Shown here: piece after piece, positions 1 through 64,000 of the stretch
Layout of the letters: each line of letters opens with the position of its first letter
Numbering within the stretch: position 1 is the first letter of the stretch
Origin: Malacoraja senta
Lineage: Eukaryota
NCBI GenBank assembly: GCA_038087875.1
Contig: CM075982.1
Coordinates: forward strand, 12,152,001-12,216,000
Direction of reading: 5' to 3'
DNA length: 64,000 bases
Program-made: the position numbers and the translations under genes
Notes under the pieces: model-generated
Database searches by the model: none
Seen by the model: only the letters and a program-made list of their open reading frames with translations
What the model was told of the DNA's origin: nothing

Positions 1-215
1 TGTGACCGTGTGGTTTCCTCCCACATCCCAAGTGCTTGTGGGTTTGTAGGATAAATGGCCTCTGAAAAGTGCCCCTAGTGTGTCGGGAGCGGTTGCAAAA
101 GTAGGATAACATAGAACTAGTGTGAATGGGTGATTAATGGTCATTGTGGACTCTGTGTGCTGAAGCGCCTGTTTGCCATGATGTATCATTCAATTAATCA
201 ATCAATTTCAATCAA
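1..215 (+). mobile_element. tRNA-derived SINE (V-SINE/HE1-like), 3' part, duplication copy A
   Basis: ttcctcccaca core, CR1-like tail and (TCAA)n; matches 2640-2995. Confidence 0.85.
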
Positions 216-1370
216 TAATGTCATTTAGTTCAGGTTCCCGAAGTCTTTGCAAACAGGCTTTGTGCCTTAACATGTGTCACCATATGGTATATCCAAAGTT
301 TCATTTAAAGATCTGGAATAATGTGGAATAATAATAGAAAATACTTGAAATAGCAGGTAGGCAGGGCAATAGGGAAGTGGGAAGAGGGAGGGAGGGCGAA
401 TGGGCAGGATCATGCTTACATCATTTTTAAGTAATGGAAAAGTTAATTAAAAATGCACCTAATTAGTGATTAAAATAATTAAACAAAAGCAGCTGTTTTT
501 AAAGAAAGAAAATATCTGTTTTCTCTCATCATCCATTGACCTGTATTCCCCCTAGAATGAAAGGGTCTTAGATCCTGCAACAGATCTGACCTGATGTAGC
601 ATTTAACTGGTAAATTTCAAACATAGTAGGGAATTCTAACAAGACTGAGTTCCCATGCTGGAGGAAATTACCAAATCAATTTCAGACCAGATATGCATAA
701 GGTCATTAAAACGATTGAATGTTGGTCAACCTGCTTGGAACCACTGGCAAAATTTAGCAAGCTATGTCCATTATTTCAGATCAGAACTTACATCAGGATT
801 GTCCTTGACCACGATAGTTGACTCGGCTTCTCCTGGACAATATTGGTAGTTCAATACAATTGTGTGAATTTCTCAGTTTATGTACAGCTAAGTTTAGGGA
901 TACCCCTGCAAACACACAAGATCTGAGCTTATCATGTTATGTTAGCCATTTCCTGGCCATGCTGTGAGTTGAACATCTTTGGAGCAGCATCTTGTTTTCT
1001 GCCATGGATTCCTTTCTCCAATAACTTGGTACAGAATCCATGAGCTCTTTCTTGCATAGGGACAGTAGGCTTTGAGAAAGAGAAAGTTAAATTATTACCT
1101 ATTTAAATTATTTGTATTAATTGAATGCTTTTAGTTTATCTTGTTTATGATGTTGGGGAGGCCAACTCCATTAACTTCACCAGAAAAACAAATATGTTGT
1201 GCTACAGGTCTTCATTTAGTGCCAGTTATAATGCTTCACATAATATATGGAGTAGATTTTCACAAAATAACTCCAGTAATCCTCATTTAAAATTCAGATC
1301 AACTAAAATTGCTCGATTTGTAACACAATTAATAAATAATCCACCTCTTTGACTATTTGCGCATGCATAG

Positions 1371-1406
1371 CCACCTATGCAGCAGCCAAAGCTGCAAAAT
1401 ATGCAG
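1371..1406 (+). CDS. ELN: ELN cross-link exon ATYAAAKAAKYA (36 nt) with a rearranged acceptor
   Basis: catag|ccacctatgca...tatgcag|gtaagt. Frame preserved, but the acceptor lacks the polypyrimidine tract of the paralogous exon at 5421. Confidence 0.65.
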
Positions 1407-2141
1407 GTAAGTCTCCCTATTTTCAATAGAAAAATCTGAAAATGCTGGCAATTTAAAATTGAAATTTATAATACTGAACAATACTCAGCAGGCCCAACAG
1501 CTATGGAGAACAAACATAGGGTCTCAGGTCTCCAGTATATTATAACGCTTCTTACAGGAATCAACAAGGTTGTATTCAAAGGAATCCCACAATTGGTATT
1601 AAAATAATAAAGGACAAAATTGGGAAGTATTTTTTAATGTTCAGTTTAACCTATACCTCATTTTATTGTAAGTGGCAGTGGAAATTTGGAACATCATTCT
1701 CCCAAACTACTATGATTATCAATCAACTGAAAGTTAGTTAGATTTGTATGTTAAATTAATGAAATCAAATTTTGTGACAGGAAATGAGCTATAGATTAAG
1801 CTGAACACAGGCTTAAGGTGATGTTCTTAAGTTATCCTCTTCCTGTACTTGAATGCTGCCGTTGCTCACTAGTGTTGTTTATTTATGCCAGTTTAGAGCC
1901 ATGACCACATATACTGGCATTGTAGGATATTACAGAATAGTTCCAGTCGTACTGTCTATGGCTGAAATGCTTTTGAACGTTTGATCACAATCCACTTTCG
2001 CTTCTCACAGCAAACAAAAGCTGCCTTCCAAGCCTGGTAATAGATGACCCAATAACACTGCAGTCAATTGTCCATAGTCTATGAGTTTTTTAAATAATTT
2101 AATATACTAATGATTGGAATTCTACTCTATTGTCATTCCAG

Positions 2142-2249
2142 GGGCTGTGCCAGGAGGAGTTCCTGGTGGTGTACCTGGAGGCTATCCAGGGGGTGTACCT
2201 GGAGGCTATCCAGGGGGTGTACCTGGAGCTGCATTTGGAGGCCTTGCAG
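2142..2249 (+). CDS. ELN: ELN hydrophobic exon [36 protein letters not shown] (108 nt)
   Basis: cattccag|gggctgtg...cttgcag|gtgatc; VPGG/YPGG repeats. Confidence 0.93.
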
Positions 2250-2639
2250 GTGATCTTTTCTCTTTTAAAACCTTTTCATTTTTATTGAAATGTCTTGAGT
2301 GCTAAATTTCAGTTTTACCATCCATTCACGTTATATCAATATTACAATTTTTAAGTAGATCCTGAATCCTATGGCCATGACAGACACAAGACCAAAGAGG
2401 AAATGAATGTTCGAGGGGACATTTGATCTCTTATTTGTCTGGCTTTGGAACCAAGAAACCTGTGGTGCAAATAATCATAGGTAAAGGCTTAGAAAGGTTT
2501 TCATTGCCATTTTCAGGAAAAATTGCCCTTCAGCTTGGCATGCAAGAAGCTTATTCAATTTTCTTACCTCAAGTATTTCACTTGTGAAACTACATTGGTA
2601 TCAGGTGTCCTGGCCAAAACAATTTAAAGAAATTAGTAT

Positions 2640-2995
2640 GGGGCAGCACACCGGGGCAGCTGATAGAGGCGTTATCTCACAGCGCCAGATAACTGGGTTT
2701 GATCCAGACTTCGGGTGCTGCCTGTGTGGAGTTTACACGTTCTCCTTGTGACCGTGTGGGTTTCCTCCGGGTGCTCTGGTTTCCTCCCACATCCCAAGCG
2801 TGTATGGGTTTGTAGGATAAATGCCCTCTGAAAATTGCCCCTAGTGTGTAGGGAGTGGTTGCAAAAGTAGGATAATATTAAACTAGTGTGAACGGGTGAT
2901 TGACGGTCATTGTGGACTATGTGCCGAAAGGCCTGTTTGTCATGATGTATCTTTCAATCAATTAATTAATCAATCATTCAATCAATCAATCAATA
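2640..2995 (+). mobile_element. tRNA-derived SINE (V-SINE/HE1-like), copy B
   Basis: Degenerate A/B boxes (gggtttgatcc), gtgggtttcctccgggtgctctggtttcctcccaca core, (TCAA)n tail. Confidence 0.87.
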
Positions 2996-3840
2996 ATGTC
3001 ATTTAGTTTAGGTTCCTGAAGTCTTTGCAAACAGGCTTTATGTTTTAGTATGCCTTAACATGTGTCACCATATGGTATATCCAAAGTTCCATTTAAAGAT
3101 CTGGAATAATGTGGAATAATAATGGAAAATACTTGAAATACTCAGCAGGTAGGCAGGGCAATAGGGAAGTAGGAAGAGGGAGGGAGGGCGAATGGGCAGG
3201 ATCATGCTTTACATCATTTTTAAGTAATGGAAAAGTTGATCAAAAATGCACCTAAATAGTGCTTAAAAGCATTAAACTAAAGGAGCTGCTTTCAAAGAAA
3301 GAAAATATCTGTTTTCTCTCATAATCCATTAACCTATATTCCCCCTAGAATGAAAGGGTCTTAGATCCTGTAGCAGATCTGATCTGATGTAGCATTTAAC
3401 TGGTAAGTTTAAAAAATAGTCGGAAATTCTAACAAGACTGATCTCCCATGCAGGACTGAAATGACCGAATCAATTTCAGACCAGATATGCTAAGGTTATT
3501 AAAACGATTGAATGTTGGATTCAACCTGATTGGAAACACTGGCAAAATTTAGCAAGCTATGTCCATTATTTCAGATCAGAACTTACATCAGGATTGTCCT
3601 TGACCATGAAAGTTGACTCAGCTTCTCCTGGAAAATATTGGTAGTTCAATCCAAACTGTGTGCATGACTCAGTTTATATATAGCTAAGTTTAGGGATACC
3701 CCTGCAAACACATAAGTTCTGAGCTTACCTGATTATGTTAGCCATTTCCTGGCCATGCTTTGCAGTTGAACATCTTTGGAGCAGTACCTTGTTACGTGCC
3801 ATGTAATCCTTTCTCAGATAACCTGGGACAGAATCCATGA

Positions 3841-4060
3841 TACACAAAAGTGCTGGAGAAACTCAGCGGGTGCAGCAGCATCTATGGAGCGAAGGAAATA
3901 GGCAACATTTCGGGCCAAAACCCTTCATCAGTCTGAAGAAGGGTTTCGGCCCGAAACGTTGCCTATCTCCTTCGCTCCATAGATGCTGCTGCACCCGCTG
4001 AGTTTCTCCAGCACTTTTGTGTACCTTCGATTTTCCAGCATCTGCAGTTCCTTCTTAAAC
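3841..4060. mobile_element. Penelope-type fold-back insert (~90-bp arms) with a hammerhead core at 3933-3960
   Basis: Palindrome 3841-4023; 13-bp TSD acagaatccatga (3828-3840 / 4061-4073); empty site at 1031-1043. Confidence 0.85.
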
Positions 4061-4493
4061 ACAGAATCCATGAGCTCTTTCTTGCATAGGGACTATGGGC
4101 TTTGAGAAAGAGAAAGTTAAAGTATTACCTATTTAAATTATTTGCTTTATTTTAACGCTTTTAATTTATCTTGTTTATGATGTTGGTGAGGCCAACTCCA
4201 TTAACTTCACCAGAAAAACTAATATGTTGTGCTACAGGTCTTCATTTAGTGCCAGTTATAATGCTTCACAGAATATATGGAGTAGATTTTCAAGAAATAA
4301 CTCCAGTAATCCTCATTTAAAATTCAGATCAAATAAAATTGCACAATTTGAAACACAATAAAATAATTAATCCACCTCTTTGGCTATTTGCTCATGCTGC
4401 TCAATTCTTTATTATTTGGTATACAAAATATCAGTAATTCCCTGGCATTTACAAGAAGATAATTTACATGTAACTTATGATAATTAATGGGTA

Positions 4494-4705
4494 GGTAGAC
4501 GCAAAATGCTTGAGTAACTCAGTGGGACAGGCAGCAACACTGGAGGGAAGGAATGGGTGACGTTTCGGGACGAGACCCTTCTTCAGTCTTGAGTCGAAAC
4601 GTCACCCATTCCTTTCCACCAAAGATGCTGCCTGTCCCGCTGAATTACTCCAGCATTTTGTGTCTACCTTCGATTTAAACTAGCATCTGCAGTTCTTTCC
4701 TACAC
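4494..4705. mobile_element. Penelope-type fold-back insert, second subfamily
   Basis: Inverted arms; 14-bp TSD ataattaatgggta (4480-4493 / 4706-4719); empty site at ~10687-10700. Confidence 0.85.
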
Positions 4706-4783
4706 ATAATTAATGGGTAAATAGCTGTTTTATAGTATTTTTCTTAATTCGTAATATTTTAAAGTTTGATTTAATAGTGTTAA

Positions 4784-5083
4784 TAGCCCTGTCCCACGGT
4801 ACGAGTTCATTCCAAGAGAGGTAAGCACGGAAAGTGAACGTAGCGGGTACGTCGGAGCTCGGGGATGTCACTTAGTGGCTCCTAACGCTAACGGCAGGTA
4901 CTCGGGAAGACTCGCTAACGGCAGGTAAGTACGGGAAGACTCGTGAAGATTTTTCAACATGTTGAAAAATGTCCACGAGAGTCCCGAGTGCCGACGAGTG
5001 GCCATTACCGTAAATCTCCGAGTTCGAAGCAGGGCAAACTCGGGAGAGCTCATGGAATGAACTCGTACCGTGGGACAAGGCTA
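4784..5083. mobile_element. MITE (non-autonomous DNA transposon), ~300 bp, flanked by TTAA
   Basis: TIRs tagccctgtcccacggtacgagttcattcca / tggaatgaactcgtaccgtgggacaaggcta; ttaa at 4780-4783 and 5084-5087. Confidence 0.88.
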
Positions 5084-5420
5084 TTAATTGGAAAAGTATT
5101 ATGGTGATGTGATAGTAAATTACAAATTCAATCATAAGAAATTCCTATTATCCAAAACCATTGGTGATTTTATAAAATTAATTTGGAGGTTTTGGAAGAT
5201 TTTTTTATCATTATTAGCTGGAGACAGTGCAAAATGTCATGAGGCAGCAACTCCTTGTGATTTTGTGATGGTAGTGTAGTGGATTCAGCACCAATTCCTT
5301 AAATGTAATTGCAAATGCTTGTTTTGTGCTCCTCCAAGTTGAGCCTTTCAGAAATGTGATCTAATATATTATTTGCACAATATGAGGCTAAATTCTCTTA
5401 TCAATCTTTTTTCATTGCAG

Positions 5421-5456
5421 GTGGCTATGCAGCAGCCAAAGCTGCAAAATATGCGA
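5421..5456 (+). CDS. ELN: ELN cross-link exon GGYAAAKAAKYA (36 nt)
   Basis: ttttttcattgcag|gtggctat...tatgcga|gtaagt. Confidence 0.9.
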
Positions 5457-6182
5457 GTAAGTCTTCCTATTTTCAATAGAAAACACAGAAAATGCTGGTA
5501 ATTGAAAATTGAAATTTATAATACGGAACAATACTCAACAGGCCCAACAGCTATGGAGAACAAACGTAGGGTCTCAGATTTCCAGTATATTATAACGCTT
5601 CTTCCAGGAATCAACAAGTTTTTAGTCAAAGGAATCTACAATTAGTAGTAAAATAATTAAGGACAAAATTGGGAAGTCATTTTTAATGTTCAGTTTAATC
5701 TATACCTCGTTTTAATGTAAGTGGCAGTGGAGTGGTCAGTTGATTAATAATGATCAATCAACTGAAAGTTAGCACTAAGATTATTTGAGTTTTGTATATT
5801 AAATTAATGAAATCAAATTTTGTGACGGGAAATAAGCTATAGATTAAGCTGAACACAGGCTTGAGATGTGTTCTTAAGTTATCTTCCTGAACTTGAATTG
5901 TGCTGTTCCTCACTAGTGTTTTTTTATTTATGCCAGTTTAGCGTCATGAGCACATATACTGGCATTGTAGGATGTTGCAGAATAGTTCCAGTCGTTCTGT
6001 CTGTCTGAAATGCTTTTGAACGTTTGATCTCAATCCACTTTTAGTTCTCACAGTAAACAAAAGCTGCCTTTCAAGCCTGGTAATAGATGACCTAATAACA
6101 CTGCAGTAAATTGTCCATAGTCTGCGTCTTTTAAATAATTGAATATACTGATGATTGGAACTCTACTGTATTGTCATTCCAG

Positions 6183-6290
6183 GGGCTGTGCCAGGAGGAG
6201 TTCCTGGTGGTGTACCTGGAGGCTATCCAGGGGGTGTACCTGGAGGCTATCCAGGGGGTGTACCTGGAGCTGCATACGGAGGCCTTCCAG
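6183..6290 (+). CDS. ELN: ELN hydrophobic exon (R/G)[35 protein letters not shown] (108 nt)
   Basis: cattccag|...cttccag|gtgatc; only 3 nt differ from exon 2142-2249. Confidence 0.93.
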
Positions 6291-6666
6291 GTGATCTTTT
6301 CTCTTTTAAAACATTTTCATTTTTATTGAAATGTCTTGAGTGGTAAATTTCAATTTTACCATCCCTTCACTTTATATCAATATTACAATTTTAAGTAGAT
6401 CCTGAATCCTATGGCCAAGACACACACAAGACAAAGAGGAAATGAATGTGCTAGGGACATTTGATCTCTAATTAGTCTGGCTTTGGAACCAAGAAACCTG
6501 TGGTGCAAATAATCATGGGTACAGGCTTAGAAAGGTTTTCATTGCCATTTTCTGGAAAATTGCAAACTCCAGGAAGCACATTCAAATTTTTTTACTCAAG
6601 TATTTCACTTGTGAAACTACATTGATATCGGGTGTCATGGCCAAAACAATTTAAAGAAATTAATAT

Positions 6667-7005
6667 GGGGCGGCACACTGGCGCAGCTGATAGAGACGTT
6701 GTCTCACAGCGCCAGAGAACTGCGTTTGATCCTGATGTCGGGTGCTGCCCATGTGGAGTTTACGTGTCCTCCTTGTGACCGTGTGGGTTTCTTCTGGGTG
6801 CTCGGGTTTCCTCCCACATCCCAAGTGCCTGTGGGTTTGTAGGTTAAATGGCCTCTAAAAATTGCCCCTAGTGTGCAGGGAGTGGTTGCAAAAGTAGGAT
6901 AGCATAGAACTAGTGTGAACGGGTGATTGAAGGTCATTGTGGACTCTGTGTGCCGAAGTGCCTGTTTGCCATGATGTATCTTTCAATCAATCATTCAATC
7001 AATCA
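6667..7005 (+). mobile_element. tRNA-derived SINE, copy C
   Basis: Paralog of 2640-2995 with A box tggcgcagctg. Confidence 0.87.
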
Positions 7006-7089
7006 GTAATGTCATTTAGTTTAGGTTCCTGAAGTCTTTGCAACCGAGCTTTGTCTTTTCGTATGCTTTAACATGTGTCATCATATGGT

Positions 7090-8184
7090 TTTGGGGAAGG
7101 GTATTGACACGGATAGAGAACCGGTTGGCGGACAGGAAGCAGAGAGTAGGAATTCATGGGTCCTTTTCAAAATGGCAGGCAGTGACTAGTGGGGTGCCAC
7201 AAGGCTCGGTGCTGGGATGCCAGTTATTTACAATATATATTAACAATTTAGACGAGGGAATTAAATGTGAAATCTCCAAGTGTGTGGATGACACAAAGCT
7301 GGGTGGTAGTGTGAGCTGCGATGAGGATGCTATGAGGCTGCAGGGTGACTTGGATATGCTGGGTGAGTGGGCAGATGCATGACAGATGCAGTATAATGTG
7401 GATAAATGTGAGGTTATCCACTTTTATGGCAGATTATTATCTGAATGTCAGATTAGGAAAAGGGGAGGTGCAACGAGAGTGTGCTTGTACATCAGTCATT
7501 GAAAGTTAACATGCAGGTACAGCAGGCAGTGAAGAAAGCTAATGGCATGTTGGCCTTCATTGTGAGTGGATTTGAGTTTAGAAGCAAGGAGGTCCCACTG
7601 CAATTGTACAGGCCCTGGTGGGACGGTATCTGGAGTATTGGGTGCAATTTTGGTCTCCTAATTTGAGAAAGGACATCATTGCTATTGAGGGAGTGCAGCG
7701 TAGGTTCATCAGGTTAATTTCCGGGATGGTGGGACTGACCTATGATGAAAGAATGGGTCGACGGGGCTTGTGTTCACTGGAATTTAGAAGGATGAGAGGT
7801 GATCTTATTGAAACATATAAGATTATTAAGGGTTTGTCAAGCTAGATACAGGAAAAATATCCCCGATGTTGGGGAGTCCAGAACCAGGAGTCACAGTTTA
7901 AGAATAAGGTGTAGGCCATTTAGAACTGAGATGAGGAAACATTTTTTCTCCCAGATACTTGTGCATCTGTGGAATTCTCTGCCACAGAAGGTAGTGGAGG
8001 CTAATTCACTGGATGTTTTCAAGAGAGAGTTAGATTTATCTCTTAGGGCTAAAGGAATCAAGGGATCTGGGGAAAAGCAGGAATGAGGTACTGATTTTAG
8101 ACGATCAGCCATGATCATATTTAATAGCCATGCTGACTCGCAGGGCCAAATGGCCTACACCTGCACCTACTTTTCTTTGTTTCT
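7090..8184 (+). mobile_element. 5'-truncated CR1 LINE (RT C-terminal half plus 3'UTR), private to copy C
   Basis: VTSGVPQGSVLG, DDTKLGG, YWVQFWSP peptides; TSD atatggt (7083-7089 / 8185-8191); other copies have the empty catatggtatatcc site. Confidence 0.93.
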
Positions 8185-8734
8185 ATATGGTATATCCAAA
8201 GTTTCATTTAAAGATCTGGAATAATGTAGAATAATAATAGAAAATACTTCAAATACTCAGCAGGTAGGCAGAGCAATAGGGAAGTAGGAAGAGGGAGGGC
8301 TGGAAGACGAATGGGCAGGATCATACTGGACATCATTTTTAAGTAATGGAAAAGTTAATTAAAAATGCACCTAATTAGCGATTTAAAAATATGAAACTAA
8401 AGCAACTGTTTTCAAAGAAAGAAAATATCTGTTTTCTCTCATAATCCATTAACCTATATTCCCCCTAGAATAAGAGGGTCCTAGATCCTGCTGCAGATCT
8501 GACCTGATGTAGCATTTAACGGGTAAATTTCAAACATAGTAGGAAATTCTAACAAGACTGAGCTCCCATGCAGGAGTAAATGACCAAATCAATTTCAGAC
8601 CAGATGTGCATAAGGCCATTAAATATATTGAATGTTGGTCGACCTGATTGAAACCATTGGCAACATTTAGCAAGCTATGTCCATTATTTCAGGTCAACTT
8701 ACAGCAAGATTGGCCTTGACCAGAAGATTGACTC

Positions 8735-8862
8735 TGTGGAAGGGTCTCTACCCAAAACGTCACCAATTCCTTCACTCCATAGATGCTGCCTCACCTGCTG
8801 AGTTTCCCCAGCATTTATGTCTACCTTCAATTTGTCCAGCATCTGCTGTTCTTTCTTAAACA
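8735..8862 (+). mobile_element. Penelope-type short insert, single arm
   Basis: gaagggtctctacccaaaacgtcacc...gcatctgctgtt; TSD attgactc (8727-8734 / 8863-8870). Confidence 0.8.
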
Positions 8863-9082
8863 ATTGACTCAGCTTCTCCTGGAAAATATTGGTATTTTAA
8901 TCCAAACTGTGTATCGATTCAGTTTATGTATAGCTAAGTTTCCGTTCGCTCAGTAAACAAATGCTGCCTTTCAAGCCTGGTAAGAGTTGACCTGATAACA
9001 CTGCAGTAAGCTGTCCATAGTCTGAGTCTTTTAAATAATGTAATATATTGATGATTGGAATTCTGCTCTCTTGTCATTTCAG

Positions 9083-9154
9083 GTGCTGTGCCAGGAGGTG
9101 TACCTGGAGGCTATCCAGGGGGTGTACCTGGAGCTGCATATGGAGGGTTTCCAG
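9083..9154 (+). CDS. ELN: ELN hydrophobic exon [24 protein letters not shown] (72 nt)
   Basis: catttcag|gtgctgtg...tttccag|gtgatc; shorter paralog of the 108-nt exon. Confidence 0.92.
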
Positions 9155-9333
9155 GTGATCTTTTCTCTTTTAAAACCTTTTCGTTCTTATTGAAATGTCT
9201 TTAGTGCTAAATTTTGAGTTTTACCTTCCAATCACTTTATGCAAAAATTACAATTTTAAAGTAGACCCTGTTTTCCATAATGTACCAGTATCTTTCAATC
9301 AATCATTCAATCAATCAGTCATTTAGCTTAGGT

Positions 9334-9424
9334 ACACAAAAGTGCTGGAGAAACTCAGCGGGTGCAGCAGCATCTATGGAACGAAGGAGATAGGCAACGT
9401 TTCGGGCCGAAACCCTTCTTCAGA
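9334..9424 (-). mobile_element. Penelope-type short insert, single arm, intact hammerhead core on the minus strand
   Basis: Reverse complement reads gtCTGAAGAagggtttcggcccGAAAcgtt; TSD catttagctt(a/g)ggt (9320-9333 / 9425-9438). Confidence 0.85.
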
Positions 9425-10916
9425 CATTTAGCTTGGGTTCCTGAAGACTTTGAAAATAGGCTTTGTTGTTTTTGTATGCCTAAACATGTGTCCATATGGA
9501 ATATCCAAAGTTTCATTTAAAGATCTGGAATAATAATAGAAAATACTTGCAATACCTAGGAGGTAGGTAGGGCAATAGGGAAGTGGGAAGAGGGATGGAG
9601 GGCGAATGGGCAGGATCATGATTTACATCATTTTTAATTAATGGAAAAGTTAATTAAAAATGTACCTAATTAATGATTAAAAGCATTTAATTAATGCAGC
9701 TGTTTTCAACGAAAGAAAATATCGGTTTTCTCTCACAATCCATTAACCTATATTACCCATAGAATGAAATTGTCAAATCCTGCTGCAGATCTGACCTGAT
9801 GTAGCATTTAACTGGTAAATTTCAAACATAGTAGGAAATTCTAACAAGACTGAGCTCCCATGCAGGAGTGAATTTACCAAATCAATTTGAGACCAGGTGT
9901 GCATAAGGTTATTCAAACAATTAAATGTTGGTTTACCTGATCGGAACCACTTGCAAAATTTAGCAAGCTATGTCCATTATTTCAGGTCAGAACTTGCATC
10001 AGGATTGTTCTTGACCATGAAAGTTAACTCAGCTTTTCCTGGAAAATATTGGTATTTCAATCCAGACTGCGTGCATTACTCAATGTATATATAGCTAGGT
10101 TTAGGGATACCTCTGCAAACACATAGGTTCTGAGCTTACCAGGTTATGATGGTCATTTCCTGACCATGCTCTGCTGTTGAATATCTATGGAGCAGCATCT
10201 TGTTTTGTGCCAAGCAATTTTTTCTCAGATAACTTAGTGCAGAATCCATGAGCTCTTTCTTTGCAGGATCGTAGGCTTTGAGAAAGAGATAGTTAAATAT
10301 CTATTTTAATTATTTGTATTTATTTAATGCTTTTAGATTAAAATGGATTTGTGTGTTTTAGATTATCTTGTTTATGACATTGGTGAGGCCAACTCCATTA
10401 ACTTCACCAGAAAAACAAAATGATTGTGCCAGTTACAATGCTTCACAGAATATGTGCAGTAGATTTTCAAGAAAGAACTCCAGCAATCCTCATTTAAATT
10501 TCAGATGAAATAAAATTGCACGATCTGTATCACAATAAAATAAACGCTCCACCTCTTTGGCTATTTGCTCATGCTGCTCATTTTTTTAATTATTTGGTAT
10601 ACAAAAGATCAGTCTATTTGGTATACTAAAGATCAGTCTTTTTTACCCCTGGCAATCACAAGAAAATAATTTACATATGACCTAGGATAATTAACGGGTA
10701 AATAGCTGTTTTATAGTATTTTTCTTAATATCTTAAAGTTGGATACATTTTTGTGAGTTCGATTTAAACAACTTCGGTTAACATTGTATATTTCTGGTGT
10801 GTAGTTTTTCTGCAATGTAGTTGTGCTGTTGGCTTTCAAAACATTAGTCATCATTTGACTGTGTATGCAACTGATCGCTGTTCCATTATAACTTGTCCAT
10901 TCCTTTGATGTTGCAG

Positions 10917-10955
10917 GTGGTGCATACAGGTCTGCAAAAGCTGCTAAATATGGAG
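10917..10955 (+). CDS. ELN: ELN cross-link exon GGAYRSAKAAKYG (39 nt)
   Basis: gttgcag|gtggtgca...tatggag|gtacga. Confidence 0.9.
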
Positions 10956-12475
10956 GTACGATTTCCACTTTTGTAATTTACATATGATTCAAATTGTTAA
11001 GGTAGGGAATATTAATAAGCAAAATCTTATTAAGCATAAAATCTGCAGAACAATTAACTTTAGAATCTCTATGACCTCTAGGGAATACATTTCAATACTG
11101 GTTAGCGTTTTTCACAAAAGATAGACTCTTCCAAATATCACGATCTGTTTTCAAGATAATTTTAAAAGATTAAAATTTCTCAATTTGGCTGCAATGAAAC
11201 TAATTTTGAGGAATTGGTGTCTAATACTGAAGTTAGTTTAGTTTATTATTGCCATGTATACTGAGGTACAGTGAAATGTTTTTTTTGTGTAGTGACAAGA
11301 ATAACGTATTATGTTATCAGATTACACAGAAAATTCGGAATTCAAGACAGGCACTTCATATTGTTATTTTGTCTTAACTATAAAAGGCTTTATTAACAGA
11401 GAAGCCACGCAAGAAATAAGCAGTGAAATTTCCAGTCATGTGTAAACCCATGTTCTATCATAGGTAGCAAAGGGGGATCTTCTATATTTAAAAATATGCA
11501 TCCAAGAAACTATACCAACTAACAAAGTCATATTTAAATAAAGAGAGTGCATAATGAGGTTGAAACTACTAAATTCTCTGCATAACACTCTACCTATTGT
11601 AAATGTTTTCTTTCATATTGCATTATGCAAATAAACCGATTTTTAATTGTTCCATTCCAATCTATGATCTTGTTAGCATTTGATGAAATTAATGAGATAC
11701 TATTTGCAAACGATAAGATGGCATAATCTTTCAATTAATATCAGGAAATACATTTTCCATATGGGAAGTATTGGAAATTTGCGTCCAAATATCATATAGC
11801 CACTGGATGAATTTAAATTTAGCAATGAAAGTATTCGATTTTTAATAGGAAGAGTATCAAATAATTCCATTCAAATCTGGTAAATTGAATTAAAATATAC
11901 AATAGAGTGACCAAATTTTAAGGTTACAGTATATACTAATTTAGTCTGGACTGGCTATCTATTGTTTCTCTATTTAGACCCTATTACAACTTTTTGATAC
12001 CCAGTGTAGATCGTGTTGTATGTTATTATTGATATATAGGCTGCTGCAATACTTGTAATAATACTGTGAGATTTTTAAAAAAATACAGTTTTAGGGATAT
12101 GGCATACCTAGCAAGGGTAGAATTTATTGCCCATACCTAATCACCCTTGAAAAGATTGTGGTGAGTTATTTTCTTGAAAACTTGCAGACTTTCTAGTGAA
12201 GGTACATCCACAATTCTGGTGCATTGAATTACACCAAACATTTAAATACAGCAAAGACCTCAGAATGATAGTGATCTGAGGGTATTTGAATATATGATCA
12301 AGTTCCACACAAATTGTCTTTTTAGCAAAAGAAAGTAGCATTCAGCTTATCTTAATAATACTACAAGTTATGATCTATTACGGAGGTCATGTTTATTGGG
12401 GGAAAAATGAATCTAAAGTAAGTGAAACTAGTTAGGAAGATGCCAGAAAAGTACAGAAATCACTAAGTAATCTGT

Positions 12476-12687
12476 GTAGGAAAGAACTGCAGATGTTGGT
12501 TTAAATTGAAGGTAGACACAAAATGCTGGAGTAACTCAGCGGGTCAGACAGCATCTCTGGAGAGCAGGAATGGGTGACGTTTCGGGTCGAGACCCTTCTT
12601 CAGTCTCGACCCGAAGCATCACCCATTCCTTCTCTCCAGAGATGCTGCCTGACCCGCCGAGTTACTCCAGCATTTTGTGTCTCCCTT
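12476..12687. mobile_element. Penelope-type fold-back insert
   Basis: Inverted arms; 15-bp TSD cactaagtaatctgt (12461-12475 / 12688-12702). Confidence 0.87.
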
Positions 12688-12866
12688 CACTAAGTAATCT
12701 GTTGAGTTAATGATACAATTCATTCTAGAGGATTAAAAGTAAGAGATGGGGTATGTGCCTCAAGCCTCGGTTGGAGTACTTTTTCAGTCATTGTGACAAA
12801 AATATTAAAGCGGCAACAAAGAGCACAAAAGAAAATACAAGCTTCACATGGCCTCTCCAACGTTGT

Positions 12867-13023
12867 AGAGTCATACAGCGTGGAAACAAGCCCTTTGCCC
12901 CAACTTGCCTACACCGAGGGATATGAGCCAAATGCAGATAGGTGCGACTAATGTTTATGGGGCATGTTTGTCGGCGTGGGCAAGTTGTGCGCTGAAGGAC
13001 CGGTTTCCATGCTGTATGATTCT
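12867..13023. mobile_element. Inverted pair of CR1/SINE 3' tails
   Basis: agagtcatacagcgtggaaac...gtttccatgctgtatgattct. Confidence 0.7.
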
Positions 13024-13076
13024 GTGACACCGATTTTATGACTAATGATTGCATAGCTCTTGTACTGACATTCCAG

Positions 13077-13136
13077 GTGGTCCTGGAGGAGCTGGACTTG
13101 GAGGACTTCCAGCGGGGTTTTTTGGAGGTGTTCCAG
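13077..13136 (+). CDS. ELN: ELN hydrophobic exon GGPGGAGLGGLPAGFFGGVP (60 nt)
   Basis: cattccag|gtggtcct...gttccag|gtaaca. Confidence 0.92.
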
Positions 13137-14567
13137 GTAACATTTATTTAATCATTAGCATTATTGAAATGAATGCAAGATGCACAAATTATCGTTGACA
13201 GTTTTATTAAACACTCTGTCAACATGTTGGGATACTACAATGATAGCCATTCACTTTATGCCAATGCTACAGATATAGTTGTCGAATCTGAATCCTCAGT
13301 AGAATACTGCTTAGCCTAACATACAGATTAAAAAGTGATCTTCTCTAGATAGCCTACTTGCCTTATTTGGAACTAAGAAGCTTATATAAATTGGAGTCCT
13401 AAATCTCAGCAGCCTTGGGTTCAGAAATTTGCTTATGTCATTTTCATTTTTCAGACAAATGCACAGAATGTATACACATATTTCCAGTCAGGAGCACTCT
13501 TCCAGAGATACTGAAAACATTTATTCTATCGGTGTCAAGGTGAACACCAGACCTATTTAAAATAAATCAATAAATTATGTACTTCACTGTCCTATTAATC
13601 CTAAAGGACCACTGAATAGTTTTGAGACTCCCAGCTTATAATTCAAAATGGTCAACATCAGGAGAAACTTTATTAAAACCCTATCTAAAGGTTGGATTAA
13701 GCAATCTTTGAGCAGTAAATTCTTTATCTGTGCAAAGATTTTCTAAAACAGTAATGCAAAAACAGCAACTTTATGCTCAAGCACTATTCCAATACTTCAG
13801 CACATTTCCTAACCTGGGATGTTAATGCAACACTTTTCTATTCACAATACTACATGGCAAATTGGAATTGGAAAAACTCCCCCACAGTCAATATAACCAA
13901 AGAAATAGGTTGTTTGTGAAACCATGCCGTATGGAAATTGTCTGATCCACTTAAATATATGTATGCTATGGTAACTTCACTTCATGAGTGAAGTTTGGTT
14001 GCAAAGTATTTTAAATCATCTGGAGAATGTGACAATTTGTTTTAAGGAAACTTTTCAATCAAACGTTTCGTCATTAGTAGGTCAAGAGTGAAAAGACCCA
14101 AACTTGGTTATGACTGCTATTTGGGCAATTCTAAGATACTGTCAGTGACTTACAAACCTGTTTTCCATGCAAAGTACATTGGAAGCCATATTGATAAAGG
14201 ATAAATGGATGCACACTAAGTATCTGCTAGAAGGCATTGACAAGGCAAAAATTGACTGGATCACGTTCAATCTGGCCCGTGTCTCTCATATGCCTCCCGT
14301 GGGACTCAGAAGTTTCATAACAATGCAGTTCCCAATCTCCTCAAGACCTCGCTGCTGCAGTCTTTCTATGAGGCAGAACAAGCTGGGAGGGGATTAGGCA
14401 GTAAAACATTTGGCCCTGCCTTCAAATTTCCCTATAGATCTGCTCACAAGCCATAAAATCAAAGTCCTCTTCCACTGTCTCCTAATGCCCCTGCCAATCT
14501 GAGACATTTAGAGACAGTTAAAATATATTTCAAGAAGTAAAAAAAGAATAATTTAATAACCCATTTC

Positions 14568-14728
14568 GTTTAGTTTAGTTTAGAGATACAGCGCGGAAAC
14601 AGGTCCTTCACCCCACCGGGTCCGCGCCGACTTGCGATCCCCGCATATTAACACTATCCTACACCCACTAGGGACAATTTTTACATTTACCAAGCCATTT
14701 AACCTACATGCCTGTACATCTTTGGAGA
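14568..14728 (-). mobile_element. SINE 3' half
   Basis: (TTTAG)n tail then agagatacagcgcggaaacagg, the reverse complement of the tail of SINE 37919-38241. Confidence 0.8.
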
Positions 14729-15849
14729 TTTAACTGATGTAAATTAAAATCATTAATATTAATTAAAGCAGAGGGGAAAAAAACAATTAGCTTCACTTAC
14801 CTTTTCCATCCAGGTCAGTGATCCCTATCCCAATTAATGACAGGATAGGCAAACGTGCTAGATATAAAGTGTACCCAATGCTTCAAATCTGTTTGTTACA
14901 GATACATCTGTGTTGGGCCTGGGATTGCCGTGTATAAGCACAGAAGTAAGGAATGTGCTGATCTGTGCAATGCAACCAGCGCATTGTTGCCTGCATATAT
15001 AATATCAATTAGACTTTACACAGTCCAGACATCTATCGACTCTCAAATAAAATACTGGAAAACACAGCAAGTCAGGCAGCTGGTGTGGGAAGAATAACAG
15101 TTAATGTTGCATGTTAATACCTTTTCATCCATGGGACTGTTCTACCAGTTCATCCCTCCTTGTGGGTCTCTGACAGAGGTAGAAATACATTATGCTTGGT
15201 TTCAAAGTTTCTTTTTTTAAGTTTGTTACTAATGGATTACAGAAATTTCTCCACCGCTTATTTTTGGCCAACTATCTCTTAAGTTTGTTTTCCCCATCTT
15301 TCAATTCTAGAATAATTTTGTTATAACTGCTGCTTTTCAATCTGCAAAACCCTTTCCAGGATCTAAAAAATTGTAGAAAATCATTACCATTTTTTACTGT
15401 CTCAGTAACCACATTTTATAGAATCTTAAGCTAAAGGATGTATGGCCTAGACATTTGATGGCCTTTATATGCATTAGTTTGTCATGTGCTTTTTCTCCAA
15501 TGTTAATGATTGCCCCTTTATCGACTATGTCTGGGATACATTTAGAGTCGTCTACTCGAAAGACACATGCAATAGATTTGTTGAACGTCTCTTACATTTC
15601 CTTATTGCCCATTATTAATTCTGAGAGTGTTGTTTATGGAATAAGATTTACTGAACAAATAACCTATTATTATTCTATTTAATTCTATTAATGGTTAAGA
15701 CGCTTCTTTAGTTGAATTTGAATAAATTGAATTTTTTTTCAAAAAATGGGCTTTCCTGAGGCAGTGCTATTAATATCTGTATTGTTATTCATTGCTCTTT
15801 ATTAAATGATCCCTAATCTGTCTAATTTGTCAATTCTGCGTTGCTGTAG

Positions 15850-15885
15850 GTGGATATGCTGCAGCTAAAGCTGCTAAATATGCAG
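15850..15885 (+). CDS. ELN: ELN cross-link exon GGYAAAKAAKYA (36 nt)
   Basis: ctgtag|gtggatat...tatgcag|gtaact. Confidence 0.93.
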
Positions 15886-17017
15886 GTAACTCTTTGTAAC
15901 CTTATGTATAGCATGAAACTATTACTATATAAGTAACCACGAAAATTGAATGTTACCAATCTTCATGGAAGGAAAAAAATGTGTCATAATAAAATTAACA
16001 TCAAGAATATATTTCAAATCTAGTTACAATCTTGTGGAACTTTTCAAAATATTGCAATCAACTCTTCCCAGTTCACAATATGATTAACAATATTATAGTG
16101 TCATGAACAGATTTACCAATCCTGAAGAAGGGGTCTAAACAAGGGTTCCGATCAGAAATGTCACCTATCCTTTTTCTCCAGAGATGCTGCTTTGCCAACT
16201 GAGTTACTCCAGCATTTGCGTCTATCTTTAATTTGACAGCATTGGGTTTGACTTTAGAAACTGCTTCCTAATTCAAGGTTATGGATCCATGAATCAACCC
16301 ATATTCATTACCAGAGTGCAGAGAGAATTTCACAAAGTGCTGGAGTAACTCAATGGGTCAGGCAGCATTAGTGGAGAGAATGATAGGCAGCATTTTTGAT
16401 TGGGATGCTTCTTCATACATTCAAGCATTCCTTGTATCTACGCAGATAATTTGTAATTCAAACACAACTTGTCTGGTCTTAACTGCAATGATTTTGTTCA
16501 AAAAGAAGCCAAGCGATATCTCACCATGTGATAAACAAGAAATGGAAATCCTTAATCATGGATATAGTCCAAGATAAAATAAAATCTTTAAAATCCAGTG
16601 GCTAAGTGCTTTTATATAAATATAAAAAAAAGATGCACAATTCAAATGTTTGCATAAACAGTAGAAGGGTCAGAAACTGCTTCATGTTCTTCTCTTCCTT
16701 GGTGATACTTATTGTGAATTATTTTATTCATGATATATTCACCAATTACTTTCTTGTCGTATTTGAATCTGGTATCAATTTTGATAGTTTTCTTTAAATG
16801 TTTGCTTACCCAACTTTTTATTTTTGCTGTATTACATCATTTCATTGGCGACCATTAATAATACTGAATAGACTTGCGGTAATTAAAATGTTATTTACAT
16901 GAAATCTTATTTTCAGGTATGTACAATTGACTTTTCATACAGACATATTGGTGAATAATAAGACCTTTAAGTACATTTTGTTTAGATTCTAATCTATTAG
17001 TTAATACAAGCATCCTT

Positions 17018-18085
17018 GGGTTTAGATAATTGTCAAGCTGACTGGATAGAAAATTGGCTTAATGGAAGGAAGCAGAGGGTGATGGTGGAAGGATGTTTTT
17101 TGGACTGGAGGCCTGTGGCTAGTGGTGTGCCTCATTGATCAGTGATGGGCCCATTGTAATTTGTGATATATATCAACAATTAGGATGAAAATGTACAAGG
17201 TATGATTAATATGTTTGCAGATGACATTGAGTGGGTTGTATAATAGATAGCGTAGATGGTTTTCAAAAATTACAGCAGGATCTTGATCAGCTGGGCAAGT
17301 GGCCTGAGGAATGATTAATGGAGTTTCATGAAGATGTGTGAGGTATTGCATTTTGCCTTGTCAAACCAGGGCAGGAGCTTCACAGTGAATGACAAGGCCC
17401 TGGAGAGTGTTGCTGAGTGGAGGAATCTAGGAGTGCAGGTACATAGTTCCCTGAAAGTGCCATCACATGTTATTAGGGTGGTCAAGAAAGCTTTTGGTAC
17501 ATTGACCTTCATCGGCCAGAGTATTGCGTATAGAAATTGGGATGTTATGTTACAGTTGTAGAAGATGATGGCAAGACTGCCTTTGGAGTACTACATATGT
17601 TCAACTTTGTTCACCCCATTATGGGAAGGATGTTAAGCTAGAAAGTGTGCAGAGAAAATTTATGAGCATAGTGAGTTCTTGAGGCCTTTGCTTTAAGGGA
17701 CATTGGGAAGGATAGGGCTTTATTCCTTGAAGCATGGGAGGCTGATGGGTATTCTTATACAGAGGCATAAAACCATAATGAGAATAGATGGGGTGAATTA
17801 CCCAGAGTATGGGAATCGAGGAACAGAGGTTTATGGTGAGAATGGAAAGATTTTAGGAACATGAAGGGCAATTCTTTCACGGTGGTGGGTATATGGAACG
17901 AGCTGGCAGAGTAGGTGGTTGAGGTCAGTAATATCACAACATTTAAAAGATATTTGAACAGATACATGGATAGGAAAGGTTTAGATGAATATGGACCAAA
18001 TGGGACTAGCGTGAATGGGGAATCGTGGTCGACACGCGCAAGTTAGGCCAAAGGGCCTGTTTCAGTCATATGACTATCACTCTAT
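17018..18085 (+). mobile_element. Degenerate CR1 LINE fragment
   Basis: gtggtgtgcctc, tttgcagatgac, LGVQVHSSLKV, CR1 3' tail. Confidence 0.88.
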
Positions 18086-18701
18086 TGCAGAGAAAGGGTT
18101 ATGCAAATAATACTCATTAAACTGCCCATTCCAATGTAAAGTGCAATTAGCCAATTATTAAAATTAATGATATTATCTATAAGATATGATAAATCATAAA
18201 TTATAACTAGAGTTTCGCCCTTCAGAAAGGAAATGACAAAGTGTATATACAGTGTAATAGAAAATTGGTATTCCGTGCCTCATCAGTCTATATGTAGATA
18301 TTGGGTCGGTTGTTATTCAAACAGATTGATGGTTTTGTCTGTACGCTATAGCAATTATTTTTTGAATAAATTTGAAGCACATGTTAGACTTGTGCAAATT
18401 GTATTATGTAATGAGCTTCAGAAAAATGAGCTGCCCCCTCCTGTTTTTATGTTTGTACCCTGCTGTTACTCATGTGGTTGATCATGACATATTAAGCTTT
18501 GATAGGCATAGTTTAAATGTATTTTCTATGTTCAGAGCATATATGAATGTTTTTGAAGAATAGTAAACTTTTTAATTTCATTGCATTTATAATAAATCCA
18601 TGTTACAAATTTTCTTAGTAATATGTCAATGCATTAAGTGCAAATATTATGTTGTTCTGATTGAACAAATTGAGACAATGTTGATTGTCCTGGCATTCCA
18701 G

Positions 18702-18785
18702 GGAGAGTACCAGGAGGCATTCTCGGAGCACTAACTGGAGGCTTTCCTGGAGGTGTACCTGGAGGTGTTTTAGCACGTCTTCCAG
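18702..18785 (+). CDS. ELN: ELN hydrophobic exon [28 protein letters not shown] (84 nt)
   Basis: cattccag|ggagagta...cttccag|gtaatt. Confidence 0.92.
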
Positions 18786-18954
18786 GTAATTGATTTCTAA
18801 TAATCTTTTAGATACTTGCTGTTTCAATTGTGTTAGCAAGGTATAGCATGATTCTCCCACACATACGTGATGTTAAATTATATCTATTAAGTGAATGTTG
18901 ATAGGTGAAAGTGTTTCCACATTTCATTTGAAAATTGAAAATTCTGGAGGTCAG

Positions 18955-18981
18955 GAAGTGTCCCAGGGGAAAGATACGCAG
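18955..18981 (+). CDS. ELN: Candidate ELN micro-exon GSVPGERYA (27 nt)
   Basis: tcag|gaagtgtc...tacgcag|gtaata; phase 1, 3n, contains VPG, good donor but poor polypyrimidine tract. Confidence 0.35.
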
Positions 18982-19185
18982 GTAATATTTCAGACAATGA
19001 CCTATCAACAGTATCAAATACTTCCAGGTTGTACGTTTCCATAGTTTGATAATCTGCATTAATATTGACTTTTTTTCCCCGAAATAGTGTTTATCTGAGT
19101 GGAGGCAATGCTGTTGATCATTGTTCCACAGTCTATGTAGCTGGACTTTGCTGGATTATAACTTGTCAATCTTCTGTCATTACAG

Positions 19186-19221
19186 CTGGATATGCAGCAG
19201 CTAAAGCTGCTAAATATAGAG
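19186..19221 (+). CDS. ELN: ELN cross-link exon AGYAAAKAAKYR (36 nt)
   Basis: cattacag|ctggatat...tatagag|gtaaca. Confidence 0.92.
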
Positions 19222-19844
19222 GTAACATTTTTTTATTTTGTCATTTGTAAAAGCATCAAATTATTTTTGTATTCTGAGCATACCATATTATTAAGAAATA
19301 TCATCCTAATTGATACAGCAGCATGAACATGACCAATAATTTCATCAACAAATAAAGATGCCATGTTTCATGATGGTAAATTTTCCAGATATCATTAGTT
19401 CTTCTTTCTGTGTATTTAACATAAAACAAACATGTTAGAAAAAGTGCCAATCTACACTTAGACAGCATTGAATTAATTTTGAGGATCTGTTCCTGATATA
19501 GTGATGGATGTGAACAACACCCAATATCCACTGCACATCCACATAGAATTTTTAATATGAGATGGGTGCTCCACAATTCTGCATGGTCTTAATTAATGGA
19601 TAGAAGGCCTCTTGAGATATTTTTAATGATTCAACAACAACTGCTAACTAACATTCTTGATTTAAAGTTATTAAATATAATCTTTTTGTACTCAAATATA
19701 TATAACAGGATGTGAGGTACCACGTGTTATATCACAGCAAGACTTTTCTGGTTTATTTATTTCTGATTATGTTTTCCACAAAATGTAATATCAACATTAG
19801 ATGGCTCTGGTAATTTTCAATGGAAGTAACAGAAATAGCGATAC

Positions 19845-20990
19845 AAGGTAATAAGTGATAGGAGTAGAATTAGGCCATTTGGCTCATCAAGTCAACTCCG
19901 CCATTCAATCATGGCTGATTTATCTCTCCCTCCTAACCCCATTCTCCTGCCTTCTCCCCATAACCTCTGATGCCTGTACCAATCAAAAATCTATTTCTGC
20001 CTTAAAAATATCCATTGACGTCCCCCACAGCCTTCTGTGGCAAAGAAATCCACATATTCACCATCCTCTGAATAAAGATATTTCTCCTCATCTCCTTACT
20101 AAAAGAACCTCCTTTAAATCGGCAGCTATGACCTCTAGTCCTTGACTCTCCCACTAGTGGAAACATCCTCTCCACATTTACTCTATCCAAGTATTTCACT
20201 ATTCTGTATGTTTCAATGAGGTCCCCCCTCATTCTTCTAAATTCCAGTGAGTACAGACTCTGTGAGGACAAACGCTCATCATAAATTAACCTACTCATTC
20301 CTTGGATCATTCTTGTAATCCTCCTCTGGACCTTCTCCAGAGCCAGCACATCTTTCCTCAGATATGGTGCCCAAAATTGCACACAATATTCCAAATGTGG
20401 CCTTACCAGCGCCATTTAGAGCCTCAACATTGCATCCCTGTTTTTGTATACAAGCCCTCTTGAAATGAATGCTAACATTGAGTTTGCTTTCTTTACGACT
20501 GATTTGACTTGCAGATTAACTTTTTGGGAAGTTAATCTGCATCCCTTTGCACCTACAATTTCTGGATTCTCTCCCCATTTAGAAAATAGTCTACGCCTTT
20601 ATTCCTACTGCCAAAATGCATGACTCCACACTTTGCTACACTATATTCCATCTGCAACTTCTCCACCCACTCTCCCAACCTGTTTAAGTCCTTCTGCAGA
20701 GTTCTTGCTTTCTCTACACTACCTGCCCCTCCACCTATTTCCGTGTAATCTGCAAACTTTGCCACAAAACCTTCAATCCCCTCGTCCAAACCATTAATAT
20801 ACAACGTGAAGAGTAGCGGCCCCAGCACAGACCCTTTCGGAACTCCACTAGTCACTGGAGGCCAACCAGAAAAAGCCCCCTTTATTGCCACTGTTTGTCT
20901 TCTGGCATCTAGCCAACCTGCTATCCATGCTAGTATCTGCCCTTTGATACCGTTGGCTCTCATCTTCCTATGCAGCCTAACGTGTGGCAC
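19845..20990 (-). mobile_element. CR1 LINE fragment
   Basis: ORF track: VTSGVPKGSVLGPLLF, LVRPHLEYCVQFWAP. Confidence 0.92.
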
Positions 20991-21368
20991 ATCAATCTTA
21001 ACAAGTTAAAATGAAGTGTTGACTTATGCAATTCTGTGAATTGAAAGGCTCTGTTTTTTCTGCAATTTGATTACATCGATCCCTCTTTTATGAAAATAGA
21101 CACAAAGTATTAATTATCCATACCAAAGTTTTCTGCCTTCACATATAGTTCATAGACTTTCGATCTTTAACAGGCCTAATCTTTTCCCATGATTTTCTCT
21201 TCCCTTCATATAGTTTAGAATAAATAACACTTTTTATTGACTTATTTTCTAGCACTTCTCATGTTTCTTAATTGATGTGTTGATGCTCTGTTGAAATAAT
21301 TAGAACATAATTTTTTTCAAATTGTTTAACATGTTGTTTAAAATAACTCTTCTATTTTTGCATTGCAG

Positions 21369-21416
21369 GAGGTGCGGGAGGGGCTTTATCTGGCGGCTAT
21401 CCAGGAGGCTTATCAG
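21369..21416 (+). CDS. ELN: ELN hydrophobic exon GGAGGALSGGYPGGLS (48 nt)
   Basis: cattgcag|gaggtgcg...ttatcag|gtattg. Confidence 0.9.
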
Positions 21417-22657
21417 GTATTGTGATGTGTCATCAACAAGTTTAACTTCATTGTGATAAATTTAATGAAATATGCAGATATTATTCCCATGATTTTGCAA
21501 TTCAGTCCATCAATAAATTCATTCTCTGCCATTGTTCATTTTGTATCAAGCAACTATTAAAATACAAGTGTGGCTTGACTCTGCTCTTAGGGCTTTATTT
21601 AATACAAAGACATAATGTAGTCATGTCCCCTGTAGGAGACTTGAATCCTCTAACTGCCCAGCTAAGCACAAGCAAACTATTGTGTTATTTAATGATGGGA
21701 GGTATTGATAGGATAGGCAATCAGAACCCTTTTCACATGGTGGAAATGTCAGAGACAGGAGCACATAGATTTAACGTGAGAGGAGCAGAGTTTAAAGGAT
21801 GCAGGTATTGGGGGCCAAAGGGCTTGTTCCTTTGCTGTACGATTTTATGTTATCCCCATACATACTATAGCTGTCTTGTTTGCTATTATTTTGCTTCTCA
21901 ATCTTACTTCAAGAAAGTAAAGTATTAATTTCCTCTACTGAGTTGGATGCCTTGTTGCTATTATTAATTCAGTAAATTTGTGCAACCATTTTCAGGAACT
22001 ATTACTTCATTTATAAGGAAATGTCCAAAAGGGAACGCAATTATCCAGATGAGGCCAAACTAATAGATTTTGCACAATTATCACTTTGTTTTAAATTTAT
22101 CCTCTCATATTAAGCTATCTGAAAATAAAAAAATTGCAGATGTTGCAAATATGAAGTAAAAAAAAAAGAGAAAATGCTTGGTCAATTCAACCAGAAACAT
22201 CTGTTTCTCTTTCCACAGATATTGCCTGATCTACTGAGTGTTTTCACTGTTTCTGTTTTCTGTTTCTGCATTCTTGATAACAGTCAATTTTAAATAGCTG
22301 CAGGCTTAAAGTTCAGTGCATGTAAAAGCATGAGATTGATATTACAGTGGGATGCTAAAACCACTTTGCACTTGGGTCACTGAAAGATTGTTTCACTTTT
22401 CCAATTTAGCCCAGCATCTAGACCAGGTCTGGAGTTTCTGGGGAGAGAGAGTGGGCAGCTGTCATAGGCCAAAAGATGGGTTTTGGCTCGGGCATCTGAA
22501 GAGAGTGGGAATGAGAAAATAATTTAAAACATTATTAATGGCAAGAAATAAGAAACAAAGCATGGCATTCTTGAACAGAATGAACAAGCACATGTATAGT
22601 AATGGGATTCTAACATTGTTAGAATAAAGTTTAATTACTTGTCCATCCTTTGATCCG

Positions 22658-22696
22658 GGGCTGGAGCTGCTGGGGCTAAAGCTGCAAAATTTGCAG
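22658..22696 (+). pseudogene. ELN: ELN cross-link exon GAGAAGAKAAKFA with a mutated acceptor (CG instead of AG); either a pseudo-exon or spliced from a cryptic GAG at 22664-22666
   Basis: acttgtccatcctttgatccg|gggctgga...tttgcag|gtaaat; sits in the expected cross-link slot between two hydrophobic exons. Confidence 0.7.
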
Positions 22697-23197
22697 GTAA
22701 ATCTATTTCTGAATTTTCTACATCATACTATCACATTCTTTTTAAGTTCCTAATAGTTCTTTTTATTCTTAGACACAACACAAGACATTAAAACACAATG
22801 AACTTTTGTTTATTAAGCTCCTGGAAAAAGGAGCTAAAAGTGCAGCAAATCAAAACAGAGATGTGAATTAAAGGGTCCTGGATGTGACTATGTTGTTTAA
22901 GTCATAACATATGCCAGACCCATTATTCATTGCTCCACTTTGTGTCATCTCTTTGTCCCCTATATGTTTCTGTATCTCTGTAAAATGCTGTGTCTTCCAG
23001 ACTGATCATTTCAGAGGCTTCAATCAAGCTATTAGACTACATTGGGATCTGGGGACATGCCTGGACATTTCAGTGTTCCTCCTCTTCACGTGTACAAACC
23101 CATTCAGCAGAAAGTCAATAATACATTGCTGTTTTTACATAGGTAGCAACCTATAAACAAAGGGCGGCACGGTGGCGCAGCGGCAGAGTTACTGCCC

Positions 23198-23433
23198 AAG
23201 GGCCTGTCCCACTTGCCGATTTTTCCGGTGACTGCCGGCATCATTGACTGTCGTATCAAGTCACCGAAAAATTTGCGGCAGTGACGCGGCTAGATGATGT
23301 ATGACGCGCTGTGTTTTTTCAAGTGTCACAACAGTTTTTGTCGCCGTTGGATTTTGAAATGTTCAAAATCTTTTGGCGACACTGATATGACGCCGGCAGT
23401 CGCTGAAAAAATCGCCAAGTGGGACAGGCCCTT
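23198..23433. mobile_element. MITE (Harbinger-like GGGCC termini) abutting a SINE head fragment (23162-23197)
   Basis: TIRs aagggcctgtcccacttg.cgattttt / aaaaatcg.caagtgggacaggccctt. Confidence 0.85.
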
Positions 23434-24829
23434 AAGGAAATTCCTCTTTCGTTACGTCATAAATCTTAAGATTGGTCATGATTATGGTACCTCTGATTTT
23501 TCCTGGAATATTCTCCTCTTCCCTGATATCGACAATGAGGCTGATTTGTGGCTGAAGTTCTGCACCGCATTTTGAGGATTTCAATGGGTATACCATCTGC
23601 TCCCAAGGCCTTGCTATTTTTTAGTTTGGTTCTGGCCTTCTTGACCTTGTTGGTCAGGAAAGTTTTTCAACCTACAACAACTACACTTCAGAACCAAATT
23701 CCCCAAGCCTCAGTGGCTGAGCTGCAGTATGCAGGTGAAGATTACATTTGCATATTAGTTCACACGTTCATAAATTGTAGGAGCAGAATTAGGCCATTCG
23801 GCCTTTCAATACTCCACCATTCAATCATGGCTGATCTATCTTTCCCTCTCAACCACATTCTCCTGCCTTCTCCCCATAACTCCTGACACCCATACTGATC
23901 AAGAATCTATCTATCTCTGCCTTAAAAATATCCATTGACTTGGCCAGGTTCTGTTCCTGTGCTGAATTGCTCTATGTTCAACCTATGGGGTTCTTTATTT
24001 TAAAAAAAAGTATCTCACATCACCAATACAAATCACGTCTACACTGCTGGAAAGATAGATTGGCTTTGAGGGATCAAAGACCAATAGAGCACATAATGTG
24101 CCACTTTGTGTACTTCATGACCACAGAGTTTGCAGAAATTAAAGAAAAGCACCAGATCTACAACGCAGTGGTAATGGGAGTCTTTAGCAACTCCAACAAT
24201 TGTAGGGATGTGGATGTGTTGACAGAAGAGAATGGAAGGAATTCTTGTATAATATTCAGAAAAAAAATTGATCGAGGCTGAAGGTCCCAGACCTGATGAT
24301 TACAGTGAATTAAGTAGAGAATACTACAGTTGAGGAGAATCCCAGTAATAGTGATGTAAACTTCATGTTGATTATAGTGAAGGACATGAGATATCCAGAA
24401 GTAAGAAAACTGAATTTTAGCAAATATAGAAAGGATTTGCACAGTTAAATTGATGTCAAAAACGGAAGCATTAGACAACTAGTTGCATGGGTAAATACTT
24501 TTCAAAAGTTTGATTATGAGGAAGAGGAAAGCATGAAACTAATTTACTTGCTCTTGGAAAAAGCCACAATAAACTCTTGGGGTCTAATGGCACCTGTTTT
24601 CAATTTTATAATATACTGATAGGTAAGGAAATTCATATGAAGAGAGATAGTCTTATTCTACAGTAATTATAGTGATATGCTGATCAATGCCACCGATAAC
24701 AACAATTGATAGTTTTCCCAAGGCATTTAAAGAGTCTATTTGCAGTACTAACTGATTGTTTCTGAGTAAGAAGCTTGCTAATTAATGTACTAGATTGTTG
24801 ACTGTCACTTTCCCCTGATGATCATACAG

Positions 24830-24886
24830 GTGTGCCAGGGGCAGTTCCAAATACTGGACTAGGAGGTCAACTAGGAGTTATACCAG
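24830..24886 (+). CDS. ELN: ELN hydrophobic exon GVPGAVPNTGLGGQLGVIP (57 nt)
   Basis: catacag|gtgtgcca...ataccag|gtactt. Confidence 0.9.
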
Positions 24887-25172
24887 GTACTTGGACCTAA
24901 ATACTTATGTTGTCCTGTTCCAACTCTGGAGTTTCAGACTTAAACTGTAGTGCATACTCTAAAACCAAGTTAACCCAAAATATCCTGATATATGAACATA
25001 AATTAATGGATGTATTCAATAGTGGGCATTCAACCAGTAGTATCATTCTTTTTTCATCTTAAATATTTCAGACTTCAAGAATAATAGTTGATGTTTATAA
25101 TACTGCAAGATCAACTCTATAAACAGATGATCTTGGCTATTTCCTTACACTCTCAATCTTTTAATATTGTAG

Positions 25173-25208
25173 GTGGAGCAGGTGCAGCTAAAGCAGCTAA
25201 ATATGGCG
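25173..25208 (+). CDS. ELN: ELN cross-link exon GGAGAAKAAKYG (36 nt)
   Basis: attgtag|gtggagca...tatggcg|gtaaat. Confidence 0.92.
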
Positions 25209-27504
25209 GTAAATATTCATATTCATTAAATTTAATACACTACAGTGTACAGTTAGCAATTTATTATTTTCTCTGTGAGATTAAATTAATGCTGTCAAAG
25301 ATAGTCATTAAAGATTACCCACCAGAAGGCACAGTTGCACCAATAGCAGTATCATTATGTTTTTTGTTATCACTGAGTAATTAAATGTTTATAGAAAGCA
25401 AATTGCTTCCATAGAACTGGCTGCATAGAACTACAAGATTGATGTGTGTGCACCGGGGTAGAAATTAAAATTGGTTCAATAAGTTTATGTGCACTGGGGT
25501 AAATGTATTAAGAATTTAATTGAACGTTTGTTTTTTTTGTAAATATGTAATTATCCTTCATATTATTTGTGAGTAGATTCAGTTAATTGTACTTCTGTTA
25601 CTGATGAAAGACTGTTATGAGGTCGATTTTTAATCTAAACTAATGGTTGAGCACGTTACATTATTTTCGAAAGTGCTGGCATTTGAAATGATCCAATTAG
25701 GCTGCATAAGCAAATGACTACGTTATTTTAATCACTATTGCAACAATGTCTCAAGGATAATGATAACTGTTTCATTTGTTTGTATTGAAGTAGTTTACAG
25801 AGATATGTGCTGCTTCACTGAAGCATATTTTTCTTAATAGCACTAAAGTAGTTCCCTGTTTGTTCGATCTAGAGGTTCAAAAACTATTTATCTTTGGCCT
25901 CAACACTTGACCATCTATGCACTTTTGAAATCAAGACCAACAGGAATAGAAATTCATTTGTTCATTTAAAACATGCACTAACATACACTGCAGAGAATTC
26001 CGTGCTAGTTTATCATTGTTTGGTAAGTGCACCTGATGCAGGTAGTCAATTCCATGCTTTTCCACACCATTGTAGAGGCTGTTTTGAATCCCCTGCAGTT
26101 ATCTCAACAGAGTGCCTCACAATTGTATCTCACACATACATGCTCCGTTATCCCACCATAATGAGGACACACTTATATCATTGCGCCACGACAAGGAGGA
26201 AGAAACAATAATGATTAAATCCACAGATGACAATGCATTCTCTGAATTTCCTGTCATATACCTCTTTGATTTTCTTGACAATTTTACTCACTAATCCAGG
26301 GCACATTCAGAGAGGCAATCCACGTACAAATCTGGTAAAAATAAAATAAAAAACACAATTTATAGTTGGAAAATTAAACAGCAGGTTAGATAGACTCAAT
26401 TGCTTCAATCCATGAGCTGAATATAAATATGAACTATTTTCTGCCTTTGGGGACCTACGGGTAAACTTTTTCATGCAGAGGATAGCGCGTAGATGGAATA
26501 AGTTGCCAGAAGAAGTGGCAAAGGCAACAACAATTATGACATTTGAAAGACACTTTGACAGTTGTGTGGATAGGAATGGTTTGGAAGGGTAGCCAGGCAC
26601 AGGCATGGGACTGGTCTCAGTTAGGCCACTTAAATGGCATGGATGAATTGGGCCGAAGGGTGTGTTTCTCTGCTGTGTAGCTCTATGATTCTATAACATC
26701 ACCACCTGCCCTCACCACCCCACCTTCTTTGTTTTGATTGGAAGAAGAAAAGGCAAGTGAAATGCAGAATGTTACATTTTAATTTTAGTTATTGGGAACT
26801 TGTGAGGTTGTTCCATATTTCTTTACAAGCCATGGGGAGGCTATAAGGCTCATCGTGTCTATGCCAGAGCAGCAATCTCACTCCTCCATTAATTTTTCCA
26901 GAAACCAATTATTTCTGCATTTCCATCAACTCCCCCACATCCTACAGCATACCAAGGGACAATTTGTCATGGTCAATTAACCCACTAACCTACATATCTT
27001 TGGGATGTGGGATGAAACCAGAGGAAACCGATATGGTCATAGAGATAATATGCAAATTCCAGGTGGATAGATTTAGAGGTTAGGATTGAACCCATGTCAC
27101 AGGTGACGTAAAGCCTGAAGCTAAAATTGTAGCTACTTTTCTCCAATAGCTGCCAAAACCACTTCCTCTGCATTTTAGGAGGATGAGGGCAACTAACACA
27201 TGGAACACCTCCATTTATGGAACCTGTTCGAGTCACTTAGAAAAATGTTGCCATTCTTTCATGAGCACTGGGTCAAGATCTTAGAAGTTCCCACCTAACT
27301 AGACTGTGGGATTATTTTTTAACATACAAGCTGCAGTGGTTCAAGAAGATGATTTATTACCAAATATTTAAATTTATTTACAGATGAGAATTAAATACTT
27401 GCCTTGTCTATGATGTTCACATTCCACCAATGAGTACATAAATTAATAGACAATGATAGATAAATTTATACTGTAAATAACTGATGATATTTACGCCGTA
27501 TTAT

Positions 27505-30312
27505 TTAGAACACAGAACAGGACCGCATCGGAACAGGCCCTTTGGCTCACAATGTCTGTGCCGAGTATGATGTCAAGTTAAACTAATCTCCACTGCATGT
27601 GACCCTTATCCCTTCAATTCCAGCATATCCATATGCCTATCAAGAAGCCTCTTAAATATCCCAGTCATATCTGCCTCCAGTACCATCCCAGGCAGTGCAT
27701 TCCAGGCATCCACTACTGTGTAAAAAAACTTACCTCACAAATCTCCTTTAAACTTTGGCCCTCTCACCTCAAAGCAATTGTCTCCAGTCTTTGACACTTC
27801 CATCCGAGATAAAGGTTCTGACTGCCCACACTAGCTATATACTTATATCGGGTGTCCCCTAAGCCTCTTTCATACAGGAGAAAACAATCCAAGTTTGTCC
27901 AAACTCTCCTTGTATCTAATACCATCTAATCCAGGCAACATACTGCTAAACATCTGCTGCACTCTCTCCAAAGCATGCACATCCTTCCTGTAATAGGGTG
28001 ACTAGAACTGTGTACATTACTCCAAATGAGGCCTAACCAAAGTTCTTTAAAACTGCAACATGACTTCCTGACTGTTGTACTCAATACCCCAACCCCAAGC
28101 ATGCCATATGCCTTCTTTACCACTCTGTCTACTCGTGTCGCCACTTTCAAAGAGCTGTGATCTTGGATTCCAAGGTCCCTGTGCAATGCTGTTAATGGTT
28201 TTGCCATTAATTATATACTTTCTACTTACAGTATATTAGATCTCCCAAAGTGCAACACCTCGCACTTTCTCAAATGAAACACCATCTGCCATTTCACTGC
28301 CCATCTAGCCGATCCATATCCCGCTGTTTCATTTGACAACCTTTCTCATTGTCCACAACTGCACACATTTTTGTGCAAACTTACTAACTAATCCACTTAC
28401 GTCCAAGTCATTTATATATATATATATATATATATCACAAACAGCAAAGGTCCCTGCACAGATACAGTGCATTCAGAAAGTATTCAGACCCCTTCACTTG
28501 TTCCACATTTTGTTACGTTACAACCTTATTTTTAAATGGATGAAATTCATTTTTTTATCATCAATCTACATACAATAACCCAGAATGAAGAAGCGAAAAC
28601 AGGTGTTTAGAAATGTTTGCAAAGTAATTAAAAAGAAATAACTGAAATATCACAACTGAAATATCACATTTACATAAGTATTCAGACTCTTTGCTATGAC
28701 ATTCAAAATTGAGCAAAATTGTCCGTAGACCTCCGAGACAGGATTCTGTCAAGACACAGATCTGGGGAAGGGTATAAAACAATTTCTGCAGCATTGCAGG
28801 TCCCGAAGAGCACAGTGGCCTCCGTCATTCTTAAATGGAAGAACTTTGGAACCACCAGGACTCTTCATAGAGCTGGCCGCCCGGCCAAACTGAGCAATCG
28901 GGGAGAAGGGCCTTGGTCAGGGAGGTGACCAAGAACCTGATGGTCACTCTGACAGAGCTCCAGAGTTCCTCTGTGGAGATGGGAGAACCTTCCAGAAGGA
29001 CAAGCATATCTGCAGCACTCCACCAATCAGGCCTTTATGGTAGTGACCAGATGGAAGCCACTCCTCAGTAAAAGGCACATGACAGCCCGCTTGGAGTTTG
29101 CCAAAAGGCATGAGTAACAAGATTCTCTGGTCTGATGAAACCAAGATTGAACTCTTTGGCCTGAATGCCAAGCATCACGTCTGGAGGAAACCAGGCACCA
29201 CTCATCGCCTGGCCAATACCATACCTACGGTGAAGCATGGTGATGGCAGCATCATGCTGTGAGGATGTTTTTCAGCGGCAGGAACACGGAGACTAGTCAG
29301 GATCGAGGGAAAGATGAACGGAGCAAAGTACAGTGAGATCCTTGATGAAAACCTGCCCCAGAGCATTCTGGACCTCAGACTGGGGCGGAGGTTCACCTTC
29401 CAATAGGACAACGACCCTAAGCACACAGCCAAGACAACACAGGAGTGGCTTCATGACAAGTCTGTGTATGTCCTTAAGTGACCCAGCGAAAGGCTGGACT
29501 TGAACCCGATGGAACAACTCTGGAAGGACCTGAAAATAGCTGTGTATCGATGCTCCCCATCCAACCTGACAGAGCTTGAGAGGATCTGCAGAGAAGAATG
29601 GGAGAAATTACCAAAATACAGGTGTGCCAAGCTTGTAGCGTCATACCCAAGAAGACTTGAGGCTGTAATCGCTGCCAAAAGTGCCTCAACAAATTACTGA
29701 GTTAAAGGTCTGAATACTTATGTAAATGTGATATTTCAGTTATTTCTTTTTAATTACTTTGCAAAAAAATTTAAACACCTGTTTTCACTTTTATTATGCA
29801 GTATAGTGTGCAGATTGATGATTAAAAAAAATGAATTTAATCCATTTTAGAATAAGGAACAAAATGGGGAAAAAGTGAAGGGGTCTGAATACTTTCTGAA
29901 TGCACTGTACCTGTGTAACTCTACTGCTCACAGACCTCCAGCCAGAATAACACCCTTCCACCACAACCCTGATTTTTATGAGTAAGCCAGTTCTGTATCT
30001 AAAGGACCACGTCATCATGGATCCCATGCATCTTAATCTTCTGGATCAGCCTACCATGAGGGACTTTATCAAATGCCTTACTGAAATTCATATAGACAAC
30101 ATGAACTGCCCTTCCCTCAATGATCACCTTTGTCATCTCCTCAGAAATCTCAATCAAGTTTGTAAGACATGACTTGCTACAGACAAAGCCATGCTGCCTA
30201 TTCCTAATTAACCCATTTTCTTCCAAATGAGAAAATAAATCCTATCCTGAAGAATCCTCTCTTGACGGCTTCCCAAACATTGACGTGAGGCTCACTGGCC
30301 TATAATTTCCTG
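27505..30312 (-). mobile_element. Degenerate CR1 LINE interrupted by a Tc1 element
   Basis: QHGFV.SKSCLTNLIE, FSKAFDKVPH, DLGIQDHSSLKVA peptides on both sides of the Tc1. Confidence 0.9.
28465..29907 (+). mobile_element. Tc1-family DNA transposon with decayed DD34E transposase
   Basis: TA|cagtgcattcagaaagtattcagacccc...gaatgcactg|TA, long TIRs, paired-like HTH (LRDRILSRHRSGEGYKTIS...GRPAKLS), WSDETK, DNDPKH, DLNPME with 34-aa D-E spacing; stops, frameshifts and a lost ATG. Confidence 0.95.
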
Positions 30313-30347
30313 AATGACTCTGTGACACTCTTCTGTTGGCATTGCAG

Positions 30348-30392
30348 GTGGCCGAGGAGCTGTACCTGGAGTTCAGCCAGGAGTCATACCTG
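30348..30392 (+). CDS. ELN: ELN hydrophobic exon GGRGAVPGVQPGVIP (45 nt)
   Basis: cattgcag|gtggccga...atacctg|gtaagt. Confidence 0.9.
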
Positions 30393-31574
30393 GTAAGTTG
30401 ATTTCTGATGTCGGGCGAAACATGTAAATTGTGATTGTGTATTCACGTGGCCATGCTTTCAGTATGCAGAGCCATTTATGAATTATTGTGCCAGAAGAAA
30501 TTAACTTGTGATTGACCATGAGAAAAAAAAATTGGGGTTAATGCCATGTATCCAGGGAACTTGCATTACCTTCTGATTCTACACTGCAATATTTCACCAA
30601 CAATTTGAATGTAAGGGCAAAGTATATAGTTAATAACAAGACCCTTAGCAGTATTAATGTACAGAGAGATCTTGTTGTTGAAGTCCACAGCTCCTTGAAA
30701 GTGGCAATACAAGAAGATAGAAAGGAAATAACAGCAGATGGTATACTTGGTACATGGTATCCTTCATTGGTTGAGGCATTGAATATAAGAGCCAGGAAGT
30801 TATGATACCACTTTAGTCCACATTTGGAGCATACAGTCCTGGTTGCCCCATTACATGAAGGATGTGGAGGGTTTGGAGAGAGTGCAGAAGAATTTTACAA
30901 GAATGTTGCCTGGATATTGTGGCAATAGTTAATTTTGTGTGTGTTAAGTATTAGATAGGAATGATGAATGGTGGAGATCATTTTTGATTGAGTAATGGAG
31001 TTGTAATACATGGGACAATGTTTGAGTAGAGTGGTGCATTTTTTGATAGATGATTTTTGTTGATGACCTTAAACTCATATGAGATTATTAAACTGTATCC
31101 GGAATTAAGACTAGGTTTTAGTAACATTATTTCCTCCATCAATCACCCATCCATTGCTTTCTTTATTTCCAAAGGAGGTTTCTGGGCGCAAGTTGACCAC
31201 CACTTAAGCTACGATGTTGATGTCAACATCGGCAAAACAAGATTCTCATACTCTGATGTATATCTCCACCCTTCTGCACAATGCTCTCCAAATAGTATTA
31301 TGACTTCTAATGATTAGCTCCTTTTATTTCTTTGAATCTTTGTACAGGCCCCATGTATTAAAATCCTAAGTTGAGCTCTGCTAGACAATGGCATGCCTTC
31401 TTGTGCACTGCCACATTGCCACTTTTAGTCAGTAGGTACAATGGAAAACTTTGGGATGTATAATAGTGGTTAATAAACTACATGAATTAAATTAATCTTC
31501 GTCACCTTTCAGCCAAATCAACATCACATATGCGATGTAATTTTCTTATCTTATCTTTTCTGTTATTAATATAG

Positions 31575-31598
31575 GAGTTCAAACTGGATCAGTAGCAG
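31575..31598 (+). CDS. ELN: Probable ELN micro-exon GVQTGSVA (24 nt)
   Basis: T-rich tract, atag|gagttcaa...gtagcag|gtacag; phase 1, 3n. Confidence 0.6.
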
Positions 31599-33004
31599 GT
31601 ACAGTCATTTTATCTTAACATTGTCAGAGTGTAGCAAAATTCTGCAATTATCATCATTTCATTGGCAGGGCTTCCCTATTTACTGAGCCAATGAAAACAT
31701 AATAAAATAAAACCAATTTGATTTAAGAGAAGGTTAATTTTAATCTGTTTCAACTATTACGTGAACAATCGAATAGTACAAATGATATATTGCCTTTGCT
31801 AATTGTTCAGTTATGTGATCAACACCAAGTTATGGAATGTAAGGGTGGGAAGTCGGCACCTCTAATACTCCCAGTAAAGTCATTTAGGATGGGTTTAGCT
31901 TACTGGATGGAAGTATGCCAAAATATTCACACATCAGCTCAGCAACCAATCTGTATGTCCTTGTTCAGGAAGGTTCTCAACATATGGTCTTGTGGAAATT
32001 ATAATTGACTTGCAATTCAACAACAGGAAATCCAGAGCTGCTACCTTTAGCTTCAAAAGAAGTGTTGCATCATTTTGAACTTTATTTATGATCTAGCATT
32101 TCCGGGACAGGAAACAAATAAATGGAAAGTGTTCACTATGTAATTGTAAAATAAATAAATAAAATATTTAATGAAATATTACCAAAAATAACAGCAGCAG
32201 CTGTGGAAATAATGTCCACTGAAGTAATGTTTATCTGTTGCATTAAAAAAAAAAATCACATACATGTCACAAGTATATTTTTCTTCATATTTCTCTGAGC
32301 TTAACAAAGCACCTGTCATTGCAGACACCCTCATGGTTATAGATGCAGACATTTAAGAAAGCAAGTGGTATAAAGCAAAATAATTGAGTACAAGAGCAGA
32401 TATGTCCTTAGGCAGTCACACAGGTCCTTAAGAATAGTGTATAGTTTTCATCTCGTACGAGGAGAGCTACTCTTGTCCTGGAGGGAGTGCTATGAGGGTT
32501 TACCATACTAATTCTTGAGATAGCAGAACTGACATTTAAGAGGAATTGGGATGATTTGGCTTTTATTTAGAAAAATGAGAGGGGAAAATTAGAGAATACT
32601 AATGGGATTGGCCAGATGGGATGGGGAAATATATTCCTAACAGTGAGGAGAAAACTTAGGATTACAGCCGAAGGATATGAAATAGACCCTTTACGACTGA
32701 GATGAGGAGAAATTTCTTCAAGCAAAATGTTGAAAATCTGTAGAATTCTCTACCACAGAATATAGTTAATGTCAAATAATTAAATATATTTTATATTAGA
32801 TATATTACCAATGACAAAATAGATCAAGAGATTTGGTGGAAAATCAGGAAATAGGTGCTGAATTTGTATGATCAAGCATGATCAAATTGAATGGCAGAGC
32901 AGGTTCATAATAGCCAATGGCCTAATCTTACTATTTTCAATGGATATTAAGTAACTAAAGTAATTCAGAATATTGATGTCTCTTTTCATGAATTATTATT
33001 ACAG

Positions 33005-33025
33005 GTATCCCAGGTGATTTAACAG
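33005..33025 (+). CDS. ELN: Probable ELN micro-exon GIPGDLT (21 nt)
   Basis: attacag|gtatccca...ttaacag|gtacaa; phase 1, 3n, GIPG motif. Confidence 0.6.
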
Positions 33026-33533
33026 GTACAATTATTTGTTCTTGTTTTTTACCTAGATGTTGTGATGTTAATACCATAACCATTTCAGGAAACATTACAG
33101 CCAAAAAGTCTGTACCATTATTGAACACAAATTATTGTCCGTCCATAATTACCCCTGAACAGAAGACCCAGTGAAGAGTCAACCACTTTGGTTGGTCTGG
33201 GGTTTCAAATGGGTCAAACTAGATGAGAATGGTAGATTTTCCCTCCTTAATCAAACCAGATGAGTATTTGCAACAATAAAGTAATTCATGATAATCAGTA
33301 TCAGTATTATAATTTTAACGCTGGATCTATTTAATATCTTGGTTGGATTAGAATTGGGTCTACAAATGATTTGTCCAAGCCTCTCAATTTTGCTCCAAGT
33401 ACTCAACCACCATGCAACTGTACTCCTTATAACATAAATGCTTCAGCAGAATTCATAACAACTAATAGGTACAGGGAGTCCATTGGAAACGTTCTAAAAG
33501 AAAGCAAAAGTAGATAAAAGTAATGATTAACCT

Positions 33534-33632
33534 ATCAGTCTGAAGAAGTGTTTCGGCCCGAAACGTTGCCTATTTCCTTCCCTCCATAGATGCTGCTGCA
33601 CCCGCTGAGTTTCTCCAGCATTTTTGTGTACC
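33534..33632 (+). mobile_element. Penelope-type short insert, single arm
   Basis: agtCTGAAGAagtgtttcggcccGAAAcgtt; 13-bp TSD taatgattaacct (33521-33533 / 33633-33645). Confidence 0.85.
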
Positions 33633-34171
33633 TAATGATTAACCTTCAGGATTAAATATATTACACTATTGGCAAAACTGGATACCAAGCAACATTTTTT
33701 TTATTGGACATCCCATAAGGGTACATCAATCAGTGTGTTTATGTCAATTCTATTTATAAAGATGGTTTGGATTCAATCTTCCAGATTTTGCCATGTAAAC
33801 AAATGGCAGCAGCCCCCACTGTTATATTTATATCAACAGATAGAATGTCAGAATGGGTCTGGTTCTGATGGTCGGACTGATGTAAGTGTAAGGGGGTGAT
33901 GTTATTGTTGCAATGGCACGGGCACACAGGGCTTAGCTTAGAATTTTATGGCTTTATATGGAAATTTATGTCAATTTCATTGTTGTAGCCTTTTGAATTA
34001 ATTTGTTAGCTGTTCAATGACAAAACAAAATCTATCCAAATAAAGCTTGCAACAGGTTTGCAAAGTTGTCTCGACTTTATTTCTCTAATGCTTTGATAAA
34101 ATAACTGAAAAAGCACAAACATATATCTAAAAAAATGTTAAGCATGAGTTACTATTTATTGGATTGAACAG

Positions 34172-34213
34172 GCGATGTACAGATGATTGATTTATCACTA
34201 ATGGTGATTCTAG
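34172..34213 (+). CDS. Weak candidate exon GDVQMIDLSLMVIL (42 nt)
   Basis: gaacag|gcgatgta...attctag|gtatga; phase 1, 3n, open frame, but the peptide is not elastin-like. Confidence 0.25.
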
Positions 34214-34795
34214 GTATGATTTAATGCAAATGTACTTCATTATATTGTTCATTGCTACATAGCTTTTACATTACAATAAATTCTGTCCTTATCGTAGAAA
34301 TTATGAAGATAAATCGGAATGATGTTCAGTTTCATTGCTTAAAAGAATAAGTCAACTGATAAAATAAAGTTCTGTTGGCCTGCCTGATTCAATATTTAGG
34401 CTGTTCTTTAATTGGGAGTGCATAGCTGCCACCTCAAATGGTTGGATACATTTTTAACTATAATAGTTGTTACCAGAATGAATTGCATTTTTTGTGTCAA
34501 AATTGGTGGAGTGTGCACACTATATACTAGTCCACTTTCTCATGGAAATAAATACTTGTGGAGGTAATTGGGGTACTCGGATGTAATGCACACTATCTAT
34601 AATTTAGCATTTGCTATATATTATTTTCTTTTTAATGCTTTATTCATATTTTGGAGATTCACTGGTTGAAATATTTTACATATACAGTAGATCTTATACA
34701 GAAAGCCATTGATTTTTAGAATATTACATTCAGTTCTACTTCGTATTTAATTTATCTCTACTCTGTTGTAACTAGTCAATCCTCTGTCATTGCAG

Positions 34796-34831
34796 GCAGT
34801 TATGCCGCAGCTAAAGCAGCTAAATATGGAG
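34796..34831 (+). CDS. ELN: ELN cross-link exon GSYAAAKAAKYG (36 nt)
   Basis: cattgcag|gcagttat...tatggag|gtaagt. Confidence 0.93.
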
Positions 34832-37330
34832 GTAAGTCATTGTACCCACAACAAAATGAGCATTCAGTACTTTGTAGCTGCAACATATATTTCTTAGGAA
34901 TATATACATCTGTGCATTTTAAAAAGGTAGGCTTCCTGTAAAGTACTGCATTTATAACTGCTAAAGCTTCTTATGTAAAATTAAACTTCAATGATTATAA
35001 AGTTCCACTGTGACAGAATATCTGCATAAATATTACACTTGGATGTGATTAATATTTTACAAAGAACCTGACCCATTACCATTCCCTTCATATTTTTATT
35101 ATCAATATCATGACTGAACTCTGATACCTTTATCTGTTTCATTTAAAATATTCAAATTTCTTGCAATATGGCAAGGTTTTGTTTTTCTCAGTGTTACAAT
35201 GAAATATTAATTTTTAAATTTTAATTTTTTTTAAATCATCCTGCATAGCGCAGCAGATTGAGAAGTAGCTGCTTAACAATCAGTTCTCAACTCAATAAAT
35301 GTTACTTTATTTATTGTTTCAAAATAGAGAGAGGAAATTAGATATGCAATTCCGTAGGCAAGTATAATGGTGATTCTTCCAGCTAGTATAACTTTCTTAA
35401 AACATTATTAAAGAATAACATCTTCTTCAAAACCTCATCATAATAACGATGGATCTGAAGTGAAAAAGTTTTAGATATCCTGTGACAAATGAAATTGTTT
35501 AATATAATATATTGGATTTTATGGGACAGATTAAGCAAGTTAAGGTGTTTAACTAGAAGAATATAAACCCATCGTTTACAAAATAATACATTTTAATGCA
35601 TAGTAATCATGTCTAGACAGCTTAATTTTAAAGTACTGTAGTCTTACATGTTAAGTAATGACCATAGTAGTATTGATTTGTTGTTATACATCTAATATTA
35701 TTTATTGAATAAAAATGAGTAGTACATTATTAATTTTTCAGATCTATTTTTCTGCTATACATGAAATATTTCCATAATCTATTCTCATACAAAGACTATC
35801 CAAATGGGCAACCTACCATGAAAAGGGAAGATTATCATAAACAGTGTCATAAATTTATCATACGCAGAGTGTTATAAGTGTACATGAAAAACTAAAACAT
35901 AAGATACAGTTGGCAAGGGCAGCATTTAGAATAGAAATAGTAAAGGGATAAAGATAAATCCTTGGAGAACACCAAAGGTGATACTATCGATATGGCAAAA
36001 GATGGATGTCATTCATTGATTGCAGTATTTTCTGCTGTTGGATGCCTCTTCGGTTGCACATAAGACATAAGCTGCAGCACTGAGCTCCAAAATTCAATGC
36101 TGTCATCAAATCAGAAGTACTTCCATAACAATGTGAAAAATAGGAGCAGGAGCAGGCCTGTCAGCTCCTCAAGCTAGTTCTGGTATTCAACAAAATCATA
36201 GTGTTTGTGGTAGAATTGATATAGAAGAACAAAATGATGGTTGATCTTCTTTCTCAATTCTACCACAAACACTATTTTCCTGCTTTATCCCTGTATCCAG
36301 TAATTCCCTTAACGTTTTGAATGCAATCAAAGATTCTGCCTCCACAACTTTCCAGAATTCACAACTCTCAGAGCAAAGAAACCCTTGTCACAGTTTTAAA
36401 TAGCCTACATATTTTTGTGACCATGAACCCTTGTTCTGGACTCATTAGTCAGGGGAAACAACCTACCTAAAAAAAACAGATCAAAGCTGTTTTACAAAAA
36501 ATACATAAAGTGCTGGAGTAACTCAGGGGGTCAAGCACTGCTTCTCATTTTTTATTAAGCCATCAAATTATTATTATGAATTTGAGCCATCTCCAAGTGA
36601 AAGGAGTTACCCTGCTAAATGAAATAATTGCACGTGGGAACCATTTCTGTTTAAATGAGATATGCTTTGACAATTATTGTTAACACATTACATCAACGAT
36701 AATCCAGAACATCCAGCGACTTTGGCTTAAAAATGATCTAATAAGTTTTAATAAATTAAGTTTAAACTTTATTAAAATTTCTATTTTTTTCAGAATTAAT
36801 GGTGGATGGTGAACTGTCTAATATATTAAATTTAGATACTGATAACCTACCCCAAAAAAATAAAATGGATTAATATAATGTATTTAATTTCTTCTCATTA
36901 ATGCCCTTATGCTTAAAATGGCCTTTCAGATGACATCCTTTTGCAGTAATCTTCAGAACCGTTTTTTATTGTTCTTGATATGAGATTTTGTCTCATCCAA
37001 TGGTTATTCTCAATTGCTTTACTATGGTTATTTTCTTGAAATATATTTGCTGTTGTATTATGTAGGTATCGGGAACAGTCAGTTGGCAATAAGGAAATAT
37101 GCTATACATATCAATAGCAATAAGTGGACAGTCAAACTATTTTATTGCTGCTCTTTGTGACAGAAAGCTCTGAAGAGGCATCTCTATTCTTCGCTATGTG
37201 GAAGAATTATAAAGAATTCATGTCGTCATGAATGTCTGGATTATTTCATTGTCAGGCAATATTGGCCACAAATCTCTAATATCTTCTTAGTATATAGAAG
37301 GAGTTTGCTATATCAAATTAATAAATACAT

Positions 37331-37496
37331 ATGGTGACGTTTCGGGTCGAGGCTCTTCTTCAGACTCTGAAGAAGGGTCTCAACCCGAAACGTCACCCAT
37401 TCCTTCTCTCCAGAGATGCTGCCTGTCCCGCTGAGTTACTCCAGCATTTTGTGTCTACCTTCAATTTAAACTAGCATCTGCAGTTCTTTCCTACAC
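37331..37496. mobile_element. Penelope-type insert with a short inverted 5' arm; hammerhead core on both strands
   Basis: ggtgacgtttcgggtcgaggctcttcttcag|act|CTGAAGAagggtctcaacccGAAAcgtcacc. Confidence 0.85.
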
Positions 37497-37524
37497 ATAA
37501 TAAATTCTTATCACTGCATTGTAG

Positions 37525-37656
37525 CCGGTGGGATGGGCGTGCAGCCTGGCGGAGGAGTGGGCATGCAGCCTGGCGGAGGAGTGGGTATGCAGCCTGGCGG
37601 AGGACTAGGTGTACAGCCTGGCGGAGGAGTAGGTGTACAGCCTGGCCTTGGATTGG
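37525..37656 (+). CDS. ELN: ELN exon of Gln-containing octapeptide repeats AGGMGVQP(GGGVGMQP)2GGGLGVQPGGGVGVQPGLGL (132 nt)
   Basis: cattgtag|ccggtggg...ggattgg|gtaatg; 24-nt tandem repeat, open frame, phase 1. Confidence 0.9.
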
Positions 37657-37918
37657 GTAATGTACTGTCTTGAGAAAGGCAGGGTTTTTTTTTTCCATGA
37701 GATCATGAGTAATCCATTGTGCCTGTTCCTAAAAAAAACACATAAGCAAAAAATAACAATTGATAGCTGTACCCTTGAAGGATAAATTGATGAATTGTAC
37801 TTCATAAGTCCAATAAAATGACATTTATTCATTTCCTTTATTCCTATATGATTATATCTATTCTTCGCACGATTATGTACACTTGTACTGTATAAGATCA
37901 CCCCCTCATCCTCCTGCG

Positions 37919-38241
37919 GCGGCATGGTGGCGCAGCGATAGAGCTGCTGCCTTACAGCGCTTGCAGCGCCGGAGACCCGGGTTCGATCCTGACTACGGGT
38001 GCTGTCTGTACGGAGTTTGTACGTTCTCCCCATGACCAGTGTGGGTTTTCTCCGTGATCTTCGGCTTCCTCCCACATTCCAAAGACGTACAGGTTTATAG
38101 GTTAATTGGCTTGGTATAAAAATGTAAAATTGTCCCTAGTGGGTGTAGGATGGTGTGCGGGGGATCGCTGGGTGGTGTGGACATGGTGGGCCAATGGGCC
38201 TGTTTCCGTGCTGTATCTCTAAACGACACTAAACTCAATTA
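37919..38241 (+). mobile_element. Full-length tRNA-derived SINE (V-SINE/HE1-like)
   Basis: A box tggcgcagcg, B box gggttcgatcc, V-core, CR1-like tail; 22-bp TSD with 1 mismatch (37897-37918 / 38242-38263). Confidence 0.92.
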
Positions 38242-38727
38242 ATCACCCCTTCATCCTCCTGCGCTCCAAGGAATCTAATTGAAGTGCATTAGTTCCAGCA
38301 TATTGTGCTGAATATCAAAAAAAATGAATCCCATTACCAATATCACCTTCCCATTTATGGAAATAGAATGCCACATTTCCAGTTCTTCACAAACTAAAAG
38401 CTCAAGGAACATTATCCATCATCTCCATGGGCATGTGGTGGTAGAATTTGCTTTTAATGAATCAGTCTAACTTTTGAACTAAGTCATCTAATTCATTCAC
38501 GAGTGTACAGAACACGTGAACACTGTCAGCCTAGCTGAAAGTTATACTGAAACTAATATGGTTGTAATCAATTTGATTTGAATCAATTTAGAAATTCAGT
38601 ATTAACCAGAGAATGAATTATGTTTACATTCAATGGATAATAATTTTTTATCTTATTCTGAACATAATGAGTTCTGGACAGTGAAAGTAAAATAAAAGAG
38701 TTAACAGTGTGTGCATGGTAATTGCAG

Positions 38728-38775
38728 GTGTAACTGGAGTTCGACCCAGCAGTGCTCCTCTGACTCCCCAACCAG
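38728..38775 (+). CDS. ELN: ELN exon GVTGVRPSSAPLTPQP (48 nt)
   Basis: attgcag|gtgtaact...caaccag|gtacca; phase 1, 3n. Confidence 0.8.
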
Positions 38776-39417
38776 GTACCATTATTACTGCTAAATAACT
38801 AGCATGTTGTTGAGTATTCTGAGTCCAGGGGTAGGTTTTATTTATGGAAGTGAAAACTGTAATATTATTTAAAGTGGTTCCTGTCCCATATGCATTGAAA
38901 GGAACCAAGAAACCAGAAATGTTTCAAAGACGTATAACAGTCATACAAAACTTTGTTTTAAGTGTTCATGTTTGGTGCAGAGAAGGTGTACTAAAATTTC
39001 ATAGGAGCAATACCACTGAAGATGAAAACAGTAGCGTTTAAAATCTTCTTTAACTCAAGATACTGGCAGTGGAAGAAGTGAATAATGTCAAATGAAACAT
39101 GAAAAATGTTGAATTCTTTGTTGCTGTAGCTGCTTTTAAAATGAAATGATCCATGAATAGGAAATTGAAGTATAACATTGGAGATGCTGGAGTGTCATAA
39201 ACGTTGCTCTCTGATTTTAAGATGGTCACTGGAGATAACAATAGCCGCAATGAAACAGAGGATTTACCTCCAAACTATATTGGATGTTTGGTGGATGAAA
39301 TGCACCATCTGACCATCCCCCTCCATGCCATTTACTCCACTCTAGGATTCATTTGCATCAGGCTGGTTGGTAGAAACTGTGTATCATGTGTTGCTTGTCA
39401 GTTCTAGGCCACCACAA

Positions 39418-40784
39418 TATAGAAACATAGAAAATAGGTGCAGGAGTAGGCCATTCGGCCCTTCGAGCCTGCACCGCCATTCAATATGATCATGGCTGAT
39501 CATCCAACTCAGTATCCTGTACCTGTCTTCTCTCCATACCCCCTGATACCTTCAGCCACAAAGGCCACATCTAATTCCCTCTTAAATATAGCCAATGAAC
39601 TGACCTCAACTACCTTCTATGGCAGAGAATTCCACAGATTCACCACTCTCTTGTGAAAAATGTTTTTCTCATCTCGGTCCAAAAAGATTTCCCCCTTATC
39701 CTTAAACTGTGACCCCTTGTTCTGGACTTCCCCAACATCGGGAACAATCTTCCTGCATCTAGCCTGTCCAACCCCGTAAGAATTTTGTAAGTTTCTATAA
39801 GATCCCCCCTCAATCTTCTAAATTCTAGCGAGTACAAGCCAAGTCTATCCAGTCTTTCTTCATATGAAAGTCCTGACATCCCAGGAATCAGTCTGGTGAA
39901 CCTTCTCTGTACTCCCTCTACGGCAAGAATGTCTTTCCTCAGATTAGGAGACCAAAACTGTACGCAATACTCCAGGTGTGGTCTCACAAAGACCCTGTAC
40001 AACTGTAGTAGAACCTCCCTGCTCCTATACTCAAATCCTTTTGCTATGAATGCTAACATACCATTCGCTTTCTTCACTGCCTGCTGCACCTGCATGCCTA
40101 CTTTCAATGACTGGTGTACCATGACACCCAGGTCTCGTTGCATCTCCCCTTTTCCTAATCGGCCACCATTCAGATAATAGTCTACTTTCCTGTTCTTGCC
40201 ACCAAAGTGGATAACCTCACATTTATCCACATTATACTGCATCTGCCATAAATTTGCCCACTCACCCAGCCTATCCAAGTCACCTTGCAGCCTCCTAGCA
40301 TCCTCCTCACAGCTAACACTGCCCCCCAGCTTCGTGTCATCCGCAAATTTGGAGATGTTGCATTCAATTCCCTCGTCCAAATCATTAATATATATTGTAA
40401 ATAGCTGGGGTCCCAGCACTGAGCCTTGTGGTACCCCACTAGTTACTGCCTGCCATTCTGAAAAGGACCCATTTACTCCTACTCTTTGCTTCCTGTCTGC
40501 CAGCCAGTTCTCTATCCACATCAATACTGAACCCCCAATACCGTGTGCTTTAAGTTTGTATACTAATCTCTTATGTGGGACCTTGTCAAAAGCCTTCTGA
40601 AAGTCCAGATATAACACATCCACTGGTTCTCCTTTATCCACTCTACTAGTTACATCCTCGAAAAATTCTATAAGATTTGTCAGACATGATTTCCCTTTCA
40701 TAAATCCATGCTGACTTTGTCCAATGATTTCACCACTTTCCAAATGTGCTGCTATCCCATCTTTAATAACTGACTCTAGCAGTT
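39418..40784 (-). mobile_element. Young 5'-truncated CR1 LINE with an uninterrupted RT frame
   Basis: 398-aa ORF: QHGFMKGKSCLTNL, YLDFQKAFDKVPH, GVPQGSVLGP, FADDTK; ctatgtttct-type tail. Confidence 0.96.
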
Positions 40785-41189
40785 GACCCTGCCCTATAAT
40801 GCGGCAGTGGAATGTCATATTCAGGGAAAGGCCCAATTTGTGGAAGGGGAAACCACTATTAAAGACTACAATGTGAATAAAAATGAAAAAAAATAGCTTT
40901 TTGAGAAATCTTCAGCTGAATACTCCTTTGTGCTTGTTAAGAGTGGACATAACTGCTGATCAGTAAGCAAAAACCAGAGCCTCTTGACATCAAAAGGATC
41001 CCTATCCATTTCAAATAGCCTAACCACCTGAAACATTGGGCCTTGGTAAACATTTGGTTCCAAAGCAGCAATGGATAATAGGTCATTAAAAGTTATTTTT
41101 TGGATGCTACTTCAAATTTTAAGAGAAAATTCGACCTTTACAAGAATTTACTCCCTTAAATGATATTACTCTTTGTTTTTTATGAACAG

Positions 41190-41231
41190 GTGGAGTGCAG
41201 CCAGATTTTGGTACTAAAGCAGCCAAGCAAG
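41190..41231 (+). CDS. ELN: ELN cross-link-type exon GGVQPDFGTKAAKQ (42 nt)
   Basis: T-rich tract, gaacag|gtggagtg...aagcaag|gtaatt; KAAK motif. Confidence 0.87.
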
Positions 41232-42519
41232 GTAATTGAAATTCGTTTAGTGGGAAATTTCTAGTTGTCCCTCTTGAATTATTGGGTTTTCGACATCACC
41301 CTGGTAAAGAAATACTGTTACAATGTTATTTCTATAAAACTACTTGTTTGACTCTCCACTATTAGTACATAACCCGAGGAGGCTGCCATGGATTATGTTG
41401 GCTATCTTCAAATTGTACAGCATATAATATTCCCCAATGAAATCACTCCATCTGCTGGACACATGTCCTCAGGAGTCAGCGATTGTAGGAGAACTACAAA
41501 TTGGCATCAGGAGCCAGGAATATACAGAACATTGATGAAATGAAAACTAAAGCTGCAGAAAAGATCTGGTTTATTAATGAGAGGCTCTATAAGGTGCTGG
41601 TCAGGCTGCATTTGGAGTATTGTGAGCAATTGTGGGCACCATATCTGAGGAAGGATGTGCAATCCTGGAGAGGGTCCAGATGAGGTTTACAAGAATGATT
41701 CCAGGAATGAGTGGGTTAATTTATGATGAGCGTTTGATGACACTGTTGCTCAAACATTTCACAAAATCCACAGAGTGTACTTAAGCTAACAGTGAATACT
41801 TTTTTCAACATTTAAGAACTCGCATTCGTTTCTTAATGTCCTAAAATGTTTTATAACAATGGAAAACTTTTGAATTATAGTCACAGTCGCATTGTAAAGA
41901 ATATGAGCTAATTTGCACACCCCAAACTCCCACAAATATCAAAGACATAATACAATGTAATGCCTAGAAATTCTTTTGCAGGGCAACATTTTCTGGTTGC
42001 TGTTCAATTAAATCTTATCACAAACCTGATTGTGTACTTGGTCAAGGGAAGAGTGTTTCCGTCAATATGTTGCAGGACCTCTGCGCATACAATGCCAAAT
42101 CCTTGTACACATACAAGTCCCTAAATAGTTGAATGAAGCAGTTCTTCTAGAGATTGGAGACTTGTTTGCCATTGTTGAAGATGTTTAACCTTCCTTGGCA
42201 CCCACTGAAGGAATCCAAGTAACTATCAACACATAAGCTTCCTATAGATGGTTCCTTTCCAACACCAGGTCCCAAATTCTTCCACCTCTCTGCGTCACGA
42301 GCAATGTCCACGGGGCTTTCTGATAGCCTGTCTAGTTGACTGCCAACTAATTAGAATAACCAGAAATAGTGCAAAAAAGCTTTTATATCCAAACAAAAAT
42401 GCAGATGAGATTTTAAATTGTCTCTTTTTTCTGCTTTGTCTCCCCTCTACTTCTTATTCACTTCTCTTTTTCAGAAGTTATGGGCCACAGATTCCCAGGA
42501 GTCAATGGGAATGTTTCAT

Positions 42520-42800
42520 TCCTCGGGCTTGGAGCACATCCTTGAATCTTTTCCTTTGCCCACCTGGTAATGCCCTTCCATGGCAGGGATTGGATTAGAG
42601 CATTTCAGTGTTCAGGTGTTGGTCATACAAATGCTATGGATCGCCCTGTGCATTTGACTGCCCTAGGGCCTCACTGCTGGGGTTATGGGCCTGGGAGAGG
42701 ACACTGGCATTGGTTTGCTTATCCTTCCTGTGAATTTGGAGTATTTTACAAAGGTACCTTTACGGTTTCTTGAGGTGGCTGCTGTAGGTAGCCCAGATCT
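42520..42800 (-). mobile_element. Degenerate RTE-clade LINE fragment
   Basis: Minus strand encodes GRALPGGQRKRFKDV, resembling the RTE ORF C-terminal region. Confidence 0.55.
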
Positions 42801-43195
42801 CAAGAGGCCATGGATCTCTATCGCCCAGTAGACCACAAGTTTTGTGCCAGGTCTGAGGTCTTAATATTCAAACACCCTTTTCATCAATCAACTAATGGCT
42901 GTAAAAGGCATATTGAAAGCAATTGTGAATTTTAATCCTATCACCTAACCCACTGTGGATAATAATACTATTTGATTGATTTAAAGAGCTGTTCTAATAT
43001 CATGCCATTGTGCAGATTGGCTAGAGAAGGCATGACTTCATACACACAACTTTTAAAAGAGCTTAGCTTCAGTGAATATAAACAATGTTTCACAATATTG
43101 TTTTTTGGTTACAAAATAATGGTTTACCGTTTTTATCATGTCAATTTAAGAGGCTATTTGATCATTACTGTTCTCAACTTCCGGTTCTTCTTCAG

Positions 43196-43243
43196 GGCTT
43201 GGGCAAAGAGGTGCTGGTGGATTCCTACCCTATTATCAACCTG
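43196..43243 (+). CDS. ELN: ELN exon GLGQRGAGGFLPYYQP (48 nt)
   Basis: ttcttcttcag|ggcttggg...caacctg|gtaagg. Confidence 0.87.
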
Positions 43244-44508
43244 GTAAGGACCTGATACATTATATTTTACAATGCACATAATGGAAAAACATCTGAATGT
43301 GTTTGAATTTCCAATGATAATTTTGATAACAGTTTAGGTTTATTTGAAGTGGTAGACCAGTATCTGCAGTTCCTTCCTGCACATTTGGTATAGCTGGAAA
43401 AAGGATTCCACAGAAATGGGTTGGCATTGAAACCATAATAAATACAATTTACTTGTTCAACTAAACTTATTTACATTGCAAAGCCTTGAATGTGCACTAA
43501 AATAACCGGTTTGAATGCTTTGAATAACAGAATGTAAATATTCCATATACCAATTAATGTTAGGCATATGTCTGTAAAAATAAGCATGATATTCAAGTCT
43601 GTCCTACCATGTACCTGTAGCGCAGTAGTAGTTATATAGTTCCATAGTGAATTACGCATATTTCTGAATTGTAAATCTTATTTCAATGTTATAACATTGA
43701 TCTTCATAAAAACAACGTGGCATTGGGAGGTATCAGAAAGATAGGGGTGATGGTGGAATAATTGTAGATATAATGTATCGGCAATTCCCGCAGTCATTTG
43801 CCCACTGTGAAGGTGTAAAGGTCAAGCAAAGATGGGGTAAACAAGTGAAATAATGGTTTAAAAAGTGGAAATTGATTTCTGATGAGAGGGTTGTAATATT
43901 ACATGCAAATTGAGGCGAAAGGAGCTCTTTTGTTAGTCTTTGGTGATTGAATTAAATTCGGTAGGCAAATGAATGATGCAATAATAAATACATCACAACA
44001 TAACCAAGATATTTGGCTACACAGCTGCACTTCTGGCTGCAAAAGAGTTCTTGTGAGGAAATTTTGAACCCTGGTTAAAATAAGACATCTGTTTTGGTAT
44101 TTAAAATGCCTTTTCACCTTCACGTGTTTAACCCGCATTGTGTTTCTCTAATTTGTTATCAAAATTATAGGCTCATAAAAATAACCCCTACATTCTTACA
44201 TTAGCTGAAAAAAAATCAATATCCAGTGAAAGTAAAGATCACTCATAATTTAAACTAAACAACTGTCAGTGAAAGTGACCCATGCAATAGATGGTGTATC
44301 ACAACTGAACAGACAAAGACGTTGATGAATAGAAAAAAGAAACAAAGTGTTATTATATAGAAATTATAAAGGCATCTTAACTTGCACTTGAACAACTTGA
44401 TACTAGTGTCAATAGGCTACTGTGACTGCTAATGTCAGCACTCTTCAGAGACAAGAAAAATGAGATGTGAGGTGCACTTCTGAAAATGTCTAATAACTTA
44501 CTTAGCAG

Positions 44509-44565
44509 GAGTCAGAGCTGGATATGGAGATGGAACTGGACAATTGGGGTACCTACAGGCTGCAG
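44509..44565 (+). CDS. ELN: ELN exon GVRAGYGDGTGQLGYLQAA (57 nt) with a NAGNAG acceptor
   Basis: cttagcag|gagtcaga...gctgcag|gtattg. Confidence 0.82.
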
Positions 44566-45059
44566 GTATTGAATATTTAACTTGGTAATAAAGAAATTCA
44601 AAGCAGAAACTTTGACAATAAGAATATATAATTGATTTAATTTCCACATAAAATAGTTGTTTCTGCTCTCACTGATTTCAAAATATTAGATAGCCAACAT
44701 AAATGAGCAAATCTGACAGATAACACCATTGATGAGAATGATTGGCCTTTAATTTTATCATTTCACATTCAGTTTCATGTATACCTATTTCTCTATTCTT
44801 AAAAGTTGGTTTATTATAGTAATAACTGATTTCCCAGAGGTTGTTCTTTACATTTATTGCTTGGGTTTTTGAACTCCATTTCTTAAGTTACCTCATCAAT
44901 ACATTAATTTTATGTAATCAAAGGAACAGGTTTATAATGTTGCCAATAAATGTAGTAACCTTTAGGATTTGGAAAATATTAGAAAAGAGCAAAGAAGACC
45001 AAGTCATTGATAAGGAAATATAATGTCAAATAGTCTGGTAAGAATTGTAAAAACACACT

Positions 45060-47225
45060 ATAAAAGCTTCTTTTGAATGTAAAGCTAATAGATTAGCTCA
45101 TCTTAATGATGGCCATCTATAGATTGAGACTGAGATTGATATTTAGGAATGTAAATAGCAGAAAGGTTAAACAAATATTTTACATCTGTTTTCAGAGAAG
45201 AAGACACAAACTTCTGGAGATATTTACGATCTGTAGATGTAGTGTGAATGAGCAACTCAAAGAAGTTTGCATTACTTGACAACAAAATATCGTACTTAAG
45301 AGGACTGGAATTTGATATATCTCCAGGACCTAATGACTTGCTTGCATGAGTTTTGACGGCTCTGGAGATATTGAATGCCCTGCAAATTTTAATCTTCCGA
45401 AATTCCCATGATTCCCACAAACAGTTTTAAAAGATTTCAAGGTAGTCAATGTAATCCCACTATTTTAAAAAAGGAGGGAGAAAACAGGGAACCTTAGGTG
45501 AATTTGTGTGACATCATGAGAAGGAAGGATGTTGGAATTTATCGCTGTGTGTAACAGGGAACCATAGAAAATAATAATAGGCTTGGCAGAAACAGTGAAT
45601 TTTTGAAAGGGAAATCATGTTTGATAAATCTGTTTGCGGTTTTTGAGGTAATGGAAACAAAATTAATGATCAGATCATGTGGCACATCTAGAATTTCAGA
45701 ATGCTTTCATATGTGTTTTGTGCCAAATAATAGAATCTGAAACAAAAGTAGAGCTTTATGGTGGTATGGATAGCATATTGCTTAATAGGCAATAGGAATA
45801 AATAAGCCATGTTAGGAAAGGGAATCAACAGCAAATAAGACAGAACCTAGATTTTCACAATGATCAGGATGAGTGTATCACAAGTAATATAACAAAATCT
45901 GCTTATGATACAAAGTTGAGTGCAAGTGTGGGATCTGAAAAGGACAAGGAGAAGTTGCAGGGCAATGCAGGGAAGCTCAATGAATTGGCAAGCACATGAC
46001 AGACAGAATCTGATGTGGCAAAATATGATGGCAAAGCAAACGAGCTCTGCTGGAGGATCTCAGCAGGTCAGATAACATCTGTGGAGGGAAATGAACTATC
46101 TACTTTTATGAACAAGACCCTTCTTCTAGACTGAAAGAGTAAATGGGATGTAACCAGTATTTAAAAAAAAACGAGGAGAGGGGCAAGTGCTTTCAAGTGA
46201 AAGGTAAATACAGGTGAGGAGTGGTGATTCACAGGTAACAGTCAGGTGGGAAGGAAAGGTGGCGATAGCAACAGAGGCTGAGAAGTGATGAGGAGAACAA
46301 AAGGCTGTAGATTCTGGAATGTGACAGGAAAGGATGATGAATAATAGACCTGAATGAGGGGTGGTGACAGACAGAGGGGGGGGGGGGGGGTGAGCAGCAG
46401 AGGGAGGAAATGATCCAATGGGAGCAGTGTCAGGGGAGCAGGTAAAGCAACAATGTGATAGGGGACTGAAGGGTCAGGTGTGGGGAAAAAAGGGGAGCAT
46501 GAGAGGATAGGGGTAAATGGGAGGAAAGAGAACAAAACTGCAGGTGTGGGCTACATGAGATTGGAGAATCCAACGTTCATGCGTTGAGTTGTAAACTACA
46601 CAGGACAAATATGAGGTGTTGCTCTTAGGCTAAAAAAAAAAGAGAGGTTTTGGTGACCTGAGGGTTTGGGGAGCCTTGTTCATAATCACTGAGAGTTAAT
46701 ACGCAGGTATATGTAAACAATTAAAAGGGCAAATGGTATGTTTACTTAATTGCAAGAGGATTTGAGTAACACATATAACTGCGATTATATGGAGACCAGG
46801 TGAAAATTTATCTAGAACATTGCAGACACATCTGATGCCACTACATAGGCAAGAATATATTTGCAATAAAAGGAGTGTTACAAATGTTCATCAAATTTGT
46901 TCCTGGGATGAGAGTTGGAAGGGAGCGCTTTTGTCCAATGAGGAGAGATTACGCAAACTGGGCTGATACTCTTGCGTTTTGAAATACAGAGCATTTCTTC
47001 TGGCTCTTCACCATTTCAAAGTAAGGGGGTCACATTCAGGATAATGAGAGAAATTGTTTCTCTCACAATGTAGTAAATCTTAATAATTTTATACACAAGG
47101 GCACAGTAGGTTTTAGTCGCTTACAATTATTAATACAATTTTTGATGGCAAGGGAATTCAACATCTGCCATGATCTTCTTGGATGGCAAAACAAGTATGA
47201 TGAGTTGAATCCTTAATTCATCCTT
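45060..47225 (+). mobile_element. Old degenerate CR1 LINE interrupted by a Penelope-like fragment
   Basis: tctccaggacctaatg, gtcaatgtaatcccacta, gggaaatcatgtttgataaatct, gatgatacaaag-like remnants. Confidence 0.7.
46036..46624 (-). mobile_element. Penelope-like element 3' end: ORF tail, pyrimidine-rich UTR and degenerate hammerhead terminus
   Basis: Minus strand reads EQHLIFVLCSLQ..(M)NVGFSN, then a C/T-rich tract, then the same terminal sequence as the short inserts. Confidence 0.7.
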
Positions 47226-48286
47226 CTATTTGTTATGTTCTTATGCCATTGCTAATGTGAAGAATAATCTTCTCATGATGACATTCAACATAGAACATTT
47301 ATTTGATGCTGGCACATAATTTTGGAACAACATCAAATAACCTCATACTGCTTGATGCACTTTCAGCAGCAGAAAGGGCACCCTAATTGTTCTATTTATA
47401 AGAAACATTTGTTAGCTTTTTTTCTGGATGGTCCCACATTTCTACAAGTGCTTGATGCTTACTACAGTTTCAATTTTTTTTAAAGTCTGCAGATAAAAAT
47501 CTGACGTGCTGACTGACATTTTGTTGATTTTAAGTCTTTTGCATTAAAAACAAATGCTCCCTGGCAAGGGTGCATAGACAGAAATACAACAAAGAACAGC
47601 ATAGCTGAGAGAATGAATAAAAGGCATGTAGAAGACGTACAGGTTTGTCGGTTAATTGGCTTCTGTAATTTTTAAATTGTCCATAGTATTAGTGTACAAG
47701 GTGATCGCTGGCTGGTATGGGCTCGGTGGGCTGAAGGCCACGCTGTATCTCAAGGTTAAATAGGGTCAGGAAAAACACAACTTTCAATGGCACATTCTTG
47801 TTAGTAACTAATTAATTTTGAAAGGGGATCATGAAATATGATTTCGATCTTTTGAGCACAAATGATTTCGATTGTGGATTCTAGAGATTTTGGTAGGAGT
47901 CTTCTCCAACATGGTGTGGTTGGGCAGAGTTGGTGGTGGGGAGCAGTGGATTTCCAGAAAGTTCCTACAGAGCACCTACAAAATAAAAACGTAAGCACTT
48001 TAGTTGCACATGACAAAAGAACATAGAACCAGAGTAGCAAACAGCTCTTCAAGCCTAAGATGAACATACTGATTTGTTGCTCATACATATTCCTCCCAGA
48101 TCATTTTATTCTTTGATTCCTTTAGTGTCCAAAAAATTTAAGTTCCAACCTTGAATATACCCAATGACAAATTCACGCATCTTTAAGATAGAAAATTCCA
48201 AAGATTTAAAATGCTTTGTGCCAAATAAATATATTCTTATCAACATCGTAAATGGCTGACCCCCTATCATGACTAGTGTTTAAGAT

Positions 48287-48425
48287 TTAGAAGGTAAAAT
48301 CAGGCCGTGCGGGACTGGGGAACGATGAGGTTGGAGGCTTGGGAGGGCAGGGAGCTGGAAGTGATGAAGCCAGTGATAGTGTTTGAGATAATGGCCTGGT
48401 GCTCGTCTGTAGGGTCATGGTCCTA
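48287..48425 (-). mobile_element. Penelope-like RT fragment
   Basis: Minus strand reads DHDPTDEHQAIISNTITGFITSSSLPSQASNLIVPQSRTA*FYLL, resembling the region before the PLE RT Y.LPKIHK motif. Confidence 0.65.
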
Positions 48426-48902
48426 GGATAAGTCATGACTATCTCTCCTGGTTGTGGATTCTCAAGCCAGAAGAGGTTTCCCAGCATCCCTCATTGAATC
48501 CTTTATGTCTTGAGATTGTTTGTCATATTTCTAAATGTTAGTGATTTTGACTCAAATGCCCTTCATTGGACAACTCTCTCATTCCCAGGAATTAAGAAGT
48601 GATTATAGCTACATATGTTAGTGACATAAAACCACAACAAATCACTCTGATCAAGTGATTATAACGATACATGTTAAAGTGGCACGGAACCAACAAATCA
48701 CTCTGATCACAACTACTTCTACCTGACACACGTGACAAATGTCAGACACTCCCATAATATTAAAGATATTCAGTATCTTATTTGATAAAACCTTTTCCAA
48801 TTTAATTCTATCAAATGTTTAATAACAGCTGTTTTCTATAGGTGTTGGCTAAGCTAGAAATAATTTTGTCACCAATTGAATCTATTTTCTGTGTTTCTGA
48901 AG

Positions 48903-48949
48903 GCTCCCCTTGTGCAATGGGCAAATACTGTGGCAGAAGGAGAAAATAA
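48903..48949 (+). CDS. ELN: ELN terminal coding exon GSPCAMGKYCGRRRK*
   Basis: tttctgaag|gctcccct...agaaaataa; two Cys plus a basic tail, typical of the tropoelastin C-terminus. Confidence 0.96.
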
Positions 48950-50700
48950 CCAACTATTGGGAAAAGAAGTGACCTCAAGAATTCTGGTGCTACTGCCTGA
49001 TTTGGAATGTAAAGGATGGTGTGTAATGGAACTCCTCAGCTCCATCCCTTTCCCTCAGATACACCTTTCAACCCCCATTTCATCTACATGTGTTATCAAT
49101 ATCTAATGGATTTTTTTTTATCAAGGAAACTCTGTAATATGTTGTGTGCTTCAAGAGTTTAGGGACCAGTTTACAGCTGAGTCTTTTGCTGTTAATCTCA
49201 GTATTAGTTAACACCATCCTTGACTTGATTTGTTTTTATTTTGTGACAATGTCTCCAGTATTTTTAAATTATAAAAATGGTGTTATTAATTTTCAGTTGC
49301 TTGGGCTTTGCTTTACAAAATGTACTGTGAGCGATGCCTGGATTATATAGCTGGGTAGTAGCTCCATCCACCCCTACCATAATATTTGGTGCTAAAAATC
49401 ATTTTTTGAGAGTGGCAGCTGTATTCATACAAATGATGGCTCAACTGATGCTGGGACCTGAAGTGACCAATGCAACTTTCACATATTATAGTTATACGTG
49501 TTTGTGCACATGGCTGCCAAGACTTTGCACATGGAGGCCAAATTACCTTCCTGGCCAGAATATTCCTGGAAAGATTGATTTGATAATTTTTTTAGTTTAT
49601 TTTAAGTTTATGCAAGCTGAGAGACATTAGGACAGATTTTCCTTGTCTTCCACTCAAGGCTTCTGATGTTCATATGCACAGAAAACAAGTGCCAGCTATC
49701 TTACAGGTGTGTGTATCTCCCCGTCTGATTTTCCTGTATCCATTGCACATACATGACTCAATAGCCCTAGGTTCAGGAAAATCTGCCCCAGAGTAATAAA
49801 ACATGAATTACTTCACCATAGGCATGGTGTGGCCAGACGTTTACTACCTCCAGGATTAGGATTGTTGAATGAGCTCCATACGTTTCAACAATCCGATTAC
49901 CTCCACAGCTAGTTTTAACTAAGATTTTTATATTATTGATGTCCTCTTAGAATTCTTCCAACTGAGTTAATTGCATAACATGTATCCAGGTTACTTTTAT
50001 TTTGAATTTGAATAATTTCCCTAATCCCTTCCAGTTTATAAAGTTTCCCTGGATTAGAAATACACCTTAATTGTCTTGCTGTTAAAAGATCACTGTACAT
50101 GGTGTTGTGAATCCCTGTGGCACTACATTGTATCTTGGGCATCATCTTTGTAAGCAACTATTTAAAAATGAGAGGTTATTTGAACAGAATCATGCACAAT
50201 TATTGAATTGCGTGCAAATTCAAGCTGTCTGACTTGTGAAAATGCAGAAGCCCACCAAAGCCACACTTTATACCTTCCAGTTTCTGATCCTTTCCTCTGG
50301 TTCCACTTTCTTGGACTCTATTTTTCTGTTTTAACTGTTTCTGGTGGAAATTATGATTTTCAATTTTCTTGAAAATAGTGCGGAGAGCAACTTGATATGA
50401 GCACCTTAAGTGTTAATAGAGGCAAATGCTGAACAGTTTCTACTTTTATTGCAACTCACCACTTTGTCCTGCAACTCTTTTAATAAATGAGATTGCTTGA
50501 AATTATGCTGTCATATGTAATACTTTACATCAGTTCTGTTGTAATAAACATTGTAGCAGAACTTGAGCCCCAACATTAATGTATTGCTTCAGATTTGGTG
50601 TCATGACCATCCGCTGTATCTTCGTAAACTCTGACTCAAATACAGGATGGATAATAATTCAGTACTTGCTTTTAAAATAAACAAAATTGTTTACTTTAAT
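48950..50700 (+). promoter_or_regulatory. ELN: ELN 3'UTR with miR-29 8mer sites (48985-48992, 49387-49394) and candidate polyA signals (49795, 50482, 50543, 50676)
   Basis: TGGTGCTA twice, GAATGTA at 49005-49011, several AATAAA; no recognisable transposon up to ~51100; exact 3' end not determinable. Confidence 0.7.
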
Positions 50701-51639
50701 TTTATTACGTAAATCATTGAACACTATGAATAACATCAGAATGAATGGGAAAAACTTTAATTTCTGCACAATTCTCGCAATTCATTTTATGTGGTCAAAA
50801 CCAATGCAATCCACTATTCTGTATTTACACACAATTAACTATATTGTGAATAGCCATTAAATTATGAATGAATAACACACAACTGTACAATGAGCAACCC
50901 CTACCCTACTGACAGGGTCTTCAAACGGCTACAATATGGTTAATGCTTACGCAAGAAAACCTGCAACAGTGAAAGAGAAAACTATCATTTACATTTTTTT
51001 TAATTTAAGCCCAATAAAAACTGTTTTAAAACCAATTAATCACTTTTGAACTGAAACTGGTAACTTGCTCACAGGTAGGCCCTGCATTGACACAAAATGA
51101 ACAGATTAACCGAGAAATAAGATGGTATAAAAATGTTTCAGAAATATAGAACACCGAAATGGGCTCTTCGCCCCACCCTGATGCCAAGATCAACTAGTCT
51201 CATCTACCTGCACAATCCATATCCATGTACCTATCTAAAAGCATTCTAAGCGAGTTAAGGTCCTGTAACCCACAATCCCTCAGCACATCATACAAACCGC
51301 ATTACAGTATTCTCCCAAATGCACTTCTTTCTCTTCGTGGGCAAAGAGACACAGATGACAGTAACAGCAAACATGCAGTAGGCAGATGTGGCTGCAATAT
51401 CTGACAGTTGGAGAGGGCAGCCATTATTATAGCGATTGCAACAGAGTTGGTGGTCAGCAGAGGGTGATGGTAACTTCCTTCAGCTTTCTACTTGCCCCTC
51501 ATCCCTCAATCTGTTCTGATTTACCAACTGCAAATGAGAGCATGCACCTCCTACTCTCCCTCCACCTTCATCATAGACTCCGTGTATATCCTCATCCAAC
51601 CCAGCCAGATGGAGATCGAAGATGATTGTGCTTGCCACC

Positions 51640-52640
51640 ATCCAGTGGCACACTGGTAGAGAAACAACTGGCCTGGATGGTGTTCCTGTCCATGTCCTAA
51701 AAACTTGCGTGGACCAGCTGACAGGACTTTGAGGCCATTTTAAACCTCCCCCTACTCCATTCTGAGGTTCCCACCTGCTTTGAGAGGACCTCGATCATCC
51801 ACCGGCCAAAGAACCGTAAGGTGGTGTGCCTTCATGATTACCATCTGACATTATGAAGTGTTTCGAGAGACTGATCATGACATACTGATCATGATCATGA
51901 CTTACCTATCAGCAAGGTGAATCAGCTAGTTATTGACTACAGGAAGCGTGGTGAAGTATGTGCCCCAATCAGCTTCAATTGTCCTGAGTGCAAAGTTTCA
52001 AGTTCCTTGGCATAAAATTACCAACGATCTCAGGACCAAGCACATTGAAGCGATATCCAAGAAGGCACCCCATTGCCTTTACTTCCTCAGAACCCTGAGG
52101 AAATTTGGCATGTCTCCAATGACTCTTTACAAACTTCTACAGATACAGCATAGAAAGCATACTGTCAGAATACATCACAGCTTGGTTGGGGGAAACTCTG
52201 CCCGACCACAAGAAATTTCAGAATGTTGTGGATGTAGCCAGTCCATCACACAGATTACACACCCCACCATTGACTCCATCTACACTTCGTACTCCCTCAG
52301 AAAAGTAGCCAACATAATCAAAAACTTGTCCCAAACTGGTAATTCCTACTTCTCCCTGGTCCCATCAGGCAGAGTATACAGAAGCTCGAAAGTGTGCACC
52401 ACCAGTCTGCGGAACTGTTTATTTGTCCCTCTGCTATCAGGCTTCTGAATTGTCCTTCCATAAGCCAGTTACTGTCCGGTTCACCTCTACCCCAATGTGG
52501 ACAGCGGACTTTATCTCTGGAACCTGTCTGCGTTATAATGCTGAGAACTATATTCTGCATTCTGTATCTTCCTCTTTGCTTGTTCGTATTTGTGTAGTAT
52601 TTTCTGATTTGATTGGATAACATGCAAAACAAAGTTTTTC
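51640..52640 (+). mobile_element. Degenerate Rex1/Babar-type LINE fragment
   Basis: DGVPVHVLKTCVDQL, MKCFERL, LYFLRTLRKFGMSP peptides. Confidence 0.8.
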
Positions 52641-54650
52641 ATAAGTTCATAAGTCATAGGAGCAGAATTAAGCTACTTGGCCCATCGAGTCTACTCTGCC
52701 ATTCAATCATGACTGATCTATCTTTCCCTCTCAACCCATTCTCCTGCCTTCTTCCCATAACCCTTACTAATCAAAAATCTGTCAATTTCTGCCTTAAAAA
52801 TACCCAATGACACCCTCCACAGAAGTCTGTGACAATTAATTCCACAGATTCACCATCCTCTAACTCAAGAAATTCCTCCTCATCCCATTTCTAAAGGTAT
52901 GTATTTTTATTCTGAGGCTCTGGCCCCAGACTCTCCCACTAGTGGAAACATCCTTTCCACATCCACTCTATCCAGGCCTTTCACTATTCAGTAAGTTTCA
53001 ATGAGGGCCCCTTCTTCCTTCTAAACCCCAGTGAGTACAGGCCAAGTGTAATCAAACTCTCATCATATGTTAACCCAATCATCCCCAGGTTCATTCTTGA
53101 AAACCTCCTCTGTACATTCTCCAAAGCCAGCACATCCTTCCTCATATATGAAGCTCAAAGCTGCTCACAATAATCCAAATGGGGTCTGACCAGTGCCTTA
53201 TAAAGCCTCAGCAGTACATCCCTGTTTTTATATTCTAGTCCTCTCAAAATAAATGCCAACATTGCATTTGTCATCTTTCCTACCGATTCAACTTGCAAAC
53301 TAACCTTTTTGGAATCCTGCACCAGCACTCCCAAGCCCCTTTCCACCTCCAATTTCTGAATCCTCTCCCATTTAGAAAATAGTCTACGCTTTTATTCCAA
53401 CTACCAAAATGCATGACTGCACACTTTACTATGCTGTAATCCATCTGCCACTTATTTGCACATTCTCCAACCTGTCCAAGTCTTTTTGCAGAGTCCCTGT
53501 TCTCTCTACACTACCTGCCCTTCCACCTATCTTTGTATCATCTGCTAACTTGGCCACAAAGCCTTCAATTCCCTCATCCAAATCATTGATATACATGGTG
53601 AAGAGTAGTGGCCCCAGCACAGACCCCTACAGAACACCACTGGACACTGGCAGCCAACCAGAAAAAGACCCCTTTTTCCCACTCTTTGACTTCTGCCATT
53701 AGCCAACCTTCTATCTATACTAATATCTTACCTTTAATACTCTCATCTTCTTTAGCAGTCTCATGCACAACATCTTATCAAAGGCCTTCTGAAAATCCAG
53801 GTAAACAACATCCACTGACTCTCCTTTATCTATCCTGCTATTTACTTCCTCAAAGAATTCCAACAGATTCGTCAGGTAAGATCTCCCCTTCACAAAACAA
53901 TGCTGACTTCAGCCTATTTCATCATGTATTCAGAAACCTCCTCCTTTATAATGGACTCTAAAATCTTACCAACCACTGATGTCAGGCTAACCAGCCTATA
54001 GTTTCCACTCTTCTGCTTCTCTCCCTTCTTGTACAGCAGAGCAACATTTGCAAACTCTGGGACTGCTCCCGACTCCAGTGATTCTTGAAAGATCACCACT
54101 AATGCCTCCACAATCTCTAAAGCTACCTCTTTTAGAATCCTGGAGTGTACTCCATCTGGTCCAGGTGAGTTATCCAACTTCAGACTTTTCAGCTTCTCAA
54201 GCACCTACTCCTTTGGAAAAGCAACTCCACTAACTTCTGCCCCTGACTCTCGTGAATTTCAGGCACATTGCAGGTGTCTCAGAATCTCCTGTCATTGCTG
54301 CTCCACTGTCATTCCTACCAGGCTGCATTTTCAATCAATTTTAGCCAGCTCCTCCCTCATGCTGCTGTAGCTATCTTTACTCAACAGTAATACCGACACA
54401 TCTGATTTAATCTTCCCCCTCTCAAACTGCAGATTGAATTTTATCATAACATGGTCACTACCTCCGACGAATTCCTTTACCTTAAAACTCCCGAATCAAG
54501 TTTGTTACACAATACCAAATCCAGATTAATTTTCCCTAGTAGGCTCGACTACAAGCTATTCTAAGAAGCCACCTCGTAGGCACTCTACATATTCCTTTTC
54601 TTGGGATCCAGTACCAACCTGATTTTCCTAGTTTACCTGCATATTGTGCA
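52640..54650 (-). mobile_element. CR1 LINE fragment, ~2 kb
   Basis: SPGPDGVHSRILKE, GNYRLVSLTSVVGKILE, ADDTKIGG, LVRPHLDYC. Confidence 0.93.
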
Positions 54651-55094
54651 GATCAAGGCTGGTTTAAGTAGGAAAAGTAAAGGGAAATTGTTCTTAGTGA
54701 GGATAAAGATTTTTTAAGCAGAATGGTTTGGAACCTCAGTGCCAATAAAGGCTAATGGAAACAGAATCATTCAGGGCTTTCATAGAAGAACTGGATAGCA
54801 GCTTCAGACAGGGGAATGTGACAGACTGGAAAGCTTCACTATGAACCAGAGACTTGATGGGCTGTCAAAGTACAATACAGGGTTTGTAAGTGTTGAAACA
54901 GAGTTGTCCCATGTACTCCAACATCCAAGCAGAAGGTGAGGAACTGCACAAGGAACTGCAGATGCTGGAATTTTGAGAAAAAACAAAGTACTGGAGTAAC
55001 TCAACAGATCAGACAAAATCTCTGGAGGACATTCTTAGGGTCAGAACCCTTCCTCAATCTGATTGTAGAAGGAGGGAGAAAGCTGGAAGAGAGG

Positions 55095-55426
55095 TCATAA
55101 GTGATAGGAGCAGAATTAGGCCATTCAGCCCATCATCTGCTCTGCCATTCAATCATAGTTGATCTATCTCTCCACCCTAACCCCATTCTCCTGCCTTCTC
55201 CCCATAACCCCTGACACCCATACTATACAAGAATCTATCTATCTCTGCCTTAAAATATCCATTGACTTGGCCTCCACAACTTTCTGCAGCAATGAATTCC
55301 ACAGATTCACCACCCTTTGACTAAAGAAACTCCTCCTCATCTTCCTAAAGGAACATTCTTTAATTCTGAGACTATGACCTCTGGTCCTAGACTCTCCCAC
55401 TAGTGGAAACATCCTCTCCACATCCA
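55095..55426 (-). mobile_element. CR1 3' end
   Basis: MFPLVGESRTRGHSLRI...VVNLWNSL plus 3'UTR. Confidence 0.88.
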
Positions 55427-55925
55427 GTCATAGAGAATAGCTACTGGACTGCAGTAAAAAAATAGGTGATGCACTAACAATCTTCATGAACATTGAACAC
55501 TTGCTGGCCGTACCCAGGGTGACTAAATCCAACTCCAGACCCACAACCTTGCCGATGCTTAACGACCCATAGAATTGGCCCAGGAACCTAGTTAATCAAA
55601 GGAATAACACAAAGCTGCATTATGGTTATATCATGGTGCAATGCAGTCATTCCAACGCATTGGAACGCAAGAAGCTGCAGACAGGTGGGGCAGGCAAGTG
55701 ATAGGTAGATTCAAGAAACCTGTTGATCATTGCCTCATTTGTGTTATAGATTAACTTCCTTCTTGAAAGACTCAACTCTTTCTTCGCCAACAAAAGATCC
55801 CTTTTCCTGTTAAAACTTTTATTTGCCATAAGCCATCTGCATCCTACAATCATCTGCAAATTAGCTAATTTGTTCTGCTGTTACTTTGAGCAGCAATATA
55901 AAGTTAAAACCAAAAACTGAAATTA

Positions 55926-56495
55926 TTATTATTTTTTAAATATTTTATTTATTAGAAGTAATGTACATTACAGTGATATAAGCCAAAAATAACATAATAC
56001 ATTTCCTGTACCACTTCTTGTTTTAAACTTTAAAAAGAAGAAGAATAGAGAGAGTTAGATAAGATAGTAAGTGCGTGAAAGAGTGATCAGGAGAAACCCG
56101 TAGAAACGTAAAACACGAGAAAGAGTTAAAAAGAAAACCAAAGAAAAAGAAAGAGAAAAATAGAGAACAGAAGATATAAGAAAATAAAATAAGATAAAAG
56201 GGATGTACCTACTTCGTATCTTTACACACCCTTCACCAGGTCCTGAAACCATTTATTTTCAAAGTTATGTTGCACCCTATGCTTGTAATAAGTCGATAAA
56301 TGGAGACCAAATATTTTGGAAATGGTCTGATTTGCCTGCTAGGAGGAATCTCATGTCTTCCAGGTGTAACATTTTAGACATATTTGAAATCCACATTTTT
56401 ATCGTTGGTGTGGGAGCGTTTTTCCAGAATTTAAGTATACTTTTTTTTGCCATTATTAAGCCGTAATTAAGGAAGCTCTTTTGGAACGAAGTCAG
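55926..56495 (-). mobile_element. 5'-truncated L1-clade LINE (ORF2 C-terminus, 3'UTR, A-rich tail)
   Basis: AKKSILKFWKNAPTPTIKMW...FQNIWSPFI; 15-bp TSD caaaaactgaaatta (55911-55925 / 56496-56510). Confidence 0.82.
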
Positions 56496-57849
56496 CAAAA
56501 ACTGAAATTAAACTAGATCCTAACGCAATATAGCTTTCTATGAATAAGCTATTTTACAGCCATTGTAATGGAATTAAGTAATACATTAGTTTACCATCGC
56601 AATTAATTTTGTTCTATTTTGAAGTCAAGGCAGACTGCAGAATCAGGGTTTCAGTCAGTGAATATCTCAATTAATGAACAGGAAACTCTCCAATTTTATC
56701 TACCCCCTTTTTTATCTACCTAGTTGCTTCCCCTCCCATGTGCATACATTTGTTTCCACACTCCTTCCCCCATCCCCAGTTGGTTTCTCCTTCTCCATTT
56801 GCTCAACTCCCATTACTCCTTCCTCAGAGTTCCCTATTTTCACTCCCTTATCCCCACTTTCCTGCAGAGCATCTCCAATTTTTATTTTTACTCTAAATTA
56901 GTGTGAGGTTAAAATTGCCTCATACAGTTTCCGTCTTGAAATCTATTCCTTCAGGAATCAATAACTATTTGAAACTTAGTTAGATAAATGTTTTTCCTCA
57001 TAAAAACATCTATCAAAGATTATATCATCAGGCTGGTTGTTCCATTATTTTAATGGAAAGTTCCATTCTTTTCCCACCTTTGAAAGATTCATTTCTATTG
57101 CTATGACCTCTTCCTCTTAACTAAGTATGGGCCAATCAATATCCATAATAAATCCAACTCATAACTTCATCAGCTATCTGCATTACACTTTCTTCTACAT
57201 CACTTTCTTTAAGGAGTCCAATCCATTCTCCCCATTTCTCATCTGTTCTGATAATGTCAACTACCTTCAAAAGCTTGAAAGACTGGGAGGTCCAGACTTA
57301 AAAACAGCTTATTCCTCACTGCTTTCATATTCCTGAACCAATCACCCCCATATCACAACCTCTTCTTGGAGGTTCTGAAACATACTCTTACAACACTACC
57401 TGATTTGGTTATTCCATTATTGCACTTTAGTATTTTTGCAGAACTACATAATTATTTATCATTAATTGTGTTGATAATAGCCATAGAGTCATACAGCATT
57501 GAAACAGACCCTTCAGCCCAACTTGCCCATGCCGACCAAGCTGTCTTATAAACAATCAAGTGAACACGGATTTCATGTTTATTTGCATTAAGCAGAAGCA
57601 GCTGAACATGTTCAGGTTGCACTGATGTTTATTTACCATCTGTTCCGACAAGTATCTTGCATAAGCCTTTGCACTTTTCACTAATTGACTACATCGTGAC
57701 CCCATAACAAAGTGCTTAGCGGTGTTACTGGAGTTGCAGTATGATACATTATTCATTTGTGTGACTTTTGTAGGATGCCCAGGTATCCATAATGCAGTAC
57801 ATATTCGACGGGAATTAAAAAAAAAAAATCAACCACAGTGTGAACGTGG

Positions 57850-58372
57850 AAATTAAATTCTGACCTTCCACTGCGGGGTTCGTTAATTAATCAACGTGCA
57901 TCCATAGTGTTACATGAGATGCACTAGTGTCCATCTGGACGCTGCAACAGAGGCAGTGTGCATCCAGAGAGTTGGGCTGGTGCACACCCATAGTATTAGA
58001 GGGGGGTGCACCAGTGTGCAGCTGTAGTGGATGCGCTCGTGTGTTCCAGTGTACGTTCGATGTGCAGCAGGATTGCATTGCTATTTCTGCCCCCCGTCTG
58101 CAAGAGTGCACTGACTGTGGCGATTGCTTACAGTGGGAATTGCATTTGTTATTGAGCTTTCTTCTGCAGGAGTTACGCCGTTGCGTGTCCTGAGCGCCGG
58201 ATGGTGTGCAGTTTGAGAGATCCTCCTGCGAAGTCTTCGGAGCAGTTCACGGTCGGTCGGTCGGTCCTCCCGCCCTCCCGCCCTCCCGTGTGTGAGTGAG
58301 GAAAGTGGAGGCGAGAAGCCGGCTGCTGCCTGTCCGTCTCCCATTTAGCGGTGTCGAGGCTGCCGGGCGTGG
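57850..58372 (+). promoter_or_regulatory. LIMK1: CpG-rich LIMK1 promoter/5'UTR
   Basis: Sharp rise in GC and CpG content in an AT-rich window, CCCGCCC GC-boxes at ~58269-58284, directly upstream of the LIMK1 ATG. Confidence 0.75.
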
Positions 58373-58430
58373 ATGTGGTTGATGCTGCTGTGCTGCACCT
58401 GGAGGGACGATCGGATGGGAGAGGAGGAGG
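58373..58430 (+). CDS. LIMK1: LIM domain kinase 1, coding exon 1 MWLMLLCCTWRDDRMGEEE(G)
   Basis: Close match to the vertebrate LIMK1 N-terminus (human MRLTLLCCTWREERMGEEG); donor g|gtgggt. Confidence 0.93.
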
Positions 58431-58491
58431 GTGGGTACGGCAGGTCCCGGACTTGCTGCATCGCTCCGCTCGATGCCCGTGCACTTTGTTG

Positions 58492-58596
58492 CCCTTTCCT
58501 GCCCGTCCCTTCCCGTCCCTTCCCGTCCCTTCCCGTCCCTTCCCGTCCCTTCCCTGCCCGTCCCTGCCCTTCCCTTCCCGTCCCTTCCCTCCCCTG
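58492..58596. repeat. (CCCGTCCCTT)n-type simple repeat in LIMK1 intron 1
   Basis: Five exact 10-mers at 58502-58551 plus degenerate CCC(T/G) units. Confidence 0.95.
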
Positions 58597-58973
58597 CCGT
58601 TAATTCCACCGCCCACTCTCGTTTGCATCCGAGCGGGTCGCTGCCCGGCCTTCCCTGGTGACCAGGGCTGGGGCCCCGAGGCTGCTCTGTACCTAAGTGT
58701 GTTGGTGTTTATGCTGCTTTCCGGTTGCATGCTCTCCGAGGCTACATTATAATAAATCACAGCGACCCAATCAATGTCTGGTTGCAGCAGAGCGCATGGC
58801 CTTGCCGGGGCATCATGCGGTCGCTTTGTGTGTTGTGTCTATGGGTGTAACTGCCCTCCCAGGCCTTCTCCCTCCTGTGTGTGTGTGTGTTGGGCCTGGC
58901 TGGGTGAGGGGCAGGCACATACTGGGCGGTGCTCACTAATTACAGTGTCTTAATTTGTTGTCTCTGGTTACAG

Positions 58974-59070
58974 GAGGGTGTTTGCCTTGCTGTGCGGGAT
59001 GTGGCCGCTCCATCTATGATGGTCAATACCTTCAGGCTCTTAATACAGACTGGCACAACGCCTGCTTCAG
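58974..59070 (+). CDS. LIMK1: LIMK1 exon 2 [32 protein letters not shown](R), first half of LIM1 (97 nt)
   Basis: Branch-like ctcactaat, ttacag|...cttcag|gtaggc; [17 protein letters not shown] is the LIMK1 LIM1 sequence. Confidence 0.95.
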
Positions 59071-62000
59071 GTAGGCACCCAAGGCCCTCCCTTTCTGTAT
59101 ACTTTACACCGCGTTAATATTAAACCTTGTCTTTTTGTTCGAGAACGGACGTATAGAGAACATTGTGTATCATATTCACTGCACGTTGTTGTCCATACAG
59201 TACATGCTGTGCTGTTCAAAATCTAAAATGTGCTGCTCAGAACATCAGAGTCCGGCACATGGTGCACAGTTGATGTATCACAGTGAATATAATTGCGTGT
59301 GTAATATACCTAGTGTTTCACTGCCGGGAAAACAAAACTAAGGGACACAAACGTTTCAGAATAAGAGGTTGACACTTTACTGTAGAGATATGGACTTTCC
59401 TCTACAAAAGCTGTCAGTCTTTTGGAATTCTCTACTTCAGAGAGCTGTGGAGGTTGAATCATTGAAGTTATTCAAGGCTTAGACAGATTGTGGAGAGCAA
59501 ACAAGAAGGTGGAGCTGAGGTCAAGATCAGGTCGACCATGCTGGTGGAGCAGCTTGGGGTTGAATGGAGGACACTTGCTTCAGTTGGTTATTGGATCCCT
59601 GTTTCTCAACAACCATGGGATTTGTTTAAAGGACTTAATGGTGAAATTGTACAACTGCCTTTTCAAGATAGTGTTGTTGGATTTTCGATTACTCTTAATA
59701 AAACCAAAATGCAGGAAATGCTTCAGCCTCTGTGGAAGGAGAAACAAAGTTAACGCCTTGGGTCTTTGACCCTTTGCTCAGTTCTGGCAAGAGCTGAAGT
59801 AAATGCAATTAGTGTGTAGTGAAAAGGAGATGGGGAAGGAGAAGAACGGAGGTACTGGAAGGGATGAAGTTACATCGTAGTCTTGAGAGCAGTTGCTGGC
59901 AATGCTTTGAAATAGAGAAGGGATGCTGCAAATTACGACGCAGAAAGAGCTTGTTGAGTTGATGCCTGATTGTAAGACTAAGCCGGCCATTCCCTGTAAG
60001 CCTGCAGTTCATCTTTTCTCCAGTGCATTTCCCTTGAGAAACTTGATCGACTGTGAAAGTTGTAAACATTCCTACTGCCCCTCCTTCGTCTTCCCCCCCC
60101 ACCCCCACTTGTAGATAGCAGTTTTAAACCACACTCTTGTTTTTGAACAGCCCATTAATTTGCCCTGTCTAAAACCAGTCAAAATCTTGTGCACCTTCAA
60201 GTCTCGAGACTTGACTGCATGAACAAACCTCAACTTTTCCAGTCTAACCTTTTTATCTCTGGAAATAAGGTAGTGAATCATTTCTACTGATTTCTCTGGT
60301 ATCTTCACATCCAGAGTTATCCCCTAATGTTAGGTAATCAAAATTGCATTCAGCATCAATTCGTAGCCTGAACAAGTTCAAGATAACTTACCTGCTTTTG
60401 TGTGGTATGCTTCTTTCTATAAGTACCAGGATCCATGCAGATGTGGGAAGATACTTTAAAAGAAAAATCAAGGTTGGGAAGAAATCCCGATATTAGATGT
60501 TAGAACTCTGGCATAAAACTGGAATAGACGGGAATACACATAGATGGTGGGTTACTTGTGGATCTTGAGGAGGAGGAGGTGAAAGGGCAGTGTATGGTTA
60601 GGATGGAGGTTGTGGAGGAAGATCTCTGGAGATGAGGTTGGTGATCGTTCTTTGTTTTGGTCTCTTTCTGGCCAGATTCTTCACTTCTGATTCATTGGCT
60701 ATCATTATTTATTCCTGTTGTTGCTGAAATGGAAATTTGCCAGTTTTGACACTTTACCAAACTTTGGTTCACCTTACTCCTTCCTTTCATCCTCCCTATT
60801 TCAGGTCCCTCCCAGAGCCATTGTAATCTTCCCACATCCCTGTCTTCCCTGTTCAATGGATCATTTCCAATCTTTGCAACATTACCTCTGCTATACACAC
60901 TTTCCTTGCTGCCTTTAAATGCTTTGTTAAGGGACCGTTCCCTCCACAAAGCTCTGGTTTCCTTCATTAACATTGTCACCAAATCTGTAGATGTATTTCA
61001 TGCCCTTTTGCCTCCCTCTCCACACCATCTAGTGTCCCCAAAGTCTTTTAACATGAAACAGTGATTACTTGCAATATTTTCAATTTTGTATTATAAATGT
61101 AGTCTCCTTAATTCCAAAGATGCCCAAAGGAATGACTGTGAAATACTTCTGTCCAGTTTGCAAGTATAGCCATGTCTAGCTACAGAAGGATGTGATAGCA
61201 GTGTAGAGCTCGTAGTGATTCGTGAGCACATTGCCAGGACTCGAGGCTTTTAACTGAGGCTACGTTGAGATCCTTTATTTTGGAACAAAGGAGACTGAGG
61301 GGAGGTTGAGTTTGTACTAAAACACGGATCTTAGTGAATAAGCTGAAGCGACCTATTGCCCTCTGTGGAAAGTTGGTCAGCAGCGAGCATATGGTTTGGT
61401 AAAGGATTGAAGGGGAGGTGAGATTTTACACTGGATGAGCACTGGAGTCTGGAACCTGCTGTCTGAAGATATGATGAGGAGTGGGCCAAAGGCTGGGTAT
61501 GGGGCATCGTGATTAGCTAGTGCAGCACCATAGACTAATTAACCTGTTTTTGCTGTAACATGCCATGATTCTAGGTTTATTCAAGCATAACACAGCACTC
61601 TGTACTCAACGTTGAGATCAATAGTTTAGAGTAATGATTCTACCAGTTACATTAAACCTCTGGACCTACTCTTGGTCTGTAATCACCCGCGTCATCATCC
61701 CTCGTGTTTTTTAATTTGTCATATCACATGTTTTTCCTTTCTTCCCCATTCACCACTTCCTTTACATTTGAAAACTTTTCATCGTTTTCAGTTCTGATGG
61801 CAGATGTTAGTTGTCTGTCTTCACGCAAGCTGAATAATTTGCATAGTACAGTTTGCTTTCATATTCAAAATCACTTCCATAGTTAGAGTGCATTAAAGTG
61901 AATTTCTAAGTTGCATGGATGGAGTTAAGTGCTGATGAAAATACTTGAAATATGGGTGTCATTTTAAATAAAGGCATTACACAAGTGGTGTTTTGGCACA

Positions 62001-62493
62001 AGTGCAACTTTTTGTACAGGTAATTGTACTTATAACTATGCATCAAGAGCGCAGGTAATATTGCATGTAGATTTGCCAAAGTACTAATGACACAAAGGTA
62101 AATCATAGCTGTGCTGTTAGGGACTGATCTGCTTCTTGATGCAATGGTGCTGAGCATTCGGATAGTATTGGGGAAATTTAGTGTGTAAACAATGTCAATG
62201 ATTAATTTACAGTATAGATCTATACGCGACCTAATGTCTGCCAGACTGAGACATTAGAGTCAAAATGAATTATTGCCAATTGTAAGTTTAAGTTAAGTAC
62301 TGTTCCAAATTAAGCATGCGGTATAGTATTTCCCTATTATAGAGAAGTTCTGCAAGGCTCTTGTAAGAGTTGTTTAGAAATCTACAATTTAAATCTTTTT
62401 TAGTGATGTGTTGTACTGTTAGTCTGCTGGGCGTTGTGTGTGAGATTACACTATAGCCCATTGATTTTCATTTTATTGTGTGAAAACCATTAT

Positions 62494-63712
62494 ATAATAA
62501 TAATAATATCTTTTATTGTCATTGCACAGAGGTACGAGATTTGGTGTGCAGCTTCCATCCGATGTAATAACTAAAAATTTAGACACCCAGAGAAACAAGA
62601 TTTAAAATAAAATAAAACGGTATAAAGTGCAAATAAAATAGGTCTGTGCCGGGTTGATGTGCGACATGACCATCCGAGGAAGACAGTTCATGGGGGGGGG
62701 GGGGGGGGCACTCAGCAGGGCCGGTTCAGAGCAGTTATAGCTCTGGGGATGAAGCTGTTCCTAAGTCTGGAGGTGCACACGTAGAAGGCCTTGTAACGTC
62801 TGCCGGAAGGTAGAAGTTCGAACAGCAAGGGTGTGAGGAGTCATTGTGAATGCTGACGGCCTTCCTGAGGCACCGTGTATTGTAAATGCCCTCCAAGGCT
62901 GGTAGCTGTGTTCCAATTATCTTCTGTGCTCTGTGGACGGCCCGCTGAAGAGCTCTCCTCTCCGCCTCCACACAGCTGAGATACCACACAGAGATGCCAT
63001 ATGTTAGGATGCTCTCTGTGGGGCAGCGGTAGAAGGTTGTCAGCGGCTGTTGGGGCAGACCAGTGTTCTCAGGAAGAACAGTCGTTGCTGTGCCTTCTTG
63101 ACCAGTTGGTGGACCATGTGTGTGCCCAGAAACCTAAAGCTGGACACTCTCTCCACACTGTCCCCGTTGATAAAGATTGGAGCGTATTCCCCATTATGTG
63201 TCCTTCAGAAGTTGATAATCAGCTCCTTGGTCTTAGAGGTGTTTAGGGACAGGTTGTTATCTGAGCACCAGTCCGCCGGGTTCTGCACCTCTGCTCTGTA
63301 GTGTGTATCATCACCGTTGGTGATCAGCCCGATCACCGTTGTGTCGTCTACAAACTTGACAATGGTGTTGGTGTTGAATGTAGGAACACAGTCATGTGTG
63401 AAGAGGGAGTAGAGCATGGGGCTCAGTACACAGCCCTGTGGTGTGCCGGTGCTCAGGGTGATAGTGGAGGACAGATGCGGGCCCAGTCTCGCTGCCTGCG
63501 GTTGCTCCGTCAGGAAATTCAGGATCCAGTCGCATATCGGCGAGCTGAGGCCTAGCTGGTGGAGTTTGGTGGTGAGCTTGGTGGGGATGAACGTGTTGAA
63601 GGCAGAGCTGTAGTCTATGAAAAGCATCCTCACGTACGTGCCCTGTCTTTCCAGGTGAGTCAGGACAGTGTGAAGAGCCAGAGAGATGGCATCCTCTGTG
63701 GATCTATTTGCC
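62494..63712 (-). mobile_element. Rex1/Babar-type LINE, 5'-truncated
   Basis: [47 protein letters not shown]; (TTA)n tail. Confidence 0.92.
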
Positions 63713-64000
63713 GTGTTTGCAAATTGATGTGAATGTATGCAAATTCCAGGTTAATAAAGCAAAAATTGCAGATTCCAAAACCTAAAGTGCTTGAGATACT
63801 CAAAGATGAGAGATGTGGCAGCATCTGTGGAGAGTGAAATAAAATTAATGTTTCAGATTGACCTTTCAGCAGAAATGGAAATGTGGGAAAAGTGCATTTT
63901 AAGTTGCAGAGTGGAGGAAGAGGTGGAGAGGACAACGGGGATGTCTGTGACAGGATGGAGCCCAACGTTGTCTCGGAAATGCATTGTTATTCGGTGCTAT

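What the first reader, a model, noticed from the sequence alone, without database searches (positions are those of the whole stretch)
1..10745. Elastin growing by tandem duplication of a cross-link + hydrophobic exon pair
Seen: four highly similar copies of the same intron sequence. Each copy carries different TE insertions, with TSDs and empty sites in the sister copies. The 108-nt exons in copies A and B differ at 3 nt, versus 3 differences in the 41 intronic nt just upstream. Known: all-phase-1, 3n exons let tropoelastin gain and lose exons, and exon-pair duplication has been proposed for fish and amphibian elastins. Inference: this is a recent lineage-specific expansion under purifying selection or gene conversion, with its history readable from the nested TEs. 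The array probably continues upstream of the window.
Basis: partly seen in the sequence, partly recalled or inferred. Interest (0 to 1): 0.8.

Follow-up and report, generated by a model that had tools for sequence, protein, structure and literature searches.

The report
Skate elastin exon-pair tandem array
A skate's elastin gene really does hold several head-to-tail copies of a 'cross-link exon plus stretchy exon' unit, but the copies are old and partly decayed, and this way of lengthening elastin is already known from birds, turtles and a ray.

Summary
Window 1-10745 is the 3' edge of a tandem array inside a tropoelastin gene on the + strand. The gene's identity rests on alternating KAAK and GVPGG exons, all 3n and phase 1-1, and a C-terminal ...CAMGKYCGRRRK* exon at 48.9 kb. 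One unit is about 3.3 kb without transposable elements (TEs): intron, 36-nt cross-link exon, intron, 108-nt hydrophobic exon. Four intron copies, three hydrophobic exons and two cross-link exons are visible. Six private TE insertions are present; five have target-site duplications and empty sister sites.

- The copies differ by 7-15% (K2P), so they are not recent, and mis-joined haplotypes are excluded.
- The tree is an unresolved star. No TE is shared by a subset of copies, so the TEs do not order the duplications.
- Exons diverge less than introns (3.6% vs 8.3%, p about 0.05). Against the local flanks the difference is not significant.
- The array is decaying. Unit C lost its cross-link exon by deletion and its hydrophobic exon is 36 nt shorter. 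Unit A lost its cross-link acceptor, and a substitute AG sits in frame.

Exon-pair replication in tropoelastin is published for passerines, turtles and the devil ray. This is a new member of a known kind. Expression and cross-species tests could not be run.

The parts
1..1366 (+). Intron copy X0. It is the 3' part of the intron that follows an unseen upstream hydrophobic exon. No private TE in the visible part.
   Evidence: Colinear with 2777-4397 (88-93%), with 6805-8941 and with 9425-10574.
1371..1406 (+). Cross-link exon CL_A, 36 nt, (A)TYAAAKAAKYA(G). Its original acceptor and the intron stretch equivalent to 4397-5425 are deleted. A substitute AG at 1369-1370 keeps the 36-nt length and the frame.
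   Evidence: GCATAGCCACC in A is the reverse complement of GGTGGCTATGC at the start of CL_B. The donor is CAG|gtaagt.
2142..2249 (+). Hydrophobic exon HP_A, 108 nt, [35 protein letters not shown].
   Evidence: Acceptor ...tgtcattccag, donor CAG|gtgatc, 3n, phase 1-1.
2250..4772 (+). Intron copy XA. It holds a SINE-like element at 2640-2823 that is shared with other copies, and two private TEs.
3841..4073 (.). Private TE insertion 1 (220 nt plus one TSD copy), a snap-back element. TSD ACAGAATCCATGA.
   Evidence: Empty sites at 1031-1043 (X0) and about 10240 (XC). Copies of this family in the window are 94-99% alike.
4494..4719 (.). Private TE insertion 2 (212 nt plus TSD ATAATTAATGGGTA).
   Evidence: Empty site at 10687-10700 (XC).
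4784..5083 (.). TTAA-flanked MITE with 39-nt terminal inverted repeats. It lies at the right-hand end of unit homology.
   Evidence: Inverted repeats 4780-4818 and 5049-5087 are 95% alike. No sister site survives for comparison.
5088..5420 (+). Intron stretch W' upstream of the cross-link exon. This is the only surviving copy. It ends in the acceptor context tcaatcttttttcattgcag.
   Evidence: No significant similarity to 10750-10916 (local score 53.5 against 48 +/- 6 in shuffles).
5421..5456 (+). Cross-link exon CL_B, 36 nt, (G)GYAAAKAAKYA. Its last base is A, so the junction codon with HP_B reads AGG (Arg).
6183..6290 (+). Hydrophobic exon HP_B, 108 nt, ...GAAYGGLP.
6291..8941 (+). Intron copy XB. 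It ends at a deletion junction that removed the rest of the intron, the cross-link exon and most of the next intron.
   Evidence: 8864-8941 matches 3613-3691, and 8939-9133 matches 6039/6044-6245.
7090..8191 (.). Private TE insertion 3 (1.1 kb, TSD ATATGGT). It is 80% like 40527-39414 on the other strand.
   Evidence: Empty sites at 282-288, 3070-3076 and about 9490.
8735..8870 (.). Private TE insertion 4 (128 nt plus TSD ATTGACTC).
   Evidence: Empty sites at about 818-824, 3613-3619 and 10024-10030.
9083..9154 (+). Hydrophobic exon HP_C, 72 nt, [23 protein letters not shown]. It differs from A and B by one 36-nt in-frame indel. Its splice sites are intact. No cross-link exon precedes it.
9155..10745 (+). 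Intron copy XC, the last of the array. It lacks the stretch equivalent to 2364-2947.
9333..9437 (.). Private TE insertion 5 (92 nt plus TSD CATTTAGCTTrGG).
   Evidence: 99% like one arm of TE insertion 1.
10917..10955 (+). First exon outside the array: a 39-nt cross-link exon, GAYRSAKAAKYG.
   Evidence: Its flanks show no homology to the unit.
48903..48949 (+). C-terminal exon of the same gene, SPCAMGKYCGRRRK followed by a stop.

Best explanation
Window 1-10745 is the 3' end of a real, old tandem array inside a skate tropoelastin gene.

Origin (inferred). A segment of about 3.3 kb was copied head to tail. It ran from the intron upstream of a 36-nt KAAK cross-link exon, through that exon, a 0.73-kb intron and a GVPGG/GYPGG hydrophobic exon, into the following intron. 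Further copies were most likely added by unequal crossing-over between units, in one burst or in quick succession. Every elastin exon is 3n and phase 1-1, so each added or lost exon keeps the reading frame.

Later history (shown).
- The copies drifted apart by 7-15%.
- Each copy picked up its own TE insertions.
- Three deletions followed. One removed the cross-link exon of unit C, so two hydrophobic exons now lie next to each other. One removed the acceptor and upstream intron of CL_A, where a reverse-complement patch supplies an in-frame AG. One removed part of the last intron copy.

Only unit B is still a complete pair.

Use of the exons (inferred, about 60%). The three hydrophobic exons and CL_B are still spliced into mRNA.
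For: - Colinear unit homology at E = 0.
- Exon anatomy and splice sites.
- TSDs plus empty sites for five private TEs.
- K2P 0.074-0.147 between the intron copies.
- Star tree.
- Deletion junctions.
- Right-hand boundary of homology at about 10745.
- Gene identity: six 36-nt KAAK exons sharing an acceptor context and a C-terminal Cys...Cys-RRRK exon.
- All three hydrophobic exons keep an open frame, AG/GT and an in-frame indel. Exon divergence is about half that of introns.
- Predicted skate tropoelastins are 1161 and 1226 aa, against 797-1081 aa in other batoids.
- Exon-pair replication is a documented elastin mechanism.
Against: - No RNA evidence could be obtained, so use of any copy is inferred.
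- The exon/intron contrast is only borderline (p about 0.05) and is not significant against the local flanks (p = 0.21).
- The synonymous to non-synonymous split is 3:3.
- The left end of the array lies outside the window, so unit number and the original breakpoint are unknown.
- End branches of the tree are unequal (0.034-0.040 against 0.070-0.074), which a simple burst with equal rates does not explain.
Confidence: 0.85

Rival explanations
1. Assembly artefact: the copies are mis-joined haplotypes or a falsely expanded repeat.
For: Nothing found here supports this. Tandem repeats are in general prone to mis-assembly.
Against: The copies differ by 7-15%, far above allelic divergence. They also carry six different private TE insertions and three different deletions.
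Confidence: 0.02
2. One reading: a recent, lineage-specific expansion held similar by purifying selection or ongoing gene conversion.
For: - The exons are less diverged than the introns.
- The first 93 nt of HP_A and HP_B are identical.
- The two 5' intron copies have end branches half as long as the two 3' copies, with no shared derived sites. Conversion from unseen upstream units could produce that pattern.
Against: - Introns differ by 7-15% in a slowly evolving lineage (PMC8455134).
- No long near-identical tracts appear in sliding windows.
- The low-divergence zone around the hydrophobic exon is only 270 nt at 95% identity.
Confidence: 0.1
3. Dead array: the duplicated exons are pseudo-exons that the spliceosome skips, and only sequence outside the array (or one unit) contributes to the protein.
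For: - One cross-link exon is deleted.
- CL_A lost its acceptor and its conserved tcaatc...cattgcag context.
- CL_B ends in A, which gives an Arg junction codon.
- dN/dS is not clearly below 1.
Against: - All three hydrophobic exons keep an open frame, a polypyrimidine tract with AG, and the same GT donor after 7-15% divergence.
- The only length change is a 36-nt in-frame indel.
- Exon divergence is about half the intron divergence.
- The RefSeq skate models are the longest among batoids.
Confidence: 0.2

Closest known systems
Additional replications of cross-link/hydrophobic exon pairs in amniote tropoelastin (passerine 18/19 pair, 4-8 copies; testudine 19/20 pair), Matrix Biol Plus 2025, PMC12554196 section 7.7
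   Same: The same gene. The same unit type: one KA cross-link exon plus one hydrophobic exon with its introns. Head-to-tail copies. Made possible by all exons being phase 1-1.
   Different: The amniote copies are nearly identical at DNA level, so they are recent. The skate copies are 7-15% apart, loaded with TEs and partly deleted. The hydrophobic exon here is 108 nt and built on GGVPGGYPG.
[quoted passage not shown]
   Same: A batoid elastin lengthened by many copies of a 36-nt KAAK exon alternating with a short hydrophobic exon. The 36-nt cross-link exon size is identical.
   Different: The partner exon is 48 nt in the ray and 108 or 72 nt here. The published account is at the level of the protein and exon list. 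Intron homology, TEs and decay were not analysed there. Whether the arrays are orthologous is unknown.
The ancient 'replicated region' of tropoelastin (domains 15-29b), PMC12554196
   Same: The rest of this skate gene (exons at 10917-37656) has the same look: 36-nt KAAK exons with a conserved acceptor context, alternating with diverged hydrophobic exons.
   Different: In that region the intron homology is gone. In 1-10745 it is still readable.
Loss of tropoelastin exons 34 and 35 in primates
   Same: Whole elastin exons are removed by intronic deletions and the frame is kept, as with the lost cross-link exon of unit C.
   Different: The primate losses were attributed to recombination between Alu elements. 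The junction here (8939-8941) shows only 2-3 nt of microhomology and no TE.

Membership tests
Tropoelastin (ELN) gene | Alternating lysine-alanine cross-link domains (KAAK/KAAAK) and hydrophobic G/V/P/A-rich domains, one exon per domain | tested here: met
   KAAK exons lie at 1371, 5421, 10917, 15850, 19186, 22667, 25173 and 34796. They alternate with GVPGG-type exons at 2142, 6183, 9083, 13077, 18702, 21369, 24830, 30348 and 37525.
Tropoelastin (ELN) gene | All exon borders phase 1-1 and exon lengths a multiple of 3 | tested here: met
   Every exon listed is 3n and is open only in the phase-1 frame.
Tropoelastin (ELN) gene | C-terminal domain with the only two cysteines and a basic RKRK-type tail | tested here: met
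   ...SPCAMGKYCGRRRK followed by a stop, at 48903-48949.
Tropoelastin (ELN) gene | Synteny with limk1 and septin4/5 (PMC12733013) | tested here: inconclusive
   ORFs at 50-64 kb show only LINE reverse-transcriptase fragments and low-complexity sequence. Spliced neighbouring genes cannot be recognised with these tools.
Tropoelastin (ELN) gene | Sequence match to annotated elastins | tested here: inconclusive
   Two protein searches with the exon returned only unrelated low-complexity proteins or nothing. The libraries seem to hold no elastins reachable with a 35-63 aa query.
Tandem exon-pair replication | Head-to-tail units with colinear homology through the introns as well as the exons | tested here: met
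Tandem exon-pair replication | Each unit holds both exon types | tested here: met
   Met in units A and B. Unit C lacks the cross-link exon because of a secondary deletion whose junction is visible at 8939-8941.
Tandem exon-pair replication | Copies are paralogues, not alleles or assembly duplicates | tested here: met
   7-15% divergence, private TEs with empty sister sites, and private deletions.
Tandem exon-pair replication | The replicated exons are included in mRNA | not testable with these tools
   No transcript data are reachable. The only pointers are intact splice signals, and RefSeq protein lengths taken from the literature.

The most novel reading that the evidence does not exclude
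What is seen here is the worn 3' edge of a much larger exon-pair array that runs on upstream and is still being homogenised. The two 5' intron copies have end branches half as long as the two 3' copies, yet share no derived sites. That is the pattern expected if unseen upstream units keep erasing private changes in the 5' copies. The number of elastin domains could then vary among skate individuals and species. The TTAA-flanked MITE sitting within 15 nt of the unit junction could mark the break that started the array. That would be a first candidate for the 'susceptibility element' that PMC12554196 says has not been identified.
Probability: 0.2. Interest if true: 0.5.

Novelty: new member of a known kind. 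Interest (0 to 1): 0.3.

Why it matters
Elastin's stiffness and recoil depend on the number and spacing of its cross-link and hydrophobic domains, and exon-pair replication is the accepted way in which the gene grew.

The skate array is a middle-aged example. Its intron homology is still readable, yet it is old enough to show what happens after growth:
- loss of a cross-link exon, which puts two hydrophobic exons side by side;
- an acceptor site rescued in frame;
- an in-frame resizing of a hydrophobic exon.

That makes it a useful worked example of exon birth and death in a cartilaginous fish. It does not change the picture of how elastin evolves.

Tried and rejected
- **Protein search, full library.** A phmmer search with the 35-aa HP_B exon against 1.84 billion representatives gave 57 hits. 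All were unrelated low-complexity proteins with no KAAK motif.
- **Protein search, word index.** A search with the 63-aa open frame around HP_B gave no hit. This closed the routes to a cross-species comparison and to transcript-derived proteins.
- **Does the array reach CL_D?** After removing the MITE, 5088-5420 shows no similarity to 10750-10916 beyond shuffled controls. The array therefore ends at about 10745.
- **Stepwise, clock-like duplication order ((X0,XA),XB),XC.** Rejected. It predicts about 20 shared (X0,XA) sites and only 4 were seen, against 3 and 3 for the other two splits.
- **First distance estimate for XC.** It was inflated by a misaligned stretch (XA 2873-3008) and was recomputed without it.
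- **CpG decay or clustering near TEs as the cause of the longer XB and XC branches.** Not seen.
- **tRNA and Rfam scans of 1-13000.** Nothing found.
- **Earlier scan notes on upstream units.** None found.
- **Neighbouring genes at 50-64 kb.** Not identifiable from ORFs.
Full report
**What is there.** The window has no N runs. Translating the + strand shows a series of short open stretches rich in G, V, P and A, alternating with KAAK motifs. A scan for exons bounded by AG and GT, of length 3n and open in the phase-1 frame, recovers an elastin-type exon chain:
- 1371-1406: cross-link, 36 nt
- 2142-2249: hydrophobic, 108 nt
- 5421-5456: cross-link, 36 nt
- 6183-6290: hydrophobic, 108 nt
- 9083-9154: hydrophobic, 72 nt
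- 10917-10955: cross-link, 39 nt
- further alternating exons out to 37656

The last coding exon, 48903-48949, encodes SPCAMGKYCGRRRK followed by a stop. That is the two-cysteine basic tail typical of tropoelastin. Six 36-nt cross-link exons in the window share the acceptor context tcaatc...cattgcag, although their introns are otherwise unrelated. This is the old 'replicated region' architecture described for amniotes (PMC12554196). An earlier scan note calls this genome a skate; I did not test that.

**The array.** Self-BLAST of 1-14000 and MAFFT alignments give four colinear copies of one intron: X0 1-1366, XA 2250-~4772, XB 6291-8941 and XC 9155-~10745. They also give three copies of the hydrophobic exon with its flanks and two copies of the cross-link exon with the 0.73-kb intron after it. 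Without transposable elements (TEs) one unit is about 3.3 kb. Homology between unit B and the last copy ends near 4765-4783 in B and 10745-10753 in the last copy. Beyond that point, the sequence leading to the 39-nt cross-link exon at 10917 is unrelated to the unit. The array therefore ends at about 10745. Because the window opens inside an intron copy, the array must begin upstream of the window.

**Transposable elements.** Five insertions are each private to one copy. Each has a target-site duplication, and the sister copies keep an intact empty site. They lie at 3841-4073, 4494-4719, 7090-8191, 8735-8870 and 9333-9437. A sixth element is a 300-nt MITE at 4784-5083 with 39-nt inverted ends and TTAA on both sides. 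It lies in the only surviving copy of that intron stretch. A SINE-like element (2640-2823, 6666-6852, and 1-60) is present in three copies and falls in a deletion in the fourth. However, no TE is shared by only some of the copies, so the TEs cannot order the duplications.

**Age and order.** K2P distances between the intron copies are as follows. The first estimate for XC was inflated by a misaligned stretch and was recomputed.

| Pair | K2P |
|---|---|
| X0-XA | 0.074-0.083 |
| X0 or XA against XB | about 0.108 |
| X0 or XA against XC | 0.112-0.135 |
| XB-XC | 0.147 |

On 655 columns shared by all four copies, the three possible splits are supported by 4, 3 and 3 sites. The maximum-likelihood inner branch is 0.0045 and unsupported. 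The tree is a star, which points to one burst or a quick succession of duplications.

The end branches are unequal: 0.040 and 0.034 for X0 and XA, against 0.070 and 0.074 for XB and XC. The singleton counts are 19, 18, 35 and 41 (p = 0.003). The singletons are evenly spread and show no CpG excess. A stepwise clock model would need about 20 sites shared by X0 and XA, and only 4 exist. I cannot explain the rate difference from this window. Erasure of private changes in the two 5' copies by conversion from unseen upstream units would fit it.

Cartilaginous fishes have slower substitution rates than bony vertebrates (PMC8455134). From my own knowledge, even at a mammal-like neutral rate 7-15% divergence means tens of millions of years. 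'Recent' is therefore not supported. The same divergence, together with the private TEs and deletions, rules out mis-joined haplotypes.

| Comparison | Exon | Intron | p |
|---|---|---|---|
| Both exon types against all well-aligned A-B intron | 5/140 (3.6%) | 177/2125 (8.3%) | 0.052 |
| HP exon against about 270 nt of local flanks | 3/108 | 18/267 | 0.21 |
| HP exon, B against C | 4/72 | 40/267 | 0.046 |
| HP exon, A against C | 5/72 | 39/268 | 0.11 |

The variable exon sites split 3 synonymous to 3 non-synonymous. Exon divergence is consistently about half the intron divergence. That fits mild constraint or short conversion tracts, but the evidence is weak.

**Decay.** Three deletions have reshaped the array.
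- In unit C, the stretch equivalent to 3691-6044 of unit B is missing (junction 8939-8941). This removed the cross-link exon, so HP_B is followed directly by HP_C.
- HP_C differs from HP_A and HP_B by a single 36-nt in-frame indel between CCAGGrGG repeats and keeps both splice sites.
- In unit A, the stretch equivalent to 4397-5425 is missing, taking with it the acceptor and the conserved upstream context of CL_A. The 11 nt GCATAGCCACC now at the junction are the exact reverse complement of GGTGGCTATGC at the start of CL_B. They place an AG so that the exon is again 36 nt and in frame. This agrees with an earlier scan note on 1345-1410.
- The last intron copy lacks the stretch equivalent to 2364-2947.

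CL_B ends in A instead of G, so its junction codon with HP_B reads Arg. Only unit B is a complete pair.

**Comparison with what is known.**
- Tropoelastin exon borders are all phase 1:1, and its central region is held to have arisen by replication of cross-link/hydrophobic exon pairs (PMC12554196).
- Recent extra replications of 4-8 copies are described in passerines and in turtles.
- In batoids, the lesser devil ray gene has 70 exons with many 36-nt and 48-nt exons and 24 KAAK cross-links (PMC12733013).
- The same paper's table gives predicted tropoelastins of 1161 aa for the little skate and 1226 aa for the thorny skate, against 797-1081 aa in other batoids. That is compatible with an expansion shared by skates but does not show it.

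The array described here is thus a further example of a published mechanism in an annotated gene. What it adds is the intron-level anatomy and the record of decay.

**What could not be done.** No elastin protein or transcript could be reached with the protein tools. Splicing of the copies, copy number upstream, and presence in other species all remain open.

Noticed in passing
window 4765-5090: The right-hand end of unit homology lies within 0-15 nt of the left TTAA of a 300-nt MITE (39-nt inverted ends). Only this unit keeps the junction, so it is unclear whether the MITE marks the original duplication break or arrived later.
   Followed up: partly
window 1345-1410: At the deletion junction in unit A, 11 nt (GCATAGCCACC) are the exact reverse complement of the first bases of the sister exon. 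This creates a new in-frame AG acceptor. A possible branch site CTTTGAC lies about 20 nt upstream.
   Followed up: partly
window 15850-15885, 19186-19221, 25173-25208, 34796-34831: Four more 36-nt KAAK exons share about 20 nt of upstream intron (tcaatc...cattgcag) with CL_B, although the rest of their introns is unrelated. This looks like a conserved branch-site and acceptor module from older rounds of replication.
   Followed up: partly
window 22640-22700: The cross-link exon here (AAGAKAAKFA) appears shortened to 30 nt. The usual acceptor position reads ...gatccgg with no AG, and the next usable AG lies 6 nt further in.
   Followed up: no
window 3841-4073, 9333-9437, 33535-33633, 12473-12689, 37337-37497, 4494-4719, 8735-8870: One family of short snap-back elements (core ...GTGCTGGAGAAACTCAGCGGGTGCAGCAGCATCTATGGA...) has at least seven copies in the window with 8-14-nt target duplications. 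Some pairs are 94-99% alike, so the family was active long after the exon-pair duplications.
   Followed up: partly
window 53914-54204 (-) and 63205-63633 (-): Open frames that look like LINE reverse-transcriptase fragments lie downstream of the elastin gene. There is also a G+C-rich stretch with simple GKGREG-type repeats at 58.2-58.8 kb.
   Followed up: no
window 18702-19221: An 84-nt hydrophobic exon and the next 36-nt cross-link exon are only 400 nt apart. Most introns in this gene are 2-5 kb.
   Followed up: no

What the first reader, a model, noticed from the sequence alone, without database searches (positions are those of the whole stretch)
1345..1410. Deletion plus templated micro-inversion destroys a splice acceptor and rebuilds one in frame
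Seen: in copy A the intron matches copy B up to ctatttgc.catgc (1353-1366 vs ~4384-4397), then jumps to the cross-link exon, skipping ~1 kb of copy-B sequence including the native acceptor. The junction tgcatagccacct (1364-1376) is the exact reverse complement of aggtggctatgca, the native acceptor/exon start (5419-5431). The inverted patch places a new TAG exactly 36 nt before the donor. The exon keeps its length and frame, with GGY changed to ATY. Inference: this is a replication template-switch event (FoSTeS/MMBIR-like) that could rescue the exon.
Basis: partly seen in the sequence, partly recalled or inferred. Interest (0 to 1): 0.75.

Follow-up and report, generated by a model that had tools for sequence, protein, structure and literature searches.

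The report
Templated deletion scar at elastin exon
One duplicated cross-link exon of a shark-type elastin gene lost its upstream intron and splice acceptor in a deletion patched with 8 inverted bases copied from the exon's own start, a real but ordinary repair or replication scar, with no sign that the exon is still spliced in.

Summary
The window holds a tropoelastin gene on the + strand, with two tandem copies of a cross-link plus hydrophobic exon pair. In copy A, 1027 nt of copy B (4398-5424) are replaced by 8 nt (1367-1374, ATAGCCAC). These 8 nt are the exact reverse complement of the first 8 nt of the native exon. With 3 nt and 2 nt of microhomology the inverted match is 13 nt. A chance match so close to a breakpoint has P of about 0.0015. 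A third, older copy (C) keeps the intron and the native cag|GTGG acceptor, so A is the derived state. A contig from a different organism appears to span the junction, which argues against an assembly error. The mutational reading (templated insertion at a deletion junction) is well supported, and this is a known class. The "rescue" reading is not supported. The AG stays in register only because the native AG-GTGG-CT is self-complementary. The new acceptor has 9 of 17 pyrimidines, like random AGs here, against 11-14 for real acceptors. It also lies in a 7-bp hairpin made by the event. RNA-like contigs displayed only native-type junctions. Skipping the exon also keeps the frame. This scan had already noted the exon-pair duplication on this same window.

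The parts
1031..1366 (+). Copy A intron, left flank of the junction; homologous to B 4061-4397 and C 10240-10566
   Evidence: blastn at 92.9% identity; alignment to copy C at 74%
1367..1374 (+). 8 nt new in copy A (ATAGCCAC), the reverse complement of the native exon start GTGGCTAT
   Evidence: left unaligned between the two blastn blocks
1364..1376 (+). 13-nt inverted copy of B 5419-5431, including TGC and CT microhomology
1364..1381 (+). Perfect hairpin created by the event: TGCATAG / loop CCAC / CTATGCA; it holds the TAG
   Evidence: local 26-nt fold -10.4 kcal/mol, z -3.8
1371..1406 (+). Copy A KA cross-link exon remnant (would read ATYAAAKAAKYA); other in-frame AGs end at 1382 and 1385
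1407..1412 (+). Intact consensus donor GTAAGT of the copy A exon
2142..2249 (+). Copy A hydrophobic exon ([18 protein letters not shown]...)
   Evidence: high exon-restricted depth in X23
4398..5424 (+). Copy B sequence with no counterpart in A: intron, two transposon insertions, native polypyrimidine tract, acceptor, and the first 4 exon nt
4484..4705 (.). Palindromic MITE-like insertion in copy B, absent from copy C, flanked by a duplicated ataattaatgggta
4780..5087 (.). Second palindromic element in the copy B intron, absent from copy C
5419..5431 (+). Native acceptor AG plus exon start in copy B; stands in for the template of the inverted patch
5421..5456 (+). Copy B KA exon with its native acceptor (ttttttcattgcag|GTGG)
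10240..10916 (+). Copy C intron (outgroup): continues past the A breakpoint exactly as B does
10917..10955 (+). Copy C KA exon with native gttgcag|GTGG acceptor

Best explanation
This is a fixed germline rearrangement scar in one unit of a tandemly duplicated exon pair of tropoelastin.

The event: about 0.5-1.0 kb of intron was lost, together with the native polypyrimidine tract, the acceptor and the first 4 nt of a 36-nt KA cross-link exon. The gap was bridged by a short stretch copied in inverted orientation from the exon start. The simplest path is as follows. A 3' end finishing in ...CATGC paired through TGC with GCA on the same-sense strand at the exon start. It copied back through ATAGCCACCT. 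It then re-paired through CT and carried on along the normal template into ATGCAGCAGCC.... Two microhomology-guided template switches of this kind fit either replicative switching (FoSTeS/MMBIR) or foldback/alt-EJ repair of a break.

The consequence: an AG remains exactly 36 nt before the donor only because the native AG-GTGG-CT is its own reverse complement at both ends. The event also made a perfect 7-bp hairpin that contains this AG.

The likely outcome: with no polypyrimidine tract, the exon is most likely skipped or included only at a low level. All elastin exons here are phase 1-1 cassettes, so skipping, use of the TAG, and use of the CAGs 12 or 15 nt further in all keep the reading frame.

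Shown: the anatomy, the polarity, and the weak acceptor context. Inferred: a single event, the enzyme pathway, and the splicing outcome.
For: - Junction anatomy and uniqueness. P = 0.0015 for a chance 8-mer match within 15 nt of a breakpoint.
- Polarity: copy C (10240-10955) reads ...ctttggctatttgctcatgc|tgctcatttt... past the A breakpoint and keeps gttgcag|GTGG. All seven other KA-type exons examined start at a normal AG, except the one at 22667.
- Independent reads: in X8, a different organism, contig record 28 spans 1331-1542 with 9 mismatches and no gaps.
- Gene identity: alternating AAAKAAKY and GVPGG exons bounded by AG/GT, and a C-terminal ...CAMGKYCGRRRK* near 48.9 kb.
- Weak acceptor: 9 of 17 pyrimidines at -20..-4, against 11-14 in 15 real acceptors of this gene. 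The mean is 8.2 for 2338 other AGs, and 45% of those reach 9 or more.
- Hairpin: -10.4 kcal/mol, and none of 200 shuffles folded as well.
- RNA-like run X23 (exon depth 900-7500, intron depth 0-9): the loose ends displayed show ...GGAGGCCTTCCAG|GTGG joined at 1375, and hydrophobic exon joined to GCTATGCAGCAGCC. Both are native-type. No loose end at 1371 was displayed.
- Known precedents for such junctions: abstracts of PMC8421209, PMC11724301 and PMC7954356.
Against: - A single event is not proven. An in-place template switch followed by a separate TGC-mediated deletion gives the same sequence.
- The splicing verdict rests on indirect evidence. X23 is from another organism (B), and its DNA was not shown to carry the A-type junction. 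Contigs drop rare isoforms, and the tables were truncated (45 loose ends not shown).
- TAG acceptors are used natively by two other exons of this gene (15850 and 25173).
- The donor of exon A is a perfect CAG|GTAAGT, and its 32 retained exon bases carry no lineage-specific change.
- An A-specific G>A at 1352 makes a branch-point-like TTGAC 18 nt before the TAG.
- In the window's own species (X1) no contig covering 1290-1369 in the A form was displayed.
- For X8 record 28, the positions of the 9 mismatches were not displayed, so the patch itself is not verified letter by letter there.
Confidence: 0.65

Rival explanations
1. One reading: the templated patch rebuilt a working acceptor, and the exon is still spliced at 1370/1371, giving an elastin with an ATYAAAKAAKYA cross-link domain.
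For: - TAG lies exactly 36 nt before an intact consensus donor.
- TAG acceptors are native at exons 15850 and 25173.
- There is no other AG between 1297 and 1368.
- A TTGAC branch-point-like motif lies 18 nt upstream, created by an A-specific substitution.
- The exon body is undecayed.
- The junction appears to be shared with another organism, so it is old, yet the donor is still perfect.
Against: - Pyrimidine content is 9 of 17, the same as random AGs and below all 15 real acceptors.
- The AG is sequestered in a stem of -10.4 kcal/mol.
- No A-type spliced contig was displayed in the RNA-like run.
- The undecayed 32 nt are not significant. About 1.7 neutral changes are expected, so P(0) is about 0.18 (my estimate from the 11% A/B divergence).
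Confidence: 0.18
2. The exon is kept in shortened form through the in-frame CAG acceptors inside it (exon starting at 1383 or 1386, giving AAKAAKYA or AKAAKYA).
For: - Both CAGs lie a multiple of 3 from the donor.
- CAG is preferred over TAG.
- 1383-1385 lies just outside the 7-bp hairpin stem.
Against: - The same poor pyrimidine context, 9 of 17.
- The same AGs exist in copy B, and nothing indicates they are used there.
- No supporting contig.
Confidence: 0.1
3. Two unrelated events: first a short in-place template switch or inversion at the acceptor, which would have kept the pyrimidine tract and a TAG, and later a TGC-microhomology deletion of the upstream intron.
For: The sequence is equally compatible. 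The left junction has only 3 nt of microhomology, and the 13-mer would fit in place of native 5414-5426 (from the sequence).
Against: It needs two independent rare events that share exactly one boundary. No intermediate form is seen in copies B or C, or in the contigs laid.
Confidence: 0.15
4. Chance resemblance or assembly artefact: the 8 filler bases are untemplated, or the junction is a mis-join.
For: Only 8 nt are independent evidence. No contig of the window's own species was displayed across 1290-1369 in the A form.
Against: - P is about 0.0015-0.01 for a chance match.
- A contig from another organism spans 1331-1542 without gaps at 96% identity.
- The flanks on both sides are clean paralogous sequence.
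Confidence: 0.04

Closest known systems
MMBIR/FoSTeS templated insertions at rearrangement junctions (PMC8421209, abstract)
   Same: Polymerase template switching at microhomology produces a short templated insertion at a junction. Here there are 3-nt and 2-nt microhomologies, and the template overlaps the breakpoint.
   Different: This case is small, simple and fixed in a fish germline. There is no copy-number gain and no chain of several switches. A replicative origin cannot be told from break repair.
Foldback-templated inverted insertions at double-strand breaks (PMC11724301, abstract); Pol-theta end joining with templated inserts (my own knowledge, not checked here)
   Same: Very short (5-34 bp) inverted duplications next to the break, primed by microhomology, with the other end captured by end joining. 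The result is a deletion plus an inverted filler.
   Different: The 4-nt loop (CCAC) is itself inverted relative to the ancestor. The copy therefore ran on the same-sense strand of the right flank, rather than being a simple self-foldback of the 3' tail. The enzymes involved are unknown.
Short-range template-switch mutations that create or perfect hairpins (PMC7954356, abstract)
   Same: A stretch is replaced by the reverse complement of adjacent sequence, which turns a 2-bp inverted repeat (AG..CT) into a perfect 7-bp stem.
   Different: Those events are usually length-neutral clusters of substitutions. Here the switch is coupled to loss of 0.5-1 kb.
Evolutionary loss of cassette exons in tropoelastin, for example the primate loss of exons 34 and 35 (my own knowledge, not checked here)
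   Same: Elastin exons are in-frame cassettes, so a single cross-link exon can be lost without breaking the protein.
   Different: Here the exon body and donor remain, and only the acceptor side is gone. Loss from the mRNA is inferred, not shown.

Membership tests
Templated-insertion deletion junction (template switch: MMBIR/FoSTeS or foldback/alt-EJ) | Filler at the junction is an exact copy, here inverted, of nearby sequence | tested here: met
   1367-1374 is the reverse complement of B 5421-5428. The match is 13 nt with the overlaps. Chance P = 0.0015 within 15 nt.
Templated-insertion deletion junction (template switch: MMBIR/FoSTeS or foldback/alt-EJ) | Microhomology at each switch point | tested here: met
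   TGC on the left (1364-1366 = B 4395-4397 and the reverse complement of 5429-5431). CT on the right (1375-1376 = B 5425-5426 and the reverse complement of 5419-5420).
Templated-insertion deletion junction (template switch: MMBIR/FoSTeS or foldback/alt-EJ) | The rearranged state is derived relative to an outgroup | tested here: met
   Paralogous copies B and C both keep the intron past the breakpoint and the native cag|GTGG.
Templated-insertion deletion junction (template switch: MMBIR/FoSTeS or foldback/alt-EJ) | Deletion and insertion arose in one event | not testable with these tools
Templated-insertion deletion junction (template switch: MMBIR/FoSTeS or foldback/alt-EJ) | The junction is real in reads, not an assembly product | tested here: inconclusive
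   X8 contig 28 spans 1331-1542 with 9 mismatches and no gaps, but it comes from another organism and the mismatch positions were not displayed. No A-form contig was displayed for the window's own species.
Functional (rebuilt) 3' splice site | AG in frame with the donor | tested here: met
   TAG ends at 1370 and the exon is 36 nt. The CAGs ending at 1382 and 1385 are also in frame.
Functional (rebuilt) 3' splice site | Polypyrimidine tract upstream of the AG | tested here: not met
   9 of 17 pyrimidines, against 11-14 in 15 real acceptors. 45% of 2338 non-acceptor AGs do as well.
Functional (rebuilt) 3' splice site | Branch point 18-40 nt upstream | tested here: inconclusive
   TTGAC with its A at 1352, 18 nt before the AG. 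This is a motif match only.
Functional (rebuilt) 3' splice site | AG accessible, not buried in stable structure | tested here: not met
   The AG lies in a 7-bp stem. The local fold is -10.4 kcal/mol, z -3.8, and none of 200 shuffles folded as well.
Functional (rebuilt) 3' splice site | Spliced reads that use it | tested here: inconclusive
   RNA-like contigs of X23 displayed only native GTGG-type junctions. They come from another organism, they are contigs, and the tables were truncated.
Tropoelastin gene | Alternating KA cross-link and hydrophobic GVPG-type exons, all phase 1-1, with a C-terminal Cys pair and basic tail | tested here: met
   Exon scan, KA exons, and ...CAMGKYCGRRRK* near 48.9 kb. 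These match the features described in PMC12733013.

The most novel reading that the evidence does not exclude
The template-switch patch did preserve a working acceptor, at the TAG or at the in-frame CAGs just inside the exon, helped by the A-specific branch-point-like change at 1352. The exon has then stayed in the mRNA since before two species split. That would be a natural case where one complex mutation both destroys a splice site and replaces it in register.
Probability: 0.2. Interest if true: 0.5.

Novelty: new member of a known kind. Interest (0 to 1): 0.25.

Why it matters
It is a clean, polarised natural example of a deletion with an inverted templated filler and microhomology at both switches, and the ancestral state is preserved next door in paralogous copies. 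That is useful as an illustration of the mutational class.

It also shows how modular, in-frame elastin exons tolerate damage to a splice site. This bears on how the repeat array of cross-link and hydrophobic domains gains and loses units.

It does not open a new question. The mutational class is well described, and the exon's fate is a routine RNA-seq check.

Tried and rejected
A stretch with a known long repeat is against the stated rule of read laying, so only copy A (250-2640) was laid.
2. All runs were available only as assembler contigs. The single RNA-like run belongs to another organism, so absence of the A-type junction could not be established.
3. A protein search with the hydrophobic exon, meant to fish out transcript-derived fragments carrying the upstream KA exon, gave nothing. 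The first query was too short. The corrected 41-aa query had 63 candidates and none was significant.
4. A position weight matrix built from the gene's own 15 acceptors is dominated by paralogy among them (shared tcaatc...tcattgcag). Its very low score for the new TAG (-26.9, 13th percentile of decoys) is not a fair general measure. I rely on pyrimidine counts instead. MaxEntScan tables were not available offline.
5. A synteny check for LIMK1 downstream found only LINE reverse-transcriptase fragments among the long ORFs. Gene identity was settled by the C-terminal exon instead.
6. A constraint test on the 32 retained exon bases has too little power. Zero A-lineage changes against about 1.7 expected gives P of about 0.18.

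Full report
**What the locus is.** The + strand of the window carries a tropoelastin gene.
- Short exons bounded by AG and GT alternate between KA cross-link peptides (GGYAAAKAAKYA and relatives) and hydrophobic GVPGG/GYPGG peptides. All lengths are multiples of three, read in phase 1.
- The gene ends with the typical ...CAMGKYCGRRRK* exon near 48.9 kb.
- These are the features given for jawed-fish tropoelastins in PMC12733013.
I confirm this. Unit A (1-2673) and unit B (2777-6700) are 88-93% identical. An older unit C lies at about 8939-10955.

**The observation.**
- blastn aligns A 1031-1366 to B 4061-4397, and A 1375-2673 to B 5425-6700.
- Between the two blocks, A has 8 nt (1367-1374, ATAGCCAC) where B has 1027 nt (4398-5424).
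- The 8 nt are the exact reverse complement of B 5421-5428 (GTGGCTAT), the first eight bases of the native exon.
- The TGC before the patch and the CT after it fit both the flank and the inverted copy.
- Allowing one mismatch, these are the only two occurrences of that 13-mer in 64 kb.
- A random 8-mer of local composition matches either strand within 15 nt of either breakpoint with P = 0.0015. Within 50 nt, P = 0.010.
- The exon remnant 1371-1406 is 36 nt, preceded by TAG and followed by GTAAGT. It would read ATYAAAKAAKYA.

**Polarity.**
- Copy C reads ...cctctttggctatttgctcatgc|tgctcattttt..., continuing past the A breakpoint just as B does. About 350 nt later it reaches gttgcag|GTGG.
- B and C agree against A, so A carries the derived deletion and patch.
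- B's extra sequence includes two palindromic transposon-like inserts (about 4484-4705, with a duplicated ataattaatgggta at its ends, and 4780-5087). C lacks both.
- A third member of the first family (3832-4072) is in B but not in A, so insertions after the duplication are plausible.
- The deletion was therefore between about 0.5 and 1.0 kb.

**Is it real DNA?**
- Only assembler contigs were available.
- Run X1 matches the window at 99-100% in many pieces, so it is the same species. No A-form contig was displayed for 1290-1369. The tool warns that holes prove nothing.
- Run X8, from a different organism (4-9% divergence in other pieces), has a 223-nt contig laid on 1331-1542 with 9 mismatches and no gaps. 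It bridges the junction with 36 and 168 letters on the two sides.
- A B-type contig cannot do this. Such contigs appear instead as loose ends at 1366 (TGCTCAATTC...) and at 1375 (...TTGCAGGTGG).
- The junction thus appears to exist outside this assembly, and probably predates a species split.
- The positions of the 9 mismatches were not displayed, so this is good evidence rather than letter-by-letter proof.

**Mechanism of the mutation.**
- The minimal path has two microhomology-guided switches. A 3' end ...CATGC pairs through TGC with GCA on the same-sense strand at 5429-5431. It copies back to 5419, making ATAGCCACCT. It then re-pairs through CT and continues on the normal template from 5427.
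- This is the footprint described for MMBIR-type templated insertions (PMC8421209), and for short inverted templated insertions at double-strand breaks made by foldback plus end joining (PMC11724301). It is also related to short-range template switches (PMC7954356).
- From sequence alone, replication and break repair cannot be separated.
- One complex event also cannot be separated from an in-place switch followed by a TGC-mediated deletion. I prefer one event because both changes share one boundary.
- The event turned a 2-bp inverted repeat (AG..CT around GTGG) into a perfect 7-bp stem: TGCATAG, loop CCAC, CTATGCA.

**Why the AG is in register.** The native AG-GTGG-CT is self-complementary at its ends. 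Inverting it gives AG-CCAC-CT, with the AG in the same place. So "a new TAG exactly 36 nt before the donor" follows from the geometry. It is not evidence of selection or repair of function.

**Is the acceptor usable?**

Against:
- Positions -20 to -4 hold 9 pyrimidines of 17. The 15 acceptors of this gene that I could place hold 11-14.
- The 2338 other AGs of the gene region average 8.2, and 45% of them reach 9. The context is that of a random AG.
- The AG sits in the stem of the new hairpin. The local 26-nt fold is -10.4 kcal/mol and none of 200 shuffles folded as well. The 81-nt context folds at -23.7 kcal/mol (z -3.0), against -13.5 kcal/mol (z +0.5) for copy B.

For:
- TAG itself is used by two native exons (15850 and 25173).
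- No competing AG lies in the 70 nt upstream.
- The donor is a perfect CAG|GTAAGT.
- An A-specific G>A at 1352 makes TTGAC 18 nt before the AG.

Skipping the 36-nt exon is in frame as well, so the gene does not depend on any rescue.

**RNA evidence.**
- Run X23 is labelled uncertain, but it behaves as RNA. Its depth is 900-7500 on the exons and 0-9 on the introns.
- Its contigs displayed a hydrophobic-exon end joined to GTGG+CTATGCAGC (loose end at 1375: GGAGGCCTTCCAGGTGG).
- They also displayed the KA exon joined to GGGCTGTGCCAGG, and hydrophobic exons joined to GCTATGCAGCAGCC and to the copy C exon.
- All of these junctions are native-type. No loose end at 1371 and no CCACCTAT-type junction was displayed.
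- Three things weaken this: the run is from another organism, contigs drop minor forms, and 45 loose ends were not listed. It counts as "not seen", not as "absent".

**Verdict.**
- The event is real and well explained, and it belongs to a known mutational class.
- The claim that it rebuilt a working splice site is unsupported and on balance unlikely. I give about 0.2 for the TAG and about 0.3 for any of the three in-frame AGs.
- It is a tidy textbook-style example rather than a discovery.

Noticed in passing
window 22640-22700: Another KA exon (22667-22696, AAGAKAAKFA) lacks an AG at the position homologous to the native acceptor (...cctttgatccgggg|CTGG). The first AG lies 6 nt further in and is in frame. 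This may be a second acceptor shift, or a dying exon, in the same gene.
   Followed up: partly
window 48850-48960: The tropoelastin C-terminal exon ...SPCAMGKYCGRRRK* marks the 3' end of the gene. It lies immediately before the stretch that another note of this scan (s1-141461) reads as a miR-29-targeted 3' UTR.
   Followed up: partly
window 3832-4072, 4484-4705, 12480-12690, 8734-8862, 9329-9423, 16135-16415, 33537-33660, 37333-37505: A family of about 200-nt palindromic (hairpin) MITE-like elements is scattered through the elastin introns. Some are specific to one duplicate unit, so they were inserted after the duplication. A different palindromic element lies at 4780-5087.
   Followed up: partly
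window 5453-5458: Copy B's KA exon ends GCGA|gtaagt where copy A and the RNA contigs have GCAG|gtaagt. This changes the junction codon from Gly (GGG) to Arg (AGG) and slightly weakens the donor. The intact copy therefore carries its own derived change.
   Followed up: no
window 1352: An A-specific G>A (B and C both have G) creates cttTGAC, a branch-point-like motif 18 nt before the surviving TAG. It could be chance.
   Followed up: no
window 39640-40836 (-) and 63205-63633 (-): LINE-type reverse-transcriptase ORF fragments (Pfam RVT_1, E = 1e-27 and 8e-17) lie downstream of the last hydrophobic exon block.
   Followed up: no
window 2246: All four runs laid read C where the window has G at 2246 (GGCCTTGCAG against GGCCTTCCAG). 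Copy B also has C. The contigs laid there are probably from paralogous copies, or G is private to this copy or individual.
   Followed up: no
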